DNA of 64,000 nucleotides, taken from assembly GCF_044704955.1 (NCBI RefSeq), contig NC_091983.1, positions 12,958,001 through 13,022,000 on the forward strand. The letters are read 5' to 3'. Positions 1 to 64,000 of the stretch are shown in pieces. Within the stretch, counting starts at the first letter, position 1. Every line of letters starts with the position of its first letter. The notes below the pieces were generated by a model. The model searched no databases, was not told the origin of the DNA, and saw nothing but the letters and a program-made list of their open reading frames with translations. Source of the stretch: Pristiophorus japonicus. Its lineage: Eukaryota. The position numbers and the translations under genes were made by a program.

Positions 1-333
1 GGAAGTGGACACGGGCTCGGGTCCATCGTTGATGAGTCGGAGAACTTTTGATAAACTGTGGATTAACCCAGCTGCACGACCCAAGCTGGTCCCGGTCACG
101 GTGAAGCTGCGTACCTACACCAGGGAACTAATACCTGTTCTCGGCAGAGCGATGGTGCAGGTATCCCACGGGGACGAGACGCATGCTTTACCTTTGTGGG
201 TCTTTGCAGGCGATGGGCCGACGCTCCTCGGCCGGAGGTGGATGGGGACGGTCCGTGGGAGCTGGGAAGACTTCATCACTCCACAGGCTGCTGCTCCCCG
301 TGTCCCCAGAGAGCAGCGCCGACTGAGCTGGAG

Positions 334-469
334 CTGCAGCCTCAATCCACCCACAGGCGAGCCCCAGGCCCGGACCTCACTCAGAGATCCTGCAGCCTCA
401 ATCCACCCACAGGCGAGCCCCAGGCCCGGACCTCACTCAGAGATCCTGCAGCCTCAGCCCCCACAGGCA
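334..469 (+). repeat. 56-bp tandem repeat (2 full copies plus a partial one) inside the Gypsy remnant
   Basis: The unit CTGCAGCCTCAATCCACCCACAGGCGAGCCCCAGGCCCGGACCTCACTCAGAGATC starts at 334, 390 and 446. Confidence 0.9.
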
Positions 470-1198
470 AGCAGCCCTGCAGAGAGGGGTCTAGTTGGGG
501 GGGGGGGGGGGGGCGGTAAGCCGGCGGGGCCCTGCGGGCTGGGTGCGAGGGATCCAGGATGGCTGGCGGATCGGAGGGGCCCATGAAGAGGGAGAGTCGG
601 GCGGCGGCAGCAGCTGGAGGTCGGCGGCCAGTGCGGCCGGCGGTGAAGCGACGACGACGGCCGCAGGAGAGGCGGCAAGTCAGGTGGCAGCGGAGGCTGC
701 AACGGCGGAGGGCATCCGGAGCGGCGGAGAGCAAGATGGCAGCGGCATCGTGTCCAGAGCAGCAGAGCATCAAAGATGGCGGCACCCAAGGAGAAGCCGC
801 GTGGAATCCTCCTGCATCAAAGATGGAGCCTTAAAAAGGAAATGCACCCGGGAGTCTTAAAAGGGCCTTACCAAGAGGTGGTCCCCACAAAGGACTTCTG
901 TAAGGCAGAGCGAGTCTAAAATGAGTTCTATTAATGTGAGATGGCGAATTTATAATAAGAATTAATTTTTTAATGCCGAATGGCCACTGTATTTGTGTAA
1001 AATAATGGATATGAAGTACAATTAATGATAAGGGCTAACAAGGAAATCAGTGATCCGTTACCAGTCAATGTACCAGTTAATGTACCAGATAACATGTACC
1101 ATACTAACGCACTGTCTATGCCTACCTGCCTTCTGTTGATGTTATGTATTGATGTATGTATCGTCGTCCTGCGTCCTGGGGGCGGGGGGGGAAGGTGA

Positions 1199-1434
1199 TG
1201 TTATGTAATGATGTGTGTATCGTCCTGGTACCTTAAATGTAATGTAAGCACTATGCCACACCACAGAGGGCGCTGTGGTGGGAAACCTGGAAGTACCTGC
1301 AACAGGCGCTATAAAAGGCTGACCACCACACCTGAGAGGCACTCTGGAGCTGTTCAATAAAGGACGAAGGTCATAGCAGTTAGATTTACACCAGACCGTG
1401 TGGAGTCAGTGATTTGTGTGCTACATACACCACA
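1199..1434 (+). mobile_element. Gypsy-type LTR
   Basis: Starts TGTTATG and ends ...CACA. TATAAAA at ~1310 and AATAAA at ~1356. Shares motifs with the solo LTR at 28829-29194. Confidence 0.7.
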
Positions 1435-1453
1435 CAAAGCAATAAAGAAATAC

Positions 1454-1494
1454 TCTGTAATGTGTAGTGTGTATCCATCCTCGGCCATCTGTAC
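1454..1494 (-). CDS. putative exon 5 of the unidentified minus-strand gene (VQMAEDGYTLHIT)
   Basis: Acceptor TTTCCTTCAG; the phase-0 start matches the end of exon 4. The donor (GA|GTATTT) is weak, so the 3' end is uncertain. Confidence 0.35.
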
Positions 1495-1763
1495 CTGAAG
1501 GAAACTCACCGGTTGAGGCAAAACTCGGGAGGCAGGGACAATTTTAACCTGAACCGCCCGTCGGATTTTGAAATCAGTATCGGGCAGGGGTGTAAAACCG
1601 GCATTTTCCCCGCTCTCGGGGTATTAGGTTAAAATTACCCCCGATATTTCAAAACCAAATCTGGTGAGGTGTTAAATATAGTAAAGATGGCAAGAGTGCC
1701 AAAGATTAACACAACGGTCAAACAATAGGCCAACAGATTGCTTAAAAACCAAAGCAGATCTAC

Positions 1764-1809
1764 CTCAAACTGCAGCAAATCTTCCGCCTGATCCCGGACA
1801 GATACAGAG
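1764..1809 (-). CDS. putative exon 4 of the unidentified minus-strand gene ((H)SVSVRDQAEDLLQFE)
   Basis: Acceptor ...TTTTGTACATGACAG, donor GAG|GTAGAT. The 46 nt are phase-compatible with exon 3 (CA+C = His) and exon 5. Confidence 0.5.
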
Positions 1810-1944
1810 CTGTCATGTACAAAATAAATATGTAGTTTTAGATACATTGTTATGCTCAACACACGGAAACAAAGCTTTACCCTCTCCACCCAACCCCAAC
1901 CCCTCCTCCATCACCTTGTATGGTTTATCTTCCCTCGAGTATAG

Positions 1945-2310
1945 AACATTAAAGTATTTAAGATGATTAAAGGAGTTTCTGGGGTAGAGAGAGAGAGAGA
2001 GAGAAACTCTGGTGGGAGAGTCTAGAACAAGGGGGCATAACCTTAAAATTAGAACTAGGCCGTTCAGGGTGATGTCAGGAAGTGCTTCCTTCACACAAAG
2101 GGTGGTGGGAATCTGGAACTCTCTCCCCCAAAATGCTGTTAAGGCTGGGAGGCCAATTGGGAATTTCAACACTCGAGGTTGATAGTTGGCTAAAGGCATT
2201 AAGGGTTAGGGAACCAAGGCAGGTAGATGGAGTTAAGATATAGATCAGCCATGATATAATTGAATGGCGGAGCAGGCTCGAGGGGCTGAATGGCCTCCTC
2301 CTGTTCCTGT
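1945..2310 (+). mobile_element. CR1 LINE 3' fragment
   Basis: CR1 ORF2 end (ESRTRGHNLKI...FFTQRVVGIWNSLP-like) followed by the 3' UTR hairpin that seeds the adjacent minisatellite. Confidence 0.8.
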
Positions 2311-3324
2311 GTAACAGGCTCGAGGGGCTGAATGGGCCTCCTCCTGTTCCTATGTAACAGGCTCGAGGGGATGAATGGCCTCCTCCTGTTCCTGTGTAAC
2401 AGGATCGAGGGGCTGAATGGCCTCCTCCTGTTCCTGTGTAACAGGCTCGAGGGGCTGAATGGCCTCCTCCTGTTCCTATGTAACAGGCTCGAGGGGATGA
2501 ATGGCCTCCTCCTGTTCCTGTGTAACAGGCTCGAGGGGCTGAATGGCCTCCTCCTGTTCCTGTGTAACAGGCTCGAGGGGCTGAATGGCCTCCTCCTGTT
2601 CCTGTGTAACAGGCTCGAGGGGCTGAATGGCCTCCTCCTGTTCCTGTGCAACAGGCTCGAGGGGCTGAATGGCCTCCTCCTGTTCCTGTGTAACAGGCGC
2701 GAGGGGCTGAATGGCCTCCTCCTGTTCCTATGTAACAGGCTCGAGGGGCTGAATGGCCTCCTCCTGTTCCTGTGTAACAGGCTCGAGGGGCTGAATGGCC
2801 TCCTCCTGTTCCTGTGCAACAGGCTCGAGGGGCTAAATGGCCTCCTCCTGTTCCTGTGTAACAGGCTCGAGGGGCTGAATGGGCCACCTCTTGTTCCTGT
2901 GTAACAGGCTCGAGGGGCTGAATGGCCTCCTCCTGTTCCTGTGCAACAGGTTCGAGGGGCTGAATGGCCTCCTCCTGTTCCTGTGTAACAGGCTCGAGGG
3001 GCTGAATGGCCTCCTCCTGTTCCTATGTAACAGGCTCGAGGGGCTGAATGGGCCTCCTCCTGTTCCTGTGTAACAGGCTCGAGGGGCTGAATGGCCTCCT
3101 CCTGTTCCTGTGTAACAGGCTCGAGGGGCTGAATGGCCTCCTCCTGTTCCTATGTAACAGGCTCGAGGGGCTGAATGGGCCTCCTCCTGTTCCTGTGCAA
3201 CAGGCTTGAGGGGCTGAATGGGCCTCCGCCTGTTCCTATGTAACAGGCTCGAGGGGCTGAATGGCCTCCTCCTGTTCCTGTGTAACAGGCTCGAGGGGCT
3301 GAATGGCCTCCTCCTGTTCCTATG
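2274..3324 (+). repeat. 42-bp minisatellite (~25 copies) derived from the CR1 3' terminus
   Basis: Unit AGGCTCGAGGGGCTGAATGGCCTCCTCCTGTTCCTGTGTAAC. The 14-aa periodic ORFs here are by-products of the repeat. Confidence 0.95.
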
Positions 3325-3413
3325 CTTACTGCCCTCTTCAAGGAAGCAACACACTTCCAGCCGCTGCAGCTTGTTTAACTGCCCATCCTCTTACAATCCC
3401 TCGAAATACTTAC

Positions 3414-3454
3414 TGGTAAAATGTCATCCACAGGTCTTCGGCATCACTTCTCTT
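3414..3454 (-). CDS. putative exon 3 of the unidentified minus-strand gene (KRSDAEDLWMTFY)
   Basis: Acceptor ...GCATGTGCAG, canonical donor CA|GTAAGT. 41 nt; only the phase-0 frame is open, matching the end of exon 2. Confidence 0.5.
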
Positions 3455-3869
3455 CTGCACATGCAAACTTTAGTAAGGAAAAATCATTTTTCAGTTGGCT
3501 TCAAGAGAAAAATATCCAGAGGTTTTATATATTTTTTTGTTGAGGTTCACAGTAGAAAGTGTAACTCGTCCCCGATCGCTTCACATTGATTCGTTTTGTA
3601 AATTATGCCGGAGACAGCAAAGGCGAAACCAATGGCAACCTGTCACGACATTCCCTATTTGTTCTTTCCTCTCCCCTTTCCCTCCCCTGTTTAAAATCTG
3701 TTACATCTCTAACTTTATCCAGTTCTGGTGAAGAGTTACCGACCTGAAACGTTAACTGTTTTTCTCTCTCCACAGATGCTGTCTCACCTGCCGAGTGTTT
3801 CTAGCATTTTCTGTTTCTATGTCACGAAGACATGTCTGGACATGTGGACTATGACAAGCTGTTTGAAGG

Positions 3870-5510
3870 CATCAGCTGTGGCTCAGTGGGTGGCACTCTC
3901 GCTTCGAGTCAGGAGTTGGTGGGTTCAAAACCCACTCCCAGGGACTTGAGCACAAAAATCTAGGTTGACACTCCAGGACGGTGCTGAGAGAGTGCTGCAC
4001 TGTTAGAGGTGCCGTCACAGTCGAAACATAGAAACATAGAAAATAGGTGCAGGAGTAGGCCATTCGGCCCTTCGAGCCTGCACCACCGTTCAATGAGTTC
4101 ATGACCACTCTATCCTTCTCCACCATCGTCCAGCTGGGTGGGACTGCACTCGCCTGGTTCCATTCTTATCTATCTATTCGTAGCCCGAGAATCTCCTGCA
4201 ACGGCTTCTCTTCCCGTCCCTGGACCGTTACCTCTGGTGTCCCCCCCCCAAGGATCTATACTTGGCCCCCTCCTATTTCTCATCTACATGTTGCCCCTTG
4301 GCGATATCATCTGAAAGCACAGCGTCAGTTTCCACATGTACACTGACGACACCCAGCTCTACCTCACCACCACTTCTCTCGACCCCTCCACTGTCTCTAA
4401 ATTGTCAGACTGCTTGTCCGACATCCAGTACTAAAATGAGCAGAAATGTTCTCCAACTGAATATTGGGAAGACCGAAGCCATTGTTAATAGTCCCCAGCC
4501 ACTGACTCCATCCCGCTCCCCAGCTCCTGTCTAAGGCTGAACCAGACTGTTTGCAACCTTGGTGTCATATTGACCCTGAAATGAGCTTTCGACCACATAT
4601 CCACAGCATAACTAAGACCCGCCTATTTCCACCTCCGTAACATCGCCTGTCTCCACCCTTGCCTCAGCTCATCTGCTACTGAAGTCCTCATCCATGCCTT
4701 TGTTACCTCTAGACTTGACCATTCCAACGCACTCCTGGCTGGGCTCCCACATTCTACCCTATATAAACTCGAGGTGATCCAAAACTCAGCTGCCCATGTC
4801 CTAACTCGCAACAAGTCCCGCTCACCCATCACCCCCTGTGCTCACTGACCTACATTGGCTTCCGGTTAAGCAACGCCTCGGTTTCAAAATTCTCATCCTT
4901 AATTTTAAACCCCTGCATGGCCTTGCCCCTCCCTACCTCTCTAATCTTCTCCAGCCCCACAACCACCCAGAGATCTCTGCATTTCTCCAATCCTGCCCCA
5001 CTGAGCATCCCTGATTGTAGTCGCTCCACCATTAGTGGCCGCCCCAAGCTCTGGAACTCCCTGCCTAAACCTCTCCGCCTCTCTATCCCTCTTTCCTCCT
5101 TCAAGACGCTCCTTAAAATATACTTCTTTGACACCTGCACTAAATTATACTTATGCGGCTCGGTGTAAAATTTTTAATCGCATAATACTCCCGTGAAGCG
5201 CCTTGGGACAGTTAAAGGCACTATATAAATACAAGTTGTTGTTGTTGTCATCTAGCAGATGAGACATTAAACCGAAGCCCCATCTGCCCTCTCGGGTGGA
5301 TATAAAAGATCCTATGGCACTAATTCAAAATAAAACAGGGGAGATCTCCGTGGTGTCCTGGGCCAATATTTATCCCTCAATCAACATCACTGAAACAGAT
5401 TATCTGATCATTATCACACTGCTGTTTGTGGGAGCTTGCAGTGCGCAAATTGGCTTCCGCGTTTCCCACATTACAACAGTGAATACACTTCACAAGTACT
5501 TGTCTGTAAA
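3870..5510 (+). mobile_element. tRNA-derived SINE (SacSINE1/DeuSINE-like) split by a nested CR1 tail and L2 insertion at ~4021-5248
   Basis: A-box-like GTGGCTCAGTGGG and B-box-like GGTTCAAAACCC at the 5' end. The SINE body resumes at ~5249 (GATGAGACATTAAACCGAAGCCC...). The same family occurs inverted at 16800-17065. Confidence 0.65.
4105..5248 (+). mobile_element. L2 LINE 3' fragment
   Basis: Degenerate RT C-terminus (SGVP..GS.LGP, LQLNIGKTE, IHAFVTSRLD.SN) and a tail ending in (GTT)n. Confidence 0.8.
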
Positions 5511-6480
5511 GAACATGAGATAAGAATTAGGAGCATGAGTTGGCCAGACGGCCCCTCGAGCCTGTTCTGCCACGGCTGATCTTGGACCTCAACTCTACTT
5601 TCCAGCCCTATCCCCATATCCCTTAATTCCTCGAGTCCAAAAATCTATCTATCTCAGCCTTGAATATACTCAATGACTCAGCACCCACAGCACTTTGGGG
5701 CAGAGAATTCCAAAGATTCACAACCCTCCGAGGGAAGAAATTCCTCCTCATCTCAATCTTAAAAGGCAGACACCCTTATCCTGAGACTATGCCCTCTAGT
5801 TCTCGACACTTCAGCCAGGGGAAACTGATACGTCCTTACTACACAGTATAAATGCACACGAGGCCTATGCTTGAGAGAAGGTCAGTCTGTGACCTGTCCT
5901 TTATTTCTTCGCACTCAAGTGATGAAGGTGGGTGGAGCTTCCCCTTTTATACCTGAAGGTCCAGGTTAGGAGTGTCTCCCACCTAGTGGTCAGTGTTCTC
6001 ACAGTGTACAACTTAGGTCAGATTATACATGGGTTACAATACTGGTTGAATACATGACAGAAACAACCTCTCAGCATCTACCCTGTCAATCCCCCTCAGA
6101 ATCTTATGTTTCAATGAGATCACCTCACATTCTTCTAAACTCCAGAGAGTATAGGCCCAATCTATTTGATCTCTCCTCATCCTTCTCATCCCAGGGACCA
6201 ATCTAGTGAACCTCCGTTGTATCGCCTCTAAGGCAAGTATACCCCTCCTTCGATAAGGAGACCAAAACTGTGCACAGTACTTCAGGTGTGGTCTCCCCAG
6301 AGCCCTGTATAATTGTAGCAAGACTTCCTTACTCTTGTACTCCAACCCTAGTAATAAAGGCCAACATGTCATTTGCCTTCCTAATTGCTTGCTGTACCTG
6401 CACATACTAACTCTGTTTCTTGTACTAGGACATCAAAATGTACCTGCATGCTAACTTTGTGTTTCTTGTACTAGGACACC
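5510..6480 (-). mobile_element. CR1 LINE 3' fragment interrupted by a solo LTR
   Basis: Minus-strand ORF 6034..6405 reads EVLLQLYRALGRPHLKYCAQFWSP; the CR1 sequence continues on both sides of the LTR. Confidence 0.8.
5826..6059 (-). mobile_element. solo LTR (234 bp) with 5-bp TSD
   Basis: TG...CA termini flanked by GAAAC at 5821-5825 and 6060-6064. TATAAAAG and AATAAA read on the minus strand. Confidence 0.8.
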
Positions 6481-6849
6481 ATGTGGAAATGTATTTTTCA
6501 AGTTGTATTACACTGTTTTTTTGTACCCGTTTTGCAATAAAACAAAGTGGAGTCCCGATCCTGTCAGAAGCTTCTGCAGCAGCTATGTTTGCATAAACAT
6601 GCTAACTTTGACTGAAACTGCTGATAGCTGATTAATCGCCACCAGACAACATTAAGACTGTCCTGCTGAGATAAGTACCACCCATTGTGCTCCCCTGTAT
6701 TATCAATAGTCTGTCACTAGGCCAGACCTTAGAAGGGCTGGATAAAGGTTGTAAAGATGCAGCAACAATTCACCCCCTAAGAGATAATCAAATTACCAGC
6801 CATTATCTCTTGTACAGAACTCATCCATAATATGCAAGAAGCCAAGTAC

Positions 6850-7575
6850 CCAATGACCAGTTTATCACTACTGCCTGTTTTCTGTCTGTTAACCAATCCT
6901 CTATCCATGCTAATACCTTACTCCCAACCCCATGAGCCCTTAGAAGAACATAAGAAATAGGAGCAGGAGTGGGCCATACAACTGCTCGAGCCTGCTCCGC
7001 CATTTAATAAGATCATGGCTGATCTGATCATGGACTCAGCTCCACTTCCCCGCCCGCTTAACAAGACTAAAAATGTACTCTGATAATCGAACAATTGTTT
7101 TTTCATTCACCAACAGTTCAAGCTTATCGAATGCCTTTTGGAAATTCAAATATACGACATCCACTGGTTCCCCTTTATCTAACGTGCTAGTTATATCCAA
7201 ACCTTTCATGAGGTCACCCCTCAGCCTTCTTTTTCCAAGAGGCGTGGAAGCAAGTCATCCTCGTTTCGAGGGACTGCCTATGATGAGTTATATCCTTAAA
7301 AAATAATAATAAATTTGTCAAATATGATTTCCCTTTAATAAAATCATATTAATGCTGCCAAATCATATGATTTTCCAAGTGCTCTGTTACCACGACGAAT
7401 GGATTCCAGTATTTTCTCGACAGTTCCCCATTTTCTCGCTCCGTCCTTTCCTGAATAGCGGGGTTACATTTGCTACCTTCCAATCCACTGGGACCGTTCT
7501 AGAATCCAGGGAATTTTTAAAGATCACAACCAATGCATCCTCTATCTCTGTAGCCACCTCTTTTAGAACCCTTTG
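6850..7575 (-). mobile_element. fragmented CR1 pieces plus a short RTE-type tail at ~7240-7288
   Basis: Peptides AHGVGSKVLAWIEDWL and VPVDWKVANVTPLF; tail GGAAGCAAGTCATCCTCG...GCCTATGATGA. Confidence 0.65.
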
Positions 7576-7684
7576 GGATGTCCTGAACTCGTGAAAGGCG
7601 CTATAAAAATGCAAATCTTTCTTTATGTTGCTGATCACCTTCAAAAATCACCAACTGTACGAGGGAACTGCATCGATTACTTAC

Positions 7685-7763
7685 GTCTTGAGAAAGCTTG
7701 AATACAAGGGAATCATTCCAGCCAACCGACCAATCTTCTGGGAAACAAACCCTTGCGCCAATT
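7685..7763 (-). CDS. putative exon 2 of the unidentified minus-strand gene ((R)IGARVCFPEDWSVGWNDSLVFKLSQD)
   Basis: Strong acceptor CTTATTTTTCAG and donor AC|GTAAGT. The 79 nt give an open frame that fits exon 1 (AG+A) and exon 3. Confidence 0.6.
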
Positions 7764-7829
7764 CTGAAAAATAAGACGCACACAAGTATAGCTTTAGTCC
7801 TCGATCCAGAGGCATGGAATTAGATATAT

Positions 7830-10800
7830 CGGGGAGTGGGGGGGGGGGGGGGGAAGAAGAGAGAGGGGGGGGGGGAAGAGAGGGGAGGGGGGGAGAAGAG
7901 AGGAGGAGGGGGGGAGGAGAAGAGAGGGGAGGGGGGAGAAGAGAGGGGGAGGGGGGGAGAGAAGGAGAGGGGGAGGGGGGGGGAGAAGAGAGGGGGAGGG
8001 GGGGAGAAGNNNNNNNNNNNNNNNNNNNNNNNNNNNNNNNNNNNNNNNNNNNNNNNNNNNNNNNNNNNNNNNNNNNNNNNNNNNNNNNNNNNNNNNNNNN
8101 NNNNNNNNNNNNNNNNNNNNNNNNNNNNNNNNNNNNNNNNNNNNNNNNNNNNNNNNNNNNNNNNNNNNNNNNNNNNNNNNNNNNNNNNNNNNNNNNNNNN
8201 NNNNNNNNNGGGAAGAGGGAGGGGGGAGGGGGGGAGAGGGGGGTGGTGGAAGAGGGAGGAGGGGGGTGGGGGAAGAGGGAGGGAGGGGGGTGGGGGAAGA
8301 GGGAGGGAGGGGGGTGGGGGAAGAGGGAGGGAGGGGGGTGGGGGAAAGAGGGAGGGAGGGGGGTGGGGGAAGAGGGAGGGAGGGGGGTGGGGGAAGAGGG
8401 AGGGAGGGGGGTGGGGGAAGAGGGAGGGAGGGGGGTGGGGGAAGAGGGAGGGAGGGGGGGTGGGGGAAGAGGGAGGGAGGGGGGTGGGGGAAGAGGGAGG
8501 GAGGGGGGTGGGGGAAGAGGGAGGGAGGGGGGTGGGGGAAGAGGGAGGGAGGGGGGTGGGGGAAGAGGGAGGGAGGGGGGTGGGGGAAGAGGGAGGGAGG
8601 GGGGTGGGGGAAGAGGGAGGGAGGGGGGTGGGGGAAGAGGGAGGGAGGGGGTGGGGGAAGAGGGAGGGAGGGGGGTGGGGGAAGAGGGAGGGAGGGGGGT
8701 GGGGGAAGAGGGAGGGAGGGGGGTGGGGGAAGAGGGAGGGAGGGGGGTGGGGGAAGAGGGAGGGAGGGGGGTGGGGAAGAGGGAGGGAGGGGGGTGGGGG
8801 AAGAGGGAGGGAGGGGGGTGGGGGAAGAGGGAGGGAGGGGGGTGGGGGAAGAGGGAGGGAGGGGGTGGGGGAAGAGGGAGGGAGGGGGTGGGGGAAGAGG
8901 GAGGGAGGGGGGTGGGGGAAGAGGGAGGGAGGGGGGTGGGGGAAGAGGGAGGGAGGGGGGTGGGGGGAAGAGGGAGGGAGGGGGGGTGGGGGAAGAGGGA
9001 GGGAGGGGGGTGGGGGGAAGAGGGAGGGAGGGGGGTGGGGGAAGAGGGAGGGAGGGGGTGGGGGAGAGAGGGAGGGGAGGGGGTGGGGGGAAGAGGGAGG
9101 GAGTGGGGGTGGGGGAAGAGGGAGGGAGTGGGGGTGGGGAAGAGGGAGGGAGTGGGGTGTGGGAAGAGGGAGGGAGGGGGGTGTGGAAGAGGGAGGGAGG
9201 GGGGTGGGGGAAGAGGGAGGGAGGGGGGTGGGGGAAGAGGGAGGGAGGGGGGTGGGGGAAGAGGGAGGAGGGGGGTGGGGGGAAGAGGGAGGGAGGGGGG
9301 TGGGGGAAGAGGGAGGGAGGGGGGTGGGGGAAGAGGGAGGGAGGGGGGGTGGGGGAAGAGGGAGGGAGGGGGGTGGGGGAAGAGGGAGGGAGGGGGGTGG
9401 GGGAAGAGGGAGGGAGGGGGGTGGGGGAAGAGGGAGGGAGGGGGGTGGGGGAAGAGGGAGGGAGGGGGGTGGGGGAAGAGGGAGGGAGGGGGGTGGGGGA
9501 AGAGGGAGGGAGGGGGTGGGGGAAGAGGGAGGGAGGGGGGTGGGGGAAGAGGGAGGGAGGGGGGTGGGGGAAGAGGGAGGGAGGGGGGTGGGGGAAGAGG
9601 GAGGGAGGGGGGTGGGGGAAGAGGGAGGGAGGGGGGTGGGGGAAGAGGGAGGGAGGGGGGTGGGGGAAGAGGGAGGGAGGGGGGTGGGGGAAGAGGGAGG
9701 GAGGGGGGTGGGGGAAGAGGGAGGGAGGGGGGTGGGGGAAGAGGGAGGGAGGGGGGTGGGGGAAGAGGGAGGGCGGGGGGTGGGGGAAGAGGGAGGGAGG
9801 GGGTGGGGGAAGAGGGAGGGAGGGGGGTGGGGGAAGAGGGAGGGAGGGGGGTGGGGGAAGAGGGAGGGCGGGGGGTGGGGGAAGAGGGAGGGCGGGGGGT
9901 GGGGGAAGAGGGAGGGAGGGGGGTGGGGGAAGAGGGAGGGAGGGGGGTGGGGGAAGAGGGAGGGAGGGGGGTGGGGGAAGAGGGAGGAGGGGGGTGGGGG
10001 GAAAGAGGGAGGGAGGGGGGTGGGGGAAGAGGGAGGGAGGGGGGTGGGGAAGAGGGAGGGAGGGGGGGAAGAGGGAGGGAGGGGGGGGGAAGAGGGAGGG
10101 AGGGGGGGAAGAGGGAGGGAGGGGGGGGAAGAGGGAGGGAGGGGGGGGGAAGAGGGAGGGAGGAAGAGGGAGGGGGGGGAAGAGGGAGGGAGGAAGAGGG
10201 AGGGAGTAGAGGGGGAAGAGGGAGGGAGCGAGGGAGGGAGCGGGGGGTGAAGAGGGGGGAAGAGAGAGGGGGGAAAGGTGGAGGGGGGGGAAGAGGGAGG
10301 GGGGGGAGAGGGAGGGGGGAAGAGGGAGGGGGGGGAAGAGGGAGGGGGGGAAGAGGGAGGGGGGGGGAAGAGGGAGGGTTGGAAGAGGGAGGGGGGGAAG
10401 AGGGAGGGGGGAAGAGGGAGGGAGGGAAGAGGGAGGGGGGAAGAGGGAGGGGGGGAAGAGGGAGGGGGGGAAGAGGGAGGGGGGGAAGAGGGAGGGGGAG
10501 GAAGAGGGAGGGGGAGGAAGAGGGAGGGGAGGAAGAGGGAGGGGGAGGAAGAGGGAGGGGGAGGAAGAGAGAGAGGGGGAAGAGGGAGGGAGGGAGAGGG
10601 GGGTGGGGAAGAGGGAGGGGAGGGGGGTGGAGGGAGGGAGGGGGGTGGGGGAAGAGGGAGGGAGGTGGGAGGGGGGTGGAGGGAGGGAGGGGGGTGGGGG
10701 AAGAGGGAGGGAGGTGGGGTGGGGAAAGAGGGAGGGAGTGGGGTGGGGGAAGAGGGGGGGTGGGGGAAGAGGGAGGGAGGGGGTGGGGGGAAGAGGGAGG

Positions 10801-13770
10801 GAGGGGGGTGGGGGAAGAGGGAGGGAGGAGGTGGGGAAGAGGGAGGGAGGAGGTGGGGGAAGAGGGAGGGAGGGGTGTGGGGAAGAGGGAGGGAGGGGTT
10901 GTGGGGGAAGAGGGAGGGAGGGGGTGGGGGAAGAGGGAGGGAGGGGGGTGGGGGAAGAGGGAGGGAGGGGGGTGGGGGAAGAGGGAGGGAGGGGGGTGGG
11001 GAAGAGGGAGGGAGGGGGGTGGGGAAGAGGGAGGGAGGGGGGTGGGGGAAGAGGGAGGGAGGGGGGTGGGGAAGAGGGAGGGAGGGGGGTGGGGGAAGAG
11101 GGAGGGAGGGGGGTGGGGGAAGAGGGAGGGAGGGGGTGGGGGAAGAGGGAGGGAGGGGGGTGGGGAAGAGGGAGGGAGGGGGGTGGGGGAAGAGGGAGGG
11201 AGGGGGGTGGGGGAAGAGGGAGGGAGGGGGGTGGGGGAAGAGGGAGGGAGGGGGGTGGGGGAAGAGGGAGGGAGGGGGGTGGGGGAAGAGGGAGGGAGGG
11301 GGGTGGGGGAAGAGGGAGGGGGTGNNNNNNNNNNNNNNNNNNNNNNNNNNNNNNNNNNNNNNNNNNNNNNNNNNNNNNNNNNNNNNNNNNNNNNNNNNNN
11401 NNNNNNNNNNNNNNNNNNNNNNNNNNNNNNNNNNNNNNNNNNNNNNNNNNNNAGGGGGGAAGAGGGAGGGAGGGGGGAAGAGGGAGGGAGGGGGGGAAGA
11501 GGGAGGGAGGGGGGGAAGAGGGAAGAGGGAGGGAGTAGAGGGGGAAGAGGGAGGGAGGGAAGAGGGGGGAAGAGGGAGGGGGGGAAGAGGGAGGGGGGGA
11601 GGAGGGAGGGGGGAAGAGGGAGGGGGGAAGAGGGAGGGGGNNNNNNNNNNNNNNNNNNNNNNNNNNNNNNNNNNNNNNNNNNNNNNNNNNNNNNNNNNNN
11701 NNNNNNNNNNNNNNNNNNNNNNNNNNNNNNNNNNNNNNNNNNNNNNNNNNNNNNNNNNNNNNNNNNNNNNNNNNNNNNNNNNNNNNNNNNNNNNNNNNNN
11801 NNNNNNNNNNNAGGGGGAGAGGGAAAGAGGGTAGGGGGAGGGGGAAAGAGGGTAGGGGGAGGGGGAAAGAGGGTAGGGGGAGGGGGAAAGAGGGTAGGGG
11901 AGGGGGAAAGAGGGTAGTGGGAGGGAAAGAGGGATGGGGGAGGGGGAAAGAGGGATGGGGGAGGGGGAAAGAGGGATGGGGAGGGGGAAAGAGGGATGGG
12001 GGAGGGGGAAAGAGGGATGGGGGAGGGGGAAAGAGGGATGGGGGAGGGGGAAAGAGGGATGGGGGAGGGGGAAAGAGGGATGGGGGAGGGGGAAGAGGGA
12101 TGGGGGAGGGGGAAAGAGGGATGGGGGAGGGGGAAAGAGGGATGGGGGAGGGGGAAAGAGGGATGGGGGAGGGGGAAAGAGGGATGGGGGAGGGGGAAAG
12201 AGGGATGGGGGAGGGGGAAAGAGGGATGGGGGAGGGGGAAAGAGGGATGGGGGAGGGGGAAAGAGGGAGGGGGAGGGGAAAGAGGGAGGGGGACGGGGAA
12301 AGAGGGAGTGAGGGGGAGGGGAAAAGAGGGAGTGAGGGGGAGGGGAAAGAGGGAGTGAGGGGGAGGGGGAAGAGGGAGTGAGGGGGAGGGGGAAGAGGGA
12401 GGGGGGGAAGAGGGAGGGGGGAAGAGGGAGGGGGGAAGAGGGAGGGGGGGAAGAGGGAGGGGTGGAAGAGGGAGGGGGGGAAGAGGGAGGGGGGGAAGAG
12501 GGAGGGGGGGAAGAGGGAGGGGGGGAAGAGGGAGGGGGGGAAGTGGGAGGGGGGGAAGAGGGAGGGGGGGAAGAGGGAGGGGGGGAAGAGGGAGGGGGGG
12601 AAGAGGGAGGGGGGGGGAAGAGGGAGGGGGGGAAAAGGGAGGGGGGGAAAAGGGAGGGGGGGAAAAGGGAGGGGGGGGAAAAGGGAGGGGGGGAAAAGGG
12701 AGGGAGGGGGAGAGGGAGGGAGGGGGAGGGGAAGAGTGAGGGGGGGAAGAGGGAGGGGAAGAGTGAGGGGGGTGAAGAGGGAGGGAGGGGGGGGGAAGAG
12801 GGAGGGGGGGAAGAGGGAGGGGGGGAAGAGGAAGGGATTGGGAGGGAGGGGAAGAGGGAGGGAGGGGGAGGGAGGGGAAGAGGGAGGGAGGGGAGGGAGG
12901 GGAAGAGGGAGGGAGGGGAGGGAAGAGGGATGGAGGGAGGGAAGAGGGATGGAGGGGGGGGAAGAGGGATGGAGGGGGGGGGAAGAGGGATGGAGGGGGG
13001 GGGAAGAGGGATGGAGGGGGGGAAGAGGGATGGAGGGGGGGAAGAGGGAGGGAGGGGGGGGGAGAAGAGGGAGTGAGGGGAGGGGGGGGAAGAGGGGAGG
13101 GAGGGGAGGGAGGGGAAGAGGGAGGGAGGGGAGGGAGGGGAGGGAGGGGAAGAGGGAGGGAGGGGAGGGAGGGGAAGAGGGAGGGAGCGGAGGGAGGGGA
13201 AGAGGGAGGGAGCGGAGGGAGGGGAAGAGGGAGGGAGCGGAGGGAGGGGAAGAGGGAGGGAGGGGAGGGAGGCGAAGAGGGAGGGAGGGGAGGGAGGCGA
13301 AGAGGGAGGGAGGGGAGGGAGGCGAAGAGGGAGGGAGGGGAGGGAGGCGAAGAGGGAGGGAGGGGAGGGAGGCGAAGAGGGAGGGAGGGGAGGGAGGCGA
13401 AGAGGGAAGGAGGGGAGGGAGGGGAAGAGGGAGGGAGGGGAAGGGAGGGAGGGGAGGGGGGGGTAGAGGGGGGGGAAGAGGGAGGGAGGGGAGGGGGGTA
13501 GAGGGGGGGAAGAGGGAGGGAGGGGAGGGGGGGAAGAGGGATGGAGGGGAGGGGGGGAAGAGGGATGGAGGGGAGGGGGGGAAGAGGGAGGGAGGGGAGG
13601 GGGAGTGAGAGGAAGGAGGGGGGCAGTGAGAGGGTGAGGGAGGGGGAGTGAGAGGAAGGGGGAGAGGGAGTGGGGCAGTGAGAGGGTGAGGGAGGGGGAG
13701 TGAGAGGAAGGGGGAGAGGGAGTGGGGCAGTGAGAGGGTGAGGGAGGGGAAGAGCGGCGGGGAGGGGGCA
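7830..13770 (+). repeat. ~6-kb polypurine (G/A-rich) satellite with variant units, main unit 24 bp TGGGGGAAGAGGGAGGGAGGGGGG; contains N gaps
   Basis: Almost no pyrimidines on the + strand. Gaps at 8010-8209, 11325-11452 and 11641-11811. Confidence 0.95.
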
Positions 13771-13897
13771 GTCTCCTGTGAATATGAAGAGTGGTGTCCG
13801 GCCTGCACCGCTCCCTGTACTTGCAGCTCCCGGTGTTTCACATTTCCAGGTTGCTCTCACTAACAGGCTCCGGGGGCCGGGAGTGCAGGTCTCAAAC

Positions 13898-14091
13898 CTC
13901 AAACTGCAGGTTACCGGCTCCCCCGCCCACAGGCCGAGGCCGGGCCCGCTCCCCCCACCGGGACCCCGGGACCCCCCTCCCTCACCTCCGCCACTCTCCG
14001 CCCTGGCAGCGGCCAGGATCTCCCTGCCGGCCCCCGACAGCTCCCCGAGAGCCCGCAGCAGCTCCGCTTCCCCCGGAGCAGGTTCCATCAT
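13898..14091 (-). CDS. putative first coding exon of the unidentified gene (MMEPAPGEAELLRALGELSGAGREIL...WAGEPVTCSL)
   Basis: Lies in a CpG island with ATGATG at 14091. Donor AG|GTTTGA (phase 2) fits exon 2. An alternative donor at 13915 gives a stop in exon 2. Confidence 0.55.
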
Positions 14092-14099
14092 CGAAGCCG

Positions 14100-14215
14100 C
14101 CCCCAGAGTCACCGTCAGGCCGCACTTCCGCCCCGGGGGGGGGGGGGGGGTGGGTGGAGAGAGTCCGGGAGCGGAGGTCGCGCGCCAGCCTGCGGGGCGG
14201 AGGGGCCGTTTGCAG
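14100..14215 (-). promoter_or_regulatory. CpG-island promoter of the unidentified gene
   Basis: GGGGGCGGAAGTG (GC box plus ETS/GABPA core) on the minus strand at ~14123-14135, ~30 nt upstream of the ATG. Confidence 0.55.
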
Positions 14216-14324
14216 TGTGCTCACTGTCGCACTGTGGGAAACGCAGTAGCCAACTTGCACACAGCAAACTCACACCAACAACATTGTGATAATGACACGA
14301 TCATGTGTTATGTTGATTGAACAT

Positions 14325-16795
14325 TGGAAATCGGAGCAGGAGTAGTCCGCATGGCCCCTCGAGCCTGCTCCACCACTCAATAAGATCACGGTCCAAGTCA
14401 GCATGGATTTATGAAAGGGAAATCATGCTTGACGAATCTTCTGGAATTTTTTGAGGATGTAACTAGCAGAGTGGACAAGGGAGAACCAGTGGATGTGGTG
14501 TATTTCAAAAGGCTTTTGACAAACTCCCGCACAAGAGATTGGTGTGCAAAATCAAAGCACATGGTATTGGGGGTAATGTACTGACGTGGATAGAGAACTG
14601 GTTGGCAGAAAGAAGCAGTGAGTCGGGCTAAACAGGTCCTTTTCAGAATGGCAGGCAGTGACTAGTGGAGTGCCGCAGGGCTCCGTGCTGGGACCTATTT
14701 ACAATATACATTAATGATTTGGATGAAGGAATTGAGTAATATCTCCAAGTTTGCAGATGACACTAAACTGGGTGGAGGTGTGAGGGGGATGCTAAGAGGC
14801 TGCAGGGTGACTTGGACAGGTTAGGTGGGTGGGCAAATGCATGGCAGATGCAGTATAATGTGGATAAATGAGGTTATCCATTTTGGGGGCAAAAACACGA
14901 AGGTAGAATATTATCTGAATGGCGACAGATTAGGAAAAGGGGAGGTGCAACGAGACCTGGGTGTCATGGTTCATCAGTCATTGAAGGTTGGCATGCAGGT
15001 ACAGCAGGCGGTGAAGGCGGCAAATGGTATGTTGGCCATCATAGCTAGGGGATTTGAGCATAGGAGCAGGGAGGTCTTACTGCAGTTGTACAGGGCCTTA
15101 GTGAGGCCTCATCTGGAATATTGTGTTCAGTTTTGGTCTCCTAATCTGAGGAAGGACGTTCTTGCTATTGAGGGAGTGCAGCGAAGGTTCACCAGACTAA
15201 TTCCAGGGATGGCTGGGCTGTCATATGTGGAGAGACTGGATCAACTGGGCTTTTATTCACCGGAGTTTAGAAGGATGAGAGGGGATCTCATAGAAACGTA
15301 CAAGATTCTGACGGGACTAGACAGGTTAGATGCGGGAAGAATGTTCCCGATGTTGGGGAAGTCCAGAACCAGGGGACAAAGTCTTAGGATAAGGGGTAGG
15401 CCATTTAGGACCGAGATGAGGGGAAACTTCTTCACTCAGAGTTGTTAATCTGTGGAATTCCCTGCCGCAGAGAGTTGTTGATGCCGGTTCATTGGATATA
15501 TTCAAGAGAGAGTTAGATATGGCCCTTACAGCTAAGGGGATCAAGGGGCATGGAGAGAAAGCAGGAAAGGGGTACTGAGGGACTGATCAGCCATGATCTT
15601 ATTGAATGATGGTGCAGGCTCGAAGGGCCGAATGGCCGACTCCTGTACCTATTTTCTATGTTTCTATGTCTGATCTGACCATGCACTCAGCTCCACTTCC
15701 CTGCCCGCTCCCCATAACCCTTTACTCCCTTATCGCTCAAAAATCTGTCTATCCCCACCTTAAATATATTCAATGACCCAGCCTCCTCAGCTGTCTGGGG
15801 CAGAGAATTCCATAGATTTACAACCCACAGGAGAAGAAATTTCTCCTTATCTCAGTTTTAAATGGGCGATCCCTTATTCTATGTCCCTTAGTTTTAGTTT
15901 CCCCTAGGAGTGGAAATATCCTCTCTGCAACCACCTTGTTGAGCCATCTCATTGTAAGTTTCAATAAGATCACCTCTCATAAGAGTTCAGAATCACACCT
16001 CATTCTTCTAAACGGCAATGAGTATTGGCCCAACCTGCCTTCCTAAGTCAACCCCCTCATCTCTGGAATCAGCCTAGTGAACCTCCAATGCAAGTATATC
16101 CTTCCTTAAATACGGAGACCAAAACTGTATGCAGTACTCTAGGTGTGGCCCCACCAATACCCTGTACAGTGTAGCAGGACTTCTCTGCTTTTATACTCTA
16201 TCCCCCTTGCAATCCATTTGCCTTCCTGATCACTTGCTGTACCTGCATACTAACTTTTTGTGTTTCATGCATTAAGGACCCCCAGGTCGCTCTGCACTGC
16301 AGCACTTTGCAATTTTTCTCCATTTAAATTATAATTTGCTTTTCTATTATTTCTGCCAAAGTGGATAACCTCACATTATCACATATTATACTCCATCTGC
16401 AAAATCTTTGCTCACTCACTTAGCCTGTCTATATCCATTTGCAGATTTCTTGTGTCCTCCTCACAATTTGCTTTCCCACCCATCTTTGTATCAGCAGAAA
16501 ACTTGGCTACATGACACTCGGTCCCTTCATCTGAGTCATCAGATTGTAAATAGTTGGGGCCCCTTCACCGATCCCTGTGGCACCCCACTGGTTACTGTTT
16601 GCCAACCGGAAAATGACCCATTCATCTCTGTTTTCTGTTAGCCAATCCTCTATCCATGCTATGACTCCCAACCCCGTGAACTTTTATCTTGTGCAGTAAC
16701 CTCTTGTGTGGCACCTTATCGAATGTCTTCTGGAAATCCAAACACACCACACCCACTGGTTCCCCCTTATCCACCCTGCTCGTTACATCCTCAAA
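14325..16795 (-). mobile_element. CR1 LINE fragment (minus) hosting a plus-strand CR1
   Basis: The tail at 14325-14389 continues after 15670 (AAGATCA.GG|CTGATCTGA). RT motif DFQKTFDKVPH at ~16700. Confidence 0.75.
14388..15669 (+). mobile_element. 5'-truncated CR1 LINE
   Basis: RT motifs QHGF, QGSVLG and FADD; tail TTTTCTATGTTTCTATGT. Confidence 0.9.
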
Positions 16796-16799
16796 AAAT

Positions 16800-17065
16800 G
16801 TAAATGAGGAATAAATATTGGCCAGGTATAACTCCCCTACTCTTCTTCGAAATAGTGCCATGGTATCTTTTACGTCCACCTGAGGGGGCAGACGGGGCCT
16901 CGGTTTCACCTCTCATCCGAAAGACGCCACTTCTGACAGTGCCACACTCCCTCAGTACTGCACTGGAGTGTCAGCCTAGAGTCATGTGCTCAAGTTCCTG
17001 TAGTGGGACTTGAACCTACAGCCTTCTGACTCAGAGGCGAGTGTGCCACCCACTGTCACAGCTGA
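16800..17065 (-). mobile_element. SacSINE1-like SINE
   Basis: Reverse complement resembles the element at 3870-4020 plus 5249-5400. Confidence 0.65.
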
Positions 17066-17181
17066 CATTGACACAGAGAAAGGCTGGGGGAGCTGGAGAG
17101 GCTGGGGTAGAGGGAGGGAAAGAGGCTGGGAATGGAGAGCGGGCGGGGGGGGGGGGGGGAAAAGAGTAAGAGAGGAACTAT

Positions 17182-20100
17182 CATAGTCCGTCCCTCAAAA
17201 TTGAGGGAGACTTGCTTCCACTCCAAAAGCGAGTTCTCCGGTGACTGAACAGTCCAACATGGGAATTACAGTCTGTCATAGGTGGGACAGTCGTTGGAGA
17301 AAAGGGTGGGTGATACTGGTTTGCCGCACGCTCCCGCTGCCTGCGCTTGTTTTCTGCATGCTCTCGGCGACGAGACTAGAGGTTAGCGCCCTCCTGGATG
17401 CTCTTCCTCCACTTAGGGCGGTCTTTGGCCAGAGATTCCCAGGTGTCGGTAAGGATGTTGCACTTTTTCAGGAGGCTTTGAGGGTGTCCTTGAAACATTT
17501 CCTCTGCCCACCTGGGGCTCGCTTGCCGTGTAGGAGTTCCGAGTAGAGCGCTTGCTTTGGGAGTCTTGTGTCGGGCATGCAAACAATGTGGCCCGCCCAA
17601 CTGAGCTGGTCGAGTGTGGTCAGTGCTTCGATGCTGAGGATGTTGGCCTGATCAAGAACACCAACGTCGATGCATCTTTCCTCCCAGGGGATTTGTAGGA
17701 TCTTGCGGAGTCATCGTTGGTGGTATTTCTCCAGCGATTTGAGGTGTCTACTGTATATGGTCATGTCTCAGCCATACAGGAGGGTGGATATTACTATAGC
17801 CCTGTAGACCAAAAGTGGTGGCAGATTTCAGGTCCTGATCTTCGAACACTCTCTTCCTCAGGCAGCTGAAGGCTGCGCTGGCACTGGAGGTGGTGCTGAA
17901 CCTCCTCGTCGATGTCTGCCCTTGCTGATAATAGGCTCCCAAGGTCTCCAGGGGTCGCGCTGTGGATCTTGATGACTGGGGGGAGTGGGCAGTGCTGAGT
18001 GGCAGGGTCAAGTTTGTAGAGGACCTTTGTCTTGCAGATGTTTAGCACAAAGCCTATGCTTTCATACACCTTGGTGAAGATGTTGACGATGACTTGGAGT
18101 TTAGCCTCTGAATGTGCACAGACGCAAGTGTCGTCCGCGTACTGTAGTTCGACGACAGAGGATGGGACGGTCTTGGATCTGGCCTGGAGGCGATGAAGGT
18201 TGAACAGGTTCTCACTGGTTCTATAGTTTAGTTCCACTCCAGCTTGTTGAGCGCGAGGTGGAGCATTACAGCGAGGAAGATCGCGAAGAGGGTTGGCTCA
18301 TAGACAGAGAAACAAAGAAAATAGGTGCAGGAGTAGGCCATTCAGCCCTTCGAGCCTGCACCACCATTCAATGAGTTCATGGCTGAACATGCAACTTCAG
18401 TACCCCATTCCTGCTTTCCCGCCATACCCCTTGATCCCCCCAGTAGTAAGGATTATATCAACTCCTTTCTTGAATATATTTAGTGAACTGGCCTCAAAAA
18501 CTTTCTGTGGTAGAGAATTCCACAGGTTCACCACTCTCTGGGTGAAGAAGATTCTCATCTCAGTCCTAAATGGCTTACCCCTTATCCTTAGACTGTGACC
18601 CCTGGTTCTGGACTTCCCCAACATTGGGAACATTCTTCCTGCATCTAACCTGTCTAAACCCGTCAGAATTTTAAACGTTTCTATGAGATCTCCCCTCATT
18701 CTTCTGAACTCCAGTGAATACAAGCCCAGTTGATCCAGTCTTTCTTGATATGTCAGTCCCGCCATCCCGGGAATCAGTCTGGTGAACCTTCGCTGCACTC
18801 CCTCAATAGCAAGAATGTCCTTCCTCAAGTTAGGAGACCAAAACTGTACACAATACTCCAGGTGTGGCCTCACCAAGGCCCTGTACAACTGTAGCAACAC
18901 CTCCCTGCCCCTATACTCAAATCCCCTCGCTATGAAAGCCAACATGCCATTTGCTTTCTTAACTGCCTGCTGTACCTGCATGCCAACCTTCAATGACTGA
19001 TGTACCATGACACCCAGGTCTCGTTGCACCTCCCCTTTTCCTAATCTGTTACCATTCAGATAATAGTCTGTCTCTGTTTTTACCACCAAAGTGGACAACC
19101 TCACAGTTATCCACATTATACTTCATCTGCCATGCATTTGCCCACTCACCTAACCTATCCAAATCACTCTGCAGCCTCATAGCATCCTCCTCGCAGCTCA
19201 CACTGCCACCCAACTTAGTGTCATCCGCAAATTTAGAGCTACTACATTTAATCCCCTCGTCTAAATCATTAATGTACAATGTAAACAGCTGGGGCCCCAG
19301 CACAGAACCTTGCGGTAACCCACTAGTCACTGCCTGCCATTCTGAAAAGTACCCATTTACTCCTACTCTTTTTGCTTCCTGTCTGACAACCAGTTCTCAA
19401 TCCATGTCAGCACACTACCCCCAATCACATGTGCTTTAACTTTGCACATTAATCTCTTGTGTGGGACCTTGTCGAAAGCCTTCTGAAAGTCCAAATATAC
19501 CATATCAACTGGTTCTCCCTTGTCCACTCTACTGGAAACATCCTCAAAAAATTCTAGAAGATTTGTCAGGCATGATTTCCCTTTCACAAATCCATGCTGA
19601 CTTGGACCCATCATGTCCCTCTTTCCAAATGCGCTGCTATGACATCCTTAATAATTGATTCCATCATTTTACCCACTACCGATGTCAGGCTGACCGGTCT
19701 ATAATTCCCTGTTTTCTCTCTCCCTCCTTTTTTAAAAAGTGGGGTTACATTGGCTACCCTCCACTCCATAGGAACTGATCCAGAGTCTATGGAATGTTGG
19801 AAAATGACTGTCATCCGCTATTTCCAAGGCTACCTCCTAAGTACTCTGGGATGCAGTTCATCAGGCCCTGGGGATTTATCGACTTTCAATCCCATCAATT
19901 TCCCCAACACAATTTCCCGACTAATAAGGATTTCCCTCAGTTCCTCCTTCTTACTAGACCCTCTGACCCCTTTTATATCCGGAAGGTTGTTTGTGTCCTC
20001 CTTAGTGAATACCGAACCAAAGTACTTGTTCAATTGGTCTGCCATTTCTTTGTTCCCCATTATGACTTCCCCTGATTCTGACTGCAGGGGACCTACGTTT

Positions 20101-20990
20101 GTCTTTACTAACCTTTTTCTCTTTACATATCTATAGAAACTTTTGCAGTCTGTCTTAATGTTCCCTGCGAGCTTCCTCTCGTACTCTATTTTCCCTGCCC
20201 TAATCAAACCCTTTGTCCTCCTCTGCCGAGTTCTAAATTTCTCCCAGTCCCCAAGTTCACTGCTATTTCTGGCCAATTTGTATGCCACTTCCTTGGCTTT
20301 AATACTATCCCTGATTTCCCTTGATAGCCACGGTTGAGCCATCTTCCCTTTTTTATTTTTACGCCAGACAGGGATGTACAATTGGTGTAGTTCATCCACG
20401 CGGTCTCTAAATGTCTGCCATTGCCCATCCACTGTCAACCCCTTAAGTATCATTCGCCAATCTATCCTAGCCAATTCACGCCTCATACCTTCAAAGTTAC
20501 CCTTCTTTAAGTTCTGGACCATGGTCTCTGAATTAACTGTTTCATTCTCCATCCTAATGTAGAATTCCACCATATTATGGTCACTCTGCCCCAAGGGGCC
20601 TTGCACAACGAGATTACTAATTAATCCTCTCTCATTACACAGCACCCAGTCTAAGATGGCCTCCCCCCTAGTTGGTTCCTCGACATATTGGTCTAGAAAA
20701 CCATCCCTTATGCACTCCAGGAAATCCTCCTCCACCGTATTGCTTCCAGTTTGGTTAGCCCAATCTATGTGCATATTAAAGTCACCCATGATAACTGCTG
20801 CACCTTTATTGCATGCATCCCTAATTTCCTGTTTGACGCAGCCCTGCTTGACCCCGGTCCAGACATGGATTAGGTCTGTGGTGGATCCATTGGTTATGAT
20901 CACGGCTTGCGTGTCGTCGTAGAGCAGGCGGAGGATGGTGACAAACTTTTGGAGGCATCTGAAATGGAGGACGACACTCCATAGTCCCTC
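17182..20990 (-). mobile_element. RTE-clade LINE fragment split by a nested CR1 (18300-20832)
   Basis: RTE-type peptide LFNLHRLQARSKT..VVELQYADD at 17794-18237. TGVKQGCV at ~20835-20860 joins PTLF at ~18290 across the CR1. Confidence 0.8.
18300..20832 (-). mobile_element. 5'-truncated CR1 LINE (end of endonuclease plus RT)
   Basis: Motifs IMGDFN, SDHN, KSPGPD, QGSVLGP and FADD, with a typical tail; frameshifted. Confidence 0.92.
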
Positions 20991-22054
20991 TCAACCACAG
21001 GAATTATGAATTGGGAGTGGATTACAACACCAGGGAGTAGTGGGTAGTCTAGACTCCGGCCATGGTTTGGGAATAGAATGTGTAACGTGTACCTACCCAA
21101 CATTCTGTGCTGTGCTGGTCATGTAGCAGTCAAGGGTTTGGGCAATCTTTATTTTTCTTTTGGCTGTAGTTTTCAGAGATCAAGTCTCGCTGCACTATCG
21201 TAGCTTTCAATCTGGTATCTTTAAAATAAATTGAGATTATTCAAGAGAGCAATGAAAACTTGTAATCTATTGAGTTACACATCGAGTTCCATACAATCTC
21301 CATTGCAGTTATTTCCCCGAATGCTTCCCACCCTAAATGTGACAAAAATATAAGTTTTGTCCGAGTAAGACTTGTATAATTGAAATATTATAGCAACTCA
21401 TTCAAAACTCAAGATTAAAGTTGGTGAATTATAAGCAAATTCCTTTCAATTAGGAATTAGTTAAGATTAAGTGTGAATTGAATTGTATCCTATAGAGACG
21501 GAACACTGTTGGAAGCTTGAATCTCAGATAATGTGTATTTAACTTCTCATTGCCATTCTATGGGATCATTTTTGTGTTATTACGTAAAATGTTCCAAATG
21601 TCTGATTGTTCCTATTGTCACTCTTGATTGACAACCCTGTCTTCAAATGAAATGCAAGACACTCAAGTTGTACCAAACCGCTATAATAAAGTCAGCACTG
21701 GGAGCACCTTCAACACAAGTACTGCAGGCAGTTCACCACCACCTTCTCAAGGGCAACTAGGGAAGGGCAATAAATGCTGAGCTTGCCAGCGACACCCACA
21801 TCCCATGAACTAATATGTAAAATGTTTCAATAGTCGGTCCTAGCCCATTGAAGCAGAATTAGATGTTTGGAAATGAATTGAATTTTGAGAGTCTTAGATA
21901 GTTCATGAGATGCAGCTTTTGAGGTGAGATATTACACAAGATTTCTTACTGCTTATTTAGGAACAATATTCATCCGATTCCCAACTGTTCTGTTCCCAGA
22001 AACCCAAAGAAATGCTGAAAGCACGTATGCTGTACTGATGCAGTAGGAAAAAAA

Positions 22055-23593
22055 ACATAGAAAATAGGTGCAGGAGTAGGCCATTCGGCCCTTCTAGCCT
22101 GCACCGCCATTCAATCAGTTCATGGCTGAACATGCAACTTCAGTATCCCATTCCTGCTTTCTCACCATATCCCTTGATCCCCTTAGTAGTAAGGACTACA
22201 TCTAACTCTTTTTTGAATATATTTAGTGAATTGGCCTCAATAACTTTGTGGTAGAGAATTCCACAGGTTCACCACTCTCTGGGTGAAGAAGTTCCTCCTC
22301 ATCTCGGTCCTAAATGGCTTACCCCTTATCCTTAGACTGTGACCCCTGGTTCTGGACTTCCCCAACATTGGGAACATTCTTCCTGCATCTAACCTGTCTA
22401 AACCCATCAGAATTTTAAACGTTTCTATAAGGTCCCCTCTCATTCTTCTGAACTCCAGTGAATACAAGCCCAGTTGATCCAGTCTTTCTTGATAGGTCAG
22501 TCCCGCCATCCCGGGAATTAGTCTGGTGAACCTTCGCTACACTCCCTCAATAGCAAGAATGTCCTTCCTCAGGTTAGGAGACCAAAACTGTACACAATAC
22601 TCCAGGTGTGGCCTCACCAAGGCCCTGTACAACTGTAGCAACACCTCCCTGCCCCTGTACTCAAATCCCCTCGCTATGAAGGCCAACATGCCATTTGCTT
22701 TCTTAACCGCCTGCTGTACCTGCATGCCAACCTTCAATGACTGATGTACCATGACACCCAGGTCTCTTTGCACCTCCCCTTTTCCTAATCTGTCACCATT
22801 CAGATAATAGTCTGTCTCTCTGTTTTTACCACCAAAGTGGATAACCTCACATTTATCCCACATTATACTTCATCTGCCATGCATTTGCCCACTCACCTAA
22901 CCTATCCAAGTTGCTCTGCAGCCTCATAGCATCCTCCTCGCAGCTCACACTGCCACCCAACTTAGTGTCATCCGCAAATTTGGAGATACTACATTTAATC
23001 CCCTCGTCTAAATCATTAATGTACAATGTAAACAGCTGGGGCCCCAGCACAGAACCTTGCGGTACCCGACTAGTCACTGCCTGCCATTCTGAAAAGTACC
23101 CATTTACTCCTACTCTTTGCTTCCTGTCTGACAACCAGTTCTCAATCCATGTCAGCACACTACCCCCAATCCCATGTGCTTTAACTTTGCACATTAATCT
23201 TTTGTGTGGGACCTTGTCGAAAGCATTCTGAAAGTCCAAATATACCACATCAACTGGTTCTCCCTTGTCCACTCTACTGGAAACATCCTCAAAAAATTCT
23301 AGAAGATTTGTCAAGCATGATTTCCCTTTCACAAATCCATGTTGACTTGGACCTATCATGTCACCTCTTTCCAAATGTGCTATGACATCCTTAATAATTG
23401 ATTCCATCATCTTACCCACCACCGATATCAGGCTTACCGGTCTATAATTCCCTGTTTTCTCTCTCCCTCCTTTTTTAAAAAGTGGGGTTACATTGGCTAC
23501 CCTCCACTTGATAGGAACTGATCCAGAGTCAATGGAATGTTGGAAAATGACTGTCAATGCATCCGCCAATTCCAAGGCCACCTCCTTTAGTAC
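22055..23593 (-). mobile_element. 5'-truncated CR1 LINE
   Basis: ORFs 22853..23581, 22537..22863 and 22237..22509 are CR1 RT; tail at ~22055. Confidence 0.92.
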
Positions 23594-24419
23594 TGTAGTT
23601 GCACACAGTTGCCTGTCAAGTAATAGATGACTCGTTTAAAAGTTTTTCCACATGTCGCCTCTGGTTCTTTTGCCAATCACCTTAAATCTGTGCCCTCTGG
23701 TTATCAACCCTTCAGCCATTTGAAAGTTTCACTTTATTTACTCTATCTAAACCCTTCATGATTTTAAACACCTGTATCAAATCTCTTAGCTTTAAGGAGA
23801 GCAACCCTAGCTTCTCTAATCTGTCCACATAACTGAAGTCTCTCATCCTTCGAACCATTCTAGTAAATCTCTGTGCCCTCTCCAAAAACTTCATGTCCTT
23901 CATAAAATGTGGTGCCCAGAATTGGACACAACCAGCTAGAGCTGAACTAATGTTTTATATAGGATTAGCATAACTTCCTGGATTTTATTCTCTTGTGCTT
24001 CTATTTATAAAGCCCAGGATCCCTAAATACTTGAGAAAAAATTGCAGGGATATGGGGAAAGAGTGGAGGAGTGAGACAAACTGCTCTTCGAAAGAGCCAG
24101 CGCAGATTCGATGGGCTGAATGGCCTTCTTCTGTGCTGCACTATTCAATGGTTCAGCTACTATCCAGGTGTGAAAAGTGGGCAGTTCACACCTATCTAAA
24201 AATAACTATTATTTTTATATATATGTTGTCTTATTGGTATTGATTGCACTTCCACAGGTACGTCCCACTCTTGCTACTCCTGGCTCCACAGGTATATGTG
24301 CTTTAAGAATTAACTTGACTTTAGTTGGCGGCAGCGGAAGAATCCTGAGTAGAGGCAGCCCCAACGCCTGTCCGGCTCCATCAGCGACTAATTTCTGAAT
24401 GGAGTCCTTCAATAGTGTG

Positions 24420-24770
24420 CATTTTTATAGCGCTTTTAACGTGGTAAAATATCCCAAGGTGCTTCACAGGAATATTATCAAACAGAATGTGACACTGAGC
24501 CACATAAGGAGATATTGGTGATGGGTGAACGGGACTTGGTGAGAGCTAGGATACGAGCAACAGAGTTTTGGACGAGCTTAAGTTTATGGAGGGTGGAAGA
24601 TGGGAGGCCGGCCAGGAGAGTATTGGAAGAGTCAAATCTAGAGGTAACAAAGGCTTGGATGAGGGTTTCAGCAGCAGATGGGCTGAGACAGGGATAGAAA
24701 CGGGTGATGTTACAGAGGTAGAAGTAGGCAGTCTTGGTGATGAGCGGTTATGTGGTCATGAATTTAGCAG
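24420..24770 (-). mobile_element. L2 LINE fragment
   Basis: Reverse complement of the L2 3' region seen at 4620-5240. Confidence 0.7.
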
Positions 24771-25469
24771 TGGGACCAAAGCCTACATAGATTGGGTGCA
24801 GGCCTGCCAAATGGGTATGCTTTGCGCCCATCTAACAGGCACATGTACTCATGTCATCCCAGTACTTTACCAACCAATGGATTACAATGCAAGAGCAGTC
24901 ACTGTTATTACGTAGGTAAATGCAGCAACAAAGTCCCGCAATGTTTTTGATTGAGGGAGGAATGTTGGGCAGAACACCAGAGAACTCCCTGCTCTTCAGA
25001 TAATGCCATGAGTACTTTTAACGTCCACCTGAACACACAGACAGGGCCTCAGTTAAACGTTGCATCTAAAATACAGTACTGCTGACCGTGTAGCACTCCC
25101 TCTGTACTGCAATGAACTGTCAGGCCAGATTTTGTGTTGAAACACTGGAGTGGGGCCCCCACAACCTTCCGGCTGAGAAGCAAGAATCCTACCAAATGGT
25201 AAACTAATACTCGGTCTATTATTGACTGGTAAAAATTGTTTTAGGGGGTCTTGAGAAAGCATTTGGGATTTCTCCAAAGCAATTTGCTCAGTGCGGTTGT
25301 TCAGTGAGAAGCTGCTCAGACCAGGTACACCTGCTTCAGAGCCCCAATGCCTGTAATTCACTAAGAAATGGCATAGCTGAATCACAGTGGAGAGATCGGA
25401 TACCTTGGCACTTAGAACCAATGTTTGCTTCATTTTACTGTATTCAAAATAAAAACGATTTGATAGGTA

Positions 25470-26236
25470 GATAGGAACAGGAGGCGGCCATTGAGCCCCT
25501 CGAGCATGTTCCACTATACAATGAGATCATGGCTGCTCTGCGACCTAACTCCATGTACTCGCCTTTGGCCCATATCCCTCAATACCTTTGGTAAACAAAA
25601 ATCTATCAATCTCAAATTTAAGATCAACAATTGATTTATCATCAATTGGCAATTGCAGCAGAGAGTTCCAAACCTCTACCACCCTGTATGTGTAGAAGCG
25701 TTTCCTAATTTCACTCCTGAAAGGTCTGGCTCTAATTTTTTTTTCTAATTCCCCTATTCCATAGACTCCCCAACCAGCAGAAATAGTTTCTCTCTATCTA
25801 TCCTATCTGTTCCCCTTAATATCTTGAAAACTTTGATCAAATCACCCTTAATCTTTTAATCTTAATCTTAATAATTCCGGGGAAAGGAACCTTAATTTGT
25901 GTAATCTCGCCTCGCAATTTAATCCTTAGAGTCTGGTTATCATTCTGGTAAATCTACGCGGCACTCCCTCAAGGTCAATATATCCTTCCTCAGGTGTAGT
26001 GCTCAAAACTGCTCCAGATGTGGTCTAACTAGGGTTTTGTATAGTTGCAGCTCAACTTCTAGTATTCTAGTTCTCTAGATATAAAGCCAGCATTCCATTA
26101 GCCTTTTTGATTATTTTCTGTACATGTTTGACATTTTAATATTCTATGTACCTGGACCTCCAAGCCTTATTTGGACCACCACTGATTTTAACTTTTCACT
26201 ATTTAGAAAGTACCCTGTTCTATCCTTTTTAGGTCC
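25470..26236 (-). mobile_element. older CR1 LINE 3' fragment flanking the provirus 5' LTR
   Basis: CR1 tail at ~25470 and degenerate RT C-terminal sequence running up to the TSD. Confidence 0.7.
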
Positions 26237-26711
26237 TGCAAGATTGATTATCAAAGATGTTATCTGGCTATTATGAAGGCCCTGAGCTCGCTAAACAAAA
26301 AGGTATGCTTAAAACTATACATACGCATAGAGCCACAAGATGACCACTCGTTGAAGGTATGCTTAAAATTGCACGTACACAAGATGACCACTCATTGACC
26401 TCGGGCTCAAGGGAGCAATATAACACTATAAGGCGAGTGACACTGGGAAGAAGGGAACACATGGGTATTTGATCATGCGTTGGTACAGCCAATCACATCA
26501 CTGTTAAGATCTGTCCACGAGGACACCCATGTGCTAAACCCTGTATAATTAAAGTGCAATTTGAACAGCTCGTTGGAGATCCTCTCTCAGGCGGCTGAGA
26601 AGTGAGATGCTCCCCCTTCGCGTGTTGGAATTAAAGTCATTGAAACTTATCCAAGGTATCAGTCTGTTGAATCCGGGCTTGTTGAGAGGAGAAGGGCGAT
26701 TCTCCCCATCA
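26237..26711 (+). mobile_element. 5' LTR of the ERV (475 bp)
   Basis: TGCAAG...CCCCATCA. CCAAT at ~26489, TATAA at ~26544, ATTAAA at ~26630. An internal duplication in U3 is absent from the 3' LTR. Confidence 0.93.
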
Positions 26712-26713
26712 AC

Positions 26714-26731
26714 TGGCGTAGTCGACAGGAT
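26714..26731 (+). promoter_or_regulatory. primer binding site, tRNA-Ser
   Basis: TGGCGTAGTCGACAGGAT, 2 nt after the LTR. It matches the complement of the vertebrate tRNA-Ser 3' end (TGGCGTAGTCGGCAGGAT, as recalled) at 17/18. Confidence 0.85.
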
Positions 26732-26753
26732 ACAGACTCGCTGACCTGAAACG

Positions 26754-26770
26754 ATGTGGCAGCTGTTGGG
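26754..26770 (+). CDS. env: env leader exon (MWQLL-G) upstream of gag, followed by the major splice donor
   Basis: ATG TGG CAG CTG TTG GG|GTGAGT. Splicing to 35752 yields the signal peptide MWQLLGTLVLVGGILG. Confidence 0.7.
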
Positions 26771-27013
26771 GTGAGTACTTTTTAAATACAAGTTAGAGCT
26801 GTTACACTGTTTATGGGAAAGGAGGAAATCTGTAGAAAGAACAAAAACGAGCCACGGAGAGGACGGAGATCAAGGAATAAGGACGACTTGGGGTATATGA
26901 TCGTCTCTAACGCGGTCAACCGGGGCGCTAATGAACAAGTATCGTCCAGGAGATGCGATGGAGGTACAAGAGTAGCCCACTAAGGGAAAGGTAGCCTCTT
27001 AGCGATCTTAGAA

Positions 27014-28605
27014 ATGGCCGGCGAATATAATTGGGGCCCCCGAGGGATCTATAGCGAAAATACTAGCAGATAAAACATGAAACTAATTGAGGGAATGAAG
27101 AAAAAGGGATGGCAACCAGACGACCCACCGGAGAAGCAGGCAAAGTGGTGGGAGTGCCAGCTGAGAAATAAAGGGGACCGGGCTCATATGGTAGTATTAG
27201 CCTGCTATCGGGAACAAAATAAAGAGATGGAAAGAAAGGATCAGATAATACAGGAATTAAAAGCTAAAATAAAAAAGATGGAAGTGGCGGAAGCAAGGAA
27301 TGGTACAACATGTGCAGCAGTAACTGGGCGACCTACAGCACCACCTACACTGGTACCAATATATCCCCCACTGGAACTTTTAAGTGAAGAAATCCAGAAT
27401 AGTGGGGGACCAGAGTGGGATGAGTTGGCTAATGAGGCTCGCAAATATACTCCAGACTATGACGATTGGGGAAGAGAAGGTGGGCCTCCCCCATACGAGA
27501 AGGTATGGGCAGCCCCGATCAAGGTACAATCTGTAACCGGCCACCCAACTACACCGGCTGCCGGAGGCAACCCGGGAGCCCCCACAATACCTGCCATGGC
27601 ACCTCGGATAAAAACTACCGATGTGTCACTGACACCCGGGGACACATTGAAGTTATTACAAATGTTACCCAAGTTAGAGAGGAGACGAAGTACTTAAGAG
27701 TTTTGGCAGAAAATACGGGAAATAAGAATCTACCACAGCCTTCACAACCGAGATGTGGAAGCGTTAGTAAGAGCAAAAATGACTGAAGAAATGCGGCAAC
27801 AGTTGGGACAACGATAAAGGGACGGCACTTGGTGTGCGATGATAGCCCCCACTGTTGCGCAGTCGGGGGCAGATTATTAGGCGTTTAAAGCAGACATAAC
27901 TCGGGTAGCAGGAGCAATACCCATAAACTGGGGAATAATCATGGGGGTCACTCAAAACAAGGGGGAATCCGCACATGACTATGCAGAGTGGAAATGATTG
28001 AGCTTCCAAACGTATTTGGGAAATATTGAACTCCACCAGGGATAATCAAGCATTCCTAAAAATATACAAAGACGGCTTGAGTACTGCACACCAAGACTTA
28101 TTAAAAGCAGGGCTAGTTACAATGAAAAACTATGACGTCTTGTCCAGATGGGCATCTGAGTTGGATGTTACTCAGAAAAGGAAAGTAGCTGTGGTAGAAG
28201 CGCACGTGGCCGCAGTGGCGAAAGGAACGAGTGAGGAAGGAAAACTATGCGCAGCCCCCTTGACTTGTTTTAATTGTGGAAAAGGCCACTTTAGTAGAGT
28301 GCCAGCAGAAAAAAGGGGCTCAAGGGAGGGATGGACAATCAAGGCCGAAGTGCCAGAACTGCGACAAACTAGGCCATACAGCGAGGAAATGCTGGGTTAA
28401 GGGGGGGGGGGGGGGGCGGGGGGAGGGGCAGAAGGACAGGGACCCGGACAGATTAGGAGTCCCAGGAGGAGAATCAACCCTGACCAGGGGAGAAGTGGTA
28501 GCGCTCCTTAAAGCAGCTCAGCGGCTTCCGTGGCCATTCCCCCCGCAAGAGAGGCTTTCTAACGAGGACATCATAAGTATGCTACGGTTGGCAGCCACTC
28601 AATAG
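27014..28605 (+). pseudogene. gag: ERV gag (frameshifted)
   Basis: PTAP (27332), YPPL (27362) and PPPY (27485). Zinc knuckles CFNCGK.GH (~28265) and CQNCDKLGHTARKC (~28351). Ends at TAG 28603-28605. Confidence 0.85.
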
Positions 28606-29685
28606 CGGTTACCGGCCCCCAGTGAAAATGTGGGACCACAAAGAGAGGATCCAAGAATGTTTATTGGCGCAGTGTTAGGGGGCCGGTAGTGCGAGATTCT
28701 GATAGACACGGGCGTGTCAATATCTATAACTAATCTAGACTTACCCCTTACCAAGGAAACGATCAGCATACAAGGAGTGGGAGGAGGTAACAGAAAGGCA
28801 ACTTTAAGTGAAATTGTACTATTGGAAGTGTTATATATGCAGACTATAGATATACTCTGTGTAGTCACTGTATAGTTGCATAAGATGGAGACTTGTTACC
28901 TGATGTACTATCAAATAAGGTTTACACTGTGTATATACTATGCTGGCACCACTAGAGGGTGCAACTTGTGGAAACCAGGGTTTCCTGCTTCTGTGGCAGA
29001 GGCTGCCCACCAAAGGGCACTGCGGTGGGAGACCTGAGGGTCACCTGCATAAGTGTGCAGGGGCCCAGTATAAAAGGCTGCCCATCATGCTTGTGCCTCA
29101 CTTTGGAGTTACGAATAAAGGACCAAGGTCACTACACTTTGAGTACAACACATTGCCTCGTGGAGACATTCATAAGTGCATTACAGACATAACAGGAAGT
29201 ACAAGGGATAGCACTACCCACCCAGTTTTGGTGCTGCCCCAATCCCAAAGGCACTATATTAGGAATAGAAACATTAAGGGAAATAGGGGTATTAATAGAC
29301 CCCCAGCGTAACCGAGTAGTCTGGGGAGAAGCAGCACGAAACTCAGTGTAAATTTAACCACCTGGGCCATCAGCAGCAGCAGGTGGCTGGGATCCGTCCA
29401 ATAGATCCCGAGTGAGAAAGAAAGGGTGCCTGAGGAAGTATGTGTCAGTGATACCCTGCCTTATGGGCCCAACACAAACAGGACTGTGGGTTGGTAGGGC
29501 CCAAGTCAGTCAAGATCCCAGGTCCAGAACACAAAGCCCACCTGCAATACCCACTGAAGCCAGACGCTGAAGCAACTGTCCTTCAGATAGTGAAAGAATT
29601 GGAAAGCAAGGGGTGGTGAGACAAACAATAGCTATGACTGACCAGTATGGCCAGTAAAGAAACCAGATGCCTCATATTGGCTGAC
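28606..29685 (+). pseudogene. pol: ERV protease and RT N-terminus (interrupted by a solo LTR)
   Basis: ILIDTGVSISIT (DTG at 28705) and IQGVGG. After removing the LTR the frame continues EVQGIALPTQFW..GTILGIETL. RT start reads LWAQHKQDCG..QYPL..PVWPVKKPD. Confidence 0.85.
28829..29194 (+). mobile_element. Gypsy-type solo LTR inserted in the ERV protease
   Basis: TGTTAT...ATAACA inverted termini, TSD GGAAG (28824-28828 and 29195-29199), TATAAAA and AATAAA present. Confidence 0.9.
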
Positions 29686-32600
29686 TGGGAGCAATCCTGT
29701 GCTATGTGGGAAATTGGGTATGTGTGCAGGAAGTGTATCCAGCTGCAGCTCTTGACAGACTGCATTGCAGCACTGGAGCTGCGCATGGATTCACTCTGGA
29801 GCATCCGCAATGCTGAGGATGTCACGAATAGCATGTTTAGTGAGTAGGTAAAGGTTACACAGGCAGATAGGGAATGGGTGATCATCGGGAAGAGCAGTGG
29901 AAGGAAGATAGTGCAGGGGGCCCCTGCGGTAATCTCCCTCCAAAACAGATATACCACCTTGGGTCCTGTTGGGGAAGATGGCTCATCAGGGGAGGGTAGC
30001 AGCAGCCAAGTTCATGGCACCAGGGGTGGCTCTGCTGTGCAGGAGGGCAGTGGACGAGCTATTGTGGTTGGGGCATTCTATTGTAAGGGGAATAGAGGGG
30101 CGTTTCTGCAGCCGCAAACAAGACTCCAGGATGGTATGTTGCCTCTCTGGTGCAAGGGTCAAGGATGTCTCGGAGCGGCTGCAGGACATTCTGGAGGGGG
30201 AGGGTGAACAGCCAGTTGTGGTGGTGCATATAGGTACCAACAATATAGGTAAAAAGCAGGATAAGGTCCTACAAACTGAATTTAGGGAGCAAGGAGTTAA
30301 ATTAAAAGGTAGGACCTCAAAAAGGTAGTAATCTCAGGATTGCTACCAGTGCCACGTGCCAGTCAGAGTAGAAATAGTAGGATAGTTAGGAATGAATACA
30401 TGGCTTGAGAAATGGTGCAAAAGGGAGGGATTCAAATTCCTGGGACATTGGAACCGTTTCTGAGAGGTGGGACCAGTACAAACTGGACGGTCTGCACCTG
30501 GGCAGAACTGGAACCGGTGTCCTAGGAGGAGTGTTTGCTAGTGTTGTTGGGGAGGATTTAAACTAATAGGGCAGGGGGACAGAGGGAAGAAAAAATGGGG
30601 TCAGAAGCTAAAGGTATAAAGGAGAAAAGTAGAAGTGGAGGGCAGAAAAATCAAAGACAAAAATCAAAAAAGGCCACATTACAACATAATTCCAGAAGGA
30701 CAAAGAGTGTTAAAAAGCAAGCCTGAAGGCTCCGAGTCTTAATGCGAGGAGCATTCGTAATAAGGTGGATGAAGGCGTTAACGGATATGATGTAATTGGG
30801 ATTACGGAGACATGGCTCCAGGGTGACCAAGGCTGGGAACTCAACATCCAAGGGCATTCAATATTCAGGAAAGATAAGACTGAAAGGAAAAGGGGTAGCG
30901 TTGCTGGTTAAAGAGGAGATTAACACCATAGTAAGGAAGTACATTAGCGTGGATGAGGTGGAATCTGTATGGGTACAGCTGCGGAACACCAAAGGGCAGA
31001 AAACGCTAGGGAGTTGTGTACAGACCACCAAACAATCATAGTGAGGTTGGGGATGGCATCAAATAAGAAATTAGGGATCTGTGCAATAAAGGTGCCGCAG
31101 TTATCATGGGTGACTTTAATCTACATATAGATTGGGCTAAACAAACTGGTAGCAATACGGTGGAGGAGGATTTCCTGGAGTGTATAAGGGATGGTTTTCT
31201 AGACCAATATGTCGAGGAACCAACTAGAGAGCTGGCCATCCTAGACTGGGTGTTGTGTAATGAGAGGATTAATTAACAATCTTGTTATGCGAGGCCCCTT
31301 GGGGAAGAGTGACCATAATATGGTAGAATTCTTCATTAAGATGGAGAGTGACAGTCAATTCAGAGACTAGAGTCCTGAACTTAAAGGAGGGTAACTTTGA
31401 AGGTATGAGGCTTAAATTAGCTAGGATTGAGCGGCAAATGATACTTAAGGGGTTGACTGTAGATGGGCAATGGCAGACATTTAGAGACCGCATGGATGAA
31501 CTACAACAATTGTACATTCCTGTCTGTCGTAAAAATAAAAAAGGGAAGGTGGATCAACCGTGGCTATCAAGGGAAATCAGGGATAGTATTAAAGCCAAGG
31601 AAGTGGCATACAAATTGGCCAGAAATAGCAGTGAACCTGGGGACTGGGAGAAATTTAGAACTCAGCAGAGGACAAAGGGTTTGATTAGGGCAGGGAAAAT
31701 TGAGTACGAGAAGAAGCTTGCAGGGAACATTAAGACGGATTGCAAAAGTTTCTATAGATATATAAAGAGAAAAAGGTTAGTAAAGACAAACTTAGGTCCC
31801 CTGCAGTCAGAATCAGGGGAAGTCATAACGGGGAACAAAGAAATGGCGGACCAATTGAACAAGTACTTTGGTTCGGTATTCACTAAGGAGGACACTAACA
31901 ACCTTCTGGATATAAGAGGGGTCAGAGGGTCTAGTAAGGAGGAACTGAGGGAAATCCTTATTAGTCGGGAAATTGTGTTGGGGAAATTAATGGGATTGAA
32001 GGCCGATAAATCCCCAGGGCCTGATGGACTGCATCCCAGAGTACTTAAGGAGGTGGCCTTGGAAATAGCGGATGCATTGACAGTCATTTTCCAACATTCC
32101 ATTGACTCTGGATCAGTTCCTATCGAGTGGAGGGTAGCCAATGTAACCCCACTTTTAAAAAAAGGAGGGAGAGAAAACAGGGAATTATAGACCGGTAAGC
32201 CTGACATCGGTAGTGGGTAAGATGATGGAATCAATTATTAAGGATGTCATAGCAGCGCATTTGGAAAGAGGTGACATGATAGGTCCAAGTCAACATGGAT
32301 TTGTGAAAGGGAAATCATGCTTGACAAATCTTCTAGAATTTTTTGAGGATGTTTCCAGTAGAGTGGACAAGGGAGAACCAGTTGATGTGGTATATTTGGA
32401 CTTTCAGAAGGCTTTCAACAAGGTCCTACACAGAAGATTAATGTGCAAAGTTAAAGCACATGAGATTGGGGTTAGTGTGCTGACATGGATTGAGAACTGG
32501 TTGTCAGACAGGAAGCAAAGAGTAGGAGTGAATGGGTACTTTTCAGAATGGCAGGCGGTGACTAGTGGGGTACCGCAAGGTTCTGTGCTGGGGCCCCAGC

Positions 32601-33578
32601 TGTTTACACTGTACATTAATGATTTAGACGAGGGGATTAAATATAGTATCTCCAAATTTGCGGATGACACTAAGTTAGGTGGCAGTGTGAGCTGCGAGGA
32701 GAATGCTATGAGGCTGCAGAGCGACTTGGATATGTTAGGTGAGTGGGCAAATGCATGAAGTATAATGTGGATAAATGTGAGGTTATCCACTTTGGTGGTA
32801 AAAACAGAGAGACAGACTATTATCTGAATGGTGACAGATTAGGAAAAGGGGAGGTGCAACGAGACCTGGGTGTCATGGTACATCAGTCATTGAAGGTTGG
32901 CATGCAGGTACAGCAGGCAGTTAAGAAAGCAAATGGCATGTTGGCCTTCATAGCGAGGGGATTTGAGTATAGGGGCAGGGAGGTGTTGCTACAGTTGTAC
33001 AGGGCCTTGGTGAGGCCACACCTGGAGTATTGTGTACAGTTTTGGTCTCCTAACTTGAGGAAGGACATTCTTGCTATTGAGGGAGTGCAGCGAAGGTTCA
33101 CCAGACTGATTCCCGGGATGGCGGGACTGACCTATCAAGAAAGACTGGATCAACTGGGCTTGTATTCACTGGAGTTCAGAAGAATGAGAGGGGACCTTAT
33201 AGAAACGTTTAAAATTCTGATGGGTTTAGACAGGTTAGATGCAGGAAGAATGTTCCCAATGTTGGGGAAGTCCAGATCCAGGGGTCACAGTCTAAGGATA
33301 AGGGGTAAGCCATTTAGGACCGAGATGAGGAGGAACTTCTTCACCCAGAGTGGTGAACCTGTGGAATTCTCTACCACAGAACGTTGTTGAGGCCAATTCA
33401 CTAAATATATTCAAAAAAGAGTTAGATGTAGTCCTTATTACTAAGGGAATCAAGGGGTATGGTGAGAAAGCAGGAATGGGGCACTGAAGTTGCATGTTCA
33501 GCCATGAACTCATTGAATGGCGGTGCAGGCTAGAAGGGCCGAATGGCCTACTCCTGCACCTATTTTCTATGTTTCTAT
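29686..33578 (+). mobile_element. near full-length CR1 LINE (ORF1 zinc-finger/SGNH esterase, ORF2 EN+RT), degenerate, nested in the ERV pol
   Basis: ORF1: CAMWE..YVCRKC, CLSGARVKDV, VHIGTNNI and DGLHL. ORF2: LNARSI, ITETWL, GDFN, SDHN, QGSVLGP and FADD. Tail TTCTATGTTTCTAT. Confidence 0.92.
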
Positions 33579-33636
33579 ATATATATATATAAAAAAAATA
33601 CACACACACACACACACACGTGTGTGTGTGTCTATA
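33575..33636. repeat. compound microsatellite (TA)n-A-run-(CA)n-(TG)n
   Basis: Read directly from the sequence. Confidence 0.85.
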
Positions 33637-34627
33637 TAGGCAATGGCAGACATTTAAAGATCACATGGATGAACTTCAACAATTGTACATCCCTGTCTGG
33701 AGTAAAAATAAAACAGGGTAGGTGGCTCAACTGTGGCTTCCAAGGGAAATTAGGGATAGTGTTAAATCCAAGGATGAGGCATATAAAGTGGCCAAAAAAG
33801 CAGCAAACCTGAGGACTGGGAGAAATGTAGAATTCATCAGAGGAGGACAAAAGGTTTAATTATGAAGGGGAAAATAGAATATGAGTGTAAGCTTGCAGGG
33901 AACATAAAAACTGACTGCAAAAGCTTTATAGATATGTGAAGAGAAAAAAGATTAGTGAAGACAAATGTGGGTCCCTTACAGTCAGAATGAGGCAAATTTA
34001 TAATGGGGAACAAAGAAATGGCAGACCAAATGAACAAATACTTTGGTTCGGTCTTCACTAAGGAAGACACAAATAATCTACCGGAAATACTAGGGGACCG
34101 AGGGTCTTAGCGAGAAGGAGGAACTAAAGGAAATCCTTATTAATCGGCAAATTGTGTTAGGAAAATTGATGGGATTGAAGGCCGATAAATCCCCAGGGCC
34201 CGACAGTCTGCATCCCAGAGTACTTAAGGAAGTGGCGTTAGAAATAGTGGATGCATTGGTGGTAATTTTCTAACATTCTATAGACTCTAGATCAGTTCAT
34301 ATGGATTGGAGGGTAGCTAATATAACTCCACTTTTTAAAGAAAGGAGAGAGAAAACATGGAATTATAGACCGGTCAGCCTGACATCGGTGGTGGGAAAAT
34401 GTTGGAATCAATTATTAAAGATGTAATAGCAGCACATTTGGAAAGCAGTGACAGGATCGGTCCAAGTCAGCCTGGATTTTTGAAAGGGAAATCATGCTTG
34501 ACAAATCTTCTAGAATTTTTTTAGGACGTAACTAGTAGAGTGGACAAGGGGGAGCCAGTGGATGTGGTGTATTTAGACTTTCAAAAGGCTTTTGACAAGG
34601 TCCCACACAAGAGATTAGTGTGCAAAT
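33637..34627 (+). mobile_element. internal CR1 ORF2 fragment (no 3' tail) fused to the ERV integrase region
   Basis: Runs from GQWQTF to [17 protein letters not shown], then switches abruptly to retroviral sequence. Confidence 0.88.
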
Positions 34628-35703
34628 GGTGGGACAGGGAGCTAAACAAGGCGTGGACAGAATCTGGAGGAAAGATTGTAATGTGGTAGCCCCAGAGTGC
34701 ATATGACAAAGCCTACTGAGTATATACCACGGGTATGCGCATACAGGTAAGACCAGCATGACGAGTTCAATATCCCAATGCCAGTGGTGGAAGGGAATGG
34801 GAAGAGATACAAATAATTATTGTAGGAAGTGCTTAACATGTGCAAAGCATAACCCAGGTGGAAAAAGAAAAGGTCAGAATGGGACACCAACCCTGACCAA
34901 AAGGACCATGGGAAAATCTGCAGATAAGACTTCACGGGCCCACTGCCCAATCACCAGGGAAAAACATGTTGTTTGGTTATAATAGATCAATTCACAAAAT
35001 GGGTAGAAGCTTTCGCAACTAGAAATTGCTCAGCTGAGACGGTGACTCGAATATTAGAAGAAATTATACCTCGGTGGGGAATGCCCCTACAGATAGATTC
35101 AGATCAGGGTACACACTTCACGGGTAAAGTAATGAAACAAGCATGCGCCCTTACTGGGAATCAGGCAGAAATTCCATATCCCCCATCATCCGGATTAGTA
35201 GAACGACGAATAGGACCCTGAAGAACGCACTGGCTAAGGTGATCGACGAGACATGAAAGGGATGGGTAGATATGCTGCCCCAGATTTTAATGAAGTTAAG
35301 GGCGACCCCAAACCGGACCACCAGACTCTCACCTTTCAAGCTAATGACAGGAAGGGCAATGAGATTACCTGAGGTTCTAGTGACGGGGAGTGATGATGTC
35401 AGACCCTACTGGGACCGAGTAAGGAGATTTGTGATGGAATTATGTAAACAATTACATGATCTGAAGGCACACGCCAGGGATCAGCAAGTGATCAAGGACT
35501 TGGAAACTGGCACCAAGGAACAAAAGGCTCAGATACCACAGGTTGGGAGCAAGGTAATGATAAAAATAATCCTCGAAAAGCCAGGATTTTCACCAAAATG
35601 GACAGGCCCTCACCAGGTAATAATGGTAAGCGACACGTGCGCGTGCGTGGCGATAGGTGGAACCGGACGGTGAAAACATTGGACACAGTTGAGTGCAACA
35701 TGA
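34628..35703 (+). pseudogene. pol: ERV integrase (HHCC zinc finger, DDE core, GPY/F-like C-terminus), frameshifted
   Basis: YHGYAHTG...CRKCLTC; IIDQFTKWVEAF; IDSDQGTHFT; SSGLVER; LRATPNRTTRLSPF; PKWTGPHQV. Confidence 0.9.
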
Positions 35704-35751
35704 GACCCTAACTAACCAGTGACGACCGGGAAAACATGTTGTGTTTTACAG

Positions 35752-37930
35752 AACCTTAGTCCTAGTAGGAGGAATACTGGGTAACCCCATCTTATACCAC
35801 GACCCAGCAGTAAGTTGCCCAGACGGCTATCAAGGAAATATTTCCACTACAAACTCAATCTTTTGCAGAAAATGCCAAAGGAACAAAAGGCTCAGATACC
35901 ACATGTTGGGAGCAAGGTAATGGTAAAAATAAACCTCAAAAAGCCAGGATTCTCACCAAAATGGACAGGCCCTCACGAGGTAATAATGGTAAGCGACACG
36001 TGCGCGTGCATGGCGATAGGTGGAACCGGACGGTGGAAACGACTTGAAGTGGAATGGACAAGCCCGGATAAGGGACACTCATGGCAGAACCAATCATAGA
36101 CATGCATGAAAAGCTCGGACCAAGGAAATCCACACAGGTGTGGGGGGGGTAAGATGTAACTTCACCAGAGAGGCAGAGGGGACTACCCCCATAACCATCA
36201 GGGAATCACAATACGGTAACGGTTCCTTATGGGGAATGTTCGTGTGCAAGATAGAGATCCCAACCACCACAATAGCCTCAACCACAACGACCCCAGAACC
36301 CCCAGGATGCCCAAACATGACACAGGGGGCAAGCGGAGGACTAGTAATAAAAAGAACTAAAGACAAAATCCACTTCGGGGTACGCCAAAGGGGTAGTGTT
36401 AAACCTAACGGATATAACTATCCCACTGTTTTGCGTTAAGAAAACTATAAGCTTATATAAAAATCCTAAGAGCCCTTGAGGGGCCTGAATCCAAGACCAT
36501 GAAGTTCAATGTAAAAAAGCCGAACAAAAGCGGGAAAGGCGGGAGTAGAGGGGATTATTGGAAATGGTGGGCGCGGGATATGCGGCGGGCGTTGCGACGG
36601 TTAAAATAATAAATCTTCAAACAATAGAAGAGCAGGTCATCACCCTCACACAGACCTTAAAAGGACTGCTGGAAATGGGAGATGATAACGAGAAAATGCA
36701 GGCCCAGCTAGGGGACGGGCTGGAACGGGAACTGCTACAGGTTGCCCATACATTATTGCAGGACCATGCAAAAACAATAAATTTGGTCAACCAGGCTGGA
36801 CAAACTATGAGTAAAAGAATGGCGGCCGAGATATTGTGTGGGATATGGGGCTTGGATGCTCAATACGGTAGAACATAACCTAGAACAACTCCAGAATGGG
36901 GAGGTGCCGGATTGGATAACCAATGATGTATTTGCTGAAAGGACAGTGGGCAAGAATGACACCCAAACCTGTGAGGTCCAGAGGATTAGCCATGCCTGGG
37001 TCCCTAAGAACAGGTGTGTAACTGGACATCAGAATATAATAGGGTTTGTGTTATCAATACCACAATACGACATGACAAAGGGAAACACATTGTACCAAGT
37101 AAGCAATATAGGAGAAATAAGGAATCAGAACCGTGTGCGATATCACAAATTGCACCAGTACGTAATTAAAAAGGGAAACAATACCAAAGGTGTCTATATT
37201 AAAGATTGTTATAAGAATAATCAAGTTGTTTTATGCCAAGAGCACCCAGACCTCGATAACAACGACTGTGGATATGGCCAAACAGAAGGATGTGCATTGA
37301 GTGTCACAACGCTGACACTGGACTCCGAAACGACCGCAGCCTCACAAGGAAAGGGAGGATGGTGTGTGAGCATCATGGCGGTCAATATGACGGTGGGGGG
37401 AGTTACCCACTGTCCTATCATGACCACCGACTTCTGTTTTGTGCCAAAAGAAGTCGTCGATATTGAGATATATCATATATCCGGAATTGAAAGGAGAATC
37501 CGTCAATGGGACTGCGGTGGACACTATCAAGGTATAAAGATTTCGAGGAACCACAAGGACGACATATACCCAGACTTAGTGAAGAACAAACTAAGTTGGA
37601 ACAGGACATCCATGAACAACGGCAGAAGTACATCATCCTGAAGATGGACAACTCCAGAAGGACACTAAAGAAATGTTGTCAAACCAACCCTGGTATGCGA
37701 GACTTTGGAACTTTGGACTAAACGTGCAGGTGTACCCCTGGATAAAAATAATATCCCATGTATTGGTGATTGTGCAATGTGTGATTTTAATGGTATTGTT
37801 GATTGAATTATGGTGATGTAGTAAACGACGGGCGAGGAAAGGCATAGCTCAGGCCCCCATAAAAGCCTTAGAAGAAACTAAACCTTTATTATCTGAGGAA
37901 AAATCTGTAAAACAGGTAAATGGTGTGTAA
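35752..37930 (+). pseudogene. env: ERV env, F-protein-like class I fusion glycoprotein (degenerate)
   Basis: Branch point CTAACTAAC (35708) and acceptor TTTTACAG (35751). Basic cleavage site RERRE*R then GLLEMVGAGYAAGVATV (36552). Heptad-like segment, Cys-rich region, W-rich segment PWYARLWNFG, TM IISHVLVIVQCVILMVLLI (~37750-37805), and tail EETKPLL ending TAA 37930. Confidence 0.8.
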
Positions 37931-38074
37931 AGGGAAAGAGATACGAGAAGCCATCCGAAAGTAAGGGCTTGGCCACCCACTCGGACGGATTAAGCTGACA
38001 ATATCACTTCCCCTTTGGATGAAATAACGAGGGGACGGCACATTGGCCTATCTTGGGTTATATAGCCAAGGGCC

Positions 38075-38085
38075 AAAAGGGGGGA
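38075..38085 (+). promoter_or_regulatory. polypurine tract of the ERV
   Basis: AAAAGGGGGGA, 1 nt before the 3' LTR. Confidence 0.85.
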
Positions 38086-38086
38086 T

Positions 38087-38483
38087 TGCAAGAACAAGAT
38101 TGATCATCAAAGATGTTATCTGGCTATTATGGAGGCCCTGAGCTGGCTAAACAAAAGATATGCTTAAAACTGCACATACACAAGTTGATCTCGGGCTCAA
38201 GGGAGCAATATAACACGAGCAACACTTGGAAGAAGGGAACAAATGGGTATTTGATCATGTGTTGGTACAACCAATCACGTCACTGTTAAGGTCTGTCCAC
38301 GAGGACACCCATGTGCTAAACCCTGTATAAAATTGAACAGCTCGTTGGAGATCCTCTCTCAGGCTGCTGAGAAGTGAGATGCTCCCCCTTCACGTGTTGG
38401 AATTAAAGTCATTGAAACTTATCCAAGGTATCAGTCTGTTGAATCCAGGCTTGTTGAGAGGAGAAGGGCGATTCTCCCAATCA
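38087..38483 (+). mobile_element. 3' LTR of the ERV (397 bp)
   Basis: Colinear with the 5' LTR, with about 10 substitutions in the last ~255 aligned bp by hand count, plus indels. Confidence 0.93.
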
Positions 38484-39989
38484 GGTCCACTTCCAAAATA
38501 ACAAAGCACTATTTTCATTCATTTGTTTCAATTTACTTCAGTTATCTCTCTGGTCATAAAATGATTCATAGTGCAGCCTGAAATATATGGTGAGTCAGTG
38601 TGGTGTTGACCTGTCTATCATGGAATGCAGTAATAAGCTTCCTGTGCTGTTTCTAGAAACATGGGAACAGCAGTGGGCCATTCAGCCCTTAAAATCTGTT
38701 CCGCCATTTACTTAGATCATGGCTAATTTGTACCTCAACTCCATTTACCCACTATAAACCAGTAGATTGTTAGTGGAGACGTGCTACATATATATATAAA
38801 AAATAAATTTCGATTCATAACCACCACAACCAGCTTCCTATGGGAGCTGCCTTTGGCCGTGAGCACAAGGGTGGAAGACTGTCAAATTGTTGCATACTAA
38901 ATCCATAAGTGGATGGTCACAGTCTCACTGAATCCACATCAATACGCTAATTGAGCAAACAGCTATGAGAAAGTACAAAGCTTTCATTATGCACCAGTCG
39001 TTCAATTCAAGAGCAAGAAAACATTTCTATAATCAGCACATCCAAAGGAAACAAACATGGTCAGTAGCTCAGCTCTTTCAAATCATCAGATCTGATAAAG
39101 AACCCAGCAACCTGTACCTGCTTATCCAGTGAGCCACAAGTTGACATCCAATTGCCAGAACCAATTAGACAAATACATAAGTAAATAAAACAATTAAAAA
39201 TCAGAGATTTGAAAAAATCTTTTACACTGGGGAATCGTTACAACCTGGAATTCTCGGCCACGTTGTCCGTAAACACATTTAAAAGGGAATTTGTTGTTTG
39301 ATAAAGGACGTGGTGAGTATTGTGGGATTAGACTAGGTGGCTCATGGAGAGTAACATCAGTGCAGACTTATAAAGGGTTGAGTCACCTATTTCTGTGCTG
39401 CAACATTCCATGATTCTGAAACTCATAATATGCACACCACATTTTTTAGTTCTTACTGAAAAATATTTACTTCCCCAGGATTTATAAAAAATAATTAATT
39501 TCACCCAATTTTCCAGCTTTTAAAAAAAAGTGTTCCATTATTCTCTGAACAAACCTTTAAAACAAGAAACTCTGGATTTGCATTTAAATGCTGCTGGCAC
39601 CTCAAAAACAATCTCTGTCTGTCCTGCCTTCTGATCAGCCAAACAGCAATATACACTACACCGAGAATGAACACTGAACTTTTGCACAAAACTTTTCTTA
39701 ACTCTGCATCTGCATTACATTTTTCCCCCTCCACTTTACACTGAACATTGATTATTCCCCCAGTTTTCACCACTCTGAACAATCTATAATAAACCACGCA
39801 AAAGTCCCAGCACTTGTTTCCCAACCATAAACACCCCACTGTAGCATCGGTCAAAAGATTATGGGGCACAACTGGGAATTTTATTTTGGCAATTCAATGA
39901 TAAAGGAATTGTTTTAGGGCGAATTCACACTGTGACTGGCATTAGTGCAAAACAGTCTTCCACAAACCCTTCAGTTGTATACGCACTCT

Positions 39990-41215
39990 AGACAGCTTGC
40001 ATTTATATAGCGCCTGTAACATAGTAAAACAACCCACAGCATTTCACAGGGGCATAATCAGACAAAAATGGACACCTAGTCCAAGAGTGAGATATTAGAA
40101 GGGTTGACTAAAAGCTTGGTCAAATGGATGGGTTTTAAGAAGGGTCTTAAATGGAGGAGAGGATTAGCCTAGTGCATAGCTTGATGGTACGGCAGCCAAA
40201 GGTGGGGTGGAGAGTGTGGGGGGGGCGCACAAGAAGCCAGAGTGACAGGAATGCAGAATTCTTGGAGGGTTGGAGGAGCTTACAAAGATAGGGCAGTCTT
40301 GGAAGGATTTAAACAGGAGGATATATACAGGTGGAACCTGATCAACAACCACTTGTATTTATATAGCGCCTTTAACGGAGTAAAACGTCCTAAGGAGCTT
40401 CGCAGCTTTATTAAATAAAATTTGGCACGAAGCCACATAAGGAGAACTTAGGGCAGATGACCAAAAGCTCGGTCAAAGAGGTCAATTTTAAGGAGCGTCT
40501 TAAAGGAGGAGAGGTTTAGGATGGGAAATCCAAAGTTAAGGGCCCAGGCAGCTGAAGGCATGACCACCAATGGTGGATGAATTAAAATTGAGGATGCGCA
40601 AGAGGCCAGAATTGGAAGGGCACAGATATTTCGGTAGGTTGTAGGGTTGGAGGAGGTAAGAGAGATATAGAGGGGCGATGCCATGGAGGTATTTGAAAAC
40701 AGGGATGAGAATTTTTTTTTTTTTTTTTTAAATGGAGGTGTTACTTAACCAGGAGCCAATGTAGGTCAGCGAACACAGGGATGATGGATGAACGGGACTT
40801 GATGAGAGTTCGGATACGGACAGCAGAGTTTTGAATGAGCTTAAGTTTAGGAAGGATGGAAGCTGGTAGGCCATCCAGGAGTGTGTTGAAAGAGTCAAAT
40901 TCAGAGTTATCAAAAGGCACGGATGAAAGTTTCAGGAGCAGATGAGCTGAGGCAGGGGCGGAGTTGGGCGATGTTATGTAAATAGGCGGTCATAGTGATG
41001 GCGCGGATGTGGTCGGAAGCTCACCTCGGGGTCAAATATGACAAGGTTGCGAACAGTCTGGTTCAGCCTCAGACAGTTGCCAGGGAGATGGGATGGAGTC
41101 GGTGGCTAGGGAACAGAAGTTTCAGCAGGGACCGAATACAATGGCTTTGGTAGTCCCAATATTTAGTTGGAAAAAAATCTCTGCGCATCCAGTACTGGAT
41201 GTCAAGCAAACTGAC
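39990..41215 (-). mobile_element. two adjacent L2 LINE 3' fragments
   Basis: Reverse complement of the L2 tail (ATTTATATAGCGCC) at ~40000 and ~40357, with L2 RT C-terminal sequence. Confidence 0.75.
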
Positions 41216-41615
41216 AGTTTATGATCCTATGTCTTCGAGTTATTCCATCATCTTTGCACTAGACACTATCAAAGATTTCCCATTTGTGTGCCATACATAA
41301 CCAATTCAATTTTTTTTTGCACAAAGGTTTGGAGTTAAGCAAATACAATTAGTGCCACAAATTGCTTTTACTAGTGGAATATAACCAGACAAAAACAGAA
41401 AGTAGTCCATACAGGGCAGGTGCTATTGAAAATGGCAGCAACATCTTAGTACATTAATCTTAATGCTATATATAAGGTAAGGCAGTAAGTTCATGATGGG
41501 TCCCACATAAACGGGTATTTATGCAGTATTAATGTTAGTGATTAATAAAAAATAACGTGTAGCTGTGAAGGGAACGATTGCAATAATTGTTTCATTCGCA
41601 AAACAGTTCAGTAGT

Positions 41616-43814
41616 TTACACAAACGAATTGGTGCTTTCTGGATTGACGCGAATGATCCGGGATCCATTGCGGAGATCCTGGAGTTGTTTGGCCGGCGTT
41701 CCAACTCCTTCCTCGAACCGTCTCTCCACCACGGGGAGGACAGTCTCGTACAGGAAGGAAACGTTCTCGCGAATGAAGACTTTCTTCTCCGGGTCCTGCT
41801 CGCAGCGCAGGCTGTAGTCGACGTGCTGCACGGCCACCAGGATGATCTCGCGGAGGCTCTCCAGAAGGACCATGTGCAGTTCGGGGAAGTAGAGCTTCAG
41901 CCCTTCCTCCAAGAAGGCCATCAGCTGCTTGGTGAAGGCCACGATGGTGTAGCTGAGGTTGACCCAGCAGTCGTCGCCCGTGTACTGATCAAAATTCGTG
42001 ATGCCGCTGCCCTTCATCTCCTCCTTCAGCTTCGCCAAGGCCTCGGGCGTCATCAGGTTCATCTTCCTCCACATCTCCTCGGAGTTGCGGTGCTTGGTGG
42101 CCTCCACGATGATGCCCTTGTAGCTGTGGAGGGCGGCCTTGATGTCCTTGACCAGCAGGGCCTGGAGGGTGAAGGTGAGGTCCAGGCCGATCTCACTGAG
42201 CTTGCTGCAGTGCTCCTTGGCCACCTCCACGCACTCGGCTGTGGTGGACAGGCTCTCCTTGCTGTCGAACACCTGCTTGCTGAAGGCGTCGACGAAGAGG
42301 CGGGTGGCCGAGCGCGACCACACCACGAAGGCCGAGTAGCAGCCGCTGTCACCGGCGAAGTCCATCTCGAACTCCCTGGCCGTGTCCAGCAGGCCGGTGA
42401 AGAAGATGTTACAGAGCTTGTGGATGTAGAGCAAGGTGGCGCCCTCGATGCGCAGCTGGCGGATGGCTGTCTGCACGGCGGCCGCGCGGTTCTTCAGGAA
42501 GAGCTCGCAGGCCTTGGTCGACTGGCCGAGGCGGATGAGCTGCGAGACGGCGCGCCGGGTGGCCCGCGGGCCGCCGCGCAGCGAGCGGCCGGGCGACAGC
42601 TCGTAGACCAGCACGTCGGTGAGCCGGCGGACCCGCTGCTCCACCCGGCCGCGCAGCTGGCGCACCCCGGGCTGGCCGGCCGCCCCGCGCAGGTAGTCGG
42701 ACAGCTTGTCCAGCAGGTCGACCGCCCCTTCGAAGTCACGCTGGGCGATGCAGACGTCCAGGTCCTCGGGCAGCTCTTGGATCCACTCCAGGCTCAGGTC
42801 CACCAGCTCCAGGGCCGGGGGCTCCTCCTGCTCGTCGAACGGGTTGGCCTTGGACGACAGAGACGGCGGCGGCCGCGACTTCTTCGTCTTCTCCTCCTCC
42901 TCGGCCGCCAGCAGCAGCAGCAGGGCCTCGGCCTTCTCCACCTCCAGGCGCTCGGTCAGCGCCTTGGTCTTCTTGGTCTGGTCCAGGATCTCCAGCCACT
43001 CCTTCTTGACCTTGGCGTTCTCGGCCTGGAAGACCCGCGTGTCGGGGAACATGAGCACCTTGAACATGTCGCGCATGGGCCCGTTGTCCTTGACGTTGAC
43101 CACGGCGAAGCTGTCGAGGCGGTAGAGCGCGTCGTAGCGGTAGCGCACGGCGCCGCGGCGGCTGGGCAGCCAGGCGGCCACCAGCAGGCAGTCGTTCATC
43201 AGGAAGGCGTGCACCCGCTGCACCTGCGCCGCCGTCTCGGCGTCGCACTCCAGCAGGTCGCCGTTGTAGACCAGGTAGCGGCCGGGCGCCTGCAGCAGGT
43301 CCTGGCAGCCCTCCACTTTCTCCAGCAGGGTGGTGAGGGTGCGCTGCTTGTGCTCCTCGGCCTCCCGCGGCAGCAGCAGGAACGCCTCGGAGGAGGAGGA
43401 GGAGGTGGTGGTGGCGGTGGTGGTGCTGCCGCCGCCGCCGCCGGACGAGGAGGTCCCCTGCTGCAGCTGGCGGGAGCCCTGCTGCTGGAGCTGCTCCCGG
43501 TCGGCCGTCAGCAGCAGCTGGGTCAGGCCGTCCATGATGCCCTTCTGCTCGGTGAGGATGTGGCTGAGCTGGTACATCTCGCTCTCCAGGTAGCTGATCT
43601 CCCGCGCCGTCTCGATGAACTGCCGGTAGTTCTTGTAGACGTTCTTCTTCAGGTTCTGCGCCGTCTCGTCGGCCAGGCTCTGGATCTTGTGCCGGTGCTC
43701 CTGCAGGTCGCGGTCGCCGTCCGACTGCTGCGACAGCTGCTTGACGTACAGGCCCGGCTCGAAGCGCGGCGCCTCCAGCTGGCGCCGGAGCTTGGAGGCC
43801 CCGTCCGCCGCCAT
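41616..43814 (-). CDS. EXOC8: exocyst complex component 8 (Exo84), single exon, 732 aa
   Basis: LRRQLE..F....YVKQLSQQSDGDRDLQEHR, PH-like region GRYLVYNGDL, WIQELPEDLDVCIAQRDFEGAVDLL, and C-terminus RVNPESTNSFV. ATG at 43814. Intronless and head-to-head with SPRTN as in mammals. Confidence 0.98.
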   Translation of the reverse strand: MAADGASKLRRQLEAPRFEPGLYVKQLSQQSDGDRDLQEHRHKIQSLADETAQNLKKNVYKNYRQFIETAREISYLESEMYQLSHILTEQKGIMDGLTQLLLTADREQLQQQGSRQLQQGTSSSGGGGGSTTTATTTSSSSSEAFLLLPREAEEHKQRTLTTLLEKVEGCQDLLQAPGRYLVYNGDLLECDAETAAQVQRVHAFLMNDCLLVAAWLPSRRGAVRYRYDALYRLDSFAVVNVKDNGPMRDMFKVLMFPDTRVFQAENAKVKKEWLEILDQTKKTKALTERLEVEKAEALLLLLAAEEEEKTKKSRPPPSLSSKANPFDEQEEPPALELVDLSLEWIQELPEDLDVCIAQRDFEGAVDLLDKLSDYLRGAAGQPGVRQLRGRVEQRVRRLTDVLVYELSPGRSLRGGPRATRRAVSQLIRLGQSTKACELFLKNRAAAVQTAIRQLRIEGATLLYIHKLCNIFFTGLLDTAREFEMDFAGDSGCYSAFVVWSRSATRLFVDAFSKQVFDSKESLSTTAECVEVAKEHCSKLSEIGLDLTFTLQALLVKDIKAALHSYKGIIVEATKHRNSEEMWRKMNLMTPEALAKLKEEMKGSGITNFDQYTGDDCWVNLSYTIVAFTKQLMAFLEEGLKLYFPELHMVLLESLREIILVAVQHVDYSLRCEQDPEKKVFIRENVSFLYETVLPVVERRFEEGVGTPAKQLQDLRNGSRIIRVNPESTNSFV

Positions 43815-44410
43815 CACTAGCGCACGGGAAAGGGGGGCGGGTGGGTAGGTGAGGGTGAGACTCGAGTTAGGCCGCAGCCAGAGCTGGGCCTTGCTGCTGC
43901 TGCCGCCACTCGAGTTTCAAAGCGCGTCCAGGCCCAACCGTCCGTCACCCGCCCGCTCGCGCCGCCAACTGACAGCCGCTCGCGCGCCGCCCTGTTCTGC
44001 CCCGCGGCTTCCGATTGGCCAGCCAGCGGTGATTTCCAGCCCGCCCATTGGTCGGATCGTTTCTCCCCCCCCCCCACCCCACCACCACCCCCGGCTCTCC
44101 AACAGCTTCTGATTGGTCCGCTTGACGATATTTTTTGCAGCCCGAACCCATTGGTCGGATCGTTTCCCTGACCCTCTTCGGTAACTTCCGATTGGCCGGT
44201 GGACGATCTTCTCCAGTCCGTTTATTGGTCGGATTAGTTCCCCTTGCCCCCCCCCCCTTCCCTCCCATGGCTTCCGATTGGCCGGTCGGCGACGCTTTCC
44301 AGCCCCGCCCATTGGTTCACCCTTCCATCATGTGACCTGCGGCGGGGCGGGGACAAGGCAGTGAGGCGAACTGCGCATGCCCGTTGACAGTTGAAGCTGG
44401 GAGCCGGAGG
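43815..44410. promoter_or_regulatory. bidirectional CpG-island promoter EXOC8/SPRTN
   Basis: Eight ATTGG (reverse CCAAT) at 44014, 44047, 44112, 44150, 44191, 44224, 44277 and 44311. GC box at 44341-44352, NRF1-like TGCGCATGC at 44372, CHR-like TTTCAAA at 43915. Confidence 0.85.
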
Positions 44411-44670
44411 ATGGAAGCTGACATGTTGCTGGCGCTACAGCTGCAGGCGGCCTGGGAGAGGGAGGCCGCCGCCGCCGCCCAGAGCTCGGGTCCCGCCGTC
44501 CAGAGCCCGGGGCCCGCCGACGGCCAGGCGCCGCTCTCGGTGGTGGACGGGTCGTGGGAGCTGATCGACCCGAACCCCGACCTGAGGGGCCTCTACCTGC
44601 AGTTCAACGAGCGCTACTTCTGGGGCCGGCTGGCCGGAGTGGAGGTGCGCTGGAGCCCGCGCATGACGCT
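44411..44670 (+). CDS. SPRTN: SPRTN exon 1 (DNA-dependent metalloprotease Spartan)
   Basis: MEADMLLALQLQ...SVVDGSWELIDPNPDLRGLYLQFNERYFWGRL..VEVRWSPRMT; donor CT|GTGAGT. Confidence 0.95.
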
Positions 44671-44749
44671 GTGAGTGGCGGGGAGGCGCCGGGCCCCGGT
44701 CCGGGCTGGATGTACAGTTCAGGTCCCCACATTACAGCATCGCACTAGC

Positions 44750-45600
44750 GAGGGCGCAGGGGAGATTTACCAGAAGGCTAATCTCTGAGCAGCGCCAAAA
44801 CAAGAAGGGGATTTCAACAACCTTAGACAATAGATAACAAGGCTGTTTGGCCTTAAAAAATAAGGGTGGGACTAACAAATCTAGTGCCCCCTGGGTGTCA
44901 AGGGGCATACAGGGTAGGATAAAGAAAAAAAGGGAGGCTTATGACAAACCGAGGGCTCAATACTGCAGAAACCCTAGAGGAGTATAGAAAGTGCAGGAAT
45001 GAAATTAAAATGAAATTAGGAGAGCAAAGTGAGAGAGCATGAAAAAATATTGGCAAGTAAAATCAAGGAAAACCCAAAGATGTTTATAAATACATTAAGA
45101 GCAAGAGAATAACTAAGGAAAGAGTAGGACCTATTAGAGATACCAAAAAAGCAACCTATGCGTGGAGACAGAAAATTTGGGTATGGTTCTTAATGAATAC
45201 TTTGTGTCTATCTTCACAAAAGAGAGGGACAATGCAGACATTGTAGTTGAGGAGGATTGTGAAATATTAGAGAGAGGGGAAGTACTAAGAGGTTTAGCAT
45301 CTTTGAAAGTAGATAAGTCGCCAGGCCCGGATGAAATGTATCCCAGGCTATTGAGAGGTAAGGGGGGAAATAGCAGAGGCTCTGACCAATATTTTCCAAT
45401 CCTCTCTGTCCACAGGTGTGGTGCTGGAGGACTGCTAACATTTTATTGTTTAAAAAGAAGGAAAGGGATTAATTACAAGCCTGACCTCGGTGATGGGAAA
45501 ATTACTGGGCAAAATTCTGAGGGACAGTATAAATCATCATTTAGAAAATCGTGGATTAATCAGGGACAGTCAATGTGGATCTGTTACGGCAAGATTGTGT
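44750..45600 (+). mobile_element. degenerate CR1 internal fragment in SPRTN intron 1
   Basis: Peptides LNEYFVSIFTKE and DKSPGPDEMYPRLL. Confidence 0.75.
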
Positions 45601-45845
45601 CTTTTCTTTTCCCTCCGCCCGCCCCCCCCCCATTCCCCCTCATCTCTCTCCCCCATTCCCCCTTCCGCCTCCCTCGTTCCGCCCCCACTGTGTGCACAAA
45701 GATAATTGTGTCTGTTGACTTGCATCAGACATCAATGTAATATTCACAATAGCCATGTGTTACATCTGCCTTTGTTTATGGTGGCTGCTTTGCTGTTTCC
45801 CTATGCTGAATTAATGGGTGCTGACCTATTGTGGATTTGTTGCAG

Positions 45846-45945
45846 ATGCGCAGGGGTGTGCTGTTATGAGGGGAGAGGAGGCCTATGCTCGATTCGCATC
45901 AGTGAACCGCTGCTGAAACTGCGGCCCAGGCGAGACTTGGTTGAG
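45846..45945 (+). CDS. SPRTN: SPRTN exon 2
   Basis: CAGVCCYEGRGGLCSIRISEPLLKLRPRRDLVE; AG/GT bounded, 100 nt, phase consistent. Confidence 0.95.
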
Positions 45946-46146
45946 GTATGTGTCGAGTAGCATCGGTGCCACATTTCCCAGTGTTTTGTCCTACAGGAGA
46001 CCTGCTACTGGTAACGGGATCCTCGAGCCTAAATGTTTTTGGGCAGCTGTTGCAATCGTGGGTTTGCAGTACAAGGAGTGCAGGAGGAGACCATTCAGCC
46101 CCTCAAGTCTGTTCCGCCATTTAGTTAGATTGTGGTTGTCCCTGTA

Positions 46147-46554
46147 CAGCAGGAGCAGTGAGGTCGGGGCGAAGGAGCAGCGAGAGATTGTAGAGGGATG
46201 TGATCGGGGCCCGGGAGAGACTTGAGTTTAGGGCTCAGAAGAGGCAAGGGCCCAGGGGCAGCACGGGCCCAGCCCACACTGCGATATGTGTGCGCACTAG
46301 GTCCGTGCAGCAGCGCTGGTCTCCAGTCGTCTTGGTTAATCCTTGCCACTGGACCAAGACCGAGCTCTGTCAAACCCGTGTGGTGGCTGGTGTGCAACGG
46401 CCACCACACGTTAAAAAAATCCACGCACAGACATCTTCCACCCTTCAAGATTTAGTTCGGGACCTGGAATATTAGGTCCTTCATTGAAACACCTGTGAAC
46501 TTTTTGACATGGATGCAAGTCATCCTCGATTGGAGGGACTGCCTATGATGATGA
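46147..46554 (+). mobile_element. non-autonomous retroposon (SINE-like) with RTE-type 3' tail and 14-bp TSD
   Basis: TSD TGGTTGTCCCTGTA at 46133-46146 and 46555-46568. Tail GCAAGTCATCCTCG..GAGGGACTGCCTATGATGATGA resembles the RTE 3' end at 17182-17225. Confidence 0.8.
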
Positions 46555-47279
46555 TGGTTGTCCCTGTAATTTAACCCCTTTAGCCCAGGTATCATTCTGG
46601 TGAATCTGCACCACACCCCCTCCAAGTTAAGATTCTCGGATGTAAAGATGCTTGAGAAACTTTTTTAAAAAAGAGGTCCTCTTCTGAAGCTGGTGTTATT
46701 GGAGTGGGGGTGGGAAAAGTGGATGAAGTTGCACACAGCAGCTGCCACCCATCACCTTAATAAATTCAAAGTCGCCCTCAAATGTGAAACATTTCTCGAA
46801 GTATACATAATTCACAATACATGGGTCTGAAATCCCACGACGGAATATTCATTCCGTCCGCAAGGAAATGTGCGAAGTATTTGAGTGTCATTTCATTCAT
46901 AGATCACTGGGGTAGTGGCAATGCTGTGATCTCTGCTGGCAGGGTGGCTTATTTCCGTAACACAGTGAATGTTTATATTTCCACGTCGGGAAGATAATTC
47001 ATTGGTTGGCCGTGAAGCACTTTAGAACGTTCCGAGAGAGATTTGGAAGTGCTTTATAAGTGCAGGTTCTTGCCCCTGCTGCTGTGCTTGCACAGTGTAG
47101 ACACACACACACACACACCCCTGAAGCTAATTGAACCAAACTCCTTTCCCACATCTCGCCTACCTTCCCTGCCCCCCTCCAGGGGTGCCATTCACTCTGC
47201 AGCACCAGCAGCACAAAGAATCTTGCATTCCCATTGGACTATTTGATTCTGAGTCTAACCTCTCCCTGTAAGATATACA

Positions 47280-48955
47280 GACATAAGAAGTAGGAGTAGG
47301 CCATCCAGTCCCTCGAGTCTTCAACCTCAGCTTCACTTTCCTGCCCGCTTCCCATATCCCTTGATTTCCCTAGAGTCCAAAAATCTATCGATCTCAGCCT
47401 TGAATGTACTCAATGTTCTGCGTCCACAGCGCTTTGGGGTGGAGCATTCCAAGTAAATGAGTGAAGAAATTCCTCTTCAGTCTTAAATGGTCGACCCCTT
47501 ATTCTGAGCTTGTGACCCCTAATTCTAGCCATTCCAGCCAGGGGAAATAGCCACTCAGCATCTACCCTGTCAAGCTCCTTAAGAATTTTGAATGTTTCAA
47601 TGAGATCACCTTAATTCTAATAAACTCCAGAGAGAATAGACCCAATCTACTCAATCTCTCCTCATAGGAAACCCTCTCAGCCCAGGCTTTAATCTAGTGA
47701 ACCTTCATTGCACTGCCTCTCAGGCAAGTACATTCTTCACAGTAAGCTGCACTGGCCTTCCCAGATATTTATTTGTTGAGGATAGAAACATAGTACGCCA
47801 TTCAACCCTTCGCGCCTGCACTGCCATTCAATAAGATCATGGCTGATCATTCCCTCAGTACCCCTTTCCTGCTTTCTCTCCATACCCCTTGATCCCCTTA
47901 GCTGTAAGGGCCATATCTAACTCCCTCTTGAATATATCCAATGAACTGGCATCAACAACACTCTGCGGCAGGGAATTCCACAGGTTAACAACTCTGAGTG
48001 AAGAAGTTTCTCCTCATCTCAGTCCTAAATGGCTTACCCCTTATCCTAAGACTGTGTCCCCTGGTTCTGGACTTCCCCAACATTGGGAACATTCTTCCTA
48101 CATCTAACCTGTCCAGTCCCGTCAGAATTTTATATGTTTCTGAGACCCCTTCTCATCCTTCTAAACTCCAGTGAGTACAGGCCCAGTCGATCCAGTCTCT
48201 CCTCATATGTCAGTCCTGCCATTCCAGGAATCAGTCTGGTGAACCTTCGCTGCACTCCCTCAATAGCAAGAACGTCCTTCCTCAGATTAGGAGACCAAAA
48301 CTGAACACAATATTCCACGTGTGGCCTCACCAAGGCCCTGTACAACTGCAGTAAGACCTCCCTGCTCCTATACTGAAGTCCCCTAGCTATGAAGGCCAAC
48401 ATACCATTTGCCGCCTTCATCGCCTGCTGTACCTGCATGCCCACTTTCAATGACTGATGAACCATGACACCCAGGTCTCGTTGCACCTCCCCTTTTCCTA
48501 ATCTGCCACCATTCAGATAATATTCTGCCTTCACGTTTTTGCCACCAAAGTGGATAACCTCACATTTATCCACATTGTACTGCATCTGCCATGCGTTTAC
48601 CCACTCACCTAACCTGTCCAAGTCACCCTGCAGCCTCTTGCTGTCCTCGTCACAGCTCACACCGCCACCCAGCTTGGTGTCATCTGCAAACTTGGAGATA
48701 TTACACTCAATTCCTTCATCTAAATCATTAATGTATATTGTAAAGAGCTGGGGTCCCAGCACAGCCCTGCGGCACCCCACTAGTCACTGCCTGCCATTCT
48801 GAAAAGGACCTGTTTATCCCGACTCTCTGCTTCCTGTCTGCCAACCAGTTCTCTATCCATGTCAGTACATTACCCCTAATACCATGTGCTTTAATTTTGC
48901 ACACCAATCTCTTGTGTGGGACCTTGTTAAAAGCCTTTTGAAAGTCCAAATACAC
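47280..48955 (-). mobile_element. two CR1 LINE 3' fragments (47280-47735 and 47785-48955)
   Basis: CR1 RT ORF 48130..48780 (FADD) and CR1 tails. Confidence 0.88.
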
Positions 48956-50597
48956 CAGCAGGGATGTCTGTTGATCTTTTCATTAAGTGCGAAACGGCAA
49001 AGTTGGCGTGTTTCCAATAGATTCCTGTTGATTTATATTTGCTTGCTGTTTCTTTAAGATACTCATTTCTTGCCTGTTTATTGGATGTGTACTGTGCAGG
49101 TTCAGTAACCAAGCTCCTCTCTATCTTATTTTCCTGGTTTTGGTTAGAGGCTAGACCTATTGTATAAAAGAGAATAACGATGATGTGACTGGTAAGCTGC
49201 ACACTTCCTTCGTGCTGAAGGGGGGAAATGGAATGCTCAGTGGGGCACCAGGATTATTCCATTGATACGAGTGTTTGTGGATTTTTGCTTCCTTTTGAGC
49301 TATTCAGGATGGCAGTGTAGATGTCATTGCGGATGAATTGACGTTTGCTGGTGCTAAAATCAGCACACGAGGTTAAATCAATATCACTTGAGGTCTGTTC
49401 CTCAGGGAACCATCTAGCCGCACTGGCTATTGGCAGGCTTTCTATATGCAGATTGATGGAACGGAGAATATTGCAGAGCTCCAGAGGTTAATTAACTGGG
49501 ACGGTCGCTTGCCCTGGCCAGCATGTTAGGCTTTAATGCAAATTGATTCCATTCACTATTGATGAATGGCTATTTTGGCTTAATTAAATTGGTGAGGGGG
49601 TGTGCGGTGGTGGTGTGCATACTCTGTCTTTGTTTCAGGATTTGCGTTCAGAAGCCTGCTGAGAACAGGGCATGTGATTGGCTGGAGCCTTCTGTGATTG
49701 ACAGCTCGGTGAGCAGAGGTTTTATCCCACAGATTGACGTTAGTTCTCGGGGGAAAATGGAGGGCGTGCCATGTGTGTGTGTGTGTTCAAACTGTGGCAG
49801 TCATATGCCATTGAATATCACGTGTATATTTTTTGGGGTTCACACAAGGTACCAGTGAAGGAGGTGATGGCACATTAACCATTGTTTAAAATGTATGGCT
49901 GAAAATGCATTCGTCCTCGCTTTTGAGAGGTATTCTAATCCAGCGACCAGTGAATAAAGATATAAAGCCACTTTTAAAATACGAGCATACAGAAAATGGC
50001 AGACATGGTCTATCCAGCCTGTCCCTCACAGTTGTGAGGTCTTGTACATCACAAGACAGACACTGCTTACTTCACATCTTGCATTTTTCCATTTCAGTAA
50101 ATACTTATCCCACATCGTCATCTCCTGTGAGCTAAAAAACCAGCTTTAAAAACTCCTGCCGGTTAACGAGTATGGAGTGGTGAAGTCTGAAAAATTCCTT
50201 CCTGAACCTCTTTAGATTTTAAAAATAAAAATATCTCTAAACATTTGGGGGATTTTCTAAAATTAAGGGCCAACAGCTTTTTTCTTAACTGGATGAGGTG
50301 GGTTGCTCTTGCTAAAATGTTTCACATTTATGCAATTTTTCCTTTACATGAATTGTACTGGCAGACTATTAAAACGCCCACAGTATATAAACCGATGTGC
50401 ACTAAGGGCAGTTTCGATGTGCAGCAGTATTGGTTTCTCTGCAGTTTCATACTTGACCAGATGCACATCTGCAATGAGCACATTCACATTTCTATAGAGC
50501 TTTTCTATTAAATTTAAAGAAAAACAGATGGTGCTTTGTGAAAATATTTGAAAGGCCAACTAAATAAAATAGAACAATTCTTTTGCTTCCTCAATAG

Positions 50598-50726
50598 ACG
50601 CTATTACACGAAATGATCCACGCCTTGCTGTTCGTCACAAACAATGACAAAGATCATGAGTCTCATGGGCCCGAGTTCTGCAAACACATGAGGAGGATCA
50701 ACACGATGACTGGAGCCAATGTGACT
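50598..50726 (+). CDS. SPRTN: SPRTN exon 3 (HExxH catalytic motif)
   Basis: TLLHEMIHALLFVTNNDKDHESHGPEFCKHMRRIN; AG/GTAAGT bounded, 129 nt. Confidence 0.97.
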
Positions 50727-50744
50727 GTAAGTACCCAGAGGCAG

Positions 50745-50873
50745 GATCAGTGTATGAGACTGACCTCTGACACTGCGGGGTCAGTGTGTGACTGACCTCT
50801 GACACTGTGGGGTCAGTTTGTGTGAGACTGACCTCTGACACTGCGGGGTCAGTGTGTGTGAGACTGACCTCTG
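50745..50873 (+). repeat. short tandem repeat (~35-40 bp unit, 3-4 copies)
   Basis: Repeated GACTGACCTCTGACACTG(C/T)GGGGTCAGT. Confidence 0.8.
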
Positions 50874-50875
50874 AA

Positions 50876-53140
50876 TTCTCATGGCTTCAGGTCCAGCATG
50901 GGCAAGGAAACCTGCTGATTACCACCTACCACCCTCTCTTAGCTGATGAATCCGTACTCCTCCATGTTGAAATCCACTTGGGAGAAGCACTGTGGGTAGC
51001 AAGGGCACAGAATGTACTCTGGGTGGGGGACTTCAATGTCCATCACCAAGAGTGGTTCGGTAGCACCACTACTGGCACAGCTGGCCGAGTCCTAAAGGAC
51101 ATAGCTGCCAGACTGGACCTGCTGCAGGTGCTGAGAGAACCAACACAAGGGAAAAATCTACTTGACCTCGTCCTCGTCAGACTACCTGTCGCAGATACAC
51201 TGTCCATGACAGCATTGGTAGCAGTGACCACCGCACAATCATAGTGGAGACAAAGTCCCGTCTTCACACTGTGAACATCCTCCATCGTGTTGTGTGGCAT
51301 TACCACCGTGCTAAATGGGATAGATTCAGAACAGATCTAGCAACTCAAAACTGGGCACCATGAGGTGCTGTGGGCCATCAGCAGCAGCAGAATTGTATTC
51401 CACCACAATCTGTAACCTCATGGCCCAGTATATCCTTCACTCTAGCATTACCATCAAGACAAGGGATCAACCCTGGTTCAATGCAGTGTGTAGAAGAGCA
51501 GCACCAGGTGCCGACCTGGGGAAGCTGCAACACAAGACTACATGCATGTTAAACAGCAGAAGCAGCTTGCCATAATCGGGGCTAAGCGATTCCACAATCA
51601 ACAGATCAGATCAAAGCTCTGCAGTCCTGCCACATCCAATCGTGAATGGTGGTGGACCATTAAACAACTAACGGGAGGAGGAGACTCCATGCGGACCCCA
51701 TCCTCAGTGATGGCAGAGCCCCTCACGTGAGTGCAAAAGACATGGCTGAAGCATTTGCAACCATCTTCAGCCAGAAGTGCCGAGTGGGTGATCCATATCG
51801 GTCTCCTCCTGAGGTCCCCACCATCACATAAGCCAGTCTTCAGCCAATTCAATTCACTCCACGTGATATCAAGAAACGGCTGAGCACACTGAATACAACA
51901 AAGGCTATGGACCCCGACAACATCCCGGCTGTCGTGCTGAAGATTTGTGCTCCAGAATTAACCGCGTCTCTAGCCAAGCTGTTCCAGTACAGCTACAACA
52001 TTTATCTGACAATGGAAAACTGCCCAGGTATGTCATCGAGGAGCCCTAGTAAAACTAAAGTCAATGAGAATCAGGGGGAAAACTCTACACTGGCTGGAGT
52101 CAAAGCTAGCACAAAGGAAGATGGTTGTGGTGGTTGGAGGTCAATCATCACAGCCCCAGGACATCACTGCAGGAGTTCCTCAGGGCAGTGTCCTAGGCCC
52201 AACCATCTTCAGCTGCTTCATCAATGACCTTCCCTCCATCATAAGGTCAGAAGTGGGGATGTTCGCTGATGATTGCACAGTGTTCAGTTCCATTTGCAAC
52301 TCCTCAGATAATGGAGCAGTCCATGCCCACATGCAGCAAGACCTGGACAACATTCAGGCTTGGGCTGATAAGTGGCAAGTAACATTCGCGGCACACAAGT
52401 GCCAGGCAATGACCATCTCCAACAAGTGAGAGTCTAACCACAGCCCCGTAACATTCAATGGCATTACCATCGCCAAATCCCCCACCATCAACATACTGGG
52501 GGTCACCATTGACCAGAAACTTAACTGGACCAGCCACATAAATACTGTGGCAACAAGAACAGGTCAGAGGCTGGGTATTCTGGGGCGAGTGTCTTGCCTG
52601 ACTCCCCAAAGCCTTTCCACCATCTACAGCGAACAAGTCAGGAGATTGATGGAATACTCTCCACTTGCTTGGATGAGTGTAGCTCCAACAACTTGAGGAG
52701 CTTGACACCATGTAGGACAAAGCAGCCCACTTGATTGGCACCTCACCCACCACCTTAAACATTCACTCCCTCCACCACCGGCGCACCGTGGCTGCAGTGT
52801 GTACCATCTACAAGCTGCACTGCAGCAACTCGCCAAGGCTTCTTCGACACCTCCCAAACCCACGACCTCTACCACCTGGAAGGACAAGGGCAGCAGGCGC
52901 ATGGGAACACCGTCACCTGCAAGTTCCCCTTTAAGTCACACACCATCCTGACTTGGGAGTATATCACTGTTCCTTCATCGTCGCTGGGTCAAAATCCTGG
53001 AACTCCCTCCTGAAGCACTGTGGGAGCACCTTCACCACACTGACTACAGCGGTTCGAGAAGGCGGCTCACCACCATCTTCTCGAGGGCAATAAATGCTGG
53101 CCTTGCCAGCGACGCCCACATCCTATGAACGAATAATTTA
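50876..53140 (+). mobile_element. non-LTR retrotransposon of a second family (EN+RT, internally deleted)
   Basis: [23 protein letters not shown] and MFADD. The tail GGCAATAAATGCTGGCCTTGCCAGCGACGCCCACATCC also occurs at ~21760 and ~55400. Confidence 0.8.
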
Positions 53141-53149
53141 AGAAAAAAT

Positions 53150-54090
53150 TCCAGTTGGTACTCGTGGAGTACCGCAAGGATCAGTGCTTGGGCCTCAGCT
53201 ATTTACAATCTACATCAATGATACCACATGTAATATATCCAAGTTTGCGGATGATACAAAGCTAGGTGGGAAGGTAAGTTGTGAGGAAGATTCAAAGGGA
53301 TATAGACCGGTTAAGTGAGTGGGCAAGAACATGGCAAATGGAATATAATGTGGAGAAATGTGAAGTTATCCACTTTGGTAGGAAAAATAGAAAAGCAAAG
53401 ATTGTTTTTTAAATGGTGGGAGATTGGGAAATGTAGATATTCTGAGGGATTTGGATGTCCTTGTATATGAATCGCTGAAAGTTAATATGCAGGTACAGCA
53501 AGCAATTACGAAAGCAAATGGTATGTTGGCCTTTATTACAAGAGGATTTGAGTATAAGAATTAAGACGTCTTTCTGCAATTGTTCAGGGCCCTGGTGAGA
53601 CCGCACCTGGAGTACTCCTTGGCATAGGAAAGTTATACTTGCAATGAAGGTTCACCTGATGGAGAGATTGAGTAGACTAGGCCTATATTCTCTAGAGTTT
53701 AGGAGATGAGAGGTGATCTCATTGAAACAGAAAACATTCTTACAGGGCTGGACAGGGTAGATGTAAGGAGAATGTTTCCCCTGGCTGGGGAGTCTAGAAC
53801 CAGGGGTCACAGTCTCAGAATAAGGGGTCGGCCATTTAGGACTGAGATGAGAAGAAACTTCTTCACTCAGAGGGTGGTGAATCTTTGGAATTCTCTACCC
53901 CAGAGGGCTGTGGAGACTCAGTCTTTGAGTATATTCAAGACAGAGATTGATAGATTTTGGGGTATTAAGGCAATCAAGGGATATGGGGATAGTGCAGGAA
54001 AGTGGAGTTTAGGTAGAAGATCAGCCATGATATTGAATGGCGGAGCTGGCTCGAGAGACCGAATGGCCGACTCCTCCTAATTCATATGTA
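53150..54090 (+). mobile_element. CR1 LINE 3' fragment ending just before the SPRTN exon 4 acceptor
   Basis: QGSVLGP, FADD, MRGDLIET..., tail at ~54060-54090. Confidence 0.85.
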
Positions 54091-54107
54091 AACGACGTCT
54101 CTTTCAG

Positions 54108-54375
54108 ATTTACCACAACTTCCACGAAGAGGTGGATGTATACCGGCAGCACTGGTGGCGATGTGACGGACCCTGTCAAAACAGGCGGCCATACCTCGGA
54201 TACGTTAAACGGGCGATGAACAGAGCACCGTCAGCGCGAGACCCCTGGTGGGCTGAGCATCAGCGGATTTGTGGCGGGACATACACCAAAGTCAAAGAGC
54301 CCGAGAATTACAAGGTGAAGAAAAGGGTGCGGGGGGAAACGCCAGGGAAGCAGTCAAAACCACTGAAGGACAAAG
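54108..54375 (+). CDS. SPRTN: SPRTN exon 4 (zinc-binding subdomain)
   Basis: IYHNFHEEVDVYRQHWWRCDGPC..RPYLGYVKRAMNRAPS..DPWWAEHQRICGGTY.K; 268 nt, donor G|GTACT. Confidence 0.95.
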
Positions 54376-54549
54376 GTACTGGGTGTGTCTGTCTGTCTGA
54401 GGGGAGGGTGTATCTGAGTGTGGCTGAGGGGGGAGTGTGTGTGTGTGTGTGTGTGTGTGTGTCTGGCAGGCTGGGGTGGGTGGGGGGTTGTGTCTGGCTG
54501 TCTGGAGGATGATGGTGTCTGAACTTGTGTTCTTTGGAATATTAGTGCA

Positions 54550-55320
54550 AGTCTCTGGATTACTAGTCCAGTGGAGGGTGCGAATCTGGGTGAGTCGAGG
54601 AACAAAGGGATCTCGTACAGATACACTAATCACTAAAAGTAGCGATGTAGGTTAACAAGGCCATAAAAAAACAAACTAGTCACTAGGATTTATTTCTAGA
54701 GGGATTGAATTGGAAAGTAGTAAAGTTATGATAAACTTGTATTGTACCTTAGTTAGACCACACTTTGAGTACTGCGTACAATTCTGGTCGCTATATTATA
54801 AAAAGGATATTGAGGCACGAGATGGTGTGGAGAAGATTTACAAGGATGATACCAGAAATGTAAGTATACGTCTATCAGGAAAGGGTGAACAGCTGGGTCT
54901 CTTTTCTCTTGAAAAAAGGCGGCTGAGGGGTGACCTAATTGAGGTCTTTTTAAAATTCTGAAAGGTTTTGATAGTGTGGATACAGAGAGAATGTTTCCAC
55001 TTGTGGGGAAGAGCATAACTAGAGGCCATCAATATAAGATAGTCACCAAGAAATCCAATAGGAAATTCAGGAGAAACGTCTTTACCCAGAGAGTGGTGAG
55101 AATGTGGAACTCGCTACCACAGGGAGTGGTTGAATCGAATAATATCGATGCATTTAAGGGGAGGCTGGATAAGCATATTAGAGAGAAGGGAATAGAGGGT
55201 TATGCTGATGGAGATAGATGAGGAAAGATGGGAGGAGACTTGAGTGGAGCATAAACGCCGGCCTGGACTGGTTGGGCCGAATGGCCTGTTTATGTGCTGC
55301 ATATCCTATGCAATGCTATG
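54550..55320 (+). mobile_element. CR1 LINE 3' fragment in SPRTN intron 4
   Basis: Peptides LVRPHFEYCVQFWS and FTQRVVRMWNSLP. Confidence 0.8.
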
Positions 55321-55766
55321 TAACATAACCACTACACGACAGTGGGAGTGCCTTCACTCCCGGACTGCAGCAGCTCAGCACCACCTCGAGGGCAACGAAG
55401 GATGGGCAATAAATGCAGGCCTTGCCAGCGATGCCCACATCCCGAGAATGAATACATTCCTGGGTTAAGACCCTAATGCAGAATATGAAGTATAATTGAC
55501 ACAGTATTCAAACTAGTCGCTGTGCATTTTTGTTTCCAGTGCAGAGCGATGGTCAGTGATCTGAACAGCCACGGGGAAAGGGCGAGGGAGTGGGACGAGC
55601 TGAAGGGCTCTTGCGGAAGAGCTGGCACGGGCTGAATGGCCTTTTTCTGTGCTGTTAACCATCTATGGTTCTGTGAACACCTTTCATGTTTTTTGAAGCT
55701 TGGCCCAGTGTGTAATTGGCCAAACCCAGTAATCACTGCTCATCTTTGTCTCGCTCTGTTGTTTAG

Positions 55767-56563
55767 ATAGATCCCTGGGCGTGGATATTCGTTCTGTCAT
55801 TCCGTTCGTTGGAAAAGGCCGTATCCTCGGAGGCAGGAGCGCCGACTTGCCTTCTCAACGCACGCCCATGGGGAGGATTCCCGAGAGCAGCAAGTTGCTC
55901 AGCTCGCGCTCCCAGGATGTTCCCCGAGGTTGTGAACCGGGTTTGGGCTCCTGGGTCGTTGAATCCAACCGGCAGGGAGCTTCTCCGGAGGCTGCAAATC
56001 CGGCCAGCCCCATCCCGGCGGGTGCTCGGCCGCCCTCCGTCCTTTCGGGGTGGTTGCTGAAACGCCCCGCTGACCACACCGGCCCGAAGACCGCTAAAAA
56101 ATCCGTCGCCAATGCCGGGGCTTTCATCAGCGTCGACGGGTCGCCCGTTAAAATCGGTGGCCCACCGCCAACGGACTCTGCGAAGGGGAAAGTGCCTAAA
56201 AGTAACCAGAAACGGCCCATCTCTGAACTGCACGGGCCGCCTCACCAACCGGGCCGCTCCGCCGCCGGCACAAGCGCCAGGAAAAAGATGCGGGCCGAAC
56301 CCCCCTCCCCCGGAGCGCCCATCCTGCAAGCCTTCGGTAAATCGCCGGCGGCAGCTCGATCTGCCGGAGCGAGCACGTCCGACGAGGCCGACTCCAGCAA
56401 TCGGCACAGCCGGAATGCCGCGGGCACAGGACCATGGCAGACGGACAGCCCAGCTGGCGCATCTGGGACCAGCGCCGGCGGTGAGCTTGTTAACTGCCCC
56501 GTCTGTGGCTTGGCCTTCTCGGCATCTGGAATTAACCAGCACCTGGATTCCTGCCTCCAGTGA
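55767..56563 (+). CDS. SPRTN: SPRTN exon 5 (SHP box, UBZ4); total CDS 1554 nt, 517 aa
   Basis: Acceptor TGTTTAG in the correct phase. IPFVGKGRILGG (SHP box) and VNCPVCG....GINQHLDSCL (UBZ4), then TGA. AATAAA at 56946. Confidence 0.93.
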
Positions 56564-57116
56564 CTGGGAGAGAGAGAGAGATGTCGTTTATATGTGATGC
56601 TGTGGATCATGTGAGTTTTATTTCAATCGTGTCTGAGACAGTGAGTATCTCCAGGAAAATCTGGGGGTTTGTTTTCCTCCTCAAATATCCTACAGGTTTA
56701 ATTTCATCCCAGCTGTTTGTCTCAGTGAGACTTGTAAAGAGAGAAATATATATATATTTATTCCAGTGGAAATTTTTCTAAAAGATGTTGCCATTGCAAT
56801 TTTCTGTACACTTTATTATTCATATTAAATATTAACTGATTCGTTCTTTGCTCTTCACTGCAGATTAAAATGTTCATTTTAACTGCAGTTTTTTCCCAAC
56901 CTTTTTTTAAATCTTTGAATGATTACTTGAATTATGAACCGTGTTAATAAAAATGACTGTGTCCTGACTCCATGTTGATTATGTTCAGAATGATACCGGG
57001 GTTTCGAGGGTTAAATTGTAAGTTACGTAAACTTGGCTCGGGTTTAGATAACTGAGGGATGATCTTATCGAAGTGTTTATGATTAAGGGATCTGCCTGAA
57101 GCCATGGACCATCGTC

Positions 57117-57673
57117 TGTGAATGTTTAAAAATGTATAGAGACATTGAAGTTGAGAATGTGGGAATTGTATAGGGACAGTATAAGCTAACAAAGAATTCA
57201 TGGAGGAATAGCCATGACATCTCAGACTCCAGACTGCGAAATGTTACAACACTAACACATATTGAAACAAAACCCACAGCTTGCAGAAAAACCTCAAGGT
57301 CTTATTAAATCATGTTATTAACCTGAAACATTAACAGAAGGTCTTTGTTTAAAATCAGACCATACTTAGGTCGGCTTATGAGTGGACAAAGGGAAAGAGG
57401 GATCAAAAGAGATAGGCTGAACTAGGATGTCACTCTAGCCCTATCTTGTTATCTTTTGCCGAAAATGTATAACCATCGTCCCTTTGCAATGTAACATCAC
57501 TTTGTCCGTAGGAAGTGAGTGCGTTCTATCAGAGTTGCATTCCTTCTGTCTGATAAGGTCCCCGATCGGGATTTGCTTTTTAAATAAAAGCTTGCTTTGT
57601 TTAAAGCACAAACGGTATTCGTTTCAGTAATTTTGCTGAATCAGATTGAGGTAAAAGAATCCAGAAATCAACA
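57117..57673 (+). mobile_element. probable retroviral solo LTR (557 bp) with 4-bp TSD
   Basis: TGT...ACA termini flanked by CGTC (57113-57116 and 57674-57677). TATAA at ~57468 and AATAAA at ~57583. Confidence 0.6.
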
Positions 57674-58261
57674 CGTCTACAGTCCTAACACTCACACAGA
57701 TCTTTGTATCACCTGCCGACCCTCAGATTGTGTCTTTAACACCTACATCGGGATCTCGGGCTAGGTATAGAAAGGTCAGAGAAGAAGTGAAAAAGAAAAT
57801 AAGAGGGGCAAAAAGAATAGAATGGCAGCCAACATAAAAGCTAATCCAAAAGTCTTCTATAGGCATATATATATTGTAAGGGTAGTAAGAGGGGCGGGGT
57901 TGATTAGGGACCAAACAGGAGACCAATGCATTTAAGCAGAATATGGCTGAGGTACTAAATGAGTACTTTGCATCTGTCTTCACCAAGGAAGAGGATTCTG
58001 CCTGAGACATAGTGAAGGAGGAGGTAGTGGAGACACTTGATAGGATAAAAATTGATAGATATTAGAAAGGCTGGCTGATAAATCACCAGGAGTGGATGGG
58101 ATGCATCCTAGGAAAGTGAGGGAGGAAATCGTGGACAAGGCCTTATCAACTCCTATGAATGCACCCCGACTCCCTATTCACTTTAGCTATCGCTTCACAG
58201 TATTGCTCATGAACCTTTAAGAGATCTATGCACTACAATGCCCACATCTTTTTCTTTCTTT

Positions 58262-59070
58262 GAATATTGGGAAGACTGAAGCCATTGTTTTTGGTCCCTG
58301 CCACAATCTCTGTTCCCTAGCCACTGACTCCATCCCTCGTCCCAACTTCTGACTGAGGCTGAACCAAACTGTTCGCAACCTTGGTGTACTTGACCTTGAA
58401 ACGAGCTTCCGGCCACATATCCGTAGCATAACTAAGACCGGCTATTTCCACCTCCATAACATCGTCCTTCTCCGCCCTTGCCTCAGCTCATCTGCTGCAG
58501 AAGCCCCCATCGGTAACTTTGTTGGCTCTTGACTATTCCAATGCACTCCTGGCTGGCCTACCACATTCTACCCTATGTAAACTAGAGGTGATCCAAAACT
58601 CGGCTGCCCATGTCCTAACTCGCACCAAGTCACACTCACCTATCACCCTTGTGCTGGCTGACCTAAATTGGCTCCCTATTAAGCAACACCCATTTCACAA
58701 TTCTCATCCTTGTTTTCAAATCCCTCCATGGCCTCGCCTCTCCCTATCTTTGTCATCTCCTTCAGTCCCACAACCCCTTGAGATGTCTGCACCCCTCTAA
58801 TTCTGCCCTCTTGAGCATCCCTGAATATAATCACTCAACCATCGGTGGCCGTGCCTTCTGTTGCCTAGGTTCTAAGCTCTGGAATTCCCTGCCTGATCCT
58901 CTCCGCGTCTCTACCTCTTTTTCCTCCTTCAAGACGCTCCTTAAAACATACAAACTTTTGGTCACCTGCCCTAATTTCTCCTTATATGGCTGTGTCAAAT
59001 TGTTTATCTCATCATTGGGACATTTTACTACGTTAAAGGTGCTATATAAATACAAGTCATTGTTTTTTTT
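58262..59070 (+). mobile_element. L2 LINE 3' fragment
   Basis: LNIGKTE and LDYSNALLAGLP; tail GCTATATAAATACAAG. Same family as 4105-5248. Confidence 0.82.
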
Positions 59071-59864
59071 CCACCTTTAATGCTTTTCGCTGACGGGTGT
59101 ATGCATGTTCAGTATTTGCCCTGACCATATGCAGAACACTACTTTTCCACATTATACATCATTTGCCAGTCACAAGCCCCAATCTCCCAATGCATTAAGA
59201 TCTGCCTGAAGCCGTCAAGCATCTTCTAGTCTTAACCACCCGCACAGATCTTGATATCATCTGCAAACTTGCAGGTTGTGCCTACAACACGTACATCTAG
59301 ATCATTAATAAAAAATAGTACAGAGCAACGGTCCCAACACTGATCGCTGCAGCACACCACTGATGACCATCTCCAAACAGATCCAAATCTACCTATCACT
59401 ACTTTCTGCCTGTGTCCTGCCATCCATCTCAATGTCTTGGTCAAAATCTTTCTGGAAGTCTTAAGTAGACAGTGAATTCTGGGCTTCCTTCATCCACCAT
59501 CTTAGAATTAGGCTTTCCGGGGGTGGGGGGGAAAATCAGGAAACACTTTTTCATGCACAGTGTAGTAGAATTTGGAATGCTCTTCACCCAAATGTTTTTG
59601 GATGCTGGGAGCCAATTGGAGCTTTCAAGACTGAGATTGCTAGATTTTTGTTGGGTAAGTGCATCGAGGGATATGGAGCTACATTGGGTAAATGGAGTTG
59701 AGGTACAGGTCAGCCATGATCTAACTGAATGGCAGAGAAGGCTCGCGAGGCTGATTGGCCTCCTCCTGTTCCTTGTGTTTCTTTAGGGTATGTGAGTTGA
59801 GAATCAACAGAGACTGAGATACTTTCCTAAATAATTAAATTTATTGACAACCGTTTTACAGATA

Positions 59865-62800
59865 GAAACATAGAAAATAGTTGCAGGAGTAGGCCCTTCG
59901 AGCCTGCACCACCATTCAATATGATCATGGCTGATGCACCTTAGTACCCCATTCCTGCTTTCTCTCCATACCCCTTGATCCCTTTAGCCGTAAGGGCCAC
60001 ATCTAAGCTCCCTTTTGAATATATCCAACGAACTGGCCTCAACAACTTTCTGTGGTAGAGAATTCCACAGTTCACAATTCTCTGAGTGAAGAAGTTTCTC
60101 CTGATCTCTGTTCTAAATGGCTTACCCCTTACTCTGAGACTATGACTCCTGGTTCTGGACTTCCCCAACATCAGGAACATTTTTCCCGCATCTAACCTGT
60201 CCAATCCCGTCAGAATTTTATATGTTTCTATGAGATCCCCTCTCATTCTTCGAAATTACAGTGAATATAAGCCTAGTCGATCCAGTCTTCAGAGTACTTA
60301 AGGAGCTAGCCTTGGAAATAGTGGATGCATTGACAGTCATTTTCCAACATTCCATAGACTCTGGATCAGTTCCTATGGAGTGGAGGGTAGCCAATGTAAC
60401 CCCACTTTTTAAAAAAGGAGGGAGAGAGAAAACGGAATTATAGACCGGTCAGCCTGACATCGGTAGTGGGTAAAATGATGGAATCAATTATTAAGGATGT
60501 CATAGCAGCGCATTTGGAAAGAGGTGACATGATAGGTCCAAGTCAGCATGGATTTGTGAAAGGGAAATCATGCTTGACAAATCTTCTGGAATTTTTTGAG
60601 GATGTTTCCAGTAGAGTGGACAAGGGAGAACCAGTTGATGTGTTGTATTTGGACTTTCAGAAGGCTTTCGACAAGAGATTAATGTGCAAAGTTAAAGCAC
60701 ATGGGATTGGGGGTAGTGTGCTGACGTGGATTGAGAACTGGTTGGCAGACAGGAAGCAAGGAGTAGGAGTAAATGGGTACTTTTCAGAATGGCAGGCAGT
60801 GACTAGTGGGGTACCGCAAGGTTCAGTGCTGGGGCCCCAGCTGTTTACACTACATTAATGATTTAGACGAGGGGATTAAATGTAGTATCTCCAAATTTGC
60901 AGATGACACTAAGTTGGGTGGCAGCGTGAGCTGCGAGGAGGATGCTATGAGGCTGCAGAGTGACTTGGATAGGTTAGGTGAGTGGGCAAATGCATGGCAG
61001 ATGAAGTATAATGTGGATAAATATGAGGTTATCCACTTTGGTGGTAAAAACAGACAGACAGACTATTATCTGAATGGTGACAGATTAGGAAAAGGGGAGG
61101 TGCAGCAAGACCTGGGTGTCATGGTACATCAGTCATTGAAGGTTGGCATGCAGGTACAGCAGGCGGTTAAGAAGGCAAATGGCATGTTGGCCTTCATAGC
61201 GAGGGGATTTGAGTACAGGGGCAGGGAGGTGTTACTACAGTTGTACAGGGTCTTGGTGAGGCCACACATGGAGTATTGTGTACAGTTTTGGTCTCCTAAC
61301 TTGAGGGAGTGCAGCGAAGGTTCACCAGACTGATTCCCGGGATGGCGGGACTGACATATCAAGAAAGACTGGATCAACAGGGCTTGTATTGACTGGAGTT
61401 CAGAAGAATGAGAGGGGATCTCATAGAAATGTTTAAAATTATGACGGGTTTAGACAGGTTAGATGCAGGAAGAATGTTCCCAATGTTGGGGAAGTCCAGA
61501 ACCAGGGGTCACAGTCTAAGGATAAGGGGTAAGCCATTTAGGACCGAGATGAGGAGAAACTTCTTCACCCAGAGAGTGGTGAACCTGTGGAATTCTCTAC
61601 CACAGAAAGTTGTTGAGGCCAATTCACTAAATATATTCAAAAAGGAGTTAGATGTAGCCCTTATTACTAGGGGGATCAAGGGGTATGGCGAGAAAGCAGG
61701 AATGGGGTACTGAAGTTGCATGTTCAGCCATGAACTCATTGAATGGTGGTGCAGGCTTGAAGGGCCGAATGGCATACTCCTGCACCTATTTTCTATGTTT
61801 ATGTTTCAGATGTCAGTCCTGCCATCCCGGGAATCAGTCTGGTGAGCCTTCGCTGCACTCCCTCAATAGCAAGAATGTCCTTCCTCAGATTAGGAGACCA
61901 AAACTGTACACAATATTCACGGTGTTGCCTCACCTGTACAACTGCAGTAAGACCTCCCTGCTTCTATACTCAAATCCTCTCGCTATGAAGGCCAACATGC
62001 CATTTGCTGTCTTCACCACCTGCTGTACCTGCATGCCAACTTTCAATGACTGATGTACCATGATACCCAGGTCTTGTTGTACCTCCCCTTTTCCTAATCT
62101 GTCACCAATCAGATAATATTCTGCCTTCCTGTTTTTGCCACCAAAGTGGATAACCTCACATTTATCTACATTATACTGCATCTGCCATGTATTTGCCCAT
62201 TCACCGAACCTGTCCAAATCATCCTGCAGCCTCTTAGCATCCTTCTCTCAGCTCACACTGCCACTCAGCTTAGTGTCATCTGCAAACTTGGAGATATTAC
62301 ATTCAATTCCTTCGTCTAAATCATTAATGTATATTGTAAATAGCTGGAGTCCCAGCACTGAACCTTGCGGCACCCCACTAGTCAGTGCCTGCCATTCTGA
62401 AAAGGACCCGTTTATTCCTACTCTTTGCTTCCTATCTGCCAACCAGTTCTCCATCCACATCAATACATTACCCCCAATACCATGTGCTTTAATTTTGCAC
62501 ACTAATCTCTTGTGTGGGACCTTATCAAAAGCCTTTTGAAAGTCCAAATACACCACATCCACTGGTTCTCCCTTGTCCACTCTACCAGTTACATCTTCAA
62601 AAGATTCTAGATTTGTCAAGCATGATTTCCCTTTCATAAATCCATGCTGACTTGGACCGATCCTGTCACTGCTTTCCAACATTTTTCCCACCACCAATGT
62701 CAGGCTAACCGGTCTATAATTCCCTGTTTTATCTCTCCCTCCTTTTTTAAAAAATGGAGTTACATTAGCTACCCTCCAATCCATAGGAACTGATCCAGAG

Positions 62801-63538
62801 TCTATAGAATGTTGGAAAATGATCACCAATGCATCCATTATTTCTAGGGCCACTTCCTTAAGTACTCTGGGATGCAGACTATCAGGCCCCGGGGATTTAT
62901 CGGCCTTCAGTTCCATCAATTTCCCTAACACAATTTCCTGACTAATAAGGATTTCCTTCAGTTCCTCCTTCTCGCTAGACCTTCGGTCCCCTAGTATTTC
63001 CGGAAGGTTATTTGTGCCTTCCTTAGTGAAGACAGAACCAAAGTATCTGTTCAATTGGTCTGCCATTTCTTTGTTCCCCATTATAAATTCACCTGATTCT
63101 GACTGCAAGGGACCTACGTTTGTCTTCACTAATCTTTTTCTCTTCACATATCTATAGAAGATTTTGCAGTCAGTTTTTATGTTCCCTGCAAGCTTATTTT
63201 CATATTCTATTTTCCCCCTCCTAATTAAACCCTTAGTCCTCCTCTGCTGAATTCTAAATTTCTCCCAGTCCTCAGGTTTGCTGCTTTTTCTGGCAAATTT
63301 ATATGCCTCTTCCTTGGATTTAACACTATCCCTAATTTCCCTTGTTAGCCACGGTTGAGCCACCTTCCACATTTTATTTTTACGCCAGACAGGGATGTAC
63401 AATTGTTGAAGTTCATCCATGTGATTTTTAAATGTCTGCCATTGCCTATCCACCGTCAACCCTTTAAGTATCATTCGCCAATCTATCCTAGCCAATTCAC
63501 GTCTCATACCATCAAAGTTACCTTTCTTTAAGTTCTGG
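59865..63538 (-). mobile_element. CR1 LINE (minus) split by a plus-strand CR1 at 60290-61810
   Basis: ORF 62248..63507 is CR1 RT. The 3' end lies at 59865-60289, and the sequence continues across the insertion. Confidence 0.9.
60290..61810 (+). mobile_element. 5'-truncated CR1 LINE nested antisense in another CR1
   Basis: RT motifs and tail TTTTCTATGTTTATGTTTC. Confidence 0.9.
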
Positions 63539-64000
63539 ATAAAGATGCTTACAACCTTATCCAGTAATCCAACTTAGAAGCAAGGTTGATCAAATCCTCC
63601 TGGTTTTTGACCCATGGAAACTGCTTCTGTCTCCGAGAAATCACTATAAAATGGTTGTTTGTATATCTTTTTGCTGCTGCAAAACAGCTTGCTAATTTTC
63701 CAGTTTCTGAGGTCAGGCCAGACAGCTATCATCTCTAACCATGGTATTGTCTGCTTACCTCTTTGAAAGTACAGCAAGTCTCTCAGAGCAGAGTGAAGCT
63801 ACAATAATATGCATATCTTTTGAACTTGGTCAAGCTTCCCAGCATGCCTTCTGATTTTGGTCAAAGTCTGCCTTTGTAAACACTTAACTAAATTCTGCTC
63901 TTTTACCGAGTAGTCAGCCTGTTTGCAAGGTGACCAAGATTGGGAACTAAATGTTCCAGGGATATTTGATGATGTTTTGAAAAGACAGGCTGAATGGTAA

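Follow-up and report, generated by a model that had tools for sequence, protein, structure and literature searches.

A predicted env start codon and signal peptide divided between two exons in endogenous retroviruses of the shark Pristiophorus japonicus

A family of endogenous retroviruses in Pristiophorus japonicus (family A) carries a short AUG-bearing leader upstream of gag and an env exon that has no ATG of its own. We consider it highly probable that Env was made from a spliced RNA that unites leader and env exon. This splice is a prediction, and we infer both the use of the leader AUG and the cleavage of the signal peptide. In the ancestral element the leader would have been spliced in frame onto the env exon, with start codon and signal peptide built from two exons and the N-terminus, hydrophobic by its hydropathy values, possibly removed as a signal peptide. 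An in-phase AUG leader with its donor upstream of gag, together with an ATG-less env exon, was found in three lineages: family A, a second family of the same genome (family B), and a distant element on a metagenome contig (L277). A split env start had been proposed in an initial annotation of the window, that is, the whole stretch of 64,000 nucleotides analysed, and the proposal is now supported by the copies of family A, by family B, by L277, and by control families that have an env ATG of their own.

The window copy and its predicted splice signals

The window contains a decayed provirus with gag, pol, and env all broken (26237-38483), and the copy itself is dead. Its two LTRs with a target-site duplication, primer site, polypurine tract, and gene order gag-pro-RT-RH-IN-env, together with a retroviral RT, place it in the Retroviridae (Table 1). 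Compared with solved structures, the RT gave its best match to a retroviral RT (E 5e-49), with MMLV and foamy-type enzymes at 1e-34 to 1e-47 and Ty3 weaker at 1e-27. The primer site had been assigned to tRNA-Ser, and it does match the 3' end of the host genome's own tRNA-Ser(AGA) genes. Family A primer sites come in two variants that differ at two central bases, and this sequence difference suggests priming by two tRNA-Ser alleles. Elsewhere in the window, a host gene of EXOC8/Exo84 type, present as one open frame (41616-43916, minus strand), ends about 3 kb from the 3' LTR, and an extended tandem array whose periods are about 8 and 24 bases runs from about 8120 onward, near N stretches.

Table 1 Features of the provirus in the window (positions of the window, forward strand)
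Feature	Position	Strand	Remarks
Target-site duplication GGTCC, 5 bases	left 26232..26236; right 38484-38488		
5' LTR	26237..26711	+	upstream AUG at 26607 (27/30 copies); polyA-type signal near 26630
Primer binding site	26714..26731	+	complement of tRNA-Ser(AGA); 1 mismatch in window copy
Predicted env leader	26754..26770	+	ATG, then 4 codons (W, Q, L, L) and 2 bases; phase 2
Splice donor GTGAGT	26771..26776	+	TGA within donor closes leader frame after 6 codons on unspliced RNA
gag and beginning of pro	27014..28829	+	likely start 27014 (ATG in 29/30 copies); stops and frameshifts
365-base insertion, later event	28830..29194		other copies lack an insertion at that place
pro / RT beginning	29195..29686	+	broken
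4.95-kb high-copy insertion, later, LINE type	29687..34632	+	carries own RT domain; replaces ~1.7 kb of pol; presumably CR1
RNase H end and integrase	34633..35703	+	broken; pol-frame stops 35673, 35701
Branch-point-like motif, pyrimidine tract, acceptor AG	35708..35751	+	motif CTAACTAAC at 35708; AG at 35750-51; env-frame stop at 35720
Env exon without own ATG	35752..38074	+	hydrophobic run first; predicted F-type fusion protein; broken in window copy
Integrase-tail duplication inside env, 158 bases	35882..36039	+	window copy only
Polypurine tract	38075..38084	+	
3' LTR	38087..38483	+	20 differences from 5' LTR in 391 aligned columns (K2P 0.053)

The positions first given for the ATG, its 17 coding bases, the GTGAGT behind the primer site, and the acceptor were all confirmed. 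The leader ATG lies 22 bases past the primer site, and the env frame resumes one base past the acceptor, entering a hydrophobic run at once. A branch point had also been proposed upstream of the acceptor, and a branch-point-like motif is indeed present there, though the A at 35714 occurs in only 2 of 30 copies; the other copies still fit the motif. The claim that the env exon has no in-frame ATG holds as well: a stop closes the env frame 10 codons before the acceptor is reached, and no Met lies between the two. Since this stop lies past the pol stop and in another frame, neither an ATG of its own nor a fusion to pol can start env. In the window copy the env frame runs for only 55 codons, because the integrase-tail duplication interrupts it.

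The intron had been described as 9 kb long, a length that turned out to be a property of this copy. The window intron measures 8,981 bases, but both the 365-base and the 4.95-kb insertion are part of it, and about 1.7 kb of pol is missing. Among other family A copies, introns could be measured in 12 of 14 and range from 3,677 to 8,694 bases, and the three that are free of insertions and deletions measure 5,407, 5,410, and 5,446 bases. Judging from these copies, the intron has a native length of about 5.4 kb and was stretched to 9 kb in the window by insertions acquired later. In two sequence runs of unrecorded type, the 15 joints listed, with 78 others outside the list, do not include one from leader to env, a result that counts neither for nor against the splice.

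On unspliced RNA, the donor would supply a stop codon and the leader would encode a peptide of six codons. The initial annotation described this reading frame correctly, as a uORF closed by the TGA inside the donor. The stop, however, needs no separate explanation, because any phase-2 donor of the form GG|GTRA gives Gly and then a stop, as it does in families A and B and in L277. Nor is the leader AUG the only one upstream of gag. An AUG in the R region precedes it in 27 of 30 family A copies and in most family B copies, its frame closing before the leader, and several partly shared AUGs lie between the donor and gag. The leader AUG would thus be the second on the predicted RNA, and its use would need leaky scanning or reinitiation. 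Tuning of Gag translation by the leader uORF, as first proposed, could occur but is hypothetical. As for gag itself, it appears to start with Met-Ala about 240 bases past the donor in family A and with Met-Gly, which we take to be a myristoylation-type motif, about 510 bases past the donor in family B.

Conservation in family A and comparison with related elements

Conservation of the ATG, donor, and acceptor in other copies had been named as a check on the split start, and we carried it out on two sets of family A copies. For the leader, 588 candidates were collected, 40 scored, and 30 taken, the window copy included; for the acceptor, 40 of 217 candidates were scored and 30 taken. The leader ATG is present in 29/30 and the donor GT in 30/30, with a coding exon of 17 bases in 28/30 and a leader open in phase 2 in 26/30. 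The acceptor AG is found in 29/30. Upstream of it, all 30 copies have an in-frame stop at a distance of 9-14 codons, and a Met within that interval occurs in only one. These counts speak for inheritance, that is, for the ancestral state, rather than for selection, because the copies were picked by their likeness to a leader-bearing query, some may be assembly or segmental duplicates, and the leader columns are conserved no better than their neighbours.

In a naturally open family A env frame the first Met is residue 67, and the sequence behind it lacks a hydrophobic run (its best mean over 10 residues is 0.40). The best hydrophobic window at the N-terminus scores 2.24 with or without the leader, so in family A the leader contributes mainly the start. 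Genome-wide, the leader pattern occurs 567 times (overlapping starts counted twice) versus 0 for the reversed pattern; this contrast, together with recurrence of the pattern in related families, argues that it is more than a chance match.

An HMMER search gave 29 Env relatives, of which 10 were looked up; the nearest of these ten are labelled shark, ray, and, in one case, amphibian, labels that point to a cartilaginous fish as host. From the Env relatives we reached four further groups in the same genome (families B, C, and D and group E). Family B is about 73% identical to family A in the RT and has a different LTR end and primer site; a Ser primer site is common to families A, B, and C. The env exon of family B has no ATG and the same phase as in family A, and we predicted a phase-2 leader from it before the leader was seen. 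The leaders then found have an ATG at 17 bases in 30/30 and a GT in 28/30. Acceptors were mapped at 19 of 20 loci, all 19 with AG and all 19 without a Met in the first 30 codons. In 3 of 10 family B stretches, no leader was found within 10 kb.

Families C and D and group E served as controls. Family C (RT 60% identical) is a young family, many of whose copies are near-identical and whose env frames are open over long stretches; in 20/20 its env has its own ATG and a full signal peptide 15 bases past the acceptor. In its leader region, a donor equally far from the primer site is present in 25/25, with a leader ATG in 0/25 and the leader motif absent. Similarly, env carries its own Met followed by a hydrophobic run at 16 of 20 family D loci and in the single open frame of group E; a search for the family D donor did not locate one. 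The acceptor phase varies among these controls (0, 2, 1, 0), whereas it is fixed in the split-leader group.

More distant support comes from L277, whose RT is 42% identical and whose env is homologous (HH probability 92%). Its leader of 41 bases ends, like those of families A and B, in QLLG at a phase-2 donor. Here the leader holds nearly the whole hydrophobic core (hydropathy 1.95 versus 0.55 for the env exon, which has none). This placement of the core is the strongest single sign that the leader is coding, although L277 is one broken copy and has a second, out-of-phase ATG 10 bases upstream.

An old, small subfamily departs from this pattern. Of its 10 pattern matches 3 were unrelated, and 6 of the 7 members have a stop at leader codon 2; the one member examined for it has the same ATG-less env exon. 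We infer that this lineage spread without an Env of its own. Three copies were examined for the primer site and have three different ones.

A separate observation concerns a reverse-oriented locus near 30.168 Mb (L137:1186-3543; G000 C18), which holds an env-like frame open for 786 codons with its own ATG and signal peptide. It is 45% identical to the bamboo shark protein P0019, and in the search with that query the matches ranking next are broken. From its sequence, the frame is a candidate for a captured env gene.

In RT trees of 44 and 15 rows, families A and B are sisters with support of 99-100. Family C falls between A/B and L277 in the 44-row tree, while the 15-row tree does not settle the places of C and L277; in the latter, a single clade of split-type elements is not rejected (p-AU 0.447), and we claim no order of gain or loss for the split start. 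The trees contain no sequence of the snakehead retrovirus (SnRV), none having been recognised among the matches in the protein index and in four viral-contig scans.

Alternative readings of the leader and the env start

Could the end of the leader be an RNA or DNA signal instead, such as a strong donor context or a palindromic dimerisation or factor-binding site, with the ATG and the phase as passengers and env not translated from the leader? The 20 bases around the donor (window 26760-26779; L355:5955-5974) recur unchanged at an adenovirus locus that lies downstream of a TATA box and that we take to be the first late-leader donor; the same scan returned a second, unrelated match, so chance matches do occur. 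A six-base palindrome within the motif, the stop codons of the small old subfamily, and the upstream AUG in the R region would also fit a non-coding role. Such a role, however, leaves the env of families A and B and of L277 without a start. It also leaves aside that the leader lengths of 17 and 41 bases differ by whole codons while the hydrophobic core moves between the exons, and that family C has the donor but neither the motif nor the ATG. Moreover, a role in RNA is compatible with coding, and the leader-end motif may be kept as a splice signal. We therefore regard a purely non-coding leader as improbable.

About as hard to sustain is initiation of Env at a near-cognate GTG 8 bases before the acceptor AG, reached through another acceptor or an internal promoter, with the leader ATG incidental. 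In both families A and B the hydrophobic run does have a GTG directly ahead of it, in frame with env, and the subfamily with the leader stop retains the same env exon. Yet the GTG belongs to the pyrimidine tract, and that tract is also found ahead of the acceptor in one subgroup of family D, whose env has an ATG of its own. L277 has neither such a codon nor a hydrophobic core in its env exon, and the missing leader ATG of family C would stay unexplained. Fusion of Env to Pol by readthrough or frameshift, to which the opening of the env frame only about 20 bases past the pol stop might lend itself, is contradicted by the sequence and scarcely credible, since the pol stop at 35701 precedes the in-frame env stop at 35720 and the two frames are different and do not overlap. 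Translation of Env from the spliced leader is thus the reading we prefer.

Relation to known retroviruses and insect elements

We suggest tentatively, leaning slightly toward doubt, that a fish retrovirus lineage with an F-type Env has had the split env start from early on and throughout the clade, rather than as the oddity of a single virus. In this view, the QLLG ending at a phase-2 donor that is also a stop survived an RT divergence of 58%, the point of division moves along the signal peptide (5 versus 13 leader codons), and sister lineages turn to a self-contained env start. If this is true, many endogenous relatives would share a layout formerly regarded as the peculiarity of a single fish retrovirus. 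One genome would offer split and unsplit families for direct comparison, and the elements would form a natural series that differs in how the signal peptide is apportioned to the two exons. Env frames of fish ERVs for which no signal peptide was reported, perhaps including the zebrafish env groups of PMC8672886, may then lack the leader exon in their annotation, and annotators should look for a short upstream leader before they describe an env as truncated or signal-less. Our literature search, which covered titles and abstract openings, found no report of the split-leader layout in shark ERVs. The split-start strategy itself is already known from the ZAM and Beagle elements, from avian leukosis virus by way of Gag codons and, reportedly, from SnRV; the new part, as far as the sequences indicate, is its spread across divergent fish retroviral lineages.

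The fold of Env is predicted to resemble paramyxovirus F. A model from 27 sequences (mean pLDDT 61, the first 129 residues being unreliable) matched RSV and paramyxovirus F in Foldseek with E values of 6e-9 to 1e-7, in contrast to a single-sequence fold, which was useless (pLDDT 37). Sequence searches gave little: in Pfam only a weak Fusion_gly match (E 0.017), with no match for the open env frame and none among the 27 aligned members; no match in a word-index search; only coiled-coil noise when the Env profile was run against PDB sequences; and Atlas leads all under 0.9.

The closest counterpart in layout is SnRV, for which Hart et al. in 1996 reportedly predicted an Env start and signal peptide upstream of gag and the common donor. 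The layout was once thought peculiar to this one fish retrovirus, which uses an Arg primer. The families described here share with it the predicted env start upstream of gag and the common donor and a fish host, but differ in having a Ser primer site in families A, B, and C and a leader of five codons only. The accessory ORFs, long Env tail, and single zinc finger of SnRV are likewise absent. The element is about 8.5 kb long with no room for 3' accessory frames, compared with 11.2 kb and accessory ORFs in SnRV (GenBank U26458) according to PMC12193657; it has two zinc knuckles against one (PMC2717909), and an Env tail of about 60 residues against 136.

Lokiretroviruses, compared here by description only, also have an Env related to the F protein of paramyxoviruses and pneumoviruses, with a furin site, a fusion peptide, and a TM (PMC7947760). 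According to the same source, their signal peptide lies in Env, they are sister to all other retroviruses, and the hosts named there include no cartilaginous fish. An smc gene is optional in them. An F-like fold is not specific to Lokiretroviruses, because walleye and foamy Env match our model too.

Splice-dependent Env starts of other kinds are found in avian and insect elements. In avian leukosis/sarcoma viruses, the Env signal peptide opens with six codons spliced from the 5' end (PMC8220723); those codons are Gag's own, whereas here a separate leader AUG stands 260 bases before gag. In Drosophila gypsy, the Env start likewise depends on splicing, but the AUG is formed at the junction (AT + G), as stated in PMC2585583. 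The insect errantiviruses of the ZAM and Beagle subclades have the same env layout as the one described here, and the junctions of active lineages were mapped experimentally (bioRxiv 10.1101/2023.08.03.551782), so that the initial annotation overstated the rarity of the strategy. ZAM and Beagle, however, are fly Metaviridae rather than Retroviridae, and the likeness in layout is presumably convergent.

Follow-up and report, generated by a model that had tools for sequence, protein, structure and literature searches.

A decayed provirus of a shark retroviral lineage with an F-type envelope and a Pol probably near the SnRV grade

The window analysed here, a stretch of 64,000 nucleotides of Pristiophorus japonicus DNA (NC_091983.1, positions 12,958,001 to 13,022,000), contains a dead provirus that probably represents a shark lineage of retroviruses. 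Its Pol would belong among the canonical retroviruses near the grade of SnRV, outside the Loki, foamy, gamma- and epsilon-type viruses, and its Env would be a class Ib, F-type glycoprotein with an N-terminal head of its own, expressed from a spliced env RNA, cleaved by furin, attaching through the head and fusing membranes in the manner of F. The env observation is not a matter of chance, since the host's own genome (5.9 Gb) yielded at least 141 matches from 140 scored of 15,921 candidates, all but one with E < 1e-85.

Provirus structure and predicted env splicing

A whole provirus surrounds env on the + strand, with LTRs, primer site, gag, protease, an RT remnant, LINE pieces, integrase and a polypurine tract. 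The annotated features are:

26232..26236 (no strand): target site duplication, left copy, 5 bp, identical to the 5-mer at 38484-38488
26237..26711 (+): 5' LTR, 475 bp, TG...CA ends, by comparison with the 3' LTR
26714..26731 (+): primer binding site, tRNA-Ser(AGA), complementary to host tRNA-Ser genes
26754..26770 (+): predicted env leader exon, ATG, five codons plus two bases, followed by a GT donor at 26771; from the ATG/GT spacing in copies
27014..28602 (+): gag, broken, with a coiled-coil-like N-terminal part and two CCHC knuckles (zf-CCHC E 0.001)
28639..29324 (+): protease region, split by a 366-bp insertion at about 28830-29195, by comparison with sister locus L027
29419..29686 (+): remnant of the RT N-terminus (86% DNA identity to L027; tblastn)
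29687..34627 (+): two LINE pieces, occupying the site of most of RT and RNase H (direct repeats D2, D3, D9, D12, 86-87%)
34635..35697 (+): integrase, broken (rve E 2e-13; Integrase_H2C2 E 6e-12)
35752..36257 (+): env acceptor exon, rest of the signal peptide and Cys-rich head of about 110 residues (type A), interrupted at 35882-36039; from the acceptor AG in copies
36260..36304 (+): Thr/Pro-rich stalk (11 of 18 residues S/T/P in sister copy L010)
36305..36548 (+): F2-like N-terminal part of the fusion core; similarity between subfamilies resumes at 36308-36326
36549..36895 (+): cleavage site (broken), fusion peptide from 36552 and heptad repeat A, from motifs
36896..37547 (+): beta-rich body with Cys residues, corresponding to F domains III, I and II; Fusion_gly under the cut-off at E 0.017, and model and fold searches of a sister copy
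37548..37811 (+): heptad repeat B, W-rich membrane-proximal region and TM, from motifs
38075..38084 (+): polypurine tract, read from the sequence
38087..38483 (+): 3' LTR, 397 bp, TG...CA ends, by comparison with the 5' LTR
38484..38488 (no strand): target site duplication, right copy, matching the left 5-mer

The two LTRs have diverged by a K2P distance of 0.053 over 391 columns. This corresponds to 12 My at the mammalian rate and to 121 My if sharks evolve ten times more slowly, as PMC4422223 assumes in its accessible text. With a range of 12-121 My, 'old and dead' is the only safe statement of age. The pattern complementary to the primer site lies inside genes called tRNA-Ser in all four host loci scanned, and the tRNA-Ser(AGA) site is the commonest form among the family copies (12/30). 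The tRNA-Ser 3'-end pattern occurs 1,022 times in G000:C23, in many cases as tandem arrays of about 1.95 kb.

The 366-bp insertion in the protease region is missing in L027, and an overlap of a few bases suggests a target duplication. The LINE pieces, which we take from their motifs to be of CR1/L2 type, comprise one near-full LINE and a second fragment; an inverted LINE copy (95-99% identical) is located outside the provirus at about 20000-23600. About 3 kb downstream of the 3' LTR, on the - strand, an intact single-exon host frame of 766 codons (41616-43916) presumably corresponds to the exocyst subunit EXOC8, which it resembles.

The initial annotation had set the start of the feature at 36330, overlooking the leader exon and the head domain; env begins well before, with the acceptor exon at 35752 and the leader exon at 26754-26770. 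The leader ATG and the GT donor, 17 nt apart, are both kept in 27 of 30 copies, which were picked by similarity to the window provirus. The acceptor at 35751 is in a phase matching the leader and opens a hydrophobic stretch that would complete the signal peptide. Its AG is present in 14 of the 16 copies where the acceptor was located (7 of 23 copies being without a located acceptor). In SnRV (L156), too, a leader exon with the env ATG precedes gag, and its layout and splice phase are identical. This position of the env start is said to be a hallmark of SnRV, reportedly since Hart et al. 1996. From the sequence and the SnRV parallel, the ancestral env RNA would have joined the 17-nt coding leader upstream of gag to the acceptor at the end of pol. 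Unlike head A, the head-B copies L098 and L100-L102 seem to have an in-exon ATG and a signal peptide of their own, in three of the four copies shown, and the signal peptide appears unsplit in the head-D lineage (L068-L082, L192).

The reading frame of the window env is broken by eight indels (near 36142, 36392, 36462, 36546, 36834, 37465, 37531 and 37650) and three in-frame stops (36097, 36546 and 37814); at 35882-36039 it also contains a second copy of part of the integrase end. The window copy itself is unable to make a spliced Env or any functional fusogen.

The Env fusion core and its N-terminal heads

The motifs on which the F-like reading had been based are present in the window. The fusion peptide GLLEMVGAGYAAGVATV starts at 36552 after RERRE*R and is accompanied by the first heptad-like segment INLQTIEEQVITLTQTLKGLL, by IIGFVLSIPQY..LYQVSNIG, the Cys block, the second heptad, the W-rich segment and the TM, which ends at 37811. 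The ectodomain, put at about 400 codons, measures 400 codons from fusion peptide to TM in sister copy L010, whose tail is about 8 residues long. As had been noted, neither CX6CC nor an ISD is found, and no CX7CC either, in the three forward frames of 36501-37850. The proposed cleavage site RERRE*R holds as a furin-type site through the sister copies, whose distinct cleavage contexts, 23 in number, include 20 with R-x-[KR]-R. The first letters of RERRE were read off-frame, since the frame is interrupted right there, near 36546.

At E 0.017, the window env does not reach the cut-off of Pfam Fusion_gly (PF00523). The best match to this profile in the shark's own genome, a copy of the same family, scores 26.4 bits against a cut-off of 29.8; Loki Envs likewise score below the cut-off. 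When the env fragment and the profiles A2 and A3 (the latter of the head) were compared with PDB sequences, nothing under E 0.09 came up. The F domain I-III core was recovered by a structure model and fold searches of L010, with a mean pLDDT of 59, a pTM of 0.42, values below 50 for the fusion peptide and heptad A, and fold matches with TM-scores of just 0.3-0.4. An earlier AlphaFold2 model (42 close copies, 663 residues) failed, with a pLDDT of 33 overall and about 25 in the head. The evidence as a whole supports an F-type (class Ib) envelope fusogen without gamma-type motifs. The original label 'paramyxo/pneumovirus F-like' is right as to class Ib but too narrow, as similar scores are obtained by the glycoproteins of lispiviruses, by baculovirus F and by the Envs of foamy viruses and the walleye epsilonretrovirus. 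Since these F-type glycoproteins score alike, a match to baculovirus F, proposed initially as evidence against the reading, does not discriminate. The Env of walleye epidermal hyperplasia virus was found as a fold match with E 1.5e-5.

Judging by the motif in sister copies, furin would have cut the Env precursor in front of the fusion peptide. The core, according to the model, would have folded as an F-like trimer, in which heptads A and B, if F and foamy Env are a guide, would refold into a six-helix bundle and thereby fuse the membranes. The head on its Thr/Pro stalk may have attached the virus to the cell, a task for which paramyxoviruses have a protein apart from F.

Head A comprises about 110 residues with 8 Cys and is located, followed by the stalk, N-terminal to the fusion core. 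In the env core, the DNA of subfamilies B and C is 65-70% identical to the window, and that of B also 69% in IN. Their heads have no detectable similarity to that of the window, and similarity resumes at 36308-36326. The six head types are mutually unrelated in all 15 comparisons (types C, E and F being one or two sequences each); searches with heads A and B gave about 150 matches each. At the sequence level, heads have demonstrably been exchanged between subfamilies at the border of stalk and core. Head swapping presumably serves receptor change, and a receptor-binding role of the head is suggested by its N-terminal position and the modular scheme in the accessible text of PMC11468914, which predicted modular heads on class Ib proteins in outline. 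Through the swaps, nature offers a set of candidate receptor-binding modules that are unrelated to each other and share a single fusion scaffold.

Head A has no match in Pfam or the PDB. A C-type lectin match of 0.83 in the ESM Atlas is a lead only. An end motif resembling that of lectins is present in 11 of 13 A heads, 2 of 9 B heads and none of 8 D or 2 E heads, and the C-type-lectin identity stays a lead because this motif is mostly confined to A heads. An Ig-like identity of head A received no support from the ESM Atlas, Pfam or the PDB. Ig-like heads were read by eye, with one UniRef label, in P0081, P0097, P0090, L053 and L087, none of which matches a Pfam Ig domain. A longer Ig-looking head E is carried by the lineage L083-L097 and L193, on a different Pol.

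A profile search of 1.84 billion proteins resulted in 32 matches; 16 named entries among the 17 looked up come from sharks, a skate and two frogs. This distribution (sharks, skate) agrees with the cartilaginous-fish host deduced initially and identifies it as a shark. A word-indexed homologue search confirmed none of 5,713 candidates, a second one with profile A4 found 2 among 7,999 scored, and for the family RT none of 10 pattern matches in IMG/VR was confirmed. The head-D lineage looks much younger than the window family by sequence: most of its best 102 scored places are without a stop inside the match and several are identical. An open F-type env frame of 786 codons (L053:1462-3819, - strand, G000:C18) is 45% identical to bamboo-shark P0081; weak pol remnants adjoin it (21-30% identity), and there is no close open sister among 70 matches. 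It is possibly a co-opted gene. Four predicted shark-type proteins (P0100, P0103, P0105, P0099), in which env pieces are fused to host domains (cadherin, F-box, V-set, Niban), are probably gene-model chimeras.

Placement of Pol and ancestry of the envelope

Sister locus L027, which is collinear with the window provirus and 86-87% identical, was used for RT because the window is without most of this domain. Motif scans supplied the references: SnRV (L156, 10,688 nt), Loki (the two genomes L157 and L158), 15 records of foamy and 18 of gamma/delta/epsilon type. They were labelled by the identity of their motifs to rows in the supplement of PMC7947760, whose SnRV row is matched by the RT of L156. 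RT identity to the shark family is 43.7% for SnRV, 36-41% for gamma-type, 35-36% for Loki and 33-37% for foamy viruses. Gypsy-type (Metaviridae) rows have the lowest identities of the set (27-34% in RT, 25-30% in IN), and the shark family falls outside them in all RT and IN trees.

In the RT tree from which 21 of 59 RT rows (near-duplicates and P0072) were dropped, shark and minnow elements join the family in a starred clade that excludes Loki, foamy and class I. Further trees comprised 24 rows (RT alone), 29 and 25 rows (RT plus tether) and 26 rows; all RT trees represent foamy viruses by mammalian references and Loki by two, and leave out ERV-L, ERV-S, CmiERV, Odin and fish foamy-like RTs. 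A clade of family and SnRV is recovered in none of the trees, and AU tests do not reject it (p 0.35, and 0.13 with RT plus tether); SnRV is the nearest named RT by identity and by path. The Pol of the head-D lineage groups with that of the shark family and the Pol of the head-E lineage with turtle protein P0025 (SH-aLRT 92 in the 26-row tree, 30 in the 25-row tree), so that the same Env core sits on at least two Pol lineages.

The first label, 'loki/SnRV-type', has kept its SnRV half, through the nearest named RT and the shared env leader exon. Membership in the lokiretroviruses, which would make this the first in a cartilaginous fish, is highly improbable and already largely refuted: Env is F-like with RXKR, Env and IN identities lean to Loki (IN 42-45% against 35-38% for SnRV), and AU tests with RT alone (p 0.24) or IN alone (p 0.23; a tree without resolution, CGIN1 left out) do not reject the grouping, but it is rejected twice with RT plus tether (p 0.006 with 29 rows, 0.019 with 25). 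In addition, the RT motifs differ from all 24 Loki rows read in the PMC7947760 supplement, Loki Gag has no tblastn match to the window, and the Loki Env retrieved is a headless protein, some 560 residues long, that has a signal peptide of its own. As distinct lineages, Loki and SnRV ought to be kept apart. Hardly any weight falls on a foamy-like ERV either. Foamy Env shares the F fold, but family and foamy are rejected as a clade (p 0.015, RT plus tether, with mammalian foamy references and without fish foamy-like RTs), and the CCHC knuckles, the 5-bp duplication, the Ser primer site, an Env of about 660 rather than about 990 residues and a head at the N-terminus, not placed as an insertion ahead of the cleavage site like that of foamy Env (PMC11468914, accessible text), speak against it.

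A stronger rival, though still an unlikely one, holds that an SnRV-grade backbone acquired the F-type env from a lokiretrovirus through recombination, with the same fusion mechanism; env would then carry no information on the ancestral retroviral Env. Against 89 frames, profile A4 favours Loki Env (E 1.7e-18 and 1.3e-15) over foamy (from 1e-4) and SnRV (9e-4), and hhalign gives 98% for Loki, 71% for SnRV and 59% for foamy, with three shuffles at most at 0.3%. SnRV Env is much more distant from the Env core than Loki Env is. The frog member P0097 has a BLAST match to Loki Env (E 1e-13), IN leans the same way, and Env swaps into class III backbones are reported in the accessible text of PMC8278194. 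However, the core occurs on at least two Pol lineages and in sharks, a skate and frogs, so that any capture must be old. SnRV Env (L156:6131-9535) itself aligns to the F-type profile over 280 columns and may simply evolve faster, and the PMC7947760 supplement reports no Loki in the cartilaginous fishes screened.

Loki, SnRV and foamy Envs do not directly detect one another; A4 reaches all three, and the shark family therefore links them in sequence. Wang and Han (PMC9040795, accessible text) prefer independent Env origins for Loki and canonical retroviruses because no similarity was detectable between their Envs. Because the family combines a non-Loki Pol with an Env profile that detects Loki (E 2e-18) and, weakly, foamy and SnRV Envs, a tree could test where retroviral Env came from. 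As the polymerase is neither that of a lokiretrovirus nor of a foamy virus, the data suggest a greater age and a wider spread of the F-type envelope among retroviruses than has been published. The F-type Env is either ancestral, with faster divergence in SnRV, or an old capture from Loki. Only tentatively can it be proposed that the F-type Env is ancestral to vertebrate retroviruses, kept in Loki, foamy, SnRV, walleye epsilonretroviruses and the shark/frog group and later replaced by gamma- and beta-type Envs, and that the shark/frog group changes receptors by exchanging its N-terminal heads as a whole, while the core stays constant; such heads would be Ig-like in some lineages and possibly C-type-lectin-like here.

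Comparison with known systems

Such elements had been thought little described in cartilaginous fish. SnRV-related ERVs of the elephant shark were published in 2015 (CmiERV lineage I, PMC4422223; compare clade Huo, PMC6001957), and by these descriptions, as far as the accessible texts go, the shark family may belong to the same broad group; the Env fold is not described in the accessible text of PMC4422223. F-like Envs are in print for Loki and foamy viruses, so each component was already known, and the window copy is dead. No description of an F-type Env in an SnRV-related or shark ERV was found in the literature searched, the scope of which did not extend to subscription papers, bioRxiv supplements and Repbase ERV4. 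Within that scope, the combination of an F-type Env with exchangeable heads and a non-Loki, SnRV-grade backbone is new. According to its accessible text, a 2026 survey of chondrichthyan Envs (10.64898/2026.05.06.723177) required ISD and CX6CC, so an abundant F-type class would have been filtered out.

The family resembles SnRV in its RT, in the leader-exon env ATG with the same splice phase, in the acceptor at the end of pol and in an Env weakly homologous over the F-like core; an in-frame gag-pol stop, likewise shared with SnRV, is seen in sister lineage L192. SnRV differs in its Env frame of 1134 codons, in which some 500 residues precede the core and the tail has 136 residues compared to about 8. 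SnRV also has another primer site than tRNA-Ser and, according to the accessible text of PMC12193657, 3' accessory ORFs, for which the shark family has no room; its gap from env to the polypurine tract is about 260 bp. With Loki (PMC7947760 and PMC9040795 in their accessible parts; L157, L158) it shares the F-type Env with RXKR, the best Env-core match and the IN identity. It differs by an RT outside the Loki clade, the added head and stalk, a signal peptide split by splicing and a CCHC Gag. The class III ERV-S/XtERV-S share the tRNA-Ser primer site and the 5-bp target duplication, but XtERV-S has a gamma-type Env with ISD and CX6CC (PMC8278194, accessible text), neither of which is found in the shark family.

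Foamy Env and paramyxo- and pneumovirus F, class Ib in the accessible text of PMC11468914, correspond to the shark Env in the domain I-III core, heptads A and B and the long ectodomain after the fusion peptide. The N-terminal head of the shark Env takes a coronavirus-like position in the scheme of that paper, and attachment, left to a second protein in paramyxoviruses, would be a function of the head on the shark Env itself.
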